Position numbers and translations under genes: made by a program. A stretch of 64,000 nucleotides of DNA, taken from positions 29,140,001 to 29,204,000 of the forward strand of contig NC_047022.1 of assembly GCF_902652985.1 (NCBI RefSeq), in the 5' to 3' direction. The notes beneath the pieces are model-generated. The model ran no database searches. It saw only the letters and a list, made by a program, of their open reading frames with translations, and had not been told where the DNA came from. Positions 1 to 64,000 of this stretch are shown one piece after another. Source of the DNA: Pecten maximus. Taxonomy: Eukaryota. How positions within the stretch are numbered: position 1 is the stretch's first letter; the number at the start of each line of letters is the position of its first letter.

Positions 1-1978
1 CAATGTCATCTCACTAAGACTGCTTATATTTTCTGTCAGATAATCCAAACGGATAACAATATTTAGTTGAGTTTAAACAATATTTAATTAATTACTCAAA
101 CTACTTAATACATATACAAATGTTTTATGGGATGGGAAAACAAGCTTTTAGAGCTTATATCAATTCCTTTTTCATATTTGTTAAGCAATGCTTGTGTACA
201 GGCATAGAACTTATATAAAGTGTTGTAAATGCCTGTTAGGATGAATATGGTCAATTCAATTCAAAATTAATTTTAGAAAATATTTGTTAGTTATAGTTAA
301 TTTTCAACATCAAAGGAACAATCAGAGTGCTATCTACAGAGGACTCAAAATATAATACTTATTGTTCATTTTCTTTAATGTCAAATGTCAAATCTGTGTT
401 CACATGGACTTGACACACTGTCAATGTCATGACTAAGACCCGTAAAGGGTCCGACTACCGAATCACTTAAAATTGATCTAGCCCCTGTGTATTTCCCTAG
501 GGTCCATCTCTCGATCACTTACATATGTATTATTGACAATAAAGCTCTTGTCACAAGGCTTGTACATGTACACATGAGTGTGACGTTCTATCTATAGGAG
601 ATTAAACAAATCCCGTTTACTAGTTTTTTTCATAGTATACGGGGTATTGTGTATGGATTGGATGAGAACATATTTGTTATTTATGATATGAATAAACAGG
701 TTTTAAGCATGCATTCATTACTTTGCTATAAAATATTCTTATAGATAGAACTTCATCCTTGTGTCCCGCTTGCACACGAGCTGTATCCGTCAAAACTGGT
801 AACACGAAAGCACCTGTCGACAGAAAAGGTTGCATCACTTACATTATCGATAATCTGATTGTGACAGTCCTTTCTTTGTTACAGCTACTAATGAGCCAGC
901 CAATTCTGACTCCGTCAGTCGGTGTACGTGTATATTTGTACTGTGTCGCAAACTACACGCAATCTTTTTGGAGGAATATGTTGTCAGCATGCAATATCCG
1001 TCAACAATCAGCGTACCGGTGACGCTTGAAACTAACGAAAGGGATCATTGAAAAATTTAATAATTTTATATTGCAATTTTATCGAAAACATAGTTTGAAA
1101 TTCAGCATAATATATTTCAAAGTTTATAAATTTCTAATTGTAGTTTCGGTTTTCTAAATCATGGTGTGGATATCTATGCCATCCGGAACTAATAATGATA
1201 TCCGTATAAGTTGTTAGATCTAGAAGCCTATTGTAAACTTCCGTTTATCGATTGTTTCAAGAAATTCGACCATAAAATGGTGACAAAGACCTCATATAAG
1301 ACCCATGAAAAAGAAAACAGTAAGTTTTGTAGTGCAAGTCCGTAAATGAAGCCAAGATATTTATTGGCCATTTACTTAGAGGTCTTTGCAGATTTTTATC
1401 AGAATCCTATCGATTTTTTTTCTCAAAATGTACCTCTGCAGTCTCTGACAGTAAAATGCATGGTTGGCCGAGACATGGATACATTACCTTATGTTAATTA
1501 TGTAACTGTAGTCCTGTTATAAGGTCTAAAAAGTAATTCGCGTGTTTCCACTAACATGTCAGAAAAAATAAGGATATGTAGGCGGGGAAATCTTTTTTTT
1601 TTTAAATAGATTTTACCGAGGTTATCTAGACCAGCAATTTCGACTCCCTTGAAAATGACGAAAACAAAATTGGCTAAAAAATATAGGGTTGGTGAGGTTG
1701 GAGGAAACACATGTATTTTTGTTTGGCCTAAACTAATGAATAGCTCTCTCTTTCAAAGTCTTCACTGCCGAAGGTATAATTGACCCTCGATGAGTCCCAA
1801 CAGTTGATGGGAAATAACAAACAACAAAAAACTAAACTAAAAAACAAAACAAACAATCAAACAAAACAAGAGGCCCATCAAGGACCTTATGGTCATCTTT
1901 CATCAGTCTGATTCAAATCATATGTTTGTGTTACAGGAAAATGGATTTCACAATCTTGATAAAGCATATACATGTAGC

Positions 1979-2085
1979 CTATAAAAACTCCTTCTTTCCC
2001 AGAAGAGTCTCAGACTGGAACCAGCTTCCAACTTCTGTAGCCTGTAGGAACTCCACTGAGTCCTTCAAACGTGCACCACTTTAAG
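1979..2085 (+). mobile_element. Short 3'-end fragment of a CR1/L2-group LINE ORF2
   Basis: Translates as KNSFFPRRVSDWNQLPTSVACRNSTESFKRAPL*, matching the SFFPRxxxxWNxLP...SFK terminal motif of CR1/L2-group LINEs. Confidence 0.65.
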
Positions 2086-2779
2086 CTACAGGCAAACTAG
2101 TAGTGCACTACGTCCAGTCAGGTGTGACCACAAATCCCCCTATACAAAGTAATGGATAGTTCCACTGGACACATGTACTTTAGATCCCTATAGTTGTTAC
2201 ATACATTTTGTATACAGACCTGTGTAAATTGACTGCCTTTTATCTGTCATCCTGACTTTACCAGGTATATTTAAAAGTTGATAAAATTTTATCTAATATT
2301 AACTCAAAATAAAATTGGCTACGGTTCTTATATGATATATTGCACAAGAGGAATTAAAACTCTATCAAAAGGATTTGTAGTGGGTTTTTTAACATTAATT
2401 TTTTCTTAAAGATTTCATTATAGTTTAAAATTAAGGTTTATCTTCTTGATTTCAGAATTTTGATGCTTTCATTAATTTTTTTAGATGTGATTAATATACA
2501 TTTTATATTAATGATTAATTCTACCTTAGACCTTGATGACTGTTTGTAGATTTGTTTCTCAAGTACACTGTATATGTACATACAGTATATTTTAATATTT
2601 ATTATTTTATCAGACAAGATTATTTTTAAATTCAATGTATTGTTACTTCACTAATATCTGTTAATTCAACCATGAAATCATTTCATAGTAAAGAATCAAG
2701 AATAAGAAGTTTTGTATATTCTCATTTATGTTCTGTAAGAGACATATAATATTGATCTACACAACAATTATATACCTGT

Positions 2780-4163
2780 ATGTTTAAACTAAATGGTAAA
2801 TTATCCGCCATGTTCGATTTGCATGTCGGATTATTGCAAGGAGAATCTTTATCCCCAATGCTCTGTTCTCTTTTTGTAAACGATATGGAAAGTCATTTTA
2901 TAAATTCTAATTGTCAAAGTTACTCATTACAGCTGATTAACCTCTTTATGTTAATGTACGCAGACGATACAGTCTTGTTTTCAGAGGACGTTACCGACCT
3001 CCAAAATATGCTTGATAGTTTACAGACTTATACTCTTAAATGGAACTTAAAAATAAACACAGATAAAACAAAAATTGTTGTTTTTAGGAAAAGAAAAAGA
3101 ATGCTACCCTCTGAAAACTGGACTTTTAATGGAAACCCTATAGAAATTGTCGATAAATTTTGTTACCTTGGCCTGATTTTTAACTTTAACGGTAGATTCA
3201 CTGCAGCATTAGATACTTTGGCTTGCCAAGGAAGAAAAGCATATTATCATTTAAAAAGAAAAATGAAAGTGTTCACCCTTAATATTGAAACGAAAATGTC
3301 TTTATTTGACACTTATGTTGCATGTGTTTTGAATTACGGATGTGAAGTATGGGGACAAGCTGTTTCACCACAAATTGAAAAAATTCATCTTCTTTTTCTC
3401 AAAGAATTACTTAATGTTAAGAAATCGGTAAATTCTTCTATGGTCTTCTTCGAATCTGGTAGATATTCATTGTATGTACAACGTAAAATAGCAGTAATGA
3501 AATATTGGCTGAAATTACTAAAAACCAATAATTGTGTTTTAAAATCATGTTATGACGCACTTGTCGAATTGAATAATAAAAAACCTAATTGTAAAAGTAA
3601 TTGGGTTTATCATATTAAAAATGAGCTTTGTAGTTTAGGTTTTGGTTATATTTGGAACAGCCAATACGTTTTAAATGAAAGTCATTTTATGCAAGTATAT
3701 GTCCAGCGTGTTCATGATGTATTTATTCAAGAATTACGCAGTGCGTTTGATATATCGTCGAAATGTTATTTATACAAACATATTGTGGATACCTTCAATA
3801 CTCAATTTTATCTTATTAAGCCAATTAATTATAAATTTAAAAAGTTATTGAGTCAATTCCGTATGCAAGGACACAGTCTAAATATTGAATCTGGGCGCTA
3901 CAATAAAATACCTAGAAGTCAAAGAGTTTGCACAGTTTGTGACAAAAATGATGTACGTCGAGGACGAAGTACATTTTGTGCTTCTTTGTCCTGCATATTC
4001 TGAACTAAGAAAAACATACATCAAAAAGTATTATTATTCTCGTCCAAGTGCTTATAAACTGATAGAATTATTTTCCAGTAAAAGTGTTAAAACTTTGAAT
4101 AGATTGGGTAAATTTTTGTTACATGCCACTGCAGAAAGAAAAACTCTCCTTGTAAGTAATTAA
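2780..4163 (+). pseudogene. LINE reverse transcriptase ORF2 remnant, frameshifted near 3953
   Basis: ORFs 2780-4003 and 3885-4163 join if the 4-bp insertion in GAT[GTAC]GTCGAGGAC is removed, giving KNDVEDEVHF. Endonuclease domain absent. Confidence 0.85.
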
Positions 4164-4503
4164 ATTAAATGCATTTTGGAAATTATGATCACAGTTTTCA
4201 TATATAGTGTTCTTGTATATATTTAGAAAGTATGTTATTTATATTGAATAGTATATGTTTAAATTATGTCGTCATACTGTCATGACGTCATAGGCATGCA
4301 ATACGTAAACGCTGTAATTGTTATGCATCAGTTACAAGTTTTCAAAATCATTATGTTATTCATTATTATGTGTCGTAAGTATATTGCCTGTGTTGGGCCC
4401 TCCGCCATCTTGTCATTCAAGTTGCAATATGTATACATATTATATGAATATTGTGTTATCCTATATGCTGTGTTGCATTTGGAATAAATAAATTGAATTG
4501 AAT
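2780..4503 (+). mobile_element. 5'-truncated L2/CR1-group non-LTR retrotransposon (RT and C-terminus, 3' UTR, AATAAA plus (ATTGA)n tail)
   Basis: RT motifs GLLQGESLSP and YADD. C-terminal IESGRY...RVCTVC...EDEVHFVLLCPAY. Ends AATAAATAAATTGAATTGAAT at about 4483-4503. Confidence 0.9.
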
Positions 4504-6808
4504 GTATAATTGGTACTCTCAGGACATGCCTGTTGTCCTGGCCACCTGGGCCCCAGGGCCCAAACCTCACCCCACCACCACCTTATGGACCTCCATAACA
4601 CCTTACCTATACTGTAAATTTGTGCCTGTTTTAACACCTGGCTATAGGTTTTGTCAAGTCCCCAATTACGCCCCCCCCCCCCCCCCCAAGGGTTCCATTT
4701 ATAACATGATGTGCCAGGCTCCTCTGCCTTACCTACCTGTAATTAACACTACCCATATATAATATCTACCTGTGGATGTTTTTCAAAATATTAAAGTTTT
4801 TTTTGTGAATCATCAAAAAATAATTAATTTCTATATACATTTTTCTTCACAATAAAGATATTCAATAAAGATATAGTTTATATGCTGATTTTCTTAAATT
4901 ACAAGAATAGGTAAAATCCCCATCAGTTATCTTTTTCAGGTAAAGAACAATTAATCATTTTCTTAATGCAATAGGGAAACACTTAAGTTCTGATCAAAAT
5001 GTATCCCAAAATTTTGTTTTTAAACAATATTGCAAAAAACATGTTAGCCTGCAATCATGCAGAGCTGTAAAAAATAAATTTTGGCTTAAGGTCCACATGA
5101 TGTACATGTGTATATAATATATTTGTTAGCAGCTGGTAACTTTTTAGAAGAAAATTATGAAATCAAAAATACAAGTGTTGTATAATTCAAGTGTTGTATG
5201 ACAAGTAAGCTCCAGATACATGAACATGTATGTGTGTTTGTTATATAAGCTTAAAATTAACTGTTGCCCTCCCCCGCCCCAAGTTTGCCAGTATATGTAT
5301 TTCATGACAAAAATGACATTAATTGTTCCCTCAGGCCATTATCTCATTCTGTGTTACCTGTAACTGATACAATTCATGTACCTGAAATAAGATCTAATAT
5401 GTTTAGATCTTCAAAGTATTAATTTAGATACCTGCACACAGGTACATGTACAGAAATTTCAATTATTTCAGTAAAGGATGATGGAAGGTGTATTACAAGT
5501 AACATATACCTTTTATAAACTTAAAATTTTGAAATGTAGAACTGTTAAGATCACTTAATTACCATAACATTCAAAGAATTTCTTTCTTTATGTGTTAAAT
5601 CAATGTTTAATTAATTTCTTTATGTATTCAATTTTCTGCCAGGCTTTAAGCATTGGATGTATACACAAAGAATGTACAACATATATTATTGGCTGAATTA
5701 GGTTTTAATAAGCATAATACTAAACGTATCACATCACAAATGAAATTAAGAATATGCTGCTTATAATTTAATATGAAATTAAACTACAATATAAATTAAA
5801 TGTATCAAATAGAAAATGTTCAAGTAACGATAATTGTTTCAAATGTTTTATTATATACTTTCATGTGATGAAAACAAAATTACTGGAATTAAACATGTGA
5901 AATATATAACTGATCAATCAATACAAAATATAAAGTACCAAAAGATAAATGAAACTTGGCTTGAACAATTTAACTTAATAGTTAAAGGATTTATAAAGTA
6001 AATCTGTCTTGATTTAGTTACAGCAGAGACATATATATGTCTCTGGTTACAGCTAGTGTATAATTAACAAGAATAGAAAGGTTGAAATATAACATCAAAC
6101 TAAACTTCCAAAACCTTTTTAATAACTATTTGAATATAACTGCTAGATAACCTTATATATACAGTACAGTTAAAAATCACAGGTAGCCTTGGGTAGTGCC
6201 CATTACGTCCTGTATGGGGGTTTTGAGCATGAATGAGCATCTTGGATTGCCATTAATACATGTACATTTTTGTACATGTATGTAACTAGAATTTTAGGTT
6301 GTTTGTGAGTATGTGGCTTTAAGCCCCTGGGGATGGACCTGTCCTGATAATCTTATCTAAGTTTGAATAATTTCCAACTGAATATAAACAAAATATAGAC
6401 AAAAGTATCATTTTCCTATATATAGGCTATATAGCTACAGTATTGAGATTAACCCTCTCACCAAGGGGATTTTGGTATAATATGCACCTTCTTTCTCTGA
6501 AGATCATTTGTTTCTATCATATCTGGAACTTGAGAAGAAGATTTATGAAATTTATGTCAATGTAACCCTTTTCAGCCCATAATACAGTCCCTGTGGGTCA
6601 TTGAAGGCTGTGCATACCATGCATCAAACTGTCATAGAATTTATTCTATCCAAGTTTAAATTATTTCTAGTGGAAATTAAACAAATTATGCTCAAAAATG
6701 AAATATCCCTAAATAATCTAGAGTAAAGTTTACCCCCTCCCCATGAGGGTCAAACACTGTCACCATTGATTACTGAATATGTGACCATGCAATGGATCTA
6801 TAGACCAG

Positions 6809-8186
6809 GGGCCGGTTGTTTGAACATTCATTAAAAGATAATGATGAATTAAACCTTCATTAAACCTTTATTAAATGTCATGACGTCATTGGCAAAATTA
6901 TGACATTGCACAAACGTTCATTAATGCTATAATCAATGATTAGCGGCTCATTAAAGCTTAATTAAATCACAGATATTATTTAAAGATGGTTGGGGGCATC
7001 ATTAAACCATCATTAGGCCTACTGAAAATGGCGATGAATATGATAATGTTTGATGTACTTGGAAGACAGCACAGTCAGCTATCCTATCAAGACTTTTCCC
7101 TGTCAGATGATTATACATGTACCTAAAAACAAGTCCGAGAAATTCTTCTAAGCTATATATAGATTTATCATTTTTAACAATGGCATAAACAAATTGTACC
7201 CCCTTCTTAAACCAAGCTTTATTATATATAACTTTCCTATCAATCATTATTTCACTATTAGACCATATTGGATTATTACTTGCAATGATATACCTCTTTC
7301 CAAATTTTATATATATTTTTTTTTTGTATCCATATTATCCATACTAATTTCCTAAAGTACCAAAGTCTGAAGAATGCTGTAAATCAATATATTAAAAAAA
7401 ATCAATGAATATTCAATTCAGAAAAAAGCGTTATATTACCTAACATACCTATAAATCTTAAATTAATACTAAGAAACAATAAAGGAGCTCATGATCAAGA
7501 AATATATAAGATATTAAGTAGAAATGAACTCAGACCTACTGCTGAACGAAAATTGAACCAATTATTCAACATAAATGAAGAAACATGGAAAAAAAATATA
7601 TGTACTATCTCCCTTCGATTCCCCGATTTGACATAAAAAGGTAAATAGGGCTACCTGCCCTTCCCGACTACGTACTTTCCCCCATATAATCTGGTCTCCT
7701 CCCACATAAAGACACCTCCGTGATTCCATCCGGGCCAACAAGAGGGGTTAATATAAATGTTATAACCTGTCTAACCTATTTTTCCTACATTTGTATGTCT
7801 ATTAAAGCTTGTATCATTAAAACATTACAGGAACATGTTATTATTGATTTACAGGAATATTCACGAACATGGTCGCAAGATGTCTGTATCAATTTTTTCC
7901 CTCTTGTCATCTTTGCCATCTTGGATGTTTACTTGTCTCCAGGATGTTTACGCGGGTTGCATTATGGGAAGAGGAATCACCATTTAATGATGGTTTAATT
8001 GTTGATCCCTCATTAAGTCTTCATTAAACCTTAAATTAATTTGTTAATGAACCCTTAAATGACCTTTCCAACAACACATTCTTAATGATTCATTAACTAA
8101 TCTTTTATTAGATATTTAATGAATCATTAAGGCTTAATGATACTTTAATGCTGGTTTGATTTAATGAACTTTCGAACAACCGGCCC
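6809..8186. mobile_element. Non-autonomous PIF/Harbinger-type TIR element with CAG target-site duplication
   Basis: Left end CAG|GGGCCGGTTGTTTGAACATTCATTAA, right end TTAATGAACTTTCGAACAACCGGCCC|CAG. Subterminal TTAATG/CATTAA-rich repeats. Inner inverted pair ATTAAACCATCATTA (~7001) / TAATGATGGTTTAAT (~7985). Confidence 0.85.
7130..7620. mobile_element. Two Tx1/L1 ORF2 C-terminal fragments in opposite orientation nested in the Harbinger element
   Basis: Minus strand IDRKVIYNKAWFKKGVQFVYAIVKNDKSIYSLEEF. Plus strand LPNIPINLKLILRNNKGAHDQEIYKILSRNELRPTAERKLNQLFNINEETWKK. Confidence 0.7.
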
Positions 8187-8688
8187 CAGGATCTGAACAG
8201 AACTCCGGACTCCAGTAGGCTGCTATAGCTTACTTAACCTTGACTGTTGATTGACCCAATTTTCTATTTGATTATTAGTAGTAAAAAGTGCTTATCTATA
8301 ATAGTGGCTTTAGTCCTATTCCTGTAGTGTGCTTTTTGCATAGCAAGCCTGCAGTTAAAGATCAGATTTACTGTACATTTATAGCGTCTGTCGTCCGGCG
8401 TCCGTCAGCATTTCCTTTAAATCCCTAGCTACTTGTCCTGAACGCCTGAATGGATTTTGATGAAATTTGGTCTGGAGCGTTATTGGGCAAAGGGGATCAA
8501 ACATTGTATAAATGGAGGGTGTGCCTCACCTGGGGCAGGTGGGACGGGGCCCAATAGGGGAAATTGAGTTAGGTCCTTTAAATCCCTACTAGTCCTGATC
8601 GCTTGAATGGATTTTGATGAAATTTAGTCTGGAGCATTATTGGGCAAAGGGGATCAAACGTTGTATAAATGGAGGATGTGGCTCCCTA

Positions 8689-11600
8689 GGTAGCACACCA
8701 CAGTAAGACAGCCTGGCCATGGGCAATTTTTTTGTTAAGCAAATAACTCCTGTATTATGATATGTATAAAAAATGAAAAAATAAATGTACACTATAATTG
8801 GTATATCCAGTATGAAGTAGTACATACAGGCTTCACATTTATTAAAACAAAAATCAATAAATTGGTTCCGGATTTTAAATATCCGGATTTTCCGAACGTG
8901 TGTTTACACAGGAAATTTAGTTTCGCCTACAGCGCAAAATGGAAGCCCACAGAAAAGGTAAGATAGCGGAAAAACTTAATTTACAACATATGTCCAAACA
9001 AGATTAATTCTGTCTTTGGGATAGAGATATTTAATTTTAAATAGGTTTCAGAAAAAAAATTGTGTAGAGAATTGTGCCATTTTGGGTCAAATATCATAAT
9101 ATTTTGCAATTTTTGAGAATTTTTTAAGCTGTTACCATGGTATTCACAGCTCTAAAAATCACAGAAAATATCAGTTTACTTATCCTTCAGAGCTCTATTA
9201 AAATTGCAAATGTTGTACAGATTTCAAATATATATACTTTATTAGAGGTTATATGTAAGGTTAACTGGCAATGTTTACATATCTAAAGCATGTGCCATAT
9301 TTTTCAGAATTTGGCATTTTTACTGTACACTGCTACCTTATAAGGGCTGAAAAATGTTATTTTTTGGAAATTGTGCTTAATTATGCTTGATTAAGCTTCA
9401 TTTTAGTTCATTATTGCTCAAAAATGCATAAAAACAATTTAAAACTTGTTTATTATCAGGCTTGTCATATTAGAGGAATCAAGGGAGGTAACTCGCATAT
9501 TTACCCATTTTAAGGGTGGGTTAATTAAGCATAATGTTAATGAGTCAGTGTAAATTGAAAAGATATTCTATGTTTTATAACAAACCCAAAATAACTTATT
9601 GGGTATCTAACAAACCATATAGACTGAATTCTGGTTTGTTTTACCTGATTTATTACCCCGTATCCATGGAAACTATTACAGTAAGTGTTATTTTTTGAAA
9701 TATTTGGTGAAACCATTATTTTCAATTTATTTATACATTGGTAAGCATGTAATTTCAATTGATGGAGTGTACGGTTGATACAATATTGTCAATTATTGTC
9801 ACTTCCTTCGGTAAAGCAGAAAAAATAGCATTTTCCGCATAAAATGGGATCAGCGGACACTTTCATATGATCATTGGTACATATCTGAATTACCGGGGTG
9901 GAAACAGATGACTGTGATGTCATAGGCATGACATTTTGAAATCTTGGATGTCATGTCATGATTTATCAGTTAGAATATTGCATGTGTTGCTAAGCTGAGG
10001 TTTGGAAAGGAATTTGGTTATTTATTATGACACCATTGAGTATTTATGACGTCATAGATACCATCTGATGACGTCATAGTTACTGATGACGTCATGGTAA
10101 CTATGACGTCATGTTACAAGGCTAAATTTGATAGTTGTATAGTATTTTTTGCTTGATTACATGCACAGAGACTCAAAGTAACACATTCAACTCAAAACAC
10201 AACTTTATTCAAGAGATATACAGAATTATGGGAGTTTTCATCTTTAAAATTACCTCCCCTTATTACTGGATTGAGAGAAAAAGTTGTCAAAATACACCTC
10301 TCAGGGAAATCAGCAATACTCGGTGACTATTAAAGATACACAGTAACCCGATATGTCATTTTGTTCGTCGGAACATATTCTAGACATTCATGGGGTTTTT
10401 AGTAAAATTAGAATTAACAAAAGTGATGTATAAGGTAGCACACCACAGTAAGACAGCCTGGCCATGGGCAATTTTTTTGTTAAGCAAATAACTCCTGTAT
10501 TATGATATGTATAAAAAATGAAAAAATAAATGTACACTATAATTGGTATATCCAGTATGAAGTAGTACAAACAGGCTTCACATTTATTAAAACAAAAATC
10601 AATAAATTGGTTCCGGATTTTAAATATCCGGATTTTCCGAACGTGTGTTTACACAGGAAATTTAGTTTCGCCTACAGCGCAAAATGGAAGCCCACAGAAA
10701 AGGTAAGATAGCGGAAAAACTTAATTTACAACATATGTCCAAACAAGATTAATTCTGTCTTTGGGATAGAGATATTTAATTTTAAATAGGTTTCAGAAAA
10801 AAAATTGTGTAGAGAATTGTGCCATTTTGGGTCAAATATCATAATATTTTGCAATTTTTGAGAATTTTTTAAGCTGTTACCATGGTATTCACAGCTCTAA
10901 AAATCACAGAAAATATCAGTTTACTTATCCTTCAGAGCTCTATTAAAATTGCAAATGTTGTACAGATTTCAAATATATATACTTTATTAGAGGTTATATG
11001 TAAGGTTAACTGGCAATGTTTACATATCTAAAGCATGTGCCATATTTTTCAGAATTTGGCATTTTTACTGTACACTGCTACCTTATAAGGGCTGAAAAAT
11101 GTTATTTTTTGGAAATTGTGCTTAATTATGCTTGATTAAGCTTCATTTTAGTTCATTATTGCTCAAAAATGCATAAAAACAATTTAAAACTTGTTTATTA
11201 TCAGGCTTGTCATATTAGAGGAATCAAGGGAGGTAACTCGCATATTTACCCATTTTAAGGGTGGGTTAATTAAGCATAATGTTAATGAGTCAGTGTAAAT
11301 TGAAAAGATATTCTATGTTTTATAACAAACCCAAAATAACTTATTGGGTATCTAACAAACCATATAGACTGAATTCTGGTTTGTTTTACCTGATTTATTA
11401 CCCCGTATCCATGGAAACTATTACAGTAAGTGTTATTTTTTGAAATATTTGGTGAAACCATTATTTTCAATTTATTTATACATTGGTAAGCATGTAATTT
11501 CAATTGATGGAGTGTACGGTTGATACAATATTGTCAATTATTGTCACTTCCTTCGGTAAAGCAGAAAAAATAGCATTTTCCGCATAAAATGGGATCAGCG

Positions 11601-12827
11601 GACACTTTCATATGATCATTGGTACATATCTGAATTACCGGGGTGGAAACAGATGACTGTGATGTCATAGGCATGACATTTTGAAATCTTGGATGTCATG
11701 TCATGATTTATCAGTTAGAATATTGCATGTGTTGCTAAGCTGAGGTTTGGAAAGGAATTTGGTTATTTATTATGACACCATTGAGTATTTATGACGTCAT
11801 AGATACCATCTGATGACGTCATAGTTACTGATGACGTCATGGTAACTATGACGTCATGTTACAAGGCTAAATTTGATAGTTGTATAGTATTTTTTGCTTG
11901 ATTACATGCACAGAGACTCAAAGTAACACATTCAACTCAAAACACAACTTTATTCAAGAGATATACAGAATTATGGGAGTTTTCATCTTTAAAATTACCT
12001 CCCCTTATTACTGGATTGAGAGAAAAAGTTGTCAAAATACACCTCTCAGGGAAATCAGCAATACTCGGTGACTATTAAAGATACACAGTAACCCGATATG
12101 TCATTTTGTTCGTCGGAACATATTCTAGACATTCATGGGGTTTTTAGTAAAATTAGAATTAACAAAAGTGATGTATAAGGTAGCACACCACAGTAAGACA
12201 GCCTGGCCATGGGCAATTTTTTTGTTAAGCAAATAACTCCTGTATTATGATATGTATAAAAAATGAAAAAATAAATGTACACTATAATTGGTATATCCAG
12301 TATGAAGTAGTACATACAGGCTTCACATTTATTAAAACAAAAATCAATAAATTGGTTCCGGATTTTAAATATCCGGATTTTCCGAACGTGTGTTTACACA
12401 GGAAATTTAGTTTCGCCTACAGCGCAAAATGGAAGCCCACAGAAAAGGTAAGATAGCGGAAAAACTTAATTTACAACATATGTCCAAACAAGATTAATTC
12501 TGTCTTTGGGATAGAGATATTTAATTTTAAATAGGTTTCAGAAAAAAAATTGTGTAGAGAATTGTGCCATTTTGGGTCAAATATCATAATATTTTGCAAT
12601 TTTTGAGAATTTTTTAAGCTGTTACCATGGTATTCACAGCTCTAAAAATCACAGAAAATATCAGTTTACTTATCCTTCAGAGCTCTATTAAAATTGCAAA
12701 TGTTGTACAGATTTCAAATATATATACTTTATTAGAGGTTATATGTAAGGTTAACTGGCAATGTTTACATATCTAAAGCATGTGCCATATTTTTCAGAAT
12801 TTGGCATTTTTACTGTACACTGCTACC
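8689..12827. mobile_element. Composite DNA-transposon-like insertion A-B-A-B-A (A=649 bp with TIRs, B=1096 bp), non-coding, KolobokP-like architecture
   Basis: A copies at 8689-9337, 10434-11082 and 12179-12827, each GGTAGCACACCACAGTAA...TTACTGTACACTGCTACC. B copies at 9338-10433 and 11083-12178. Period 1745 bp. Outer flanks GCTCC-CTA|...|CTA-GGGCCGG restore the host repeat unit. Confidence 0.9.
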
Positions 12828-13020
12828 CTAGGGCCGGAGGGACGGGGCCCAGTAGGGGAAATCTAGGTTAGTCCTTAAAATCTAGTTGTGCTGAACGCTT
12901 GAATGGATTTTGATGAAATTTAGTTTGGAGCATTATTGGGCATAGAGGATCAAATATTTTTTAAACGGAGGGTGTGGCTCCCCCGGGGCCGGAGGGGTGG
13001 GGCCCAGTAGGGGAAATTTA

Positions 13021-13480
13021 ACCCCTTTAGATCCCCACCCCATAACCATATATAGCATTGCTGGACATCAAGAGATAAACACAATCCTGTTATAGATATA
13101 GGCCCTGGTGTCTTTCCTCACCCCTAGGGACTTAATTTCTTTGATATATCTTTGAAACCATTGAGATCCCCACCCTACAACCATATATAGCATTGTTGGG
13201 CATAAAGAGATAAACACAATCATGATGTAAAAATTGGCCCTTGGGTCTTTCCCCACCCTAAGGGACTTAGCTTCTTTGATATATCTTTGAAACCATTGAT
13301 ATCCCCACCCTACAACCATGTATAGCATTGTTGGGCATAAAGCAGATAAACACAACCATGATGTAAAAATAGCCCCTTGGGTCTTTCCCCACCCCTAGTA
13401 TCTTAGTTTCGTGGTAATATTTTTTGAAATCGTTGAGATCCCAACCCTATAACCATATATAATATTGTTTGATATAAATA
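13021..13480. repeat. ~120-bp tandem repeat, about 4 copies, inside the Helentron-like element
   Basis: Recurring GATCCCCACCCTACAACCATATATAGCATTGTTGGGCATAAA...GGTCTTTCCCCACCC. Confidence 0.85.
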
Positions 13481-13791
13481 AATATAGGTATTAAGAAATA
13501 GAACATTAACATTTTTTTGAAGTTTGGTCATATCGAACCAGGTGAGCGTGACAGGCCCTATGGGCCTCTTGTTATTCAAATGTCAAACATTTCAAAATGC
13601 ACAAAAGTACATCATTGACTGAAACACATAATATTAAAATTTGAAGCACTTCAATACTTACAGGACATTATACAACTACATGTATTTTTTTTGTCAATAT
13701 TAAATCTAATGTATGTAAAATATGTCTGTGAATGTAACATCTGCAGAGCAACAATCAATATCATATGGTTCATACCAATCATGTCAATTTA

Positions 13792-13864
13792 AAATTTCAC
13801 AAGGTATAATATTATGGCTTTGTAAAATTTTTACAAAGCCATAATATTATACCTTGTGAAATTT
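13792..13864. repeat. Perfect palindrome with 36-bp arms and a 1-nt spacer
   Basis: AAATTTCACAAGGTATAATATTATGGCTTTGTAAAA-T-TTTTACAAAGCCATAATATTATACCTTGTGAAATTT. Confidence 0.95.
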
Positions 13865-13869
13865 ATCAT

Positions 13870-14400
13870 TTTATGTTCAAGGGTCAAGCAATGAATTGTT
13901 GGTACATAATTATTGGGCTGCAGTATTTCTTTAGCAGGTGAATACAAAGTACCGTGTAATTTGTTGCATGCATGTATCAAGATCCTTTTCAATGTTTTGT
14001 TTAATGAACAAAATAATACAGCGGGGCTGCCATAGTTAATAATTAGTCGATAGAGCATTAGACTGATGCAACTCTAAGATCTAAGGTACATGTATGTGGT
14101 TCCATCACTTGGGCACTTTGTGTTCATCAGGTGTTAGAGAGGACATATATCTTTTTCATTGAAGTAGCCACCAGAATGAACATGTTTGTTCATTGGACAA
14201 TAAACCTAACAAGACTATTAAAAGTTGAACTTGTGTAATGTGTAGTAATAAGCATTATTAATTGAAAGTATTCGGGTCAGCAGAACAGCATTGTTTACCC
14301 ATTGATTGGTGTTGAAATCAAGTGTAATTAAATGTTTACCAGAGTTCTTTATTGATATATTTGTAAGTAGATTCTTCATCCTTCCTATAATCATGCTAAT
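13870..14400 (-). mobile_element. Possible highly decayed I/Nimb-group LINE fragment
   Basis: LYRLIINYGSPAVLFCSLNKTLKRI...HGTLYSPAKEILQ resembles the post-RT LYxxLIRSxxDYGS...LKxL...GxxxSxPxxxLQ region. Weak match. Confidence 0.35.
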
Positions 14401-15037
14401 GCAATACATTTTTTGAATAAAAATGTTTAAACAGCTTGAAGTATCACAGAGAAATCAAATAGCTTGGAATTAAAATAATATCTTGATCAGGATCAATAGC
14501 TTAGGTGTTTACACACACAGTATCACAATGGTACCTACTGGCCACTAATAATTGGGTATAGTATTTATACAAGTAGGTTTCATAAGGTGTTCAGATCAAT
14601 ATTGTACTTATCGAGATCTGTTCTTAAGTGTTGACACTTACAAAGAACGTAGAAGATATCAACAAGTGAGGAAGTCTGATTTACGTTTCCATTCCACTCA
14701 TATGATACTCCCTTAGGGGAGCATATATATATATATATAGTTGCCACTTTGTCCATCCATTTCCGTCCATCCTTTTCATGTCTGAATAACTTTGCCTACA
14801 GTTAAGCAATGATCATGAAGCTTGGCTTGTACATCAGTTACTCTAAGGCTAATGTGCAGTGGTTTAGATTCGAAGACCACAACCCCTTATTTATAGGCTT
14901 ATTTGTTTTTTTTATGTTCAGAGCATAACTGTTTTTAGAATTGATGTTGATGAAACTTATAGCTTACATGTACATTAAGTATCACACTGAGTGAAATATG
15001 CCCTTGACCTTACATTCATAATTCAAACATACATAAT

Positions 15038-15108
15038 ATGTGCCCGTCCCGGGTTTCAAACGTAGCAACCTTTTGCTCTAAAGGCAAACATTCTACCACT
15101 AGGCTAAT
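15038..15108 (-). repeat. tRNA-derived (SINE-head-like) sequence
   Basis: Reverse complement TAGCCTAGTGGTAGAATGTTTGCCTTTAGAGCAAAAGGTTGCTACGTTTGAAACCCGGGACGGGCA has an A box (TAGCCTAGTGG) and a degenerate B box (GTTTGAAACC). Confidence 0.6.
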
Positions 15109-16173
15109 GGGAAATTCCTGCTAATCTGATTTAGTAATGTGACCTATACTCTATACTTTTACACTATTCCCTCCTTCAAAAAGTCTTCGCCCCCAAAGAC
15201 AACCACAACCCAGGTTCTTTAGCTCCAAGGAAGCCTCTCAATCTCCTGTAGCTTTCACTTGGAGCGGTCAACAGCACCAAATCTGTAATAGGAAGGAGTA
15301 ATGAAAAATACCCTGCCAGTGGCGGGCTTTGAACTAGAACAGATTGGAAAAGCCTCCAAGAAAGTTGTTTTCGGGAAACATTCATCATCAGTTCCACTGC
15401 TGGTCTTTAGTAGTAATGCACTAGCTTCAGCTGGTGCCTCATTTTACTTCAAATTCTTGAAAATTAAAAGAAAACTTTCGAAATTATATCAATATTGAGT
15501 CTTGTTTTTTTCTATCCATAAAATGGAAGTAAATATAGCGAGACACAATGTCACATGAGCATATATCATTGCACCAGACTGATTGAACAGAGTAAAAATT
15601 AATCCAGAAATCAAGTGTAAAGGAAGGTACTTTGAGATATATTAAGCTGAATATGCAAATATACCTAAAGTGAGATTAACACATTACAGGCTGGTGAAAC
15701 TGATGGAACTACAGAAACTAGATTATCTTCTGTGTCCATCTCTTAACTATAAACATAGGCATACATTATCTCACTGGCTAGTTCCTTTTGCAAAATAACT
15801 TTGGAGGATTATACAGGTCACAATGCACATATATTAATGTACAAGTTACACAACATAATACTAACACATTAAAATAAAACATTGGAAAACGGTAACACTA
15901 TCATCAGTACAACATGCTATATCAGGAGTGGAAGTGCAACTGATGACCACTGATCACAATCAGTATAATTAAGGCATGCATTTTTAGCTGACGTTTTCCA
16001 CTCATTTAGTATTTGACATACTATTATTTAATGCATATATTGAAACTGAATAGGCTGGAATGTTTTCTTAGTACATGTATTGAGTTTATAAAATTCTTCT
16101 TTTGTTTTTCAGTTATTGCATGGATCAAGAGTTGGAAAAGAACCAGAACACATAGTAGCTAAGAAATGGTAAG

Positions 16174-19100
16174 ATGGAAGCAGGTGATCTTGTCAAAGTT
16201 AAGGCAGAACCAATTAATTTAGATACTGATGAACCTGATTATTTACCAAATAAAGATGAAAACATTGGGATACCTACAGAAAAAGAAGCAATACAGCAAC
16301 AAACAGATGAGGAGGTGCTGCCAGTTCAGTCTTTAACTCCTCCTTACTATACACAGAGCCACATTGTAGGAGGAAAGTGGGAAAAGCCAAAAGAAAAGAA
16401 ACAGTACAACTGTAAAACATGCAAGTTTAAGTTTACCAGTAAAGCATGGCTTATCAAACATGAAAAGATGCACGAGAGAATGGAGAACAAAGCTAAACTT
16501 TATAAATGTGAGATTTGTAGGAAGGAATTTTCTCAGAAGATAATCCATCATGACCATATGGCAGCCCATGCAGGACGAAGACCCTATGTATGTGATAGAT
16601 GTGGCATGGACTTCACATGGTACAGGGCATTTTACAGACACCAACAAAGTCACAAGACAGGTGGCAAGGGATTCTCCTGCCATCTATGTCGCAGAACATT
16701 CAACAGTAATTGGAACCTTTCTAGACATCTCAAAGTAATACATTTGTCAAAACAAACTTTCAGATGTGATATTTGTGAAGAACTGTTCGAAAAGAAAAAC
16801 TTGTACCAAATTCATATGAAAGCTCATCATAGAGAAGAAAAAAAGAAAAGGAAAATCATTGGTATCGTGAATGAAACGGTGAAGCAAAAGCATTTAAAAT
16901 TTTCAAAAGCCGTTCGCGCTATGATGCAGTCACAGTCTCAGAATAATAGTAAGCAAGCAAATAACCAAGGAAGTCTCGTGTCATTCGGTGATGAGATTGC
17001 AGCCTCCGAACTGATTGAAGAGATCACAGATATCTCGAAAGTAGAAGACACAAATGACACAAAATGTAATTCCTATGACGAAGACAGTAGTGTGCAAGTT
17101 CTACAAAAGTTAAATGAAGCTCCCAAAATAGACGATAACTCTGTTAATAAAACTGATGCCGATTTGGAAGACATCCAAGATCAGGGTATCAAATATAGTA
17201 TTGGAAAAACTAGCAAAAGTACCGCGAAATCGTCAGTGATAAGTAATCTTAAGCTAAGTCAACAACCATACGCATGTGGTATATGTGGGAAACGTGTATT
17301 CAATTTGGATGCTCACATGAGAATTCATAGTGGGGACAAACCATTCAGATGTTGCCTGTGTGATAAAGATTTTGCACAGCGGGAAGCACTAAAAATTCAT
17401 TACAGAAGCCATACAGGTGAGAAACCATTCATCTGCAACACTTGCGGAAAAGGTTTTGCAACCCGTGGCCTTCAGCAGGATCACGTTCGATCTCACAGAG
17501 GCGACAAGCCCTATCAATGTGATGCCTGTGACGCTAGATTTTCTTGGAGGTGTGCTCTAAGCAGACACAAACAACTTCATTCTACCGGACCAAAACCCCA
17601 CGCATGTTCTATATGTACTTTTGAATGCTGGAGAAAACATGATCTCACAAAACACGAAAAGACGCATTTGAATGATCGCTATTATAAATGTGATTTCATT
17701 AACTGCACAGCTTTTTTCTCGAACAAGAAACACTTAGTTAAACACAAAAAGGAACATAAGTGTTCTAACATGGACAAGACATCTCTTAACGGCAGAATGA
17801 TCAGGATGAAAACGGCTAAAGGTGCTGATGACACTGACAAATTTGAATCGGATGTTTTTCTCACTACTGACATAGTTGATATAAAACAGGAACCAACTGA
17901 GGAGTTAGTGGATGATGATCTCCATAATATGTCAGTCCCAAGTACAGCTAGTATGTATATAACCTCAAACGAAGGCCAAATGGAGACACTGGTGACTCAC
18001 AGAACAGATCCTGATTCCGGCAAGCTTCGCTATACCAAAGGAAAACGATTGCATTTGGATCGTGATTTACAACTTTTGTTAAACAAGAAACTTAATGAGA
18101 AGAAAACTGTCAAATCTCGAAACACCAAAGATGGGTTGTCTGGCAAAAATTTAAAATCAAAACTTGAAGGTGGAATGCATAATGAACCTACCAGGCAATC
18201 GTCAAAAAATCTTGGATTCGAAGGCTTAAAAAGGAAAAGCCAAGTGAACATTTCAATGGATAACGTGGTTGAAAATGATGGTAATCCTATGAAAGGCTTT
18301 GATAAATTTATGTCGAGCAGCAACATGGTCTGTTGTGAAGTTTGTGGCAAATCTTTGAACATCTCCTACTACCACATCCACGTGCGGAAACACATGGAAG
18401 AGATGGCTCATACATGTGAGATATGTAACAAGTCATTTTCGCGGAAAACTGACCTAGTGGTACACTCTAGGGTCCATACTAATATCAGACCGTTTAAATG
18501 CACTATTTGTCCAAAAGCTTTCAAAGTGAAAAGCTTATTAGAGGATCATATCAGATCGCACGATGGTATAAAACCGTATGTCTGTAGTCTATGTGATGCC
18601 TCGTTTGCATGGAGATGTGCACTTCATCGTCACGTTAAGACACATTCCATAAATAAACCATTCCAGTGTGATGTTTGCGGGAAAGATTTCCGTCGTCGGA
18701 GGGATTGGGTTTGTCACATGGAAAAGAAAACCTGTAAATTTGTGAAGTCAATCATCTATAAATGTAACGACTGTCAAGCTGTTTTTGCAAATCTGGAAAC
18801 ATTAGTGTATCACAACGAGAAATATCACAAAGAAACATCACTGACGACAGCGGATAAACCTCCTGAATCCCAGACGATCTTAAACTCTTCATCTGATAAA
18901 TTGAAAGAATTTTCATCACCAGAACCATATAGTGATGATATCGTGGATGAAGATACCTTACAAGAAGAAAACGACACAATTGATGAATTAAATGAATCAA
19001 TCCAAGCAAGAGAAAATGTAGCAACCTTCCAACAAACAAATACCAGAAAAGATGTAAACCCACCCAGTGATTCCGTCTTGTTACCGAACAACAAATATGA

Positions 19101-20022
19101 TGAAACTTATTCTGAAGAGGCAAGTGGAAATAAAACGGATATAACGCTGAGTGAAAACTTAAACAGTTTCATAAAGAAAGAAAGTATCGATAGCGATTCA
19201 ATGTTTATCTCGAGTGTTGTGAATTCTGCCGACTTAATGGAAGATTCCCGCAGTCCTTCCAACACACACAATGATACTCAAACCATTAGTCAACAAGATC
19301 CAGATCACGTTGATAAAACAACGCTTCCCTCGTCAAACTTTAGCGAGTTTTCTTTTACCACTTGGACTGGTGAGGATTTGCAAATTAAGCAGTCCAATGT
19401 GAATGGAGCTTCTAATGCTGGTGCTGTTGAAGACAAACTCAAATGCAAAATATGCAGTAGAAGCTTCGTCTCTTCCATAGGTCTAAAGGTTCACTTGCGA
19501 ATCCATTCGAAAGACGCGATGGACATATACGCTCTCCACTTTCGTCCAGATGAGATGATGACAAAATCAAAGAGGGAAAAGGAAGCTAGGAACTTAAGAT
19601 TCAAGTGCAAACTTTGTGATAAGACTTTTCCGTTCGCTAGTGGTTTGAGGATCCATATGATGGCACATTCTGGCAAACTTCCCTACAACTGTAAAACATG
19701 TGGGAAGAGATTTCCTTATTTAGAATCTGTGAAATCCCACATGCGTGTACATACGGGTGAGCGACCTTTCACCTGTGATGTATGTGGAAAATCTTTTGCA
19801 TATCGGCACAACCATGACGATCATTATAGGACACATACTGGTGACAAACCTTACAAATGTGACCGTTGTGATTCCGCATTTACGTGGAAGAGTGCTTTAC
19901 ACAGGCACCACAAGACACATAGTTTGGAGAGCTTGGAAGTGTGTACCATATGCAAGGCCAAATTCAAGAACGGAGGACAACTTGTGCGACATATGAACAG
20001 GTTTCACAGCAGTCTTGTATGA
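16174..20022 (+). CDS. C2H2 zinc-finger protein, 1282 aa, about 23 fingers in four clusters, single coding exon
   Basis: Long intact ORF with CxxC...HxxxH fingers and HTGEKP-type linkers. Splice acceptor TTTTTCAG at 16112 starts the exon. In-frame stops upstream fix the ATG. Confidence 0.97.
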   Translation: MEAGDLVKVKAEPINLDTDEPDYLPNKDENIGIPTEKEAIQQQTDEEVLPVQSLTPPYYTQSHIVGGKWEKPKEKKQYNCKTCKFKFTSKAWLIKHEKMHERMENKAKLYKCEICRKEFSQKIIHHDHMAAHAGRRPYVCDRCGMDFTWYRAFYRHQQSHKTGGKGFSCHLCRRTFNSNWNLSRHLKVIHLSKQTFRCDICEELFEKKNLYQIHMKAHHREEKKKRKIIGIVNETVKQKHLKFSKAVRAMMQSQSQNNSKQANNQGSLVSFGDEIAASELIEEITDISKVEDTNDTKCNSYDEDSSVQVLQKLNEAPKIDDNSVNKTDADLEDIQDQGIKYSIGKTSKSTAKSSVISNLKLSQQPYACGICGKRVFNLDAHMRIHSGDKPFRCCLCDKDFAQREALKIHYRSHTGEKPFICNTCGKGFATRGLQQDHVRSHRGDKPYQCDACDARFSWRCALSRHKQLHSTGPKPHACSICTFECWRKHDLTKHEKTHLNDRYYKCDFINCTAFFSNKKHLVKHKKEHKCSNMDKTSLNGRMIRMKTAKGADDTDKFESDVFLTTDIVDIKQEPTEELVDDDLHNMSVPSTASMYITSNEGQMETLVTHRTDPDSGKLRYTKGKRLHLDRDLQLLLNKKLNEKKTVKSRNTKDGLSGKNLKSKLEGGMHNEPTRQSSKNLGFEGLKRKSQVNISMDNVVENDGNPMKGFDKFMSSSNMVCCEVCGKSLNISYYHIHVRKHMEEMAHTCEICNKSFSRKTDLVVHSRVHTNIRPFKCTICPKAFKVKSLLEDHIRSHDGIKPYVCSLCDASFAWRCALHRHVKTHSINKPFQCDVCGKDFRRRRDWVCHMEKKTCKFVKSIIYKCNDCQAVFANLETLVYHNEKYHKETSLTTADKPPESQTILNSSSDKLKEFSSPEPYSDDIVDEDTLQEENDTIDELNESIQARENVATFQQTNTRKDVNPPSDSVLLPNNKYDETYSEEASGNKTDITLSENLNSFIKKESIDSDSMFISSVVNSADLMEDSRSPSNTHNDTQTISQQDPDHVDKTTLPSSNFSEFSFTTWTGEDLQIKQSNVNGASNAGAVEDKLKCKICSRSFVSSIGLKVHLRIHSKDAMDIYALHFRPDEMMTKSKREKEARNLRFKCKLCDKTFPFASGLRIHMMAHSGKLPYNCKTCGKRFPYLESVKSHMRVHTGERPFTCDVCGKSFAYRHNHDDHYRTHTGDKPYKCDRCDSAFTWKSALHRHHKTHSLESLEVCTICKAKFKNGGQLVRHMNRFHSSLV

Positions 20023-23000
20023 AAAATATGCAGCTAAAGATTTAAATGTAGGTACTATATAAACATGTTTTGATATAAGTAAGGTGTAAAAGCTAATGCT
20101 TAATGTATTCACGGTTATTTGTAGAGAGGAAGGTGCGTACTTTTCAAGAATTAATGTCGTGGTTTAATACGATTTACTATACCTTGTCATATCAAGTTTA
20201 TTTATATCTTTTGTGTCTTTTGTACATTCCATTGTCAGTTACACTTCCTATCACGAGTCATACATGTTAAAAAAGTGTCGGATGTGAGATATCTAAAGCA
20301 GAATCGGATAAATGTCTCCAGTATTTTCGAAATACCGTTATTATTATACCAGCAAACCAAGATGAACTTCCAAAATGTTTCCTGAATCAGTATCTATATA
20401 ATAGGACATCGCCAGAACGAAGAAGTACACATTAATTGCAATTTGACTAGTGGTTTCCTGATGGGAGTTCAAACGTTTTCTAGTAGATGACATGAATCCA
20501 GCACATCATAATCTCATAAAAAAACTTTCAGTTACGTTACAAGTGTACTTAGTAGCACTTGATGGGCTATTTAAAAATCATTTGTGTATTGAACCCCCAA
20601 CATTGATATTGGTATTGACAAACGAGTTTAATCACTGCCAGCGTAATTGTGTTGAGGTTTCTTGCTCAAAGACTCGGCGTCCTTTGCATTTTAACCTTTT
20701 AAGACATTTCTCGGTACACGGTGCCGCATATCTGCAATAAATCTAGTTAATTCTCGTATTATGTACATTTATGTTTACATGTTTGCAATGTTTATCTACA
20801 ATCAGTCTAAAGTATTCCAACATATTATAACAAATGGAAGGTATTTTGTGTATAACACTTGCAACCATCTGTATAATGTAAATATCTGGTAAATCCAACA
20901 CTGCTGATTCGTACAATGTGGACTGATGATTGAATGCTTTACGACGTTTAATGTATTAATATATACATGTATATACATATATATATTGCTAAATTGAAAT
21001 GATATGTACGTGGTGTCAGAAATATTTTGTTGTACCTTGTTATTGTATTGAGAAACGGTATCTAATACTTTACTATCAATCACAACATCTCGGTCCATTC
21101 TGCCACGTTGTTGACTTAGATGTTGCGTTTGACTTTAATATTAATATGATTATGAGTGAGAATTGTGTGTCATACCTCGTGTAAACACATGATTTTTTTT
21201 ACAATAGGACAAATGTACTTTGTCTTTATTAAATTGTTAGTACGTTTTTTATAAGTGTAACCAAAGACAAAGATCTCACTATGATACCATTATATGAGTT
21301 TGTAGTAATCTTGTTAACACAACCAAGAAAAGCATGTTGAGACTTAATTTAAGTGCTAATTATTTATTTGCCTTAGGCATTTATTTTTTCTCATTTGATA
21401 CTTACAAACATTCCACGTGACATTCCAAAACTATATGCATTGGGGGTATTACGAAAAAAAACAAAAACAAAAAGAAAAACAAACACAAACACAATTGCAG
21501 CCTGATAACAACCTGTGTCACTTCGCTTTTGTAGCATAATTGTAGGTTGATACCTACCGACTGACTCCATATAATTGAAGGAAGTGTTTATGTGTTGAAT
21601 TGGCTATGTAAGATCACTTTCCACATATCTTTGAAAAACACATTAACTTTGTTTATACATGTTTCTGAATATGTGACTTAACATATAGTCCATGCTCATA
21701 TACGTAATCACTTCATTGCCACATTTGTTTTTTGAAAGGGTAATTATTTGAATCAAGAAATTTATACTAACTAAGTAGTGCTTTTCTTTTACCTGAGCAT
21801 ATACAGTTATACAAAACATGTTTATTAGTGTTGTTAGTACTGTTCGTTTATATTGTGTTTTGTTTTTTAAACGTATCATTGTGTCAAATTTCTTAACAAA
21901 TACTTTACTTTTTACCGTGTTAAGTTAAATGTTTACAATGTTGTTGCTTTTGTTTTAGTTACCTATTTGAACATTCCATTGTTATGTCTTTGACTGGTAT
22001 TTTTACTGAGGATTCCTGTCATTTTGACAACATAGTTAAGAATGCTTTGCAGAAAATGCAGAAAAATTCTTTGTCATTAGTGCTGAAATATCCATTTGAG
22101 TGATGCAGGCCCTCTAGTCTCTTGTTATATTTGCAATTATACGCTTTAAAAAAATAAAATTTAAAACGTCACTTATTTGGACTTGTTTTATTTAAATAAA
22201 TGCCTCTTTTAGAACATTCTATTTTTCACAGTCACATTGGTGACACCAGAAAAGTCAATATTACAACCTTGCCGTTTTCAATATGTTCTATATGCGCTTA
22301 TTATTCAGATGACTTATCTATTCTCGTCTATCTCACGTCGTTCGTGATTCATTTAACCGTCTGAATAAATTACAAAAAAGACATGAATAAAAAAAATGAT
22401 GTTAAACAGAGATAATTTCAACGATAGTTTGTTGAAATGTTGAGCAATTGGCGCTGATAAAAAGTGTTATGTTTTGGAGTCAGTCAGATATCCAAGACAG
22501 CATCGATAAGAAATTAAGAATTGTGTGGAAATATTTAGTTCTTTTGAAAGAAATCATATGACAATGTCCAGTATATGTTCTGTCCACTTGTTACTTTTCG
22601 GGCCGGTCAGGTTTTCATCATGCACCGTCTGTTCTAATACTGATCGGAATGTTTGGCAGGGGACAAACTTAATTCAGCAAAGGCTATACAGATAAAAATC
22701 TATTTCGCTAGGAGCAATAAACATTGAATCAATATATAAATATAAAGTTTAAGGATGTTATAAAATGAATAGTATGCCGTCCTACAATGGAAACAGTAAC
22801 TAATTCAACCTTCTATCTCAAAATCGACAAGACATCCGGTTATCTTTATTTTTTTAATTCTTTCAGAAGTCAAATAATCTTTTCTCAGAAATCTGAAGGA
22901 TAAAAAAAGCATGACAAATAGACGTGTGCTTTCAAACTAAGAAGAGTCGAATGGGATTTAAGGGCGTCAAAAATACTCTCAAATGTCTACTGGAAAAGTA

Positions 23001-25473
23001 CAGAACATATAGAGTGTGTCTGTCGTGTAAGCGTCTTTTATTACATTTTTCTTATTGAAATATAAAGTTTTATGGTTAAATACAAGTGATACTTTTACTC
23101 GTTTTTGACCAATCAAAGTGAAAATATAACCCTTGACGGAACTACCTTTTTTGGAAATGTCAAATTGACATTTATCTCCTTTTATTCAGTTTTTTGTTTA
23201 CTCAATATTGTAAATTATCTAGATCTGTCGTCTCCTATTTTCAACTTTCTGACAAATACTGGCATATATTCAATAAATGTCGCTGTCAAGAAACAAGAAT
23301 GCATACAGTCTAAATAACAATGGCATAATTAAAATATATTTGAATCGCGAGATCTCCCATATTCTATCATTAACAAATCATGATCAACCCCACGATCATC
23401 TTCCCTTGTCCAAGCTACATCATCTACAACTACAAGCAAAAGCCTGTCTCTATAGCATTAAGTTTTCTCAGCCAACCTCAGAAGTAGCAAGATTTGTAAT
23501 GGGGCAGTTACTTTCAACTTGTATGAACAACACACCAGTCTTCAGAGCTCACGTCAAGCGAGTATGTGTCTCGTTACGTATCAACTGATCATAACAAGTG
23601 CATATGCTATGTCCTAACAGTGACAATGATTGAATATAACCCACCGATCTTGATCTTTGCAATCAAGATTTGTTTTTTTAATTCAATAACTTCAATAGGT
23701 CGACCTACAAATAATATTCACAACAGAAATATGTCACTTGGCCATATTTTGACAGCTGTGTAACCGTTGATATTATTACGCGAGCTTTTCCAATAATTTT
23801 ACAGCGATAGAAAAAATAATCTAGTGATCCTAGAATATTTGCATTAAATTGCTAGATTATTACACATGTATCTATTTACTTAATGTTAACTTTCTTCGAA
23901 ACTTGTGTCCAATGGGTGGCACTTAATTATTTAGCGGAGTAATAATAACATGGCAAGCAAATAGACAGAGTGGTATAATTTAACTGACATCGGTAGAGGT
24001 GGAAAAAGTGTATTTTATAGAATTTTTCACTCGTGCTTTGTACTCACGAAAAATAGTTTTCATACAACTCGATGAAATATAAGTGTTGTTTATCAAGAAA
24101 CAAAGATATACCCTATTTACTCCATAGACAACACCCGCCATACAAATCTAGGTCAAAACGGGTTTAAGTCACATCCTCAAAATGTAAACCAGGCATATCA
24201 AACACCGAGCACGTCTGACTTCATATCGGACACGGAAATAAAATATTTCCCATTGAGAGCTCTCATATTGAACGGTCCCTAGCGTCCTTGAATTCGGATT
24301 ATTTTGGGTCATACACATAATAGAAATAAAGTTAAAATTAAAAATAGAGTCAACTTGTATTATGAAACGTCTAGCAACACTTAAGCTGAATGTTAACATG
24401 TTAAGTTCATAGTAATATTAACGCATTGTGTAAAAAATAGATCTAATAAGGATGCCAGTATGTTATATAAAGAAGGAAGTTTCTCGGAGTGAAAATAATT
24501 TTCTGCCAAGTATGTGACCTCGAGTTACAGAATTTTGTACAAAATCATGTATTTCAACATTTTCGTTATGTCTAAAGTGACTAAAATGACTGTAAATGAA
24601 ATTGTTGCCACTGACTGACAACAGTTTACCGTCAAAAGAAATGTTTTATACACACTTCAACGTAGTTAGTAATAAATACTTTTAAATCAAAAGGAAAATA
24701 ATTTACATTAATGATTTCAATCGTTATAACTGAATACCGGTAGTGCTGAGCAGGTAAACATAACAAACTACGGTAGCAAGACATTTCATTACGTCGTGCC
24801 ATCGTGGAGTGCCACTTAGAACTACAACTCCTTGATGTATTTCACAATATTCCATGTAATTGTTTCTAGTGATGACACGAATCATAAAGAGATACTTAAA
24901 TTTTTATTTTAGCCCTTCCCGAATGAACGGCTTGTCCTGAGTCCAAAGCCATTATGATTTATATTTTAATTATACCTCCTCTAATGAACGGTTTGCCACG
25001 AGTCCAATGTCAATATGATATAAAGAAATGCCAATATCGCAAAAATCGATTCTTTGTCTAAAACAATAACAGCAATATAAACATATTATATAAACATATT
25101 ATATAAACATATGTTCCCATTTATCAAATAAGTTTGGAAAATAATATATATACAATTTATTTGCTATTTAGTAAAGAATACTAATTGGTAGCTATATATC
25201 AATATGTCTATTTGCTCATTAAGATATTGGAAACGATAGAATATAATTACGGTCCGTTTTACTTTTGAAAGCTCCACTTTAACCTCGCTTCTATTGTAAT
25301 TAACATGTGACCGTGAACAACACTGAATTGATTTAAGTGACGGAACGACACGAGAGTAAAAATAAGAAAACTTTACATACAATGTAAGTTCAACAGAGTG
25401 AAAGCATATCCCGTGCTGGGAAAGGACAGCAGGATGAGTACAAGTCTGGTGAGTAATCGGCATTAGATATACT

Positions 25474-28400
25474 ATGAGGATGCATGTAAGCAAATATTTT
25501 ATTGATATTCTAAAACATAATTGATCAAACTGGAATATACACTTACATATGGATTTGAATGTTAAGTATAGACCTGTGCAACATAAAACATTAAAAACGG
25601 AAATATTCTATCAATTAATTATCTGGCCACGGGGGATTTAATTTTACAATATTCACGATTATTATAAACATAGAGTGAAAAGTAAATAGTGAAACTTATA
25701 TTGATATGTACACAGAAATACATTTAAGTTTATATTGCTGAATTTTAACAAGGCTATGCCGTGCGAAATAGTTCGACAGAAACCACCGCGAAATGAAATC
25801 CTCATAAAATTTAGCATGTATACAGGGAGTGAAATGCACTTTAAAATGCATCCCTTATGTACTTGTCACCTATAAAACACCTTTTCAATATGACTTAAAT
25901 CAATACCAAACCGATATTATCCTCACTTGAACACTTTCTCTCTTAGAGAAACTACTTGCTGTTGTATTTCTATTTAAGTCAATTATTGATAGTCAACATA
26001 TTCTGCTATACAGTCGAAAGTATATAGTTTCCCCTTATAACATTAAATGTATTTTTATGATATTATGGACAGGTCTTTGCGTGTTATTTCCTCTCCGTGT
26101 TCATCTCGACATGTCGATGTGGTTACAGTAAGTACGCATCTGCTTAAAGGTTATAAAATTAACTTCTACAATATAACAAACATAACTGGGATCTATATAT
26201 TGTATTTTTTATATATTTAACACAATGTATATATAATGATTACATCATCCAGTGACATCTCATTGTGTGTTTGTATTGTTTTCATTAAGAACTTTGGCAC
26301 CAAAGACTATATAAGCCCCATATTATGTCTATATTCCATCACATTTGACTAGTTAAATTACGAGATGCCATCTATATACACAAATACCTACCAAATTGCT
26401 ATTTTACTCATTTTGCGTGACATTTATGATTGTTCATAGAATCACACAAGATATCTTGTGTATAGGACAGCACCAATGGGGAGGATTAAATATGAATCTA
26501 CATTACGTAATAAAGATTAAATATGAATCTACATTACGTAATAAAGATTAATAAGCGGAGTTTTGTTACAGGGGATGCATTGGTAGTTTCTATTCCTACT
26601 TTTTATGACGACAGTTTAAACGCTAGCACGACGATTGACACCTTGGAAAGTATCCGTAACGTTTTGTCTTCCGACCTCCAACATGCGGATGAAAACCTTG
26701 AGGAATCTTTGGTCAGGTTCTTCTACAATATGTTTTTATGGTGAAGTATAACTCAACATAAGAAGTTACAGCATACAAAAAACAACGCTTAAATTTCATG
26801 TCAACAACACCAAACGGCTCACTCTAAGAAATAACAATTTACAAAATGTATGTTAAAGTTTAATGCTGCCTTTGACCATGCATGCATTTGAAAATAATGA
26901 AATTCTTCTTTTGCAATTCCATAAAATGCTTTGTTTTGTTCGACATATATTTTTAGATATTGCTATTTTAAAATCATCAAATATTAATCTGGTCAATACA
27001 ACCTTCATTTATTTATGAAACTGTTATTTATAATTGTTTGTGTTTAGTTCGAGACTGGCAGTATGATCGATAACATTATCATCAAGTACGGCCAGACCCA
27101 GCTCGACAATGCTAGCATGTTGGATATAGCGGTAGGTAAGTAAAACACGTGTTTGGAAGGATAACAGAACATGCGGAAATACGTGCTCCCTGTTACATAC
27201 TAGTATTCAACGCTGGAGAAGACTTAATTCTGATAAGAACAAAGAAAAGAGGTAAAATATGTTAGACAAGAAAATAGAAACTTTTGACGAGAATTGCAAA
27301 TTTTAACGGTTGTTGTACATATATGTATAATTATATTCTACAAAAAAAGTTGTTTACTTATTGTAAAACATTCGAATGAAAAAATGTTTTGAGGATGAAA
27401 GTCATCCTGTGTTGGGGACATTTTACTGTTCGGTGAGTTGAGCTCAAGGTCCCAATTATGCATACATTGCTTTGCTGAGAGATATGATTGTTTTAATTAA
27501 TCACGACAATTGGCCGGAATATAGTGGATATATATTGTACTAACCTATTCCACTCACTTAGTCTTTGATTTAAGGAAAATGATAGTTCTAAAATAATATA
27601 TAAGTAATAATATACTATGCAAATTGGTTTATAAATGAACCTTTGTTCGTTGATATTCTAACACATATCCAAGCTTTAAGTAATGCTAGAGATTGTTACA
27701 TGATTCTGTAATTCCTTACTATCGTGATAGGTCGAAAAACCGTTTTCAATGTGAACACGTGCTTTTCTTTAAAAATTAATTTGAGACAGAACTGGTAAAG
27801 TTGGTAGAAGTCATGCTTGATGTCATCAGCTTCCTAACGTGCACAGCCAACAACCCTACCGACTGTTCCATCGACAGCTCTAAGGTAAAAACAATTACAC
27901 CACCGACAACCCTACTGGTCGTTCCATTGACAGCTCTAAGGTAAAACAATTACACCACCAACAACCCAACTGGTCGTTCCATCGACATCTCTAAAGTAAA
28001 AACAATTACACCGCCAACAACACTTTTAATTGTTCCATTGACAACACTTTGGTAAGAACACTTACATTTCTAGCGTGTCAAATATTTACAGCTGGGAAAA
28101 TACAATTCAATTCAACTGAATTAAATTTTATTAGCACCTTTAAGTAATCAAAAATGTAAATACATGTATCAATACTATGCGTATTAAATACTAAATCGAA
28201 CTGAATGCAGTCCTTTCTTTCTCAGCTGTAATGACCACTTAATGAATAAACAGTGTATAAAAGTACTATCTTCGTATTTGACGACAACATGATATTTGTA
28301 AGATTTGTTGAATCACTTAGAGTTTAGGTTAATGATATCCGCATTTTCAAGATAGACACGTATCCATCCCATCGGGACAGTAGATACTTGGACAGAAAGT

Positions 28401-31400
28401 CTTTAAGAGCTGTCATTTAAAATGTCTAGTCTTGATAAAGTGCCAATAAAGTCATTTATCATGGCCATCATGTAGGGCAAGAACTGAAAGCCGACAAATA
28501 ACAAATTTCAGTGTTGTTATTTGGAATGTTTGCACCCTGGGAGCTTTGACGTATAAAACGAAAATATGATGTTGTGTTATAGTGTCAAAACAAAAAAGGC
28601 AAAAAACTGACCACAGCATATATAATATACATGTCATATACGAGCATGATAAAACAAATATGTTAACATGTTTGGAAGCCAGTCTTTGTTGTCGAATGTA
28701 TGAGATAAACATCCTATATATACTATATCTACTGAAGTTGAAGAAAAGGTTTCATCTAGAATTACGAAATAAGAATTGAAAAAATGTCAATCAGAAAAAA
28801 TGAATATTCTACTTATTCCGTTTTCGTTTACAATAATCCAAATGCTTTTCTTACCAAAAATCAAAACGATTTCTTATACATGCATTCCACACACTGGAAG
28901 ATGTTTTGTTTTTGTAGTCAATGGGGTATGTGAACACCACCGAGGAGCGACTTCTACAGTTCATGACGATCGTAATTAACAGTCAGTACTCACAGAATGA
29001 GATAGAGATTAGCGAAGGCAATATTGTGATAGCAACAATCAAGAGTAAAGGGGATGTATTGGACAAGATGGTAACTAAATATAGTAGCACGCTGGACATC
29101 CCTTACGTCAGACCGGACGCTGTCCAGTACAACGACCAGGAACTATTACTTTATGTACGTGTTATTGACGAATGTAATATAGGGTTTGTATCAGGTGTTA
29201 GGTGTGTACGTCTAGATTACATAGTGATGATTCATTAAATCTGTATGTGGCTGCGTTTCGAAAGTTGATGAAATGAACTCTTTAATAGTATGCATCGCAA
29301 TTATGTGAAATTATGTTTAAAGTATGTATTTTTTTTATGGTATAACGTTTACGTCCATCCGTCTGTCCGCCCTGTTAAAGTTCGAGTAAAAGCTTCTACA
29401 ATAATCTACAAATCATGTGTTATTATACTAATATTTGGAGATTTTAATTTTTCGGGAACCATGAATTTAATTTCTGGTAATTATTTCTATCCTTTTTTAA
29501 TATTTCTTATCCGTTTTGGATTTTGATTGCCAAGACCATGAATACTTTATATATATATATATATATAAATCTTTGGAGAGGGTCAGAAGGGCGTATTATG
29601 TATCCATTTCCGGTGTTCTCGTTTTTAATGGATAAGAATGTGGTATACTGCTTGTAGAGTCTAAATCCACACCCTTATAAGATACTGCTTTTTGTAAAAT
29701 AAGGATTCGTCATGATACATTTAGAACGCGTGTTGTTATAAGATAAGGTCATTACTTGCTGTATTTACTTATTAATTGACATCATTACAAAGGTATTTCA
29801 CATGAAGACATAATTAACAGAATAAATGTTTGGAATAAAGACTCATTATGTCCTTACTGATACATGTAAATTATTTGTACATTGTTATAGGTTCTTTCCT
29901 ACAACATCAATAAGTATACATACGTAGACAACCAACGCATGATCAACACGGGAACAACTCGTACGGTAATACGGGACAAAGATGGCGATTTCATTGACCT
30001 TTACAGTGGGGATGATCGACTTGAGGTACTGGATTGTATCCCTTTAAATTGTAAAATACTGTTTCAGTTTAACAGACACTTACCTTAAAATGCCAATTCA
30101 ATTAAGATATGTTGTTTATGTTTACGATTTGTTCTTAAATATCATATTAAGATGAAAACTAGCATAGTCTGTATTTTAATCGATAGGTATCGAAATGGAT
30201 TTGGTATAAACACATCCAGTACACAAACGAAGCATTAGCATATGCAAAATATACTGATATATTTTTCCATTTTCTAAAGTAATAGCGTAGATTTTGTACT
30301 TGTGCAATATCAGTTCATTATATTCAATATGTAAACGGTGTAAATGTATAGTACACAATAAGCAAAATAGCATATCACTTTGTAACCATACATAGTTTCA
30401 TGAAGTGTTCGTTATGACCAAAGTGCTGATGGCGTCTGGGCATCATATTGTTTTTTTTTTTTTTTTTTTTTGTGGATTCATGGGATAGAGTTTAAGTTAT
30501 TTGATCACCGTATCAGCAAACTATATCAATTCATCGTTACATGAAGAGTTTGGTAATGGAATTCACAAATCACTGTTTTCTTATGTTGTACCGGTAGATG
30601 GTGGTCGATGCAAACAACGTAATGAACGATCCGAGCTTTTGGGAGAACATAACTAACGTGAACAATAACAACGAATTCTTTCTGAATGCCTCCTTTCAAA
30701 ACAATGTGGACGGGGCGTTGATGAATGTTCGCATTAAGAGCATCATGCCGTGCGTGATGAAAGGATACGATGCAGATCTGAATGCCAGCATCGACAGCCA
30801 GACACCAGTGGTAGACCTACTGATTGACGGGGGCAGGGACCTCACCATCTTCGATAAACCTGCAAATTTGAAGATTGAGTATCGAGGGCAAGATCTATCG
30901 ATTACCTTCCTTCCACCTGACAGTAATCTGGATTCTATGATCTCACTCGACATGTATTTTCAATGCGAAGGTAATCCTTGTAATATTGTCAATTTTAAAT
31001 GCTACATTCATGCATGAGAGTGTTCGTCTTCAGATTTTTTAAAGCGATATAAGGGTGACTGAAACTGTGCCAATGGGTGTGTATGTGCATGGAGGTGGTA
31101 TCAAAAGTTATTTCACTTTGAAAATATTAACATAAGTAAATTATTCACTCTGTGTATCGAAATATCCCCTAAATTGTTATAGCAAATGCCACATTGGGAA
31201 GACATATAAGGGCTAACATATCAACTGACATCAAAGTTATATGCAATATCAATATGGAGCGTTAATAAGCTATATCATTAAAATATGGTATAATTTGTTC
31301 CAGTTTGTCTCGAGAGGGCGCAGATGTCGTTCATCATTGTGAAATCTGAACTCACCGAACAGGACGACTTCGACATAGCAATTAATTTTGTCAAAAAGAT

Positions 31401-34400
31401 GATCAGTGTTGTGAATAATACCCAGTTTTCTCTTCATACATTTGAAACGGTATTCCAAACAGTGTTTTCGTTTGGAGATGGCGTAACATCAGAGTCTCAA
31501 GTAAACAGTTATATTGGAGTGATTTCCACACCTTCCTCGAGTATATCAATTACCACAAGTATCTTGGGGACCACAACTACCGAAAGTGCGACAACCTCCA
31601 CAATCGACCCAAATGCAACGCTGGTCTTGGACCCTGTACGTATCGACACCGCACTGTACAATATGACGTCATACTTATCAACAAACGCTGACTGGTCAAA
31701 ACAGCAGATAGTTCTAGTGATAACAGACGGTCAGTTTGGTCTGAATGATAGTATGATTTACCCTGCACTTAACGGACTTCGCAGCATGAACGTCACCATA
31801 ATGGCTGCGGGTTACGGGTTAAAATCAAGAGATGATATCAAATCATTGGTTAACTTACCTACCAATTGGTACATATTCTGGCTCACCAGGGATCCGACAG
31901 CTGATATTGAAACAAGTGATTTAGAAGAGTTTATGAGCTCCTTCTGTTACGGTAAATATCCTAAATTGACATGTGCTTTTTGTTTAAACTTCATTTGATT
32001 TACATACCAAGTTCAATGGCATATCACTGTTTAACTTAGATCGCTTCCTGCTCTTGTATGTTAAATATAAAACGCATAGCTATACACTGGTAAATGTTTT
32101 TTTTCTTGAATTTGTCTGTACTAAAATATGTTTAAAGCTTTGCAAATACAACACATAGTATAACGACATGTACACGCATACAGTTATTTCAAATTCCATT
32201 AATGACATTGTAATTGCTGACAAATTAAATTTGCTTAAATAGCATTTCAAGACAAACAAATCGAATAGTAAGTTAAGAAACTAAAAGACAATTTGAGACA
32301 TTGTCAATACTATGATACAATTACAGACATTTCACGCATAATATTACTCGCTCTTCCCTTATTGCGTTGCTTAAAGTTTGCTTATATTGATACAAATGTA
32401 TATGTATCATACCCCGATGGAAACAGATGTAAGTAACTATATAAGATAAGGTAATGATATTTCTTCTGATTCGATATTTTGCAGGTTCTTATGGAAATCT
32501 GGCTTTTAATGCAGTACGATTTGGCCGTGTGTCAGCTCTTATGCTCAACGAGACGACCAATCGGTGGCATATCTCGGAAAACATCAAGGTGACTATTTAC
32601 CGCTATTCCTCTGGGGAGTGACATGATCACTGTAACATTCATGTCTGAATTAAATACGTAATATCGTTTACCCCCCCCCCTCCCCTCAAAAAATATATCA
32701 ATAGATAAATAAATAAATAAATAAATAATAATTAAAAAAAGAAAATCACTTGCTCTTACTCATTAAAATTCTTGATATTTGTAATTTATCCTAATTCCGT
32801 CTTCTGCCATTCTAACACTACTCTATCATGCTTAAACTACACCAAATATCACACATTATTCTAGCTACTTTTTCGTACATGTCTATAGTTATTTCTAGCC
32901 ATGAGCAATTATCTATTTTGTTTCTATCCGACTATCAGGTTGTTTTTTTCTCTTAATGGTATGACAAATCAAAATCTTGAAATCATATTGTATATAACGA
33001 AGAACTATGCCAACACTTAATTAAAACGCTTTGAAATATAGAGTTTTCCTTCGTAAAAGTTATTGGAATAGCTCTTACATTTATGAACAAAACAGTTTAT
33101 ATATGTCGCTATTATCTATTTTTTCTGTTTCAGATGAGTGATATATCCATGGCTTCCTCCACAGTGACGTTTAAAAGTAACTTTCTTGGCACGTTTGGTT
33201 CGAATGTGTTTGTAATCCCACCGGATGTGATAAACTTTGATACGCTTTTCGTTGACTTTGCCAGTAAGCTAGAGGACACGCCGTATGTTCTGGCAGTTAA
33301 TGTGGGATGCCTCAGTCTGATGGTTGTATTAATGATTTTCCTTAGATATTTCGACAGCAAGGATTTGTTAAAGGTCAGTATGGTTAGAATTCTGGATAGG
33401 TTCTGGTTTTGTAGCGTATATGTCAGCTGCTCATTTTGCATTTAAAACATTATTACTTTAAAAGAGTAATTCATTTTCGTCTGATCATTAACCCCAAAAT
33501 TATCCAGTGGTGTTTCTCATTTGCCTCTTTTGCTGAGCAGAAGACTGTACTGAATGGGTACAAATCTGAGTGTCGTTCAACAGAAGTTTATCTAAATAAG
33601 CGTCTTCGGCTGATACTAATGTATTACACACGCTTTTATTGCATTTTTGCCAGTGAAATATAGAGATTTATGAAACTAATAAAACTCATATTTTCACTGC
33701 AGCGATGAGCAGTGAAAATAAAAGAATTTGCAGCGAAAATATAAGTTTTGCAGTGAAAATATAAGTTTTCCGTTTTTGACCAGTCAGAGCGGACCTTTGT
33801 AGTCACCTCGTTGAAACTTGCCGATTTTGCCAATCGAAGCGGAGATAAATTGGTTATTTTGCTGTATTTTTGAAATATTCTGACCAGGTTTTGACTAAAT
33901 ACTCACTTGACGTTGGCTATTCATGCACAGATTCTCCTAAAACAGCAGAAAACGCTTAAATTGCGATGATCAGTCCTTTCAAAATGGTGCCGCCGTCAAG
34001 TTGACGTGGAGTAACGTCACACAGAGATGACGTCATTACTGATTCCCGCACTTTTTGATGCTATCGATTTTTCGATGTTTTTAATTTTTACTTTTAAGTT
34101 TATGAAATGCAATAAAAAGAAAATTGAATGGTTTCCCGTTTAATATAACATATATTTCACGAGTATGACAGAATATCGATATTTTCACGAGTGCGAAGCA
34201 TGACAAGAATATCGATATTCTGTCATACTCGTGAAATATATCTTATATTAAACGGGAAGCCATTCAATATCCTCTATATAAAACGAATTTTAAAGTTATT
34301 TCATTGTTATCCATATTTGAGTAGTAAATCTCACTGCGAATGTGCTTTTTTTAGAGACGGAATGAACGGAAAAAACAGATTTTGAATTTGGATGGACTTG

Positions 34401-37400
34401 CGTGTTGCACCCAACAAGTCTTTATACAAACCACTACACCCCATAAGTCGACCTTGGTCGTATGTCTGCCCATAACAACAAATCTGCTACGACCGCTATA
34501 TAAGTGTATTATATTTATACATATAAATTATACATTACACAAGATATTGATTTCGAATTAAACACAAGATTACGGATAAAATTGAAATGGGAGATTCTTT
34601 GGTTTATTCATAGGGTGCTACAATAAGCGGTTAGCGGTAAATTACACAACAGCTTATTTATTTGTCTCAACGCCTGTAAAAGCAACACTAATGATATTTT
34701 GCAATAACACTTGCGAAGAACATCTATCCTTTTACAATGTTTCGAGATATTAAAGCTGGTGAAGGCCACAGGAATTTTCTAAATATGACATCATGATCTC
34801 TTTTGAAAATAATCGATTTCCTTATGCGAAATGATGTCAGATGTGTTTGATGCTTGTTGGTATGCCAAGTACATCGTAGTCACCAATCTCATTTGCGACT
34901 GTGATTTAATCCGACATCGGCCTATATTCCTATGTTGTTTTTAATAATAGGTGTTGTCGTCGAAGCATGAAACGCTTACTCCGCTGGAGCACATTGTCTT
35001 TTTCTCCTCTTTCAGGAATTTCCACGAAAATGAGTATTTTTCTTTATATTTTGACCTCGTTTAATCGATTTTGGTTTCGGTATTATGTCAGTATTCCTCG
35101 TCTTTTTTTTTACAGTGGGAATACCTTCCTTTAAAGAACAATCCGCGCCAGGCTCGTTACTCGTACTATTTGTCTTTTTACACGGGGTTTTGGTCCAGTA
35201 GTCGCCTTTCGTCTACGGCATTTATCATACTCAAAGGCTCCAAAGGGATAACAGGGGCCAGAGCAGTCAAGGACGGGAAACGCAAGGTTAACACTAATAG
35301 TTATCTACTGAGCCGAATTGTTCAAAAGGTGACTAGCACAATCGCTTGATTAGTGAAAAAAAATCATTTTCCTTACTTCAAAACCTTTGTGTGCATCTTC
35401 CTTAAAAAACAGTGATTGACAAGTGTTATTTTTGTCAAGTTAGCATTACTAGAAACGATTTTATCAGGATTTCAAAAGCGTTGCTAAACCTTGATTAACC
35501 TTATCACCTTTTGAACAACCGGCCCTGAATTTTAGTGCTTCAGTACTTTTTATGTCTATGTGCCATTATGACAAACGTAATGTTGCCTATTCCACAAAGT
35601 TTTTATCTATATATAGATGTTTGAACGCTGGACGCTTGGCAACTTTTTGTTGACCACCGACCGAGAGCTAGGGCAACTATCGGAGATTAAAGTATGGCAT
35701 GATGAACAAGGGGACTCTCCCAGCTGGTACCTAGAAAAGGTGCTCGTCTATGATCAATTCAACGATGAAAAGTATGTTATTTCTATGTCAACTACTGTTT
35801 ACTACTTACTCTGAATCAAGCAAATACTCTTTTGCTAATTCTGTGGTATATGATATATTTGACACTAATTTCATTCTCAATTTATTCTCAAAGTTTACAT
35901 ATACATTGTATTGCGAATTAGTTATATTCTGACATTATATAGAGGTACGCGTGGAGTTTCAACTGATCTTGTTGTCCTAGGTACGCGTTCCTGTGTGGAC
36001 AATGGCTAGCCCCGGATAGGGACGACCGTAAAACAAGAAGAACGCTCTATGCTGCTAAGGCAGAACTGAAGGACGGCAGTATTTTGTTTGGAAGTAACAC
36101 AAGATTCAACCTGTTCGACGACTATCTTTGGCTTTCACTGCTTAGCAGGCCTTCAGCTAGCCGTTTTACAAGAGTTCAACGCTGTGTATGTGTGTTTTCC
36201 ATGCTGTTTTTATCCATGCTAGCGAATGCGATGTGGTACAGAACATCACAAGGAGTTCAGACTTATGGGATTCACCTTGGACCGTTCAGTCTCACCTACA
36301 AGAATATTTACGTTGGTTGTATGGCAAGTTTGGTGACATTTATTCCAGGATTTCTTATTGCGTGGATATTTAGGAACCGCAAAGTAAAAGTCGGCAAATC
36401 CTTTATGGAACAGAATACGAAGGAAGTGATGAATGAAGGTTTCTTACCTTGGTGGTTTATCTTCATTGGATATACCATAGCAATGATGTGTATGTCTTCT
36501 GGTGCAACCTTCACCTTTTTCTATAGTATTGAATGGGGTCGAGATACCACGCTCGAATGGCTAGGGTCTTTCACTTTCGGAACAATGCAGGGAATCATGT
36601 TCTTAGATCCACTCAAGGTTTGTAATATCTCATCAAAAGCAGCCTTAATAATGTTAGTATGTGTTATAACTTAACTAGTCATACTTTACACAGGCAGAAG
36701 TGCTGTCAACATTTCAAATCATCGCTAATCCAAAATCACCGTCGACAAATTTTAAGAAATTTTAAGTACGGATTGTTATGAATCATACATCAAATTAAGA
36801 ATAAGAAACTCATTTAATGTTAATCCAGAGGCAATTGAATAATGAGTAAAATCAGAAATTTGACAGAATAATGACTACATTTGAAGTTTTAAATTCCAGC
36901 CTTCAGGGCGGGGAAAGATGATTTTGTCTATAACAAAAAAAAAAGAGCATTGTGTGTGCTGAACATCACCTTGTATACATATGCACATATACATGCACAA
37001 ACATGTCAAACATCAGGCAAATGAGCCAATCAATATGACACGGTTTGATGATCTTGCGAGGTTGCTACATTTGGTTAAATGACCAAATATCTTATCCTCT
37101 CTGATTAGATATGTTAAGGTCTAAATAAGCTAGTTCATAATCAATTAATCTTCATTGTACTAATCATATTATCTAGAGGATAACAACTATTTTACCCCAA
37201 TATATTGTACATGTATATAGCGGTGACCTTTGTAGGTGGTATTTCTTACCTTGATGGTAGCATTTTTCTGCAAGAAATATGCCAAGAAAGATCTGGAATG
37301 TATGGCGCCGGTACTTGTGGAGAACGATGCATCTGAAGACAGAATTGAACAAGATGACGATTTCGTTGACGTTGACGGTATCTTTCTTATCTGTATCAGG

Positions 37401-40400
37401 CTTTCAACTTCCAATGCATTGTGCTTTGTGCCTTCTGGCTATTACCATCTTTAAAATTACTTTCCACGGATTTTAGATGTTTAAATGCAAAATATGTAGG
37501 TGGTGTATTGCAACCGATCAAACACTATTGTTTTAATTTGAACTAAAATTTCTAAAATAATCCAAAAGCTTAGAGTTACTAACTCACGTATATATACCCG
37601 TATTTACATCCGTCCTGGATAACAAAAATCCTCTTACCCTTTATCAGTGGTATACAAAATGATATCAGTTATCTACACTATTGATTTGCAATTTATTTCA
37701 TAGAAAGACCTCGATTGTAAATCAAAATATTAAATTGTTCACAGAAAATATCTTTGAAGACAAGTCAAACACAACGAATTACGACAAGAGGGAGAGGGCG
37801 CGGTTGTACAAGTTAGTACAGTTAGATAGAAAACTGTTGTTGTCCGCTCGCGCCCTTCTCATTCAGGCTGCATACATAACTATTCTAGCGGTAATATGTG
37901 CCCACAACTCTGTTTGGACATCTTATCTTCAGAACAAGTCTTTGGAGAAACGTCTGACTCCGACTTATCGGGTAAGTGTGCTGGTGAATTGCATGCTAAC
38001 CTGAACTGTACTTCCTACGTCATGGTGTGCGCAATTGATTGGTATTACTTTGTAGTTTTTTGTCATTCCTGCTTCGTAAGTAAATACATTGTATTCACTT
38101 AGACGAATACCAGTATTACTTGTTAAATGTCAAACAGGGTAATAAATAAAAGTGTTCATTAGATAATTTTTTAGTTTGATTAACTTTGTTATATAATAGT
38201 TTTTGTTGAAAAATCCCAATGAAACAATTACTATATTACAAATGTCAATAAAACAAATGAAAACAATTGTAATATCAAATAGGAAAACAGTTATATATTT
38301 TGCTGAAGGTTTTTTTACGCGGTTCAATATAAAGTTTACAATACTAACTATAATAATATGTCAAGGCTGTTAAATTGCGTTTGTATCACAGATCAATTCG
38401 ACAGACGACATATGGGCGTGGCTTCGTGGACGATTTGCTGACGCATTGTATCCAAAACTGTTTTACAATGGTGATGTAAGGCTGAATGAATCCCGATATT
38501 ACATGTCCGATGACGTCAGTTACCGCATGGGTTTGGCTAGGATTCGACAAATGCGTGTTAAAGGTTGGTGTCCTCATCATCAACAAAAACTGCAATGCTC
38601 CGAAATGTTTGAATTTATGATCACCACATGTATCAACTCATCATTTTCTTAATGATTTACTGAATAGAGGTGTGGGGAAATTTCGCCGATATGGCGATTA
38701 GGTGTCTAAATCATTTTCTGTGTAACATAAATAATTTTATGAACATCTATGAATATACAAAACTTTGATGTTAATATACTTATAACAAACAGTTTTACCA
38801 TTTGATAGTAAAATATTTTCTGAAATTAACTTAAAATCAGTAAAAACAGATTTCAAAACACCGTTTTTCCTAATTATCTGATTTAGTCCATAAAATGTTG
38901 CTAGGCCCCCTCATACACCTCATGATATTGTGACGTCAAAATGTGTTTCGCCATATAGATAAGGAGCCGTCTCTTTAGTAGGAATTCAAAGAATTGCATC
39001 CTCAGTTTTATATCGCACTAATAGATCTATCTAGCGTCATTTTCAAAGTAATTATTTAGATGAAGATGAACGACAATCGGAGTAATAAATAAGTATTTTA
39101 TAGGAATTAGACCAGGTGGATTTTAAAGACCCCTTTGGCCATTTTAATCGTGTGAATAGTTTCACCGGGAATATACATATATTTCATGTTTAAAAAAAAG
39201 TATGACCTGATATCCACGGAGATATGGAACTAGTTTAATTGTGAGGTTTATGCGTCATTTTCAATACTTTAACATTATGTTTTGCACTTTGTATTTTTCT
39301 GACTTTTCTGCTGGATTTCCACACTTTGTTCTCAAGCATCACCAACAAAATCTGTATATATTAATGTGTTTTAATTATAATTCGGCATTCATTAAATCCA
39401 TGTTTGTATACATTGGTATTCATTGGTGATCTTCTATACAATTCTTTAGTTTGTTTGTTTGTGTTGATATATACAAGGTGTAATGTTTATTGAAATATGA
39501 TACATGTAGTTATGTGATATTTCGATATGTTATATATCTTTTTAATAGTTCTCCTTTTTAATAAATCGCTGAAACTGATGATTTCTTTTACAAATATTTA
39601 TTTTAATGTTCTTTGCACAATTTGTATAAAACATATCAGGTTATATAACGTTAAAACGACCATAGTATTGTACATTTACAGGGAAGTGCGACATTCCGTC
39701 ACTGCTACAGGGTCTCATATATACATGTCCTCCAGAGTATTCGGCTGCGAGCATGGAAAAGACTCACTTTTGTGAAGGTAACTATAACAAAATACTCTGT
39801 ATTAAAGTACATGAAGGGTAGGATAAGGTCATCGTCGGTAGCCTACGTTCCACTGTACTGTCGATTATCGAAGAGACACGTAATGATACTACTGCGGGCT
39901 ACCGAGGATGAGATAAGGTCTCGTATATCAGTTATTCGTCCCATAATGGTGGTGGTTCAGTCAAAATGTCGTAAGAATTATCAAATATTATTTCATAACT
40001 TTAAAAGTTTTGAAACATTCTGGTTAAAATACAACACTATAGCATATTATGCATTACGCGTTACATTCAAGGTTGTAAAAGGGTTTCTACAATATAGGCA
40101 TTATATGATTAAAAACTAATATTAATTACATGTGGTATATTGTTATAACACATAATGATTGATTGTTCTGGATAGAATCACTAGAAACTGCAACACTAGA
40201 AATCAATACGCTGTGCATTCATTATTGTCGGTAAACTAGTCCATATACACAACTTTCAGTATTGGTATTTGCGATATCAATATTTGGATTGCACACAAAG
40301 TAACACGTTTTAATGCTCTCTCTACACCAATGGATTTTTGTTTAGAAGGTAATTTACATGAACAAATTGACCTAACAAACAACTACCTATGAGTAATGTA

Positions 40401-43400
40401 TCTTGCCGGTTAGTTTGGCCTGTAAGGTCGTGGGGTTCAATGATGTCAGTGTAAATATTGTATCATTACGTTGCAGTCTTTTGTTTTAATTCATCTGTAT
40501 GTAGGGAGTGGCGTCTTCTCTAATATGAGTGAAGTGATATTCAACCGAGTCTAAACTATGTTGGGTTGTAATATTATTAGTCCCCTGCCGACGTACAAGC
40601 TCCTTTATATTTTTGACAACCTACTTATTTTCACAAGAGAATATATCTGCTGGTGCAATGTTTATAAAGGGAAGATAAAAGAAATACACATTTACCGATC
40701 AAATACAGGGACTTGTATTAAATAGGTATTGGGCAGCACAACCGAGTGGCTAATGACACAATAATGTACATGTGCAAGTACCTGTCATTGTAGGTAGGAC
40801 TTGAACTCTGTAATACTCTTATCACTTGAATTGCCATTAATGAAGTTATATGCTTAATTTAATATAAACAATATAACACATTATTCTAAGACAATGGTGG
40901 AAATCAGTGTAAATACCTCCAGCTGCTTGATACTAAATAATTAAATGTTCATGGGCAGGCGTGGGCAAAACAATTAACGATTCGTCGGTTAAGATGTATT
41001 TTGACTACGTTGGTACTAATACTTCCTTAATTATACCAGAACCAGGGATAACGAAAAATTCCAGTGCTCCTCTGCAAGTTACTTTCAATTATTTACCATT
41101 AACTAAATTTTAATCTTATGTAACTATCCATTCAGGTTGGACGGACTATAATCCAAAGAAATGCAACGGCAGTGAATGGACGTTTAAAGGTGAGGATGAG
41201 ATCGATTCCATGTCCATATTCGGTGACCATGATATCTATGGCGGAGGAGGATATGTGAAGTTACTCGACCAATCAGTGAAGGAGATAAGAAACGATTTGT
41301 ACGCCATGCAAGCCTACGGTTGGATAGACCGTTTTACTCGACTTGTTGTTATAGAATTCGTTGTATACAACCCAGATTCCAAACTGTTTTCATTACCAAC
41401 GTTAATCATAGAAATGCCTCAAACTGGCGGATATTATCCGACAGTTAGAATAAAGACGGCACGGTTGTACCCATATATAGACTCGTTTGACTACCTTGTT
41501 CTCGGATTACAACTTCTCTTCCTGGTTGTCACGTTTTGTCGCTTCTTACATTTGATTTATACGACATGGCAGATTGGTCGGCGCTGTTTCTCGCAAATCA
41601 GTCAGTGGGTGTACCTCATCAGCATCATGACGTCAGTAGCAGCCATTGTGTTCTACATTGTACGCATAGACAGGACAATCTATACTATAGAAGAATTATT
41701 TAATTCAAGCGGTGAGTAAAGATAAATGTATCATTTACAACATGTCATCGTTCTGTCGATATCTATGAATCAGATCACTTTTCATACATATAGGATCTTA
41801 ATGACTTTTTATTTCATAACGATTTTTGTAAGTAGTCTTCGATTAAAAAAATGCGTTCCTTAGAAAGCAAACGGTAAAATATGATATTAAATGAAAGTAA
41901 CGGTAATATATTTTTAATGCATTATTGAGAAAACTTACATTTTGACAGTTATAAAGTCAAAATGCTGAAAACAAAATCAAGCCTAAGTAGCCATTTTGTT
42001 GTGCCATTTTTAATATATGGCCTAACGCCATTTTCTATATCATATTTACATTTACACTGCAGCCCCACTAATAACTTTACCATAACTTCCAAATCTTTAT
42101 TATGACGTCATTATTATAGTGCCGTCATAATTGTAACGTCGGCGATAACGAAAGATGGCTGTTGAAAAGGCTGTTCCGGCTTTGACGATAATAATTTGTT
42201 CATTCATCGTAGAACCAAAATTCCTGGATATAGACTTTAAAAATCGTTGTCAAATGTAAATATAAGCATTAAACTGCTTTCATTTGGAAGTTATGGGCTG
42301 ATGAATGCCAACTGGACAAAGGCAAATTCAACATGAAACGCTAGCGCGCTTCATTGAATTTGCCTTTGTCCAGTTGGCATTCATCAGCCCATAACTTCCA
42401 AATGAAAGCAGTTCAATGCTTTAATAACATCACTTCACAAATTGACTAGCACAGCCAATGGAAAACGCTCCAGACATTTGCAAAATATTACAAATACCTG
42501 GAAAATAGGCCGATTATGTGGTACAATAGGATACGGCAGATGTCGTAGAAGCTGAGTTACACTCTTAAACCCTGTATGCTATACATTAATACCCGACGTG
42601 GGAAATCTTAAATCAGAGTTTAATATGAAACTTCCGAAGTTCAATATCATCGCCACTAAAAGTCGTTGGTTTAAAATACCGTTGAATTTCAAGTATATTC
42701 AATGTCTCTAAAGTTTAATAATTCATAAATGCAAATGTTTAGATTAGCTTGCCTGTTGCTGTTGTGGAAAATTGATTTCCACATACATAAATTACCTATA
42801 CCGCATCCAAGGTGATAACAAAAGTTGATTCTAGGAATCAGACCAGGTGATTTTTACAGACCCCACATGGATATTTTGTCCGAATCCAATGAACATTAAA
42901 TCAAAGCGATATTTGATATTTTCGCCAAGTCGTATACAAGACCATGTCGTTTCGAATATACGCAACTCTTATGAAATGCATCAACTCATTTTGCAGGCGA
43001 GTTCGTGACCTTTGATATAGTGGATGCCATGGACACTGCATATAAGGTGTGTGTCAGTGCGGAGTTGTTTGTGGCAGTGCTGGACTTATTGCGGCCTCTT
43101 ACATTCAATCACAACATCTATTTAATGAGGACATCTGTTTCTGTGTGCGCCAAAGATCTCCTGTCCTTTGGATTGTGTATTATGGTCCCGATGGTTGGTT
43201 TTGCAATTCTCTGCTTCGTTTGTGTAGGACCGTATCAAATGGAATTTAGGAACTTTGTAGCCGCCTTTATTACATTGTTTCGGACGTTATTAGCAATGGT
43301 CAAAATTAAGGACACTTTTGGGGAGCGTGACATCGGTATCAGCTTTGTCTTTTCAGTTTTTCTATTTGTTATGACCATACTTATGGTGAACTTTTGTATC

Positions 43401-44850
43401 GGTATCTTAAACAACGCGTTCAGTCATGTAAAAAACAACAAACCGATGCATGCTGATGTCGAAGTATACGACATGGATCTCCACAAACACTTCTGGCGCA
43501 AGATAAATGATATCCTAAAAATATTTGAACGAAAACCGAGAAAAAACAATTATAAGGAGGAAGGTGAGTAAAAGGGTGATGTTTAATGTTCTCCGAATTT
43601 CTCGGAAAATGTTATTGGTGTTATCTAGTTTTGATGACAAGGAAATCATGTTGGAAATCGATGATTGCTATTTCATGATATCTTGGATCATTAAATTTTA
43701 ATCATTAATTATATATACAGGTTTTATGTCAACGTTTGAAGACAAATAAAGTGTTACATTCCATCAGTTTCAAAAACACCGAAAGAGATAACATCCGAAA
43801 ACGTTAGATTTCATCCTGGTGATGTAAACAGAAAACATATATTACAAAGAAGTTCTTTTATAAAAATTAAATTATTGTCTTTATTTTTTAGACTTCGCTG
43901 GAGTACTTGGTTTGTCAATGACTCTAGACAATCAGGTTAGTACGTATAGCTTTGTAGTCAATCTATCTCTTCATATTGTATTAATATAACATTGAAATAA
44001 TAACTCTGTGTATATAAATGTATTAAGAAAAGTAAGAGCACTCGGTGATTTTGTAAAATTATTGTAAAATCATTCCTGTTGTTGAAGATTAAGTTTCTTA
44101 ACGAAGAGTTAATAAAACATATTTCTACCGTTCTAAACAGATCTTCAAACTTGTGAGTCATTTGGAGCGTGCCTACCACAACGAAAACAACTTTAAAACG
44201 AAATACAATGCTGTGAGTATTTTACATATATTGGAATGTGTGTTATTATCATGATATTGATGCGATTAATTTTGAAATGATCTGAAACTAAACTGATTTT
44301 CTTCACATTTTGAAATTGATCAATAATTTAAGAAAAGATGATTCTGTGTATCTGGCTTGACATTCTGTATAAAACCCTATCATAACATTAAAAGCGTTAT
44401 TACTCTTTATTTGCTTTAAATACAAACAGAAATCAGTCCCGTGTCAGCATACAACCACACACTCAAAATTGATTTCGATAACAGGATTATTGATACTTCA
44501 AAACAGAAGAAATGACAAATCTTGCGGTTAGATAATGGGTCTAAAATTGAATATTTGATATTTTGACTTTGGCTTATCCGAAACGGGCGTTTTGTTAACG
44601 TTGGTATATTAATTAATTTAGAATATATAACCTTCCTGGAAAAAAAATAGTCTTTTTCTAAATATTGCAGATGGTGAAGAACTTACCCAAAAAATACCAT
44701 AGGAAAACAGGTCCTTTTGGATACGAGAACACATTCTACCAGTCGCCATTCGACGACATCCAAGAGGAAGGTTACGTCGATGGACAGTCAGAAGATTATA
44801 ATTCCGGGGAAGCCTTTGAAACTTCGTTTGATTATATCGTGGATAGTTAG
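25474..44850 (+). CDS. Polycystin-1 family (PKD1-like/PKD1L2-like) 11-TM receptor-channel subunit, about 1721 aa, 23 coding exons
   Basis: Hand-spliced GT-AG exons, all phase-compatible: 25474-25485, 26073-26127, 26572-26711, 27048-27135, 27790-27884, 28918-29154, 29891-30025, 30598-30970, 31304-31951, 32485-32588, 33134-33373, 35116-35286, 35617-35771, 35981-36617, 37236-37377, 37745-37971, 38392-38563, 39682-39777, 41136-41711, 42997-43563, 43892-43935, 44141-44212, 44671-44850 (5166 nt). Signal peptide MRMHVFACYFLSVFISTCRC, PLAT domain, SRFTRVQR motif, TOP motifs RIRQMRV and YGGGGY, channel helices. The first two and last three exons are less certain. Confidence 0.88.
27846..28060 (+). repeat. 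~56-bp minisatellite, about 4 copies, spanning an exon end and 5' splice site
   Basis: Unit CCAACAACCCTACCGACTGTTCCATCGACAGCTCTAAG|GTAAAAACAATTACACCA. Confidence 0.9.
31304..31951 (+). CDS. VWA-domain exon of the PKD1-like gene (symmetric phase 1-1, 648 nt)
   Basis: C...QMSFIIVKSE...DFDIAINFVKKMI...TQFSLHTF...TALYNM...QIVLVITDG...LNGLRSMNVTIMAAGYG...C follows the VWA pattern. Confidence 0.8.
33134..33373 (+). CDS. PKD1-like exon: end of GPS, stalk and TM1
   Basis: NFLGTFGSNVFVIPPDVINFDTLF...TPYVLAVNVGCLSLMVVLMIFLRYFDSKD. Confidence 0.9.
33659..34279. mobile_element. Non-autonomous hairpin-ended element (Crypton-like) in a PKD1-like intron
   Basis: Termini ATATAGAG...CTCTATAT. ~60-bp-arm hairpin at 34123-34268 with GCGAAGC in the loop. 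Shorter hairpin TATTTTCACTGC...GCAGTGAAAATA near the left end. Confidence 0.6.
35116..35771 (+). CDS. PKD1-like PLAT-domain exons (35116-35286, 35617-35771)
   Basis: YYLSFYTG...IILKGSKG...LGQLSEIKVWHDEQGDSPSWYLEKVLVYD. Confidence 0.92.
35311..35524. mobile_element. Harbinger-type MITE with CTG TSD in the PLAT intron
   Basis: CTG|AGCCGAATTGTTCAAAAGGTGA ... TCACCTTTTGAACAACCGGCC|CTG. TIR is related to that of the 6809-8186 element. Confidence 0.75.
35981..36617 (+). CDS. PKD1-like exon: PLAT end and TM2-TM5
   Basis: FLCGQWLA...DDYLWLSLLSRPSASRFTRVQR...NAMWY...LPWWF...FYSIEWG...DPLK. Confidence 0.95.
41136..41711 (+). CDS. PKD1-like exon: TOP (polycystin) domain and S2-S3
   Basis: YGGGGYVKLL...GWIDRFTRLVVIEFVVYNPDSKLFS. 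Confidence 0.95.
42264..42421. repeat. Near-perfect inverted repeat with ~67-bp arms, probably the end of a hairpin-type transposon
   Basis: AAGCATTAAACTGCTTTCATTTGGAAGTTATGGGCTGATGAATGCCAACTGGACAAAGGCAAATTCAA and its reverse complement. Extra CATAACTTCCAAAT copy at ~42081. Confidence 0.9.
42997..43563 (+). CDS. PKD1-like exon: S4-S6 channel region
   Basis: LLRPLTFNHNI...KDLLSF...FRNFVAAFITLFRTLL...TILMVNFCIGILNNAF. Confidence 0.95.
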
Positions 44851-45379
44851 AATGATGATTTCTTAAATAACTATGTATACCCATGAAACTACGCTGTCCA
44901 TTATAATTTAACAAGGTTCATCCAGTGATATTTTACAAGCTGTATAAATCACGATTCTGGTACAATTAAACAGAAGTAAATTGACAAATGGTTAGTATAT
45001 ATGTATCATGGCTAACGAAAAGTCTTGCTGTTGACATCTAATTTGTTAAACTTTGTTAAAATGAAAGTTTCAGGAGAACACAGTTAGCTCATGTGGATTA
45101 CGTATATTGCATAAAATAACCATGCCTTTATGCTCACAAGTGTCTTTAGTAGGTAGTGTTAGCTTTCGATTGTCCGCAAATAACGATATATTCTATTTTG
45201 ACCTTAAAATCCAATGGCGGCTGTCAATAATACAAACAATAATGTCATATAGGGAAACATTTTAATAATCGAAAACGTTATAATTAGATACTATGAAGAA
45301 TTTTGAACATACAAAATGTAGCAAGAAGCCCATATTTAGGAAAGATAGTTCAACCGCATCAATGAAACTTTATATGTAT

Positions 45380-46620
45380 CAGATTGATTTTGAAAAAATA
45401 TCTGTTTTAAAAGTCGATAATGATAAAACTAAACTTCTATGAAAGGTCAGAAAAAAAATCAGTGCAGGTGTGTACCATCACTGATGGAAACTAAACTGGG
45501 GGAAACGAAATTCAATTTACTCGGTCTTGATTTTTCAGCTAAGAAATTGTTATGATGAATTATTTTTAAGCTCTGAAAAATATAAAGAGCAGTATAAGGC
45601 AGTGTTCACGGGGAACTCCAACACCTCTTGGAACGATAGTAGCATTTAAAACAATCGTTATACCAAAACTAAACCATCTGTTTATATCTATTCCCCTGAC
45701 AATGCCTTCATACAACAATTGAATAATGTTTTCTTTAATTTCATTTGGCAATCACAAGTTGACAAAATAAAAAAAAGTACTATTGTTCAAAATTATGCAA
45801 ATGGCGGCCTGAAGATGAATGCTATATCAAAAATGATTTTAAGTCTAAAGTCTAGATGGTTGCGAAGACTACTTAAGAACAGCTGCAAATATTGGATACA
45901 TATTTTTGACACCCTTTCTGCAAATATATCAGACCTTGGTACTGATTTAAAAAAAAATGAACTGATAATAATTTTTAGAAAAATGTTTTCAGAAGCAGCA
46001 CAGGAACAAGCTTTTCATGAATTCTTAAGTCTTCCGATTTGGTATAACTCAAATTTCTGTATTGAAAACAAATCTTTTTTTTTAAACAGAAACTTGTTTA
46101 ACAATTGTGTCGGAAATATGTGATTGACTAGATCAGGAGAATACTTTTTTATCCTTCATGTATTTTAAACAGAAATGTATAGAATCAGAAAACTTCTTGC
46201 TTCATCAGAGTATATTCTTAATGACAGAAAATACGATAGAAAGACCATTTATACCAAGTCGTATTTATATTTTATCAAACAATAGTAAAGGATGTAAGAA
46301 CACGTATACATGCAAGTGTGATTAAAAAAACTAAATGTTGAATAAAATCCGAACAAAAATGGAAACAGCATGATGCCATGAAAAAACAAGAATATTTGAT
46401 TAAACTAGTAAAAGAACTGATTTTAGATTAGAAACATTACTTTTTGGAGATACCAGCTGATTTCCATTACTTATTAATTTCCTTGTACTGTACGTAATTT
46501 TTTTTATATATACTCTGTGTCAATAAATAAAGGCAGAGTCTTGAAGGTTAGAATGAGTTTTTGGCATTCAAATATGTAATTGATGAACTATGGATTGAAT
46601 GGAAAGATATGTTCTAATTT
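45380..46620 (+). mobile_element. Decayed Tx1/L1-clade LINE ORF2 fragment
   Basis: TPLGTIVAFKTIVIPKLNHLFISIP; FFNFIWQSQVDKIKKSTIVQNYANGGLKM...SLKSRWLRRLL; LPIWYNS. Multiple frameshifts. Confidence 0.85.
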
Positions 46621-49600
46621 TTTTTTTTACTTCTGTTGTAGTGCACAAATGGATAAGTGGGTGATAGTTTGATTACAATCCAGTATTATGTAATCTAATC
46701 AAAGTCACATTATGTCAAATTGAGTGAAAAACTTGTTTTATTTCCACCTTATCTACATATGTGGTAGACTATAACTTCCATTATTGTAATTGATCAAATT
46801 TACATAAATATGTGAAAAAATATAAACATCTATATTCTAAAAGCATGTTCCCTAGCTATATAGGTTATCGGACATATATCCCTACTGGTATTCATTTGTG
46901 TATTACAACAATAGAATCCATATACATGATTTCGTATTTTTAGATCTTGTATGTCAACCTATTTGTGGTGTGAATGTATAATGTGCATAATGATGTGTTT
47001 TTAGTTTTTGATTTTCGTTCTGTTTCTGCCTTGAAATGTTTTGTTCTCAATATTACCTGTACTGAGCATGTAGTCATTGATAAATTATATTACATTATTT
47101 AGCACTTGAATTTTTCCTCCTTTTTACACTTGAAAGTTAAAATATTTCAAAATCTACTCATCTTATCTTTTGAAACTTGATAAAACTAAATTATCATGGT
47201 AATTCAAATGCCCTTTTCATTGAACAGTTTATCAAAAGTTACTTCCCCTTACATATTATGGTAGAATCTAGAGAATATGTGTTCTTCATGCATAACTTTT
47301 TTTTTTAATTTTTTTATTTCAGCCTTTTCAACAATGATTTTAATTTCTCATACTATAATATTGTTCGGGGGTTAAAACCAGCATGCAGGGCACCCCCCAC
47401 CTGGCGATCCCTATCAACCATTGTTAAAAATATATTTACGACGTGTATCTTAATGAAAAAGTAACAATAATTTCAAAATGTAAATAATTTAAAGAAAACT
47501 GATGCTTGTAACTTGAAGTTATCTTATATAAGCCGGCGAGTAGCTACATATCTTAATCATGATATTCTAATTTGTTTTAATACAGTTTTAGATTTGAGAG
47601 AGAATATAAGGCATATTTAATGTTTACACACAATGTTTTCGTTAGTAAGCTTATATAACGAGCACACAACGGAAATGTAAATATTGTTCTTTGATTTTTT
47701 GTCTCTATTTATGGTATTAAAGATCCTGTTTCTACTTATATAAGGCATTTTTATCAGATGATATGTTTTCTTATTATATGAAAGTACGGTTAAGTCATCA
47801 CATGGTATCAAAACATGCCTTACTATGATAGATGCAATGACCTCCAGTTGTTATTTTGATCATAAAAGCTAATCCAATTAAAACCAAAGCAATTATGTTT
47901 TCAATTTATTTGATTTGTTTTGATTTTAACACAAAGTCTATACTAAAATTATTTGTGTTATTTGTGTAGATCCGCCAGGAAATCTACATGTAAGTCACTT
48001 TTCTATGATCGTCGATACTGACGGACCCAACTTCCTCATTCGGTTGAGAAAACCGGTCAACGCATACATGTATGTACATGTACATGTTCTGTTGTTGTAT
48101 AATGATATGCCACAGAAAAGATCGAATACTCATATTGAATCACAGTTCACTGGTTAATACATAAAGTATATCAAACACGAAACATCGCAGCATCACGGCG
48201 ATCGAGATCGACATCGATCACACCTAATAGCCTTGAACACGAATGGGATTCCAACGAAAGTTTTGCAGTGGCGTAGTATAGTTTAAAGGAAAATGACTGA
48301 ACAATGCAAATACGGTGTGTTCCATAATATGATAAATATGTGGAAGTAAAAATCTAATTATATGTAAAATTGGAAATCTGATTTCCCCGTTGATATTTTA
48401 AACTACTGTTGAGAAAACCTTTTTTTCTCGGATTCTGACAATTTTGATCACAGACATGTCAAAAGTCGGTCAAGTTACAACCATTTTTATCGGCGAATTA
48501 TACATTTGTTCCTCTTCAGTTTTGACTCAAAATAGAAATTTAGAAATGAAAAAATGGATTATTGAGAGACATTTTAACCGGAAATTTGGTGAGTGGAAAA
48601 GACTCTTTCATTATGTTGGTATTTAGGATAAAGATATTCAACCCTCAGAATAAAAAATGCGCTCAAACCCCCAACAAGCCTCGGAATTCACCTCATTTTG
48701 TCACCCTCATGTGGAACATACACACATACGGTATGAAATAGTCTTCGATAGCATATTACGCGCGAAGAGTAATCGTCGGTCAAGCGGAACAACTCGTACT
48801 ACGTCGTCTGCTTGATTTCACATCTGTCAGTATTCACCGTCGATAACAGTTTTAAAAAGCTGGACTTAAAAAATATATGTATTGAGTAGATACAAGTATC
48901 GCACAAGCAATAAGCCGATTAAGCTCCCCAGTAAAAAGATAAATAAATCTATTAAAGCGAAAATATCACGCCCGAATCTGTACGTAAACAGTCACAGTGG
49001 GACTGCTTAAACCTGCAGCCAAGCAAGCAGTCATCCTTCCATTGATCGTCGTTATCGACGCACTCACACTCGTCATTCCAACATAACAAGAAACGCGGAT
49101 AACACGTATAATCCCATGTCACAGTAAAGATGGATTACACAAATCGTATCACCGTTCGCTGTTTCCCACATGGATTTGGAACCATCACCGTGGATATTAC
49201 CACACATACTCCAACACCGAAACATCACCGCATCTTGGCAATCGAGATCGAAGGTTGAATTATATGCAAAATTGAAAAGATCAGTGCTTAGTTGACTTTT
49301 CAAATTATTTAGATAGAACACGTTTTTCCTCTTATGTTGGCGTTTTGATAACAGACACGTCAAGAGAGGGTTACTGTTTATTTTGCTTCCGAAATATAAT
49401 TCTTTCAGAAATTGGCCATAAAAGAACTGAAATTTATTTGCAATATAAGCAGTTCAAAACAGGGTATGATTTCTTCAGAATAATTATTTTTGATAACATT
49501 CCGAAAAAATAATATCAAAATATATATAAACATTCCGAAAAAATAATATCAAAATATATATAAATTGGATGGTTGAGATATGTTCAATAGAAATGGTAGT

Positions 49601-50979
49601 CATATGTGAGAAAACAACTATATGTGTATGTACAGGGATGTTCCACCCGAGGATCTTTTCGGAAAGTGTGGCACTCTGTCAATACACCCGTACCCTAATG
49701 TACATAATTCTAGTGATCTTATTATTCATTCTTGACAAATGATATCTGCTAATATTTCAACCGTGCTTTGCTCTGATTAATGGTGTATGGTATCTCGCTT
49801 GGAACTATTCCGATTGACAAGACTATAAATATGTACTGATTATTTGAGCCGTAGATAAGCATTTTAACAATACAATAGGTTAACAATAGGTCATTCCGTG
49901 GATGTTTTGAAATGCTGTGTTCGTTTGCGAACGACGCTTTCACTAAAGTCGTTTGAACTTGTCGTTTTAATTCACGTTTTAGGTCATATGTAGCAAAATC
50001 AACACTCGGTATAATAGCACAATCAGACAAAAATGAAGCCGTATACATCACATGACACCTGTAGATATGTTAAAATACACGGACTGTCGAATACGTGTAG
50101 ATTTGCTAGCAGATCTAAGCCAATGTAAGATATTCCTCGTTACAACAAAGGTGGGGTTTCAAAAGGCATAAGAAGCAAATACGATAGCTTGTATTTGCTT
50201 TCGTTAGCCTCTGTAAGTATGCTATAATATCATTTCTTCATTTATTTGAGAAAAAATAATCATAAACATGCTGATAATAACATGTTAGATAGCATACATG
50301 TATATGAAGAAAAGTAGTTACATATTGGAAGACATTAGGAAAAGGGGATACAAATGTGACGGATTTCGAGTAAAACATGCTGTTTTTACAATAAGCGAAA
50401 TTTTCAGTAGGTCAAAAATACAACTTCCGATTGCAGTCCATTCGTTATTATGCGCGTAAAAATATCTTCACACAGTATAAAATACATTACCCAAAAATTA
50501 GTAATTAGGAGTTTTGTGCAAAGAAATTTAAATTGATTGACATTATTGCTATGTAATTTTTAAAGAAAAACGAGCACATGGGAATTTTTTTTTTGCATTG
50601 AAAGATTGTAAAGTAAACCGAAATAAAATGTTTATACCTGTTCGGTTTTATTAGTACACTGAGACTATTATGTCCACTAATAATCCACTAAAAGTGAATT
50701 TTCTACTTTCAAAATATTCCCTGATAAAGTATTAAATGTTCTTACAACTGCCGAATACATTTTCTGTCAAGAACGCTACATGATAGATTCATCTTGTTTT
50801 ACACATTAAACCACCTAATCTGGCATGCAATATGGCTTCCTCTTCCAAGAATCTGATTGGCCATGTCAGTGTTGGTCTACATCGTATTTCTGATTGTCAA
50901 ATTCGACCATACCAGATACATGTACCTGGAAGATTACGGTTGGTAGCGAAACCTACATTACTTAAGGTTTGTCTTTAAC

Positions 50980-63562: not shown

Positions 63563-64000
63563 GTAAGTAAGATATGTAATATCCATATAAGTGTGAAAAA
63601 TAGAGGACATTCTGATATCTCTGTGTACTGGATTATTGCGTCGTTGTGTTACAGTGTAAAGAGAATGATTTACTTATGTTTGAAGAATGATAAATACGTT
63701 CATGTGTACTATGGTTACACATAATTTGGCATTTTAAAAAGGTATTTGCTTTTCATCGATAAACACCAGATGCCTGGAATAATTTACAACTAACGTCACG
63801 TTAATAGAACGACAAAAGGACATTATTTGTACCTGTAACAACACAATACCATATATTTATTAGCTGGTATATTTCCTGTTATAATACATCACCTGGACTG
63901 AATCGATAGTCTCAGTCGTCACACGGTCGGAGCTAGTTGACAAACATTGCAGTACCGTGCCTTGTACAGTTGTTTATTTGACGGGGAGTGGGGTTGTTCG

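Follow-up and report, generated by a model that had tools for sequence, protein, structure and literature searches.

The KolobokP kind of transposable element was described in 2022 (PMC9587614). According to the accessible part of that paper, its long terminal direct repeats (LTDRs) measure about 450 or about 660 bp and each bear their own terminal inverted repeat (TIR), about 11-18 bp long and perfect or imperfect; the termini follow 5'-RR..YY-3', and the target site duplication (TSD), which is not TTAA, comprises 3-4 or 4-5 bp and is found at the outer ends only. In Table S1 of the same source, families with LTDRs of about 650-660 bp mostly have a 3-bp TSD, and the long length class covers 647-688 bp. 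Solo LTDRs, multimers, junctions between two internal regions (INT-INT) with a micro-deletion, and non-autonomous families were all reported there, and the involvement of circles and the upkeep of the composite layout were left open. A 2026 review, in its accessible part, still describes the KolobokP model as unconfirmed (PMC13565253). In bacteria, copy-in cointegration by IS26/IS6 duplicates both the IS and the target, according to the available portion of PMC6952201.

The locus studied here lies in a stretch of 64,000 nucleotides of Pecten maximus (GCF_902652985.1 NC_047022.1:29140001-29204000), referred to below as the window, and its features are compiled in Table 1. We regard it as almost certain that the element is a non-autonomous KolobokP.

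Table 1. Features of the array and of the repeat that it interrupts, in window coordinates.
Feature	Position	Strand	Remarks
LTDR A1	8689..9337	-	649 bp, GG..CC, imperfect 18-bp TIR
Internal region B1 (INT)	9338..10433	-	1,096 bp, non-coding
LTDR A2, inner, common to both units	10434..11082	-	carries the 137A allele (window 10570)
Internal region B2	11083..12178	-	= B1
LTDR A3	12179..12827	-	= A1
Left TSD copy, CTA	8686..8688	.	3-bp rule, 43/47 insertions
Right TSD copy, CTA	12828..12830	.	
Interrupted host repeat, not part of the element	8429..13020	.	about 155-157-bp units, high-copy

Layout, target site and class of the array

The original prediction of an A-B-A-B-A layout, with 649-bp A units and 1,096-bp B units, was reproduced, as was its remark that A2 departs from the other A units by a sole substitution. 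Sequence comparison in the window demonstrated that A1 and A3, like B1 and B2, agree base for base, and that A2 differs from A1 and A3 only at A position 137 (T>A; window 8825 versus 10570), giving an (LTDR-INT)2-LTDR array with one difference over 4,139 bp. Identity at a period of 1745 sets in at 8688 and ends with the array, and the monomer length for this family is 2,394 bp. The inner junctions read TATAA-A-TTATA, inverted as had been predicted, and CTA is confined to the two outer ends. Each A unit carries its own TIR, again as expected, although this TIR is imperfect, with 14 of its 18 bases matching. In the B units, TTATAAGG..TATAA form the start and end of INT, and four TGACGTCA motifs lie within B710-774. 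No ORF longer than 88 aa (stop-to-stop) is present in the array, in line with the lack of coding capacity noted before. The array was assigned to the minus strand because the canonical orientation was judged from a coding sister element, L155.

The layout as such is confirmed as real. Contigs from an independent sample also contain a B-A junction (X5 loose end at 8691), and A and B are joined with differing TSDs at dozens of loci. An assembly or polishing artefact, with a unit collapsed or duplicated or the ends equalised by multi-mapping short reads, is most improbable. It would draw on the use of a single assembly, on the public contigs, none of which, among those listed, bridged the junction at the window locus with its repeats on both sides, and on one locus that is present twice around a gap on C3. 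It is opposed by the dozens of loci with distinct TSDs, by the junction in the independent sample, by near-terminal alleles being shared, and by inner copies that differ from matching outer ones.

When the array was excised in silico, the host repeat became collinear, as had been proposed, but the restoration is not exact, since the empty site falls short of each adjoining intact copy by 1 bp. Its best left and right matches are one base out of register both near 8531 (34/40 and 27/30) and at the second intact copy near 12984 (31/40 and 28/30). The duplication of CTA at the outermost ends alone was borne out as a 3-bp TSD. Among 47 complete insertions of the family, 43 have a 3-bp TSD, three have one of 4 bp and one has none, and all eight young solo A copies show 3 bp; the TSDs of the complete insertions are W-rich trimers (TTA 10, TAT 8, ATA 6, TAA 6; n=47). 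The alternative 5-bp reading, CCTAG, was rejected as a local accident, holding in 7/47 complete insertions versus 43/47 with GG..CC ends and an exact 3-bp TSD; it fits some insertions because C and G are favoured adjoining the target. The same test in 47 insertions led us to reject the 4-bp TTAA TSD of canonical Kolobok (Kol0), and it fixed the GG..CC placement of the termini, which fits the RR..YY rule.

The host element occupies 8429-8688 and 12831-13575 of the window. It contains repeats of 155-157 bp and of 135 bp, as well as a hairpin-like terminal motif near 13540-13575. Its repeats and terminal motif presumably resemble the Helitron-derived non-autonomous repeats of molluscs. Elsewhere in the window, a 36-bp perfect inverted repeat with a 1-nt loop lies at 13792-13864, and a single open frame of 1,287 aa, rich in C2H2 zinc fingers, runs from 16159 to 20022 (+), 3.3 kb from the insertion. 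A PKD1-like gene, whose exons carry VWA and polycystin domains, spans 31294-43571 (+), and a broken tyrosine-recombinase retroelement (RT, integrase and GDSL-like domains) and a LINE-type RT fragment were observed at 53757-57495 (-) and 2756-4003 (+).

Several observations place the element in KolobokP, a likeness that the original prediction had correctly suggested. INT stands between long terminal direct repeats, as A-B-A in 41/47 and A(BA)n in 6/47 insertions; the 649-bp LTDR falls in the long length class, each LTDR has a short TIR (14/18), the outer ends carry a TSD of 3-4 bp (46/47), and solos, multimers and INT-INT junctions (eight B-B matches) exist. The earlier doubt over a TSD unlike the TTAA of Kolobok falls away, given the 3-4 or 4-5 bp stated for KolobokP in the accessible part of PMC9587614. 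The closest published families are KolobokP-7N1/7N2/7N3_CorFlu (2,450-2,453 bp), KolobokP-N1_MyEd and KolobokP-N4_CGi, which Table S1 of that paper gives as non-autonomous with LTDRs of about 650-660 bp. They share with the window element the LTDR-INT-LTDR order, the LTDR length class, the short TIR, the 3-bp TSD and the lack of genes, as well as solos, multimers and INT-INT junctions, and differ in sequence, as 0 of 11 diagnostic motifs (15-16 nt, exact match) occurred in the accessible text of its four supplements. Judged by exact motifs alone, the window family is absent from the accessible part of that catalogue and the element uncatalogued there. The ends of KolobokP-7_MeMe, listed there as autonomous and coding (5,261 bp, 661-bp LTDR, 3-bp TSD), read GGTAGCAG..CTGCTACC and are near-identical to those of the window element in a comparison of the ends alone; its INT starts with TTAAGG and ends with TTAA, in contrast to the INT boundaries of the window element. 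In autonomous KolobokP, INT encodes a transposase and a nuclease, whereas the ORFs here are at most 88 aa. Kinship to a coding element with a DDE transposase and a downstream His-Me nuclease on the opposite strand is provided by L155.

LTR retrotransposons, including TRIM elements, are marked by TG..CA ends, a primer-binding site and a polypurine tract, and their long direct repeats are identical at birth and also give rise to solo repeats and to tandem arrays sharing one repeat. The window family resembles them in its long direct repeats, solos and arrays with a common repeat, and differs in its 3-bp TSD and DDE partner. This class was rejected, as the window element shows no TG..CA ends, primer-binding site or polypurine tract.

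The family in the G000 assembly and its coding relatives

Pattern searches of the G000 assembly, each with a reversed control that returned 0, found 1,159 exact A 3' ends, 356 exact A-B junctions, 194+165 exact B copies and eight exact B-B junctions. With A as the query there were 1,390 candidates, the best 40 of which were scored and were all 100% identical; B gave 599 candidates. The expected solo A, A-B-A and longer arrays are all present, since the fetched loci comprise solo A, A-B-A, A(BA)n, a 15-kb mixed array and B-B junctions. The micro-deletions or footprints at B-B junctions vary between cases, and these differing footprints show that LTDRs are cut out at the DNA level. Eight solos and many monomers at other loci are 100% identical in A, which, together with the one difference in 4,139 bp, agrees with the earlier view of a very recent insertion; at the level of sequence, the window dimer is supported as a very young one.

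Some loci are more complex. The 15-kb array at G000:C6:35039706-35054999 (L220, L221) has a TGA TSD and matching outer LTDRs, with inner A and B from several lineages and B-B junctions with unlike footprints. An unplaced contig (G000:C129:1-26305, L222-L224) is an array in which 15 or more A-B units carry shuffled A alleles, and one A haplotype of this array (155C, 236G, 281T) also occurs at both ends of the monomer L236. At G000:C15:4189440-4196433 (L031, L228), A-B-A is followed by three more whole or partial A among repeated TATAGGG flanks, possibly through local hopping or rearrangement. In L282 (G000:C6:13942386-13945926), A-B-A is nested in a B of another lineage, with a TAA duplication.

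The sister element L155 is situated on G000:C3391, and its locus occurs there and twice on C3576. Its LTDR (638 bp) is 77% identical to reverse A, with 28/30 in the first 30 nt; its INT opens with TTATAC, as does reverse B, and B687-923 is 66% like the stretch just upstream of its transposase. L155 encodes a PF20700 transposase (E 4e-37), with a CCHC finger after the first D and a CxxH motif, and downstream, on the opposite strand, a PF05551 nuclease (E 1e-9). A tRNA-like insertion splits the transposase and a 12-bp minisatellite lies between transposase and nuclease (L155:4165-4290 and 4570-5280). No 3' LTDR was found for L155, and, judging from its divergence, it is too distant to count as the proven mobiliser of the window family.

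The original prediction had expected an autonomous partner with a DDE transposase between A copies. The hunt in G000 covered PF20700 (114 matches), PF05551 (35 matches), 60 short loci and 40 wider stretches, followed by a second round with the L155 transposase and nuclease as queries in which the best candidates were scored. No autonomous element with an LTDR near-identical to A was found among these best-scored candidates; the nearest LTDR is the 77% identical one, and coding remnants adjoin only LTDRs 70-85% like A among the candidates scored. A Kolobok DDE transposase acting in trans is the likely mobiliser of the window element. Other KolobokP-like families, with LTDRs of about 455-465 bp, were seen at G000:C844, C27 and C14:21.80 Mb, and further such loci at C2:51.98, C9:19.22, C9:31.47, C10:1.19 and C17:5.98 Mb; their open transposase frames are long (667 and 682 aa), and one tandem array is located on C844.

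Alleles at the two ends of single copies

The allele sample consisted of all 77 A-B junction matches listed on C1-C5, equal to 64 loci; 17 of the 64 were excluded as truncated, nested or gapped, and the 47 complete insertions comprise 41 monomers, three dimers, two trimers and one tetramer. Substitutions alone were counted, indels being ignored, with a single assembly as the source. The left and right LTDRs of these insertions differ by a mean of 0.64 substitutions versus 5.9 between elements, and 0 of 10,000 permutations gave a left-right distance as low. Among 65 private alleles (present in one insertion only), 40 occur at both ends and 25 at one end; for alleles present in at least two elements, 110/115 element-level states are found at both ends, and four of the five exceptions are inside one mosaic dimer. 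Private both-end alleles extend up to 529 bp within one element, and A distances track B distances (Mantel r 0.72, 0/2,000 as high by chance). In a small autonomous family, two of five copies likewise have a private allele at both ends. These data show that the two ends of one copy have a common origin much more recent than plain cut-and-paste would permit.

We consider it probable that both LTDRs are copied from a single template at each jump. Of the private alleles present at both ends, 7 of 40 are no more than 60 bp away from a terminus, the closest at 20 bp, and they count in favour of a single template since crossover, conversion and short-read polishing should not equalise the ends there. 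Both-end alleles are not depleted near the termini; they are enriched there at a 100-bp cut (p 0.009), though not at 60 or 150 bp. No GC bias separated both-end from one-end alleles (p 0.75), and left-right distance showed no significant correlation with private B alleles, used as an age proxy (rho 0.18, p 0.21). A monomer at G000:C1:25720897, whose B equals the window B, counts against a single template: with unequal ends, a non-private 137A and a 4-bp TSD, it looks like the direct cut-out of a sub-unit.

In models a and c of PMC9587614, as published in its accessible part, A-B-A moves by cut-and-paste and its LTDRs are frequently homogenised in place by endonuclease-induced repair, conversion or unequal crossover; the window dimer would then have grown in place, with 137A a later mutation or conversion. 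The nuclease encoded by L155 and the ectopic exchange visible at L316 and L248 speak for such events. We nevertheless hold this explanation to be unlikely. Alleles situated 20-60 bp from a terminus are beyond the reach of transfer to the opposite end by crossover, yet they occur at both ends just as often as central alleles do, and one-end differences persist in older copies (seven in L260, four in L247). In a toy simulation with arbitrary parameters and 60 runs per model, the proportion of shared alleles found at both ends was 0.00 under plain cut-and-paste and 0.36 and 0.74 with conversion, the best run at very high conversion reaching 0.95; it was 0.96 with a single template, and 0.96 was observed. 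On average, 26-64% of shared alleles thus stayed confined to one end in the simulations with conversion, versus 4% observed, and plain cut-and-paste of the composite is disfavoured because it predicts almost no both-end alleles.

Reverse transcription of an RNA, with both repeats made from one template as in TRIM elements, would predict the same agreement of left with right and of outer with outer copies. It is very improbable for this family in view of the GG..CC ends, 18-bp TIR and 3-bp TSD, the lack of a TGG primer-binding start or clean polypurine tract in either orientation, the absence of a strand bias (A>G versus T>C, 10 versus 7), and the DDE transposase and nuclease encoded by L155.

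Multimers and a candidate route of insertion

From position lists, 21 complete multimers were tallied, which are not every multimer in G000. Outside the tally are the gapped or end-less arrays L225, L243 and L242/L322, the contigs C129, C1943, C2110, C2519 and C2651, and also L311, L312, L282 and C15:4.19 Mb. The outer LTDRs are identical in 12/21 multimers, and all LTDR copies in 7/21. In 5/21, the outer LTDRs have in common a rarer allele that is absent from an inner copy, a state that crossover cannot yield. In 3/21, a variant is common to one outer copy and inner copies, and this counts against a single template because unequal crossover predicts an outer copy siding with inner ones. Among single loci, the trimer L321 (G000:C14:16855565-16861448) argues most strongly that a multi-unit circle was inserted, and crossover likewise cannot explain it: A1 equals A4, A2 and A3 are nested sister haplotypes, and the B units show a nesting parallel to that of the inner A, the inner series being older.

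The original prediction had left two origins for the window array, namely insertion as a multimer or expansion of A-B-A by recombination between A copies. Multimer insertion fits better than simple expansion by A1/A3 crossover, since after a crossover the inner A should show the state common to both outer copies, and since 137A is also present at two other loci (G000:C1:25722642 and C13:36748311), one of them a monomer with B identical to the window B.

A further published alternative, models b1 and b2 in the accessible part of PMC9587614, has LTDR-INT circles re-enter solo LTDRs or monomers already in place, in a targeted manner, and so build monomers and arrays. The array at C6:35.04 Mb, a B/A lineage mosaic between matching outer ends, and L247, with two B units 20 substitutions apart, are in keeping with it, and re-entry probably contributes to mosaic arrays such as that on C6. 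As the main route it is improbable: reciprocal hybrid ends and reassortment of A with B would be expected, but the ends match and A tracks B; the window B units, moreover, are identical and have three rare alleles in common. The routes set out in the accessible part of PMC9587614 (crossover, circle re-entry and nuclease-induced repair) explain some arrays, but not the near-terminal sharing or L321.

Based on this evidence, we lean towards the window dimer being a gene-less KolobokP inserted in one step from an LTDR-INT circle, with duplication of the active LTDR. Recombination between two LTDRs would release an (LTDR-INT)n circle and leave a solo LTDR behind. Within the circle, the transposase would act on the two TIRs of one LTDR and join it replicatively to the target, in an IS26-like copy-in; alternatively, LTDR(-INT-LTDR)n would be cut from a rolling-circle copy of the circle. 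The outer LTDRs would then be copies of one template and the inner ones passengers, so that a two-unit circle with one 137T and one 137A unit would give the T-A-T pattern of the window. Unequal crossover, ectopic exchange and LTDR excision clearly act as well, at a later stage. The copy-in route is put forward tentatively and the rolling-circle route is doubtful, the data not separating the two; no circle or other intermediate was observed.

In this putative route, as described for IS26/IS6 in the available portion of PMC6952201, an element on a circle would be duplicated in direct orientation around a passenger, with the TSD at the outer ends. IS26/IS6 differ in being bacterial, in encoding their own transposase within the IS and in their 8-bp TSD, whereas the flanking unit here is non-coding. 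From the population pattern of alleles, we infer that both flanking copies stem from one template, as in IS26-type insertion. KolobokP may conceivably represent a DDE transposon of eukaryotes whose movement is replicative, by cointegrate-type copy-in from an LTDR-INT circle, with both ends re-made from one template at each jump.

The element belongs to a known kind, and the left-right identity is new as far as the literature was searched: it is not analysed in the accessible part of PMC9587614, and no report of the pattern was found in the literature covered, which lay outside subscription journals and Repbase Reports. The main interest is therefore not the element itself, but the family-wide allele pattern (about 360 B copies and about 1,160 A ends). 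If copy-in holds true, it would explain the persistence of the composite layout in KolobokP, and left-right LTDR divergence could date insertions as with LTRs.

What the first reader, a model, noticed from the sequence alone, without database searches (positions are those of the whole stretch)
25474..33373. Minimal polycystin-1 receptor with a VWA domain spliced into its GAIN region
Seen: the signal peptide is followed by only about 360 aa of helical then beta-rich sequence, then a 216-codon VWA-like exon (31304-31951, phase 1-1), then the GPS and TM1. No REJ, PKD/Ig, lectin or LRR modules are recognisable, and there is no room for them. Known: PKD1-family proteins normally carry adhesive modules N-terminal to an uninterrupted GAIN domain, and symmetric phase 1-1 exons are the classic unit of extracellular exon shuffling. 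Inference: a VWA module was shuffled into a GAIN loop about 35 aa before the GPS tryptophan and could be skipped in frame. That would give a PKD1-type sensor with a swappable ligand module, an architecture I do not recognise.
Basis: partly seen in the sequence, partly recalled or inferred. Interest (0 to 1): 0.8.

Follow-up and report, generated by a model that had tools for sequence, protein, structure and literature searches.

The report
VWA domain nested in scallop polycystin GAIN
A king-scallop polycystin-1-like receptor gene really does carry an expressed, conserved exon that places a von Willebrand A domain inside its membrane-proximal GAIN-like domain, an arrangement that databases annotate automatically and that I found described in no paper.

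Summary
The window is Pecten maximus chromosome DNA. The gene is the RefSeq "polycystic kidney disease protein 1-like 2" model P0016, 100% identical over its exons.

- **Splicing:** spliced RNA contigs from two samples confirm the junctions 30970>31304 and 31951>32485 exactly. No skipped form was seen.
- **The exon:** it is 648 nt, phase 1-1. It matches Pfam VWA and folds as a Rossmann VWA whose closest solved structures are integrin I-domains.
- **Insertion:** alignment with VWA-less molluscan relatives shows a clean insertion. One relative has a 48-nt phase 1-1 mini-exon with an RRRR motif in the same slot.
- **Flanks:** they are collinear with the region between REJ and TM1 of canonical PKD1L2 proteins, taken to be the GAIN domain (hhalign 98.9%; pre-insertion part alone 95.2%). 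They are predicted to co-fold (ipSAE 0.65, best control 0.00).
- **Age:** VWA-bearing genes form one clade spanning scallops and Mytilus. P. maximus has three such genes in tandem.
- **Degeneracy:** this copy has lost the MIDAS motif. The whole molluscan clade has lost the GPS cysteines and the HL/T cleavage triad.

A full GAIN 3D model could not be made, and function is inferred only. I rate it a new variant of a known kind, of moderate-to-high interest.

The parts
25474..25485 (+). Putative exon 1 (ATG, codes MRMH; phase-0 GT donor)
   Evidence: Sequence only. It fits the two-short-exon 5' structure of the Argopecten ortholog. It is not covered by RNA or by homology.
26073..26127 (+). Exon 2: hydrophobic core of the signal peptide, ending in phase 1
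   Evidence: The translation ..FLSVFISTCRCGY matches exon 2 of Argopecten P0018 (..FLSVLISTCRCGY). It has AG/GT sites and joins exon 3 in frame.
26572..26711 (+). Exon 3: start of the mature ectodomain (N-terminal part of the GAIN-like domain)
   Evidence: tblastn with P0018 residues 29-73, 62% identity. Frame continuity checked.
27048..27131 (+). Exon 4
   Evidence: tblastn with P0018 residues 74-101, 79% identity. Splice sites read.
27786..27884 (+). Exon 5. The RefSeq model P0016 starts inside it, at 27813.
   Evidence: tblastn with P0018 residues 102-134 (82%) and P0016 residues 1-24 (100%). Junction 27884>28918 is phase 0.
28918..29154 (+). Exon 6
   Evidence: P0016 at 100% identity. RNA contigs cover it and show the joint 29154>29891.
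29891..30025 (+). Exon 7. It codes the strands predicted to pair with the GPS-like last strand.
   Evidence: RNA joints 29154>29891 and 30025>30598. The ESMFold2 interface residues 220-263 of P0018 map here and to the end of exon 6.
30598..30970 (+). Exon 8: an all-beta module directly before the VWA. It ends ..QCE plus one base (phase 1).
31304..31951 (+). Exon 9: the complete VWA domain, 216 codons, phase 1-1. It has a Cys near each end, a degenerate MIDAS motif and a Ser/Thr-rich disordered loop (about 31520-31635).
   Evidence: Pfam VWA at E 2.2e-8. AF2 pLDDT 76.5, pTM 0.77. Foldseek finds integrin alpha-M, alpha-X and alpha-2 I-domains, mussel PTMP1 and vWF A3, E from 3e-9. RNA joints on both sides. 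dN/dS about 0.19 against Argopecten.
32485..32588 (+). Exon 10: first half of the GPS-like region, with the conserved Trp (..NRWHISENIK)
   Evidence: RNA joints 31951>32485 and 32588>33134. This Trp is nearly invariant in 29 PKD1-like proteins (W636 of P0018). hhalign of the post-insertion part gives 98.1%.
33134..33373 (+). Exon 11: second half of the GPS-like region, with the stalk strand (..FKSNFLGTFGSNVFVIPP..) and TM1
   Evidence: RNA contigs. Alignment to the canonical C-x-C-x-HLT-x-FG motif shows HLT replaced by FLG and the cysteines lost. The best PDB hit, polycystin-1 chain 6a70_B, starts matching here.
35116..35286 (+). Exon 12: loop after TM1 and start of PLAT
   Evidence: Contig loose ends after 33373 read TGGGAATACC.., which is the sequence at 35116. 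P0016 tblastn.
35617..44850 (+). Exons 13-23: PLAT, TM2-5, the polycystin (TOP) domain, the PKD-channel-like last six TM segments and the C-terminal tail. The stop codon is at 44848-44850.
   Evidence: Pfam PLAT, Polycystin_dom and PKD_channel. P0016 tblastn at 96-100% identity and exact junctions. PDB sequence matches to polycystin-1, polycystin-2 and PKD2L1.
62263..62490 (+). First coding exon (signal peptide plus N-terminus) of the downstream tandem paralog B. Its own VWA exon lies about 4 kb beyond the window end.
   Evidence: The ORF shares the N-terminal motif of exon 3. The paralog's VWA exon is at G000:C8:29208062-29208619, phase 1-1, coding P0015.

Best explanation
The window holds an expressed 23-exon gene of the king scallop for an 11-TM polycystin-1-like (PKD1L2-type) protein.

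Its ectodomain is only a GAIN-like juxtamembrane domain: an N-terminal part, then beta strands, then an Ig-like beta-sandwich. One symmetric phase 1-1 exon places a complete VWA domain inside it. The VWA enters directly before the strand that starts the GPS region.

The VWA was acquired once, by exon shuffling into a pre-existing phase-1 intron slot, before mussels and scallops diverged. The gene then duplicated into a tandem A-B-C cluster; the window gene is A.

The whole molluscan clade has lost the GPS cysteines and the HL/T autoproteolysis triad. Types A and B have also lost the MIDAS metal site, and type A gained a mucin-like loop on that face. Type C and the Mytilus gene keep an intact MIDAS.

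Inferred mechanism: the protein is an uncleaved PKD1-type subunit that probably pairs with a PKD2-like channel. Both ends of the VWA are anchored next to the strands that cage the stalk (tethered-agonist-like) strand. The VWA would therefore act as an external handle whose binding or pulling is passed to the membrane core without shedding of an N-terminal fragment.
For: **Shown**
- RNA junctions on both sides of the exon.
- Pfam VWA hit, and the VWA fold by AF2 plus Foldseek.
- Clean insertion relative to the VWA-less relatives P0023-P0028.
- The same phase 1-1 slot in Mytilus, in Argopecten type C and in paralog B. A 48-nt phase 1-1 mini-exon occupies the slot in VWA-less P0023.
- The flanks are collinear with the region between REJ and TM1 of canonical PKD1L2: hhalign 98.85%, E 4e-17, 349 columns. 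The pre-insertion part alone gives 95.2%, E 2.8e-8. A reversed control gives 0.1%.
- The flanks are predicted to co-fold: ipSAE 0.65 against a best control of 0.00. That mark was reached by 51 of 78 solved complexes and 2 of 108 mismatched pairs. The runs agree in at least 56% of contacts and partner pLDDT is at least 50. The GPS-like last strand pairs with residues 220-263.
- The VWA-bearing genes are monophyletic on a tree built from the TM region only, SH-aLRT 98.
- Tandem A-B-C cluster on the same chromosome.
- Purifying selection on the exon, dN/dS about 0.19.
- PKD1-family membership: PLAT, Polycystin_dom and PKD_channel, and best PDB match to polycystin-1 at E 6e-48.

**Background:** modelled PKD1-type GAIN domains carry an extra beta-sandwich and an extended S10 strand, and the GPS Cys and Trp lie in S10 (PMC11697300).

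**Inferred:** pairing with a PKD2-like subunit, the handle mechanism, and a disulfide between the two terminal cysteines of the VWA.
Against: - The GAIN fold is therefore not seen directly.
- The co-folding model has low pLDDT (50-59) and used no alignment.
- Pfam GPS, REJ and GAIN models do not hit, even at E<=10.
- The language-model lead to GAIN and GPS clusters scores only 0.75-0.80, below the tool's 0.9 mark.
- Exon 8 alone matches only generic Ig-like sandwiches.
- The lost MIDAS and the fastest evolution of any exon (59% identity against 72-88% elsewhere) weaken the ligand-binding reading for this copy.
- Tissue, partner and ligand are unknown.
- The tree is a quick search with SH-aLRT support only.
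- Exon 1 is unverified.
Confidence: 0.8

Rival explanations
1. Tandem arrangement rather than nesting. The VWA simply lies between two independent units: an N-terminal domain of unknown type, and a short degenerate GPS remnant that serves only as a stalk. No domain is interrupted.
For: Pfam finds no GPS, REJ or GAIN on either side. Exon 8 folds on its own as an Ig-like sandwich. Its residues were not among the confident contacts with the post-VWA segment.
Against: VWA-less relatives join the two flanks with only 15-30 residues. The whole flank pair is collinear with the region between REJ and TM1 of canonical PKD1L2. The post-VWA strand is predicted to pair with strands about 400 residues upstream, while the controls score 0.00. 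In solved GAIN domains a GPS segment is part of the beta-sandwich rather than a free-standing unit (Arac 2012, from my own knowledge).
Confidence: 0.1
2. Decaying passenger. The VWA exon in this A-type gene is a relic that now serves only as a glycosylated spacer, with no specific binding role.
For: MIDAS DxSxS is replaced by KSELT. A 40-residue Ser/Thr-rich disordered loop sits on the former ligand face. The exon has the lowest identity and the highest dN/dS of the exons compared.
Against: dN/dS of about 0.19 still indicates constraint, although dS is saturated. The reading frame is intact in three genera and two paralogs. The core strands, the terminal cysteines and the TDG motif are conserved. 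The model has a confident Rossmann core. Some VWA domains, such as vWF A1 and A3, bind ligands without a metal (from my own knowledge).
Confidence: 0.15
3. Regulated cassette. The exon is alternatively skipped, giving VWA-plus and VWA-minus receptors from one gene.
For: Skipping is in frame (phase 1-1) and would give ..QCE-G-SYG.., which resembles VWA-less relatives. A transcript of the B-type gene in another scallop uses an aberrant junction at the 3' end of the VWA exon.
Against: All contigs that cross these introns include the exon, in two samples. RefSeq lists a single form. Contigs cannot show rare variants, so this evidence is weak.
Confidence: 0.1

Closest known systems
Vertebrate and invertebrate PKD1L2/PKD1L3-type polycystin-1-like proteins (e.g. 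mouse PK1L2, P0093; PKD1L3 in PDB 7d7e)
   Same: The layout from the GPS region onward is the same: TM1, PLAT, TM2-5, polycystin/TOP domain and PKD-channel-like last six TM segments. The juxtamembrane ectodomain is homologous by profile comparison.
   Different: There are no lectin, PKD-repeat or REJ modules. A VWA domain is nested before the GPS strands. All four GPS cysteines and the HL/T triad are lost.
GAIN domain of adhesion GPCRs and polycystin-1 (Arac 2012; GAIN-GRN, PMC11697300)
   Same: The position directly before TM1 is the same. The GPS-type Trp and the ..FG.. stalk strand are conserved. The last strand is predicted to be buried against earlier strands. An extra beta-sandwich before S10 is described for PKD1-type GAIN models.
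   Different: The domain is interrupted by a roughly 215-residue foreign domain. It is not expected to self-cleave. The fold was not verified in 3D here.
Integrin alpha-I ('inserted') domain
   Same: A VWA domain is nested in a loop of a host beta-domain. Integrin I-domains are the best structural matches of the exon's model. In types A, B and C it is a single-exon or two-exon module.
   Different: The host is a GAIN-like sandwich rather than a beta-propeller. The MIDAS is lost in this copy, though it is intact in type C and the Mytilus paralogs. No internal-ligand relay is known.
Sea-urchin REJ proteins and C. elegans LOV-1 (invertebrate PKD1 relatives)
   Same: They are invertebrate PKD1-family receptors with lineage-specific ectodomains. 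RefSeq names one clade member 'receptor for egg jelly-like' and another 'location of vulva defective 1-like'.
   Different: Those proteins carry their modules N-terminal to the REJ/GAIN region (from my own knowledge). This was not compared here.

Membership tests
Polycystin-1-like (PKD1/PKD1L, 11-TM) family | PLAT/LH2 domain in the first intracellular loop after TM1 | tested here: met
   Pfam PLAT at E 1.1e-10 in P0016, and at 1.2e-6 for exon 35617-35814.
Polycystin-1-like (PKD1/PKD1L, 11-TM) family | Polycystin (TOP) domain plus PKD-channel-like C-terminal six TM segments | tested here: met
   Polycystin_dom at E 1.3e-36 and PKD_channel at E 1.9e-22. PDB matches to polycystin-2 and PKD2L1 at about E 1e-43 to 1e-45.
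Polycystin-1-like (PKD1/PKD1L, 11-TM) family | Stalk, TM1 and TM2-5 region homologous to the polycystin-1 C-terminal fragment | tested here: met
   The best PDB hit is polycystin-1 chain 6a70_B at E 6e-48, query residues 543-851.
Polycystin-1-like (PKD1/PKD1L, 11-TM) family | GPS motif with its cysteines and HL|T/S cleavage triad | tested here: not met
   There is no Pfam GPS hit at E<=10. Alignment shows FLG in place of HLT, and the cysteines are lost. The Trp and the FG of the motif are kept. This lowers 'cleavable GPS', not family membership, because the region is homologous.
GAIN domain | Juxtamembrane domain homologous and collinear with the region between REJ and TM1 of canonical PKD1-like proteins | tested here: met
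   hhalign gives 98.85% over 349 columns, 95.2% for the pre-insertion part alone, and 0.1% for a reversed control. The matched region lies between Pfam REJ and GPS in P0029.
GAIN domain | Helical subdomain A plus beta-sandwich subdomain B, with the GPS strands as its last strands (3D fold) | tested here: inconclusive
   The flanks co-fold in ESMFold2 (ipSAE 0.65 against 0.00), but at pLDDT 50-59. The Atlas lead to GAIN-A and GPS clusters scores 0.75-0.80. No full model was possible.
GAIN domain | Autoproteolysis at the GPS | not testable with these tools
   The sequence lacks the His and the Thr/Ser of the triad. Absence of cleavage is predicted, not measured.
VWA domain (PF00092) | Profile match above the curated cut-off, and a Rossmann-type alpha/beta fold | tested here: met
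   35 bits against a cut-off of 23.8. AF2 pTM 0.77. Foldseek probability 1.0 to integrin I-domains and vWF A3.
VWA domain (PF00092) | MIDAS metal site (DxSxS ... T ... D) | tested here: not met
   The window gene has KSELT. Orthologs have RSRLT or KSSLV, and type B has LSNKV or LSREV. Type C (DSSGS) and Mytilus (DASGS) keep the motif.

The most novel reading that the evidence does not exclude
The loop before the first GPS strand of this molluscan PKD1-like clade is an exon-defined, interchangeable slot. After GPS self-cleavage was lost, different paralogs filled the slot in two ways. Some carry a mini-exon with a furin-type site (RRRR|S, RQRR|S), which would restore a two-chain receptor by an outside protease. 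Others carry a VWA domain, with MIDAS intact in type C and Mytilus, which would couple ligand binding or force directly to the strands that cage the tethered stalk. These would be natural experiments in activating a GAIN-type receptor without autoproteolysis.
Probability: 0.25. Interest if true: 0.75.

Novelty: new variant of a known kind. Interest (0 to 1): 0.6.

Why it matters
GAIN domains of adhesion GPCRs and polycystins are generally treated as compact, uninterrupted autoproteolytic units. How ligand binding or force reaches the tethered agonist is an open question.

This family offers a natural case in which the domain is interrupted by a VWA at a defined loop and has lost the residues needed for self-cleavage. 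The case is old (it predates the mussel-scallop split), expressed and under selection.

Sister genes carry either an intact-MIDAS VWA, a MIDAS-less VWA or a furin-type mini-exon in the same slot. That gives a ready comparative set for testing non-dissociative activation of PKD1-type receptors.

It is also a clean example of phase 1-1 exon shuffling into the interior of a domain. The claim is structural and evolutionary. No function is known in scallops.

Tried and rejected
**Steps that could not be run**
- Folding the whole ectodomain. It was translated only inside a script, to check frame continuity.
- A sub-range of a database protein was not accepted by structure prediction, and all full-length relatives with a complete ectodomain exceed 1200 residues. 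I did not fold P0028 (1171 aa, partial), because it lacks the strands predicted to pair with the stalk.

**Searches that gave little**
- Pfam GPS, REJ and GAIN at a relaxed threshold gave no hit.
- A PDB profile search with the family alignment listed only polycystin, TRP, PLAT and other cation-channel chains among the best 60 shown, and no GAIN entry.
- Foldseek and VIA on exon 8 gave only generic Ig-like sandwiches.
- The Atlas search gave a weak lead only.
- The exhaustive search with the VWA exon gave 14 hits. Only one (P0002) is polycystin-like, the eight others scanned (P0001, P0003-P0007, P0009, P0010) are multi-VWA proteins and five were not scanned. The window's own VWA is too diverged to trace a donor.
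- The Logan transcript L001 covers only the VWA plus the downstream part, so it did not supply an intron-free ectodomain.
- No skipped isoform was seen, but contigs cannot exclude one.
- The search of earlier findings returned nothing for this genome.
- Literature searches found no description of a VWA in a polycystin GAIN domain. The first search call failed on a term-length rule.

**Readings rejected**
- The reading that the signal peptide is MILWTGLCV.. (frame of the ATG at 26057). Its donor phase cannot join exon 3, whereas the frame giving ..FLSVFISTCRCGY matches Argopecten.

Full report
**What the locus is**

The window is AT-rich animal DNA. The database protein P0016, RefSeq "polycystic kidney disease protein 1-like 2 [Pecten maximus]" (1615 aa), matches the window's exons at 96-100% identity from 27813 to 44847. 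Its contig length, 46,176,750, equals that of the window's own contig, G000:C8. So the window is king-scallop chromosome DNA, C8:29,140,001-29,204,000.

Pfam finds PLAT, Polycystin_dom and PKD_channel, plus VWA, and nothing else even at E<=10. The best solved relative by sequence is human polycystin-1 (6a70_B, E 6e-48, from the stalk through TM5). Polycystin-2 and PKD2L1 follow for the channel-like part. Membership of the 11-TM PKD1-like family is therefore solid.

**Checking the observation**

The joined spliced model was never sent to a search or fold tool. I searched exon by exon by reference, or used database proteins. The only joined step was a translation inside a script, to check the reading frame.

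Four runs of the same species (two samples, one 2015 study) contain contigs with introns removed at GT..AG borders, so they are RNA. They give the following joints:
- 29154>29891
- 30025>30598
- 30970>31304 (X1, X4)
- 31951>32485 (X2, X3, X4)
- 32588>33134
- continuation from 33373 into 35116

No contig joins 30970 to 32485, but contigs drop rare forms.

The exon is 648 nt with phase-1 introns on both sides. Its translation hits Pfam VWA at 35 bits against a cut-off of 23.8. With an alignment of relatives it folds as a beta-alpha-beta Rossmann domain (pLDDT 76.5, pTM 0.77). Residues 71-112 are disordered and Ser/Thr-rich. The nearest solved folds are integrin alpha-M, alpha-X and alpha-2 I-domains, mussel byssus PTMP1 and vWF A3 (E from 3e-9, probability 1.0).

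**The 5' end**

RefSeq starts its model at 27813, inside exon 5. The Argopecten ortholog P0018 (1736 aa) extends further and matches conserved open exons at 26572-26711, 27048-27131 and 27786-27884. Its second exon (..FLSVLISTCRCGY) matches the window at 26073-26127 (..FLSVFISTCRCGY). That window exon has an AG acceptor and a phase-1 donor that joins exon 3 in frame.

The upstream neighbour is an unrelated single-exon C2H2 zinc-finger ORF ending at 20022. Large upstream ectodomain exons are excluded.

**Is the VWA an insertion?**

A word search from the conserved part of P0016 found 109 relatives. The closest form a molluscan clade.
- Seven carry the VWA: types A and B in Pecten, Ylistrum and Argopecten; type C in Argopecten; and one in Mytilus.
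- Six lack it: Ylistrum, Argopecten, Pinctada and Haliotis.

In a MAFFT alignment the VWA-less proteins align on both sides of the VWA. On the N-terminal side they align up to ..x-C-E. On the C-terminal side they align from ..R-x-x-x-V/L.. into the conserved Trp and the ..SNF(F/L)G(T/S)F.. strand. Only 15-30 residues lie between these points in the VWA-less proteins.

Gene structure agrees:
- The VWA is one phase 1-1 exon in the window gene, in its downstream paralog B and in Mytilus.
- It is two exons, with all borders in phase 1, in Argopecten type C.
- The VWA-less Ylistrum gene P0023 has phase-1 introns at the same two positions. Between them lies a 48-nt phase 1-1 mini-exon coding GSLTRRRRSANPAAS.

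This is the pattern expected for exon shuffling into an existing phase-1 slot. The genome holds at least 150 VWA-coding open frames of about 200 aa, so single-exon VWA modules are abundant.

**Is the host a GAIN domain?**

Canonical PKD1L2 proteins have about 400 residues between Pfam REJ and GPS that no Pfam model covers. From my own knowledge and from PMC11697300, this is the GAIN domain.

A profile of the clade's ectodomain, with the VWA treated as an insert, aligns to the 450 residues before TM1 of 16 canonical proteins. The result is 98.85% probability, E 4e-17, over 349 columns. The pre-insertion part alone gives 95.2%, E 2.8e-8, over 257 columns. A reversed control gives 0.1%. The matched canonical residues lie between REJ and GPS. 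The insertion point falls in a variable-length loop just before the strand that carries the first GPS Cys and Trp. That strand is S10 in the generic GAIN numbering.

ESMFold2, given the two flanks of the ortholog P0018 as separate chains, packs them with ipSAE 0.65 in three runs. The best of three controls scored 0.00. The mark was reached by 51 of 78 solved complexes and 2 of 108 mismatched pairs. The runs agree in at least 56% of contacts, and partner pLDDT is at least 50. The contacts put the stalk strand (..TFKSNFLGTFGSNVF) against residues 220-263 and the Trp region against residues 225-231. This supports nesting but does not prove it, because pLDDT is only 50-59.

The language-model search places the pre-VWA part nearest to GAIN subdomain A and GPS clusters. 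The scores, 0.75-0.80, make this a lead only.

Exon 8 alone folds as a nine-strand Ig-like sandwich. That is compatible with the extra beta-sandwich reported for modelled PKD1-type GAIN domains.

I could not obtain a single full model. The GAIN fold is therefore well supported by homology but not seen directly.

**State of the functional motifs**

The canonical C-x-C-x-H-L-T-x-F-G reads F-K-S-N-F-L-G-T-F-G in this gene. The His and Thr of the cleavage triad and all GPS cysteines are gone. The Trp and the F-G are kept. The same holds for the whole molluscan clade, so loss of self-cleavage predates the VWA.

The VWA of type C and of Mytilus keeps DxSxS and TDG. Types A and B have lost the Asp and both Ser (KSELT here). 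Type A has in addition a mucin-like loop between helices 2 and 3, on the former metal-site face. A Cys near each end of the VWA is conserved in all seven full-length proteins. A terminal disulfide as in vWF A domains is my inference.

**Evolution**

A tree from the TM region only, excluding the VWA, groups all eight VWA-bearing rows (SH-aLRT 98). Mytilus joins Argopecten type C, and types A and B are sisters. The bivalve VWA-less genes form the neighbouring clade (quick search, no bootstrap). One gain before the mussel-scallop split is the simplest reading.

In P. maximus the three genes lie in tandem on C8. Their VWA exons are at 29,171,306 (A, this window), 29,208,062 (B) and 29,266,230 (C, 85% identical to Argopecten type C). 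In Argopecten, A and C also lie within 100 kb of each other.

Against Argopecten, the VWA exon has dN/dS of about 0.19. Neighbouring exons give 0.06-0.13. dS is saturated, so the values are rough, but the exon is constrained.

**Mechanism**

*Shown:* an expressed PKD1-type protein whose juxtamembrane domain carries a nested VWA and lacks the residues for GPS self-cleavage.

*Inferred:* it pairs with a PKD2-like subunit, as polycystin-1 and PKD1L3 do. The VWA, anchored by both ends next to the strands that hold the stalk, serves as a binding or pulling handle that acts without shedding. For this A-type copy the lost MIDAS makes metal-dependent binding unlikely. A spacer or glycan-bearing role is a live rival.

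**Novelty**

The domain list VWA+PLAT+PKD_channel is already visible in automatic annotations. I found no paper on it. The large modelling survey of GAIN domains does not use the words 'insertion' or 'inserted'. I rate it a new variant of a known kind, interest 0.6.

Noticed in passing
L004:3038-3085 (Ylistrum VWA-less relative P0023); also protein alignment columns of P0024, P0025, P0026 and P0040: The slot that holds the VWA exon holds, in a VWA-less relative, a 48-nt phase 1-1 mini-exon coding a furin-type RRRR|S motif. Other VWA-less relatives have RQRR or KR there. A Nematostella canonical PKD1L2 has SRRRRS and RQKR in the equivalent loop. This may be protease cleavage replacing the lost GPS self-cleavage.
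   Followed up: partly
G000:C8:29208062-29208619 and G000:C8:29266230-29266607 (beyond the window end): There are three VWA-bearing PKD1-like genes in tandem on one chromosome: A in the window, B about 4 kb past its end, and C about 62 kb further on. C is not among the RefSeq hits from P. maximus and keeps an intact-MIDAS type of VWA (85% identical to Argopecten type C).
   Followed up: partly
window 27813 (RefSeq start) versus 25474-27884: The RefSeq models of this gene in Pecten (P0016) and Ylistrum (P0017) both start at the same internal Met and lack a signal peptide. Conserved upstream exons show that they are truncated at the N-terminus. The models of paralog B (P0015, P0002) are truncated as well.
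   Followed up: partly
window 27847-28066: A 56-nt tandem repeat with 3.9 copies duplicates the last codons of exon 5 together with its GT donor. This gives a row of possible alternative donors just inside intron 5.
   Followed up: no
window 26484-26551: A perfect 31-nt tandem duplication (2.2 copies) lies in intron 2, just upstream of the exon 3 acceptor.
   Followed up: no
L001:480-620 (Logan transcript contig, run SRR19746228, another scallop; B-type gene): The transcript changes frame at the 3' end of the VWA exon. The last few codons, including the terminal Cys-Tyr-Gly, are missing, and the called ORF (P0019) restarts at a downstream Met. This could be an alternative donor, a broken copy or an assembly error.
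   Followed up: partly
window 28557-28748 and 27529-27680: Short unspliced RNA contigs lie inside introns 5 and 4 of the gene. They may be repeat-derived or intronic transcripts.
   Followed up: no
window 8688-12477: There are at least three head-to-tail copies of a 1745-bp unit whose aligned 300-nt segments are 100% identical. Identical 73-aa ORFs lie at 9537-9758 and 11282-11503. This is either a very young tandem repeat or an assembly artefact.
   Followed up: no
window 53757-57483 (- strand): A retroelement with reverse transcriptase, a tyrosine recombinase (Phage_integrase) and a weak, below-cut-off GDSL-type hydrolase match. I recall this gene set from Ngaro/DIRS-like elements. It lies between the two polycystin paralogs.
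   Followed up: partly
window 16174-20022 (+): A single 1282-codon open frame full of C2H2 zinc fingers, with raised GC and AT skew, is the upstream neighbour of the polycystin gene.
   Followed up: partly
window 2780-4003 (+): A fragment of a reverse-transcriptase ORF (Pfam RVT_1), from a non-LTR-type element.
   Followed up: no
G000 genome-wide (e.g. C19:32.26-32.45 Mb, C3:51.18-51.20 Mb, C11:24.64-24.70 Mb): At least 150 VWA-coding open frames of about 200 aa lie in dense tandem arrays. The best non-polycystin match to the type C VWA is 48% identical (C3:51.19 Mb). This is a large pool of single-exon VWA modules.
   Followed up: no

Follow-up and report, generated by a model that had tools for sequence, protein, structure and literature searches.

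GPS cleavage is reported to require the tripeptide HL|T/S, and mutation of the His at position -2 to abolish it (PMC13197933). The two GPS disulfides are described as highly conserved in a review of adhesion GPCRs. PKD1L1 and PKDREJ are reported to have no HL[T/S] tripeptide and to undergo no GPS cleavage (PMC9672506); the same source reports that mutation of PC1 Gly3052 lowers stalk signalling, and some uncleavable adhesion GPCRs are reported to stay agonist-dependent. As to the need for GPS cleavage and stalk exposure in PC1/PC2 gating, uncleavable PC1 T3041V is reported to conduct still with gain-of-function PC2, in a constitutively open channel whose gating could therefore not be tested there (PMC6832002). 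Among spiralians, Platynereis PKD1-1, assigned to a "novel invertebrate family", is reported to be required, together with a PKD2, for hydrodynamic sensing (PMC6294549), and planarian pkd1L-2 is reported to be co-expressed with pkd2L-1 and pkd2-4, its RNAi lowering vibration and flow responses (PMC11448475). The terms GPS and GAIN do not occur in the main text of the latter report.

The current study concerns a PKD1-like gene of the scallop Pecten maximus, located in a stretch of 64,000 nucleotides of contig NC_047022.1 that was analysed as a whole (the window). The reading we favor is that this intact gene belongs to an old spiralian clade of polycystin-1-like genes, that its GAIN domain, predicted to retain its fold, is likely not self-cutting, and that its product would be a single-chain protein, probably serving a PKD1/PKD2-type channel as its sensing subunit. 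Judging from its GPS residues, the window protein very likely does not autoproteolyse, and it likely stays single-chain as well. The receptors of the clade likely work without cutting themselves, although single-chain status may not hold clade-wide, as many relatives have a polybasic site in a neighbouring loop, and many paralogues of this expanded clade may serve other roles. Uncleaved GPS variants are already known (PKDREJ, PKD1L1); the clade and its motif are undescribed in the open literature searched (Creative Commons PMC and bioRxiv, with subscription journals outside this scope), which likewise yielded no description of a VWA-in-GAIN insert.

Structure of the scallop gene

The gene lies on the plus strand, where 19 window exons translate exactly to P0001, the database protein labelled Pecten maximus PKD1-like 2 (stalk exon 100% identical), with open reading throughout. 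A tblastn search with the Argopecten orthologue P0003 revealed three further 5' exons including the likely signal peptide, most of which is encoded by an exon at 26073..26127 (splice sites read) that is absent from the P0001 model; the start-codon exon was not found. Six exons within 26572..30970 (26572-26711, 27048-27135, 27790-27884, 28918-29154, 29891-30025, and 30598-30970) encode a short N-terminus, GAIN subdomain A, and the first part of subdomain B, as judged from the CELSR1 GAIN match of model residues 1-548, and they include the Cys200/Cys271 pair, which is specific to bivalves. Neither REJ nor PKD repeats were seen in this short N-terminal ectodomain. The VWA domain (Pfam VWA E 2.9e-8) occupies a single phase 1-1 exon at 31304..31951, spliced in frame, and is followed by two AG/GT-bounded GPS exons. 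The first, at 32485..32588 (phase 1 to 0), contains Ala506, Leu509, Trp516, and Ile522, while the second, at 33134..33373 (phase 0 to 0), encodes the rest of the GPS (Phe540-Leu541-Gly542 at 33182-33190), the stalk (33188-33238), and TM1. The PLAT domain and TM2-TM5 are encoded by three exons at 35116..36617 (Pfam PLAT; alignment to PC1), and nine exons at 37236..44850 encode the TOP/polycystin domain, the six-helix channel-like domain, and the C-tail to the stop (Pfam Polycystin_dom and PKD_channel; spliced contigs). The Pfam matches are to VWA, PLAT, polycystin, and PKD-channel domains, with none to GPS; the PKD1-family features include a PLAT domain after TM1 above the Pfam cut-off, PF20519, and PF08016. 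A crude hydropathy analysis finds nine membrane segments versus the eleven expected, with homology covering both membrane halves.

The joins 31950>32484 and 32586>33132, both with GT..AG ends, are present in contigs from three of four runs, as are joins of the downstream exons. This evidence derives from at most two samples of one study, and the "RNA" run type is a guess with which the intron-skipping joins agree, as they fit spliced RNA; none of the runs listed is recorded as RNA. Since the contigs join both GPS exons directly, no exon was missed between them, and the intron at 32589-33133 contains no GPS-like motif in any plus-strand frame. A missed exon with a canonical GPS in this interval, one of the refuting conditions set in the initial annotation, is rejected on both grounds, and its description of the gene as otherwise intact is upheld by the spliced contigs and the exact 19-exon translation. 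Selection was gauged from contig variants and from protein identity by region, in place of codon-level dN/dS. Coding variants, taken from single low-depth contigs, comprise 13 synonymous versus 6 non-synonymous changes (n=19). Between Pecten and its Ylistrum and Argopecten orthologues, the GPS strands plus stalk are 84-95% identical (stalk alone 89-95%), which equals or exceeds the membrane parts (63-89%) and far exceeds the VWA (56-59%).

The gene has close neighbors of its own kind. The first exons of a tandem paralogue, with a stalk exon 67% identical, the same GPS type, and a VWA, lie at 62347..63558 on the plus strand, and a third paralogue is found ~60 kb beyond it. Membership of a tandem cluster within a large family is what one might expect of a redundant or dying duplicate, whose GPS would simply be decaying. 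Even so, we find this scarcely credible, given the open 19-exon model exact to P0001, the spliced contigs, and the excess of synonymous variants, on which a pseudogene was also rejected; moreover, the GPS itself is the most strongly conserved part, and the same motif recurs across phyla.

Several other features were encountered in the window. A short tandem repeat at 27813-27990 places copies of a coding exon end, together with the adjoining splice donor, in the intron, and repeats of high copy number, where contig depth is very high, lie within introns at 33630-34200 and 42100-42430. Elsewhere, one open frame of 1287 codons, encoding numerous C2H2 zinc fingers, spans 16159-20019 (plus strand), and a tandem unit of ~1745 bases occupies about 8700-12450, with the same short frames at 8739, 10484, and 12229. 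Frames at 53760-57500 (minus strand), with pieces like those of a tyrosine recombinase, a reverse transcriptase, and an SGNH protein, resemble the remnant of a DIRS-type retrotransposon, and we take 2756-4160 (plus strand) to be a non-LTR reverse-transcriptase-like fragment.

The GPS motif and its spread among spiralians

The C-terminal end of the GPS aligns with canonical motifs free of gaps, and the canonical CxCxHL|T corresponds to FxSNFL|G in the window gene (F-K-S-N-F-L|G). In P0001 numbering, C1, C3, and C4 align with Ala506, Phe536, and Ser538, while C2 was assigned by eye, with a one-residue shift, to Ile522. At the cleavage site, Leu541 is retained, whereas His(-2) is replaced by Phe540 and Thr(+1) by Gly542. 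Residues 488-581 do not contain a single Cys. Thus, the His at -2 and the Ser/Thr at +1 of an autoproteolytic GPS are both absent, as are its two to four disulfide-forming cysteines. The initial annotation was correct in its claims that all four cysteines are replaced, that HLT has become FLG, and that both canonical disulfides are lost together with the His/Thr pair. It had also described the Trp and the stalk as kept. This is accurate for the stalk, TFGSNVFVIPPDVINF, which aligns with human PC1 AFGASLFV-PPSHVRF (structure 6A70) and places Gly545 at the position of PC1 Gly3052, and for Trp516 (codon 32565-32567), but Trp516 is the sole GPS Trp retained, the CxxW Trp now being Leu509.

The motif is not a chance feature of the window gene, as 16 of the 20 matches of its stalk exon in the Pecten maximus genome carry the same Cys-free S-x-x-[FL]-G-[TS]-F; three of the others carry HLT and one CxC without HLT. 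A candidate first GPS exon was located for 14 of these 16 loci, and all 14 are without the cysteines, while three of the 16, on small contigs, may be allelic copies. Eleven further stretches yielded three loci with H[LM]T, three with CxC but without HLT, three repeats of earlier loci, and two with nothing. Overall, this genome has 26 resolved polycystin-1-like loci, of which 16 carry the motif, and the GPS intron is placed identically in the window gene and in the HLT-keeping scallop paralogues. The group that keeps CxC without HLT (G000:C1; L018/L035, L027, L028, L031) carries a short insert in place of HLT, for example CRCADETGNLFATTF, and probably represents an independent loss of autoproteolysis.

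A profile built from 13 stalk exons returned 330 matches. Among the best 150, which were classified, 129 are without HxT/S, 12 have it, and 9 are incomplete. Within the 129, C3 is Phe in 111 cases, C4 is Ser in 114, and +1 is Gly in 115; these are upper figures, inflated because the profile was built on the motif itself. Such fixed replacements argue for a fixed new motif, not decay. All 24 named proteins among 30 mostly long matches looked up are spiralian (most short matches fall outside this count, and members beyond Spiralia may exist), and they include bivalves, gastropods, cephalopods, Lingula, Owenia, Dimorphilus, Macrostomum, and Schmidtea, i.e. molluscs, a brachiopod, annelids, and flatworms. 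None of the clade's matches inspected carries PF01825, the Pfam GPS domain, and surveys based upon it therefore miss such proteins. A search of solved structures with the stalk-exon profile found nothing real.

These matches also bear upon whether cleavage has merely moved by one residue, to Gly542|Thr543. SEA domains cleave by a His-free, strain-driven mechanism, and cleavage of that kind would suit a Ser/Thr after the Gly, which is present in 100 of the 129 matches (among the 150 listed). In the other 29, including both Mytilus proteins (GAF), the hydroxyl is missing, and Ser at +2 also occurs in 6 of the 12 HLT-keeping matches. As Thr543 is also predicted by AlphaFold to lie inside a strand, off the turn, shifted cleavage seems very improbable.

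When the relationships of these proteins were examined in a tree of 50 rows, drawn from about 250 stored proteins by choosing long C-terminal parts and including few of the many vertebrate PKD1L3, all 33 HLT-less rows formed one clade, with support of 100/99 (LG+G4) and an SH-aLRT of 99 under a mixture model. The alignment was taken from TM1 onward, and the GPS is therefore outside the tree data. The outgroup includes at most six invertebrate rows besides Stylophora and Branchiostoma and omits PKDREJ, and monophyly was therefore tested against thin sampling; several branches of the tree are long. The molluscan rows track species order. The initial annotation had asked whether the Cys-less motif defines a clade among mollusc proteins; it does define a clade (33/33 rows), and one that is wider than the molluscs.

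The tree further bears upon the order of events. A Dimorphilus plus Macrostomum branch, in which CxC and HLT are gone and C1/C2 mostly retained, forms the sister group (94/93; 95) of the remaining rows, all of them entirely Cys-free. This order suggests that CxC and HLT were lost first and C1/C2 later. Partial states occur elsewhere as well: P0010 has HLT but, of the four cysteines, retains C1 and C3 alone, the ostracod P0026 (Notodromas) has an intact HLS with no GPS cysteines, and four scallop loci retain CxC without HLT. Hence, the Cys and HLT losses are separable, and the "concerted" loss proposed initially is too strong; the changes in these sequences look stepwise instead.

The predicted GAIN fold and the pre-GPS loop

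An AlphaFold model of P0001 residues 1-573 (43 rows, pLDDT 79, pTM 0.76) comprises a helical part, a beta-sandwich, and the VWA at about 273-489. Predicted strands at 533-538 and 542-550 surround a short turn, and the last strand begins at Gly542. The model matches the CELSR1 GAIN domain with Z 14.2 and rmsd 3.6 over 190 aligned residues that span the insert. Foldseek and VIA searches with the whole model listed only VWA-type matches, because the VWA domain fills the list. For the planarian domain, the six best matches to the model (pLDDT 74) are all GAIN domains of adhesion GPCRs, and it superimposes upon GPR110 with Z 14.1 and rmsd 2.9 over 173 residues. Thus, the GAIN fold is predicted to be retained, with a helical subdomain A and a beta-sandwich B ending in the stalk strand, which is the last, buried core strand in both the scallop and planarian models. 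Two new disulfides are likely: Cys200-Cys271, whose cysteines co-occur in 20 of the 43 rows, every one from a bivalve, and Cys274-Cys487, which flank every VWA. Three axonemal doublet-microtubule chains (9fqr_Hn, 9y6s_9f, and 8glv_AE; Z 10.8-11.8) also match the planarian GAIN-like model, among true GAIN domains.

The VWA of the window protein sits in a loop of GAIN-B, between Cys274 and Cys487, its exon also encoding a Ser/Thr-rich loop, and its fold matches integrin I and TRAP domains at Z about 18 (1ido in VIA, Z 18.8, rmsd 2.8, 168 aligned). An intact MIDAS has the form DxSxS..T..D. Compared by eye with P0007 and P0105, orthologues of the third paralogue with an intact DSSGS, the window gene is degenerate and reads VKSEL at DxSxS. 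The seven VWA-bearing rows, from scallops and Pinctada, form a single nested branch of the tree (100/100), leaving 26 of the 33 clade rows outside it. The VWA is thus a later, bivalve-only insert that did not cause the GPS change, a causal role being rejected by this distribution. As an add-on of one bivalve branch, it may serve as a binding or spacing head, in this case without metal binding.

The initial annotation had proposed an activation independent of cleavage and perhaps coupled to the VWA. On such a model, the stalk would act as a tethered agonist, exposed when force on the VWA loosens the disulfide-free GAIN. This would accord with the 89-95% identity of the stalk among orthologues, with Gly545 matching the PC1 glycine at which mutation lowers stalk signalling, and with the agonist dependence reported for some uncleavable adhesion GPCRs. 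However, a stalk that forms a buried core strand in both models would be conserved for that reason alone, and its conservation therefore does not show agonism. Furthermore, position +4 is not fixed but occupied by various small residues (of the 129 matches among the 150 listed, G in 58, S in 37, A in 16, and T in 12), the VWA is missing from most of the clade, and that of the window protein has no intact MIDAS. Consequently, we consider tethered agonism doubtful.

A different possibility arises from the loop in which the VWA resides. Even without autoproteolysis, a host convertase could cut the GAIN loop that immediately precedes the GPS strands to yield a two-chain receptor. Polybasic motifs (RxKRS, RRLL, and KRD) occur in this loop in 17 of 39 VWA-less clade members versus none of 22 canonical controls, although the rows are related and the controls are mostly vertebrate, with one mis-anchored. 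Similarly, [KR]R is present in 25 of 39 such members versus 19 of 108 background windows, whereas the strict furin pattern R-x-[KR]-R is found in 7 of 39 versus 9 of 108. The eight members that bear a VWA all lack polybasic motifs, as do planarian PKD1L-2 and the loop of Owenia. In the window protein, the VWA occupies the loop, leaving only a weak RFGR site at 500-503 that is conserved in close orthologues, but lies within a predicted strand in the AlphaFold model. For these reasons, convertase cleavage of this kind appears quite unlikely for the window protein, although it is a serious alternative for its relatives. The proteins with RxKRS or RRLL where the window gene has its VWA are P0009, P0092-P0094, P0101, P0124, P0125, P0130, and P0139-P0149; RRLL presumably resembles a site-1 protease motif. 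In two ENA proteins, P0177 and P0237, RRKRR/RKRRQ takes the place of the GPS Trp hairpin, where it could provide the GPS itself with a convertase site.

Returning to the uncut, single-chain receptor, several inferences can be made regarding its operation. Firstly, the Gly at the turn would remove both the nucleophile and the strain. Secondly, hydrophobic packing would replace the disulfides, supplemented in bivalves by the new Cys200-Cys271 bond. Thirdly, force or ligand acting upon the ectodomain would be transmitted through a covalently continuous GAIN-stalk-TM1 link, with no free stalk released. The window protein would then be the sensing subunit, with a PKD2-type channel as its presumed partner.

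Comparison with described receptors

The planarian protein provides the functional anchor for the clade. P0161 is Schmidtea PKD1L-2 (AKN21725.1, dd_Smed_v6_13975); it reads FKSNFL|GTF and is a clade member in the tree. Both pkd1L-2 primers published in the supplement of PMC12626421 translate to P0161 peptides, and by eye P0161 also matches a row of a 2015 supplement. The clade is natural, conserved, predicted to be uncleavable, and accompanied by a planarian knockdown phenotype, which makes it a direct test case for the part of cleavage in gating and a natural blueprint for a GAIN domain that stays stable when uncleaved and free of disulfides. We tentatively raise a broader possibility, to which we would give somewhat less than even chances: an unrecognised spiralian-wide class, including a genetically required flow and vibration sensor, may have rebuilt the GAIN domain as a disulfide-free, self-cleavage-proof force link, its pre-GPS loop then becoming a plug-in site for a convertase or a VWA. 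If true, both GPS cleavage and stalk release would be dispensable for polycystin mechanosensing in an intact animal.

As an anchor, planarian PKD1L-2 is limited by being a distant clade member with a different head. It shares with the scallop protein its clade, motif, and predicted GAIN fold, but differs in having a reported RNAi phenotype, in its lack of a VWA, and its Cys-rich repeat head, which we take to be thrombospondin-like. Platynereis PKD1-1 is similarly spiralian and PKD1-like. The uncleavable adhesion GPCRs (ADGRG5/GPR114 and the uncleaved BAI2/BAI3 structures) have a GAIN fold without cleavage, as predicted for the scallop protein; unlike these seven-helix receptors, however, the scallop protein has neither GPS disulfide. 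PKDREJ and PKD1L1 resemble it in the absence of the HL[T/S] tripeptide, although the two PKD1L1 rows fall outside the scallop clade and keep their GPS cysteines. Lastly, the cleaved members of the PKD1 family (PC1, PKD1L2, PKD1L3, and sea urchin REJ3) exhibit the same order of GAIN, stalk, TM1, PLAT, TOP, and channel-like domains. In contrast to these cleaved members, the scallop protein has no GPS cysteines, no His, and no Ser/Thr at +1, and it combines a short ectodomain, free of REJ or PKD repeats, with a VWA inside GAIN-B.
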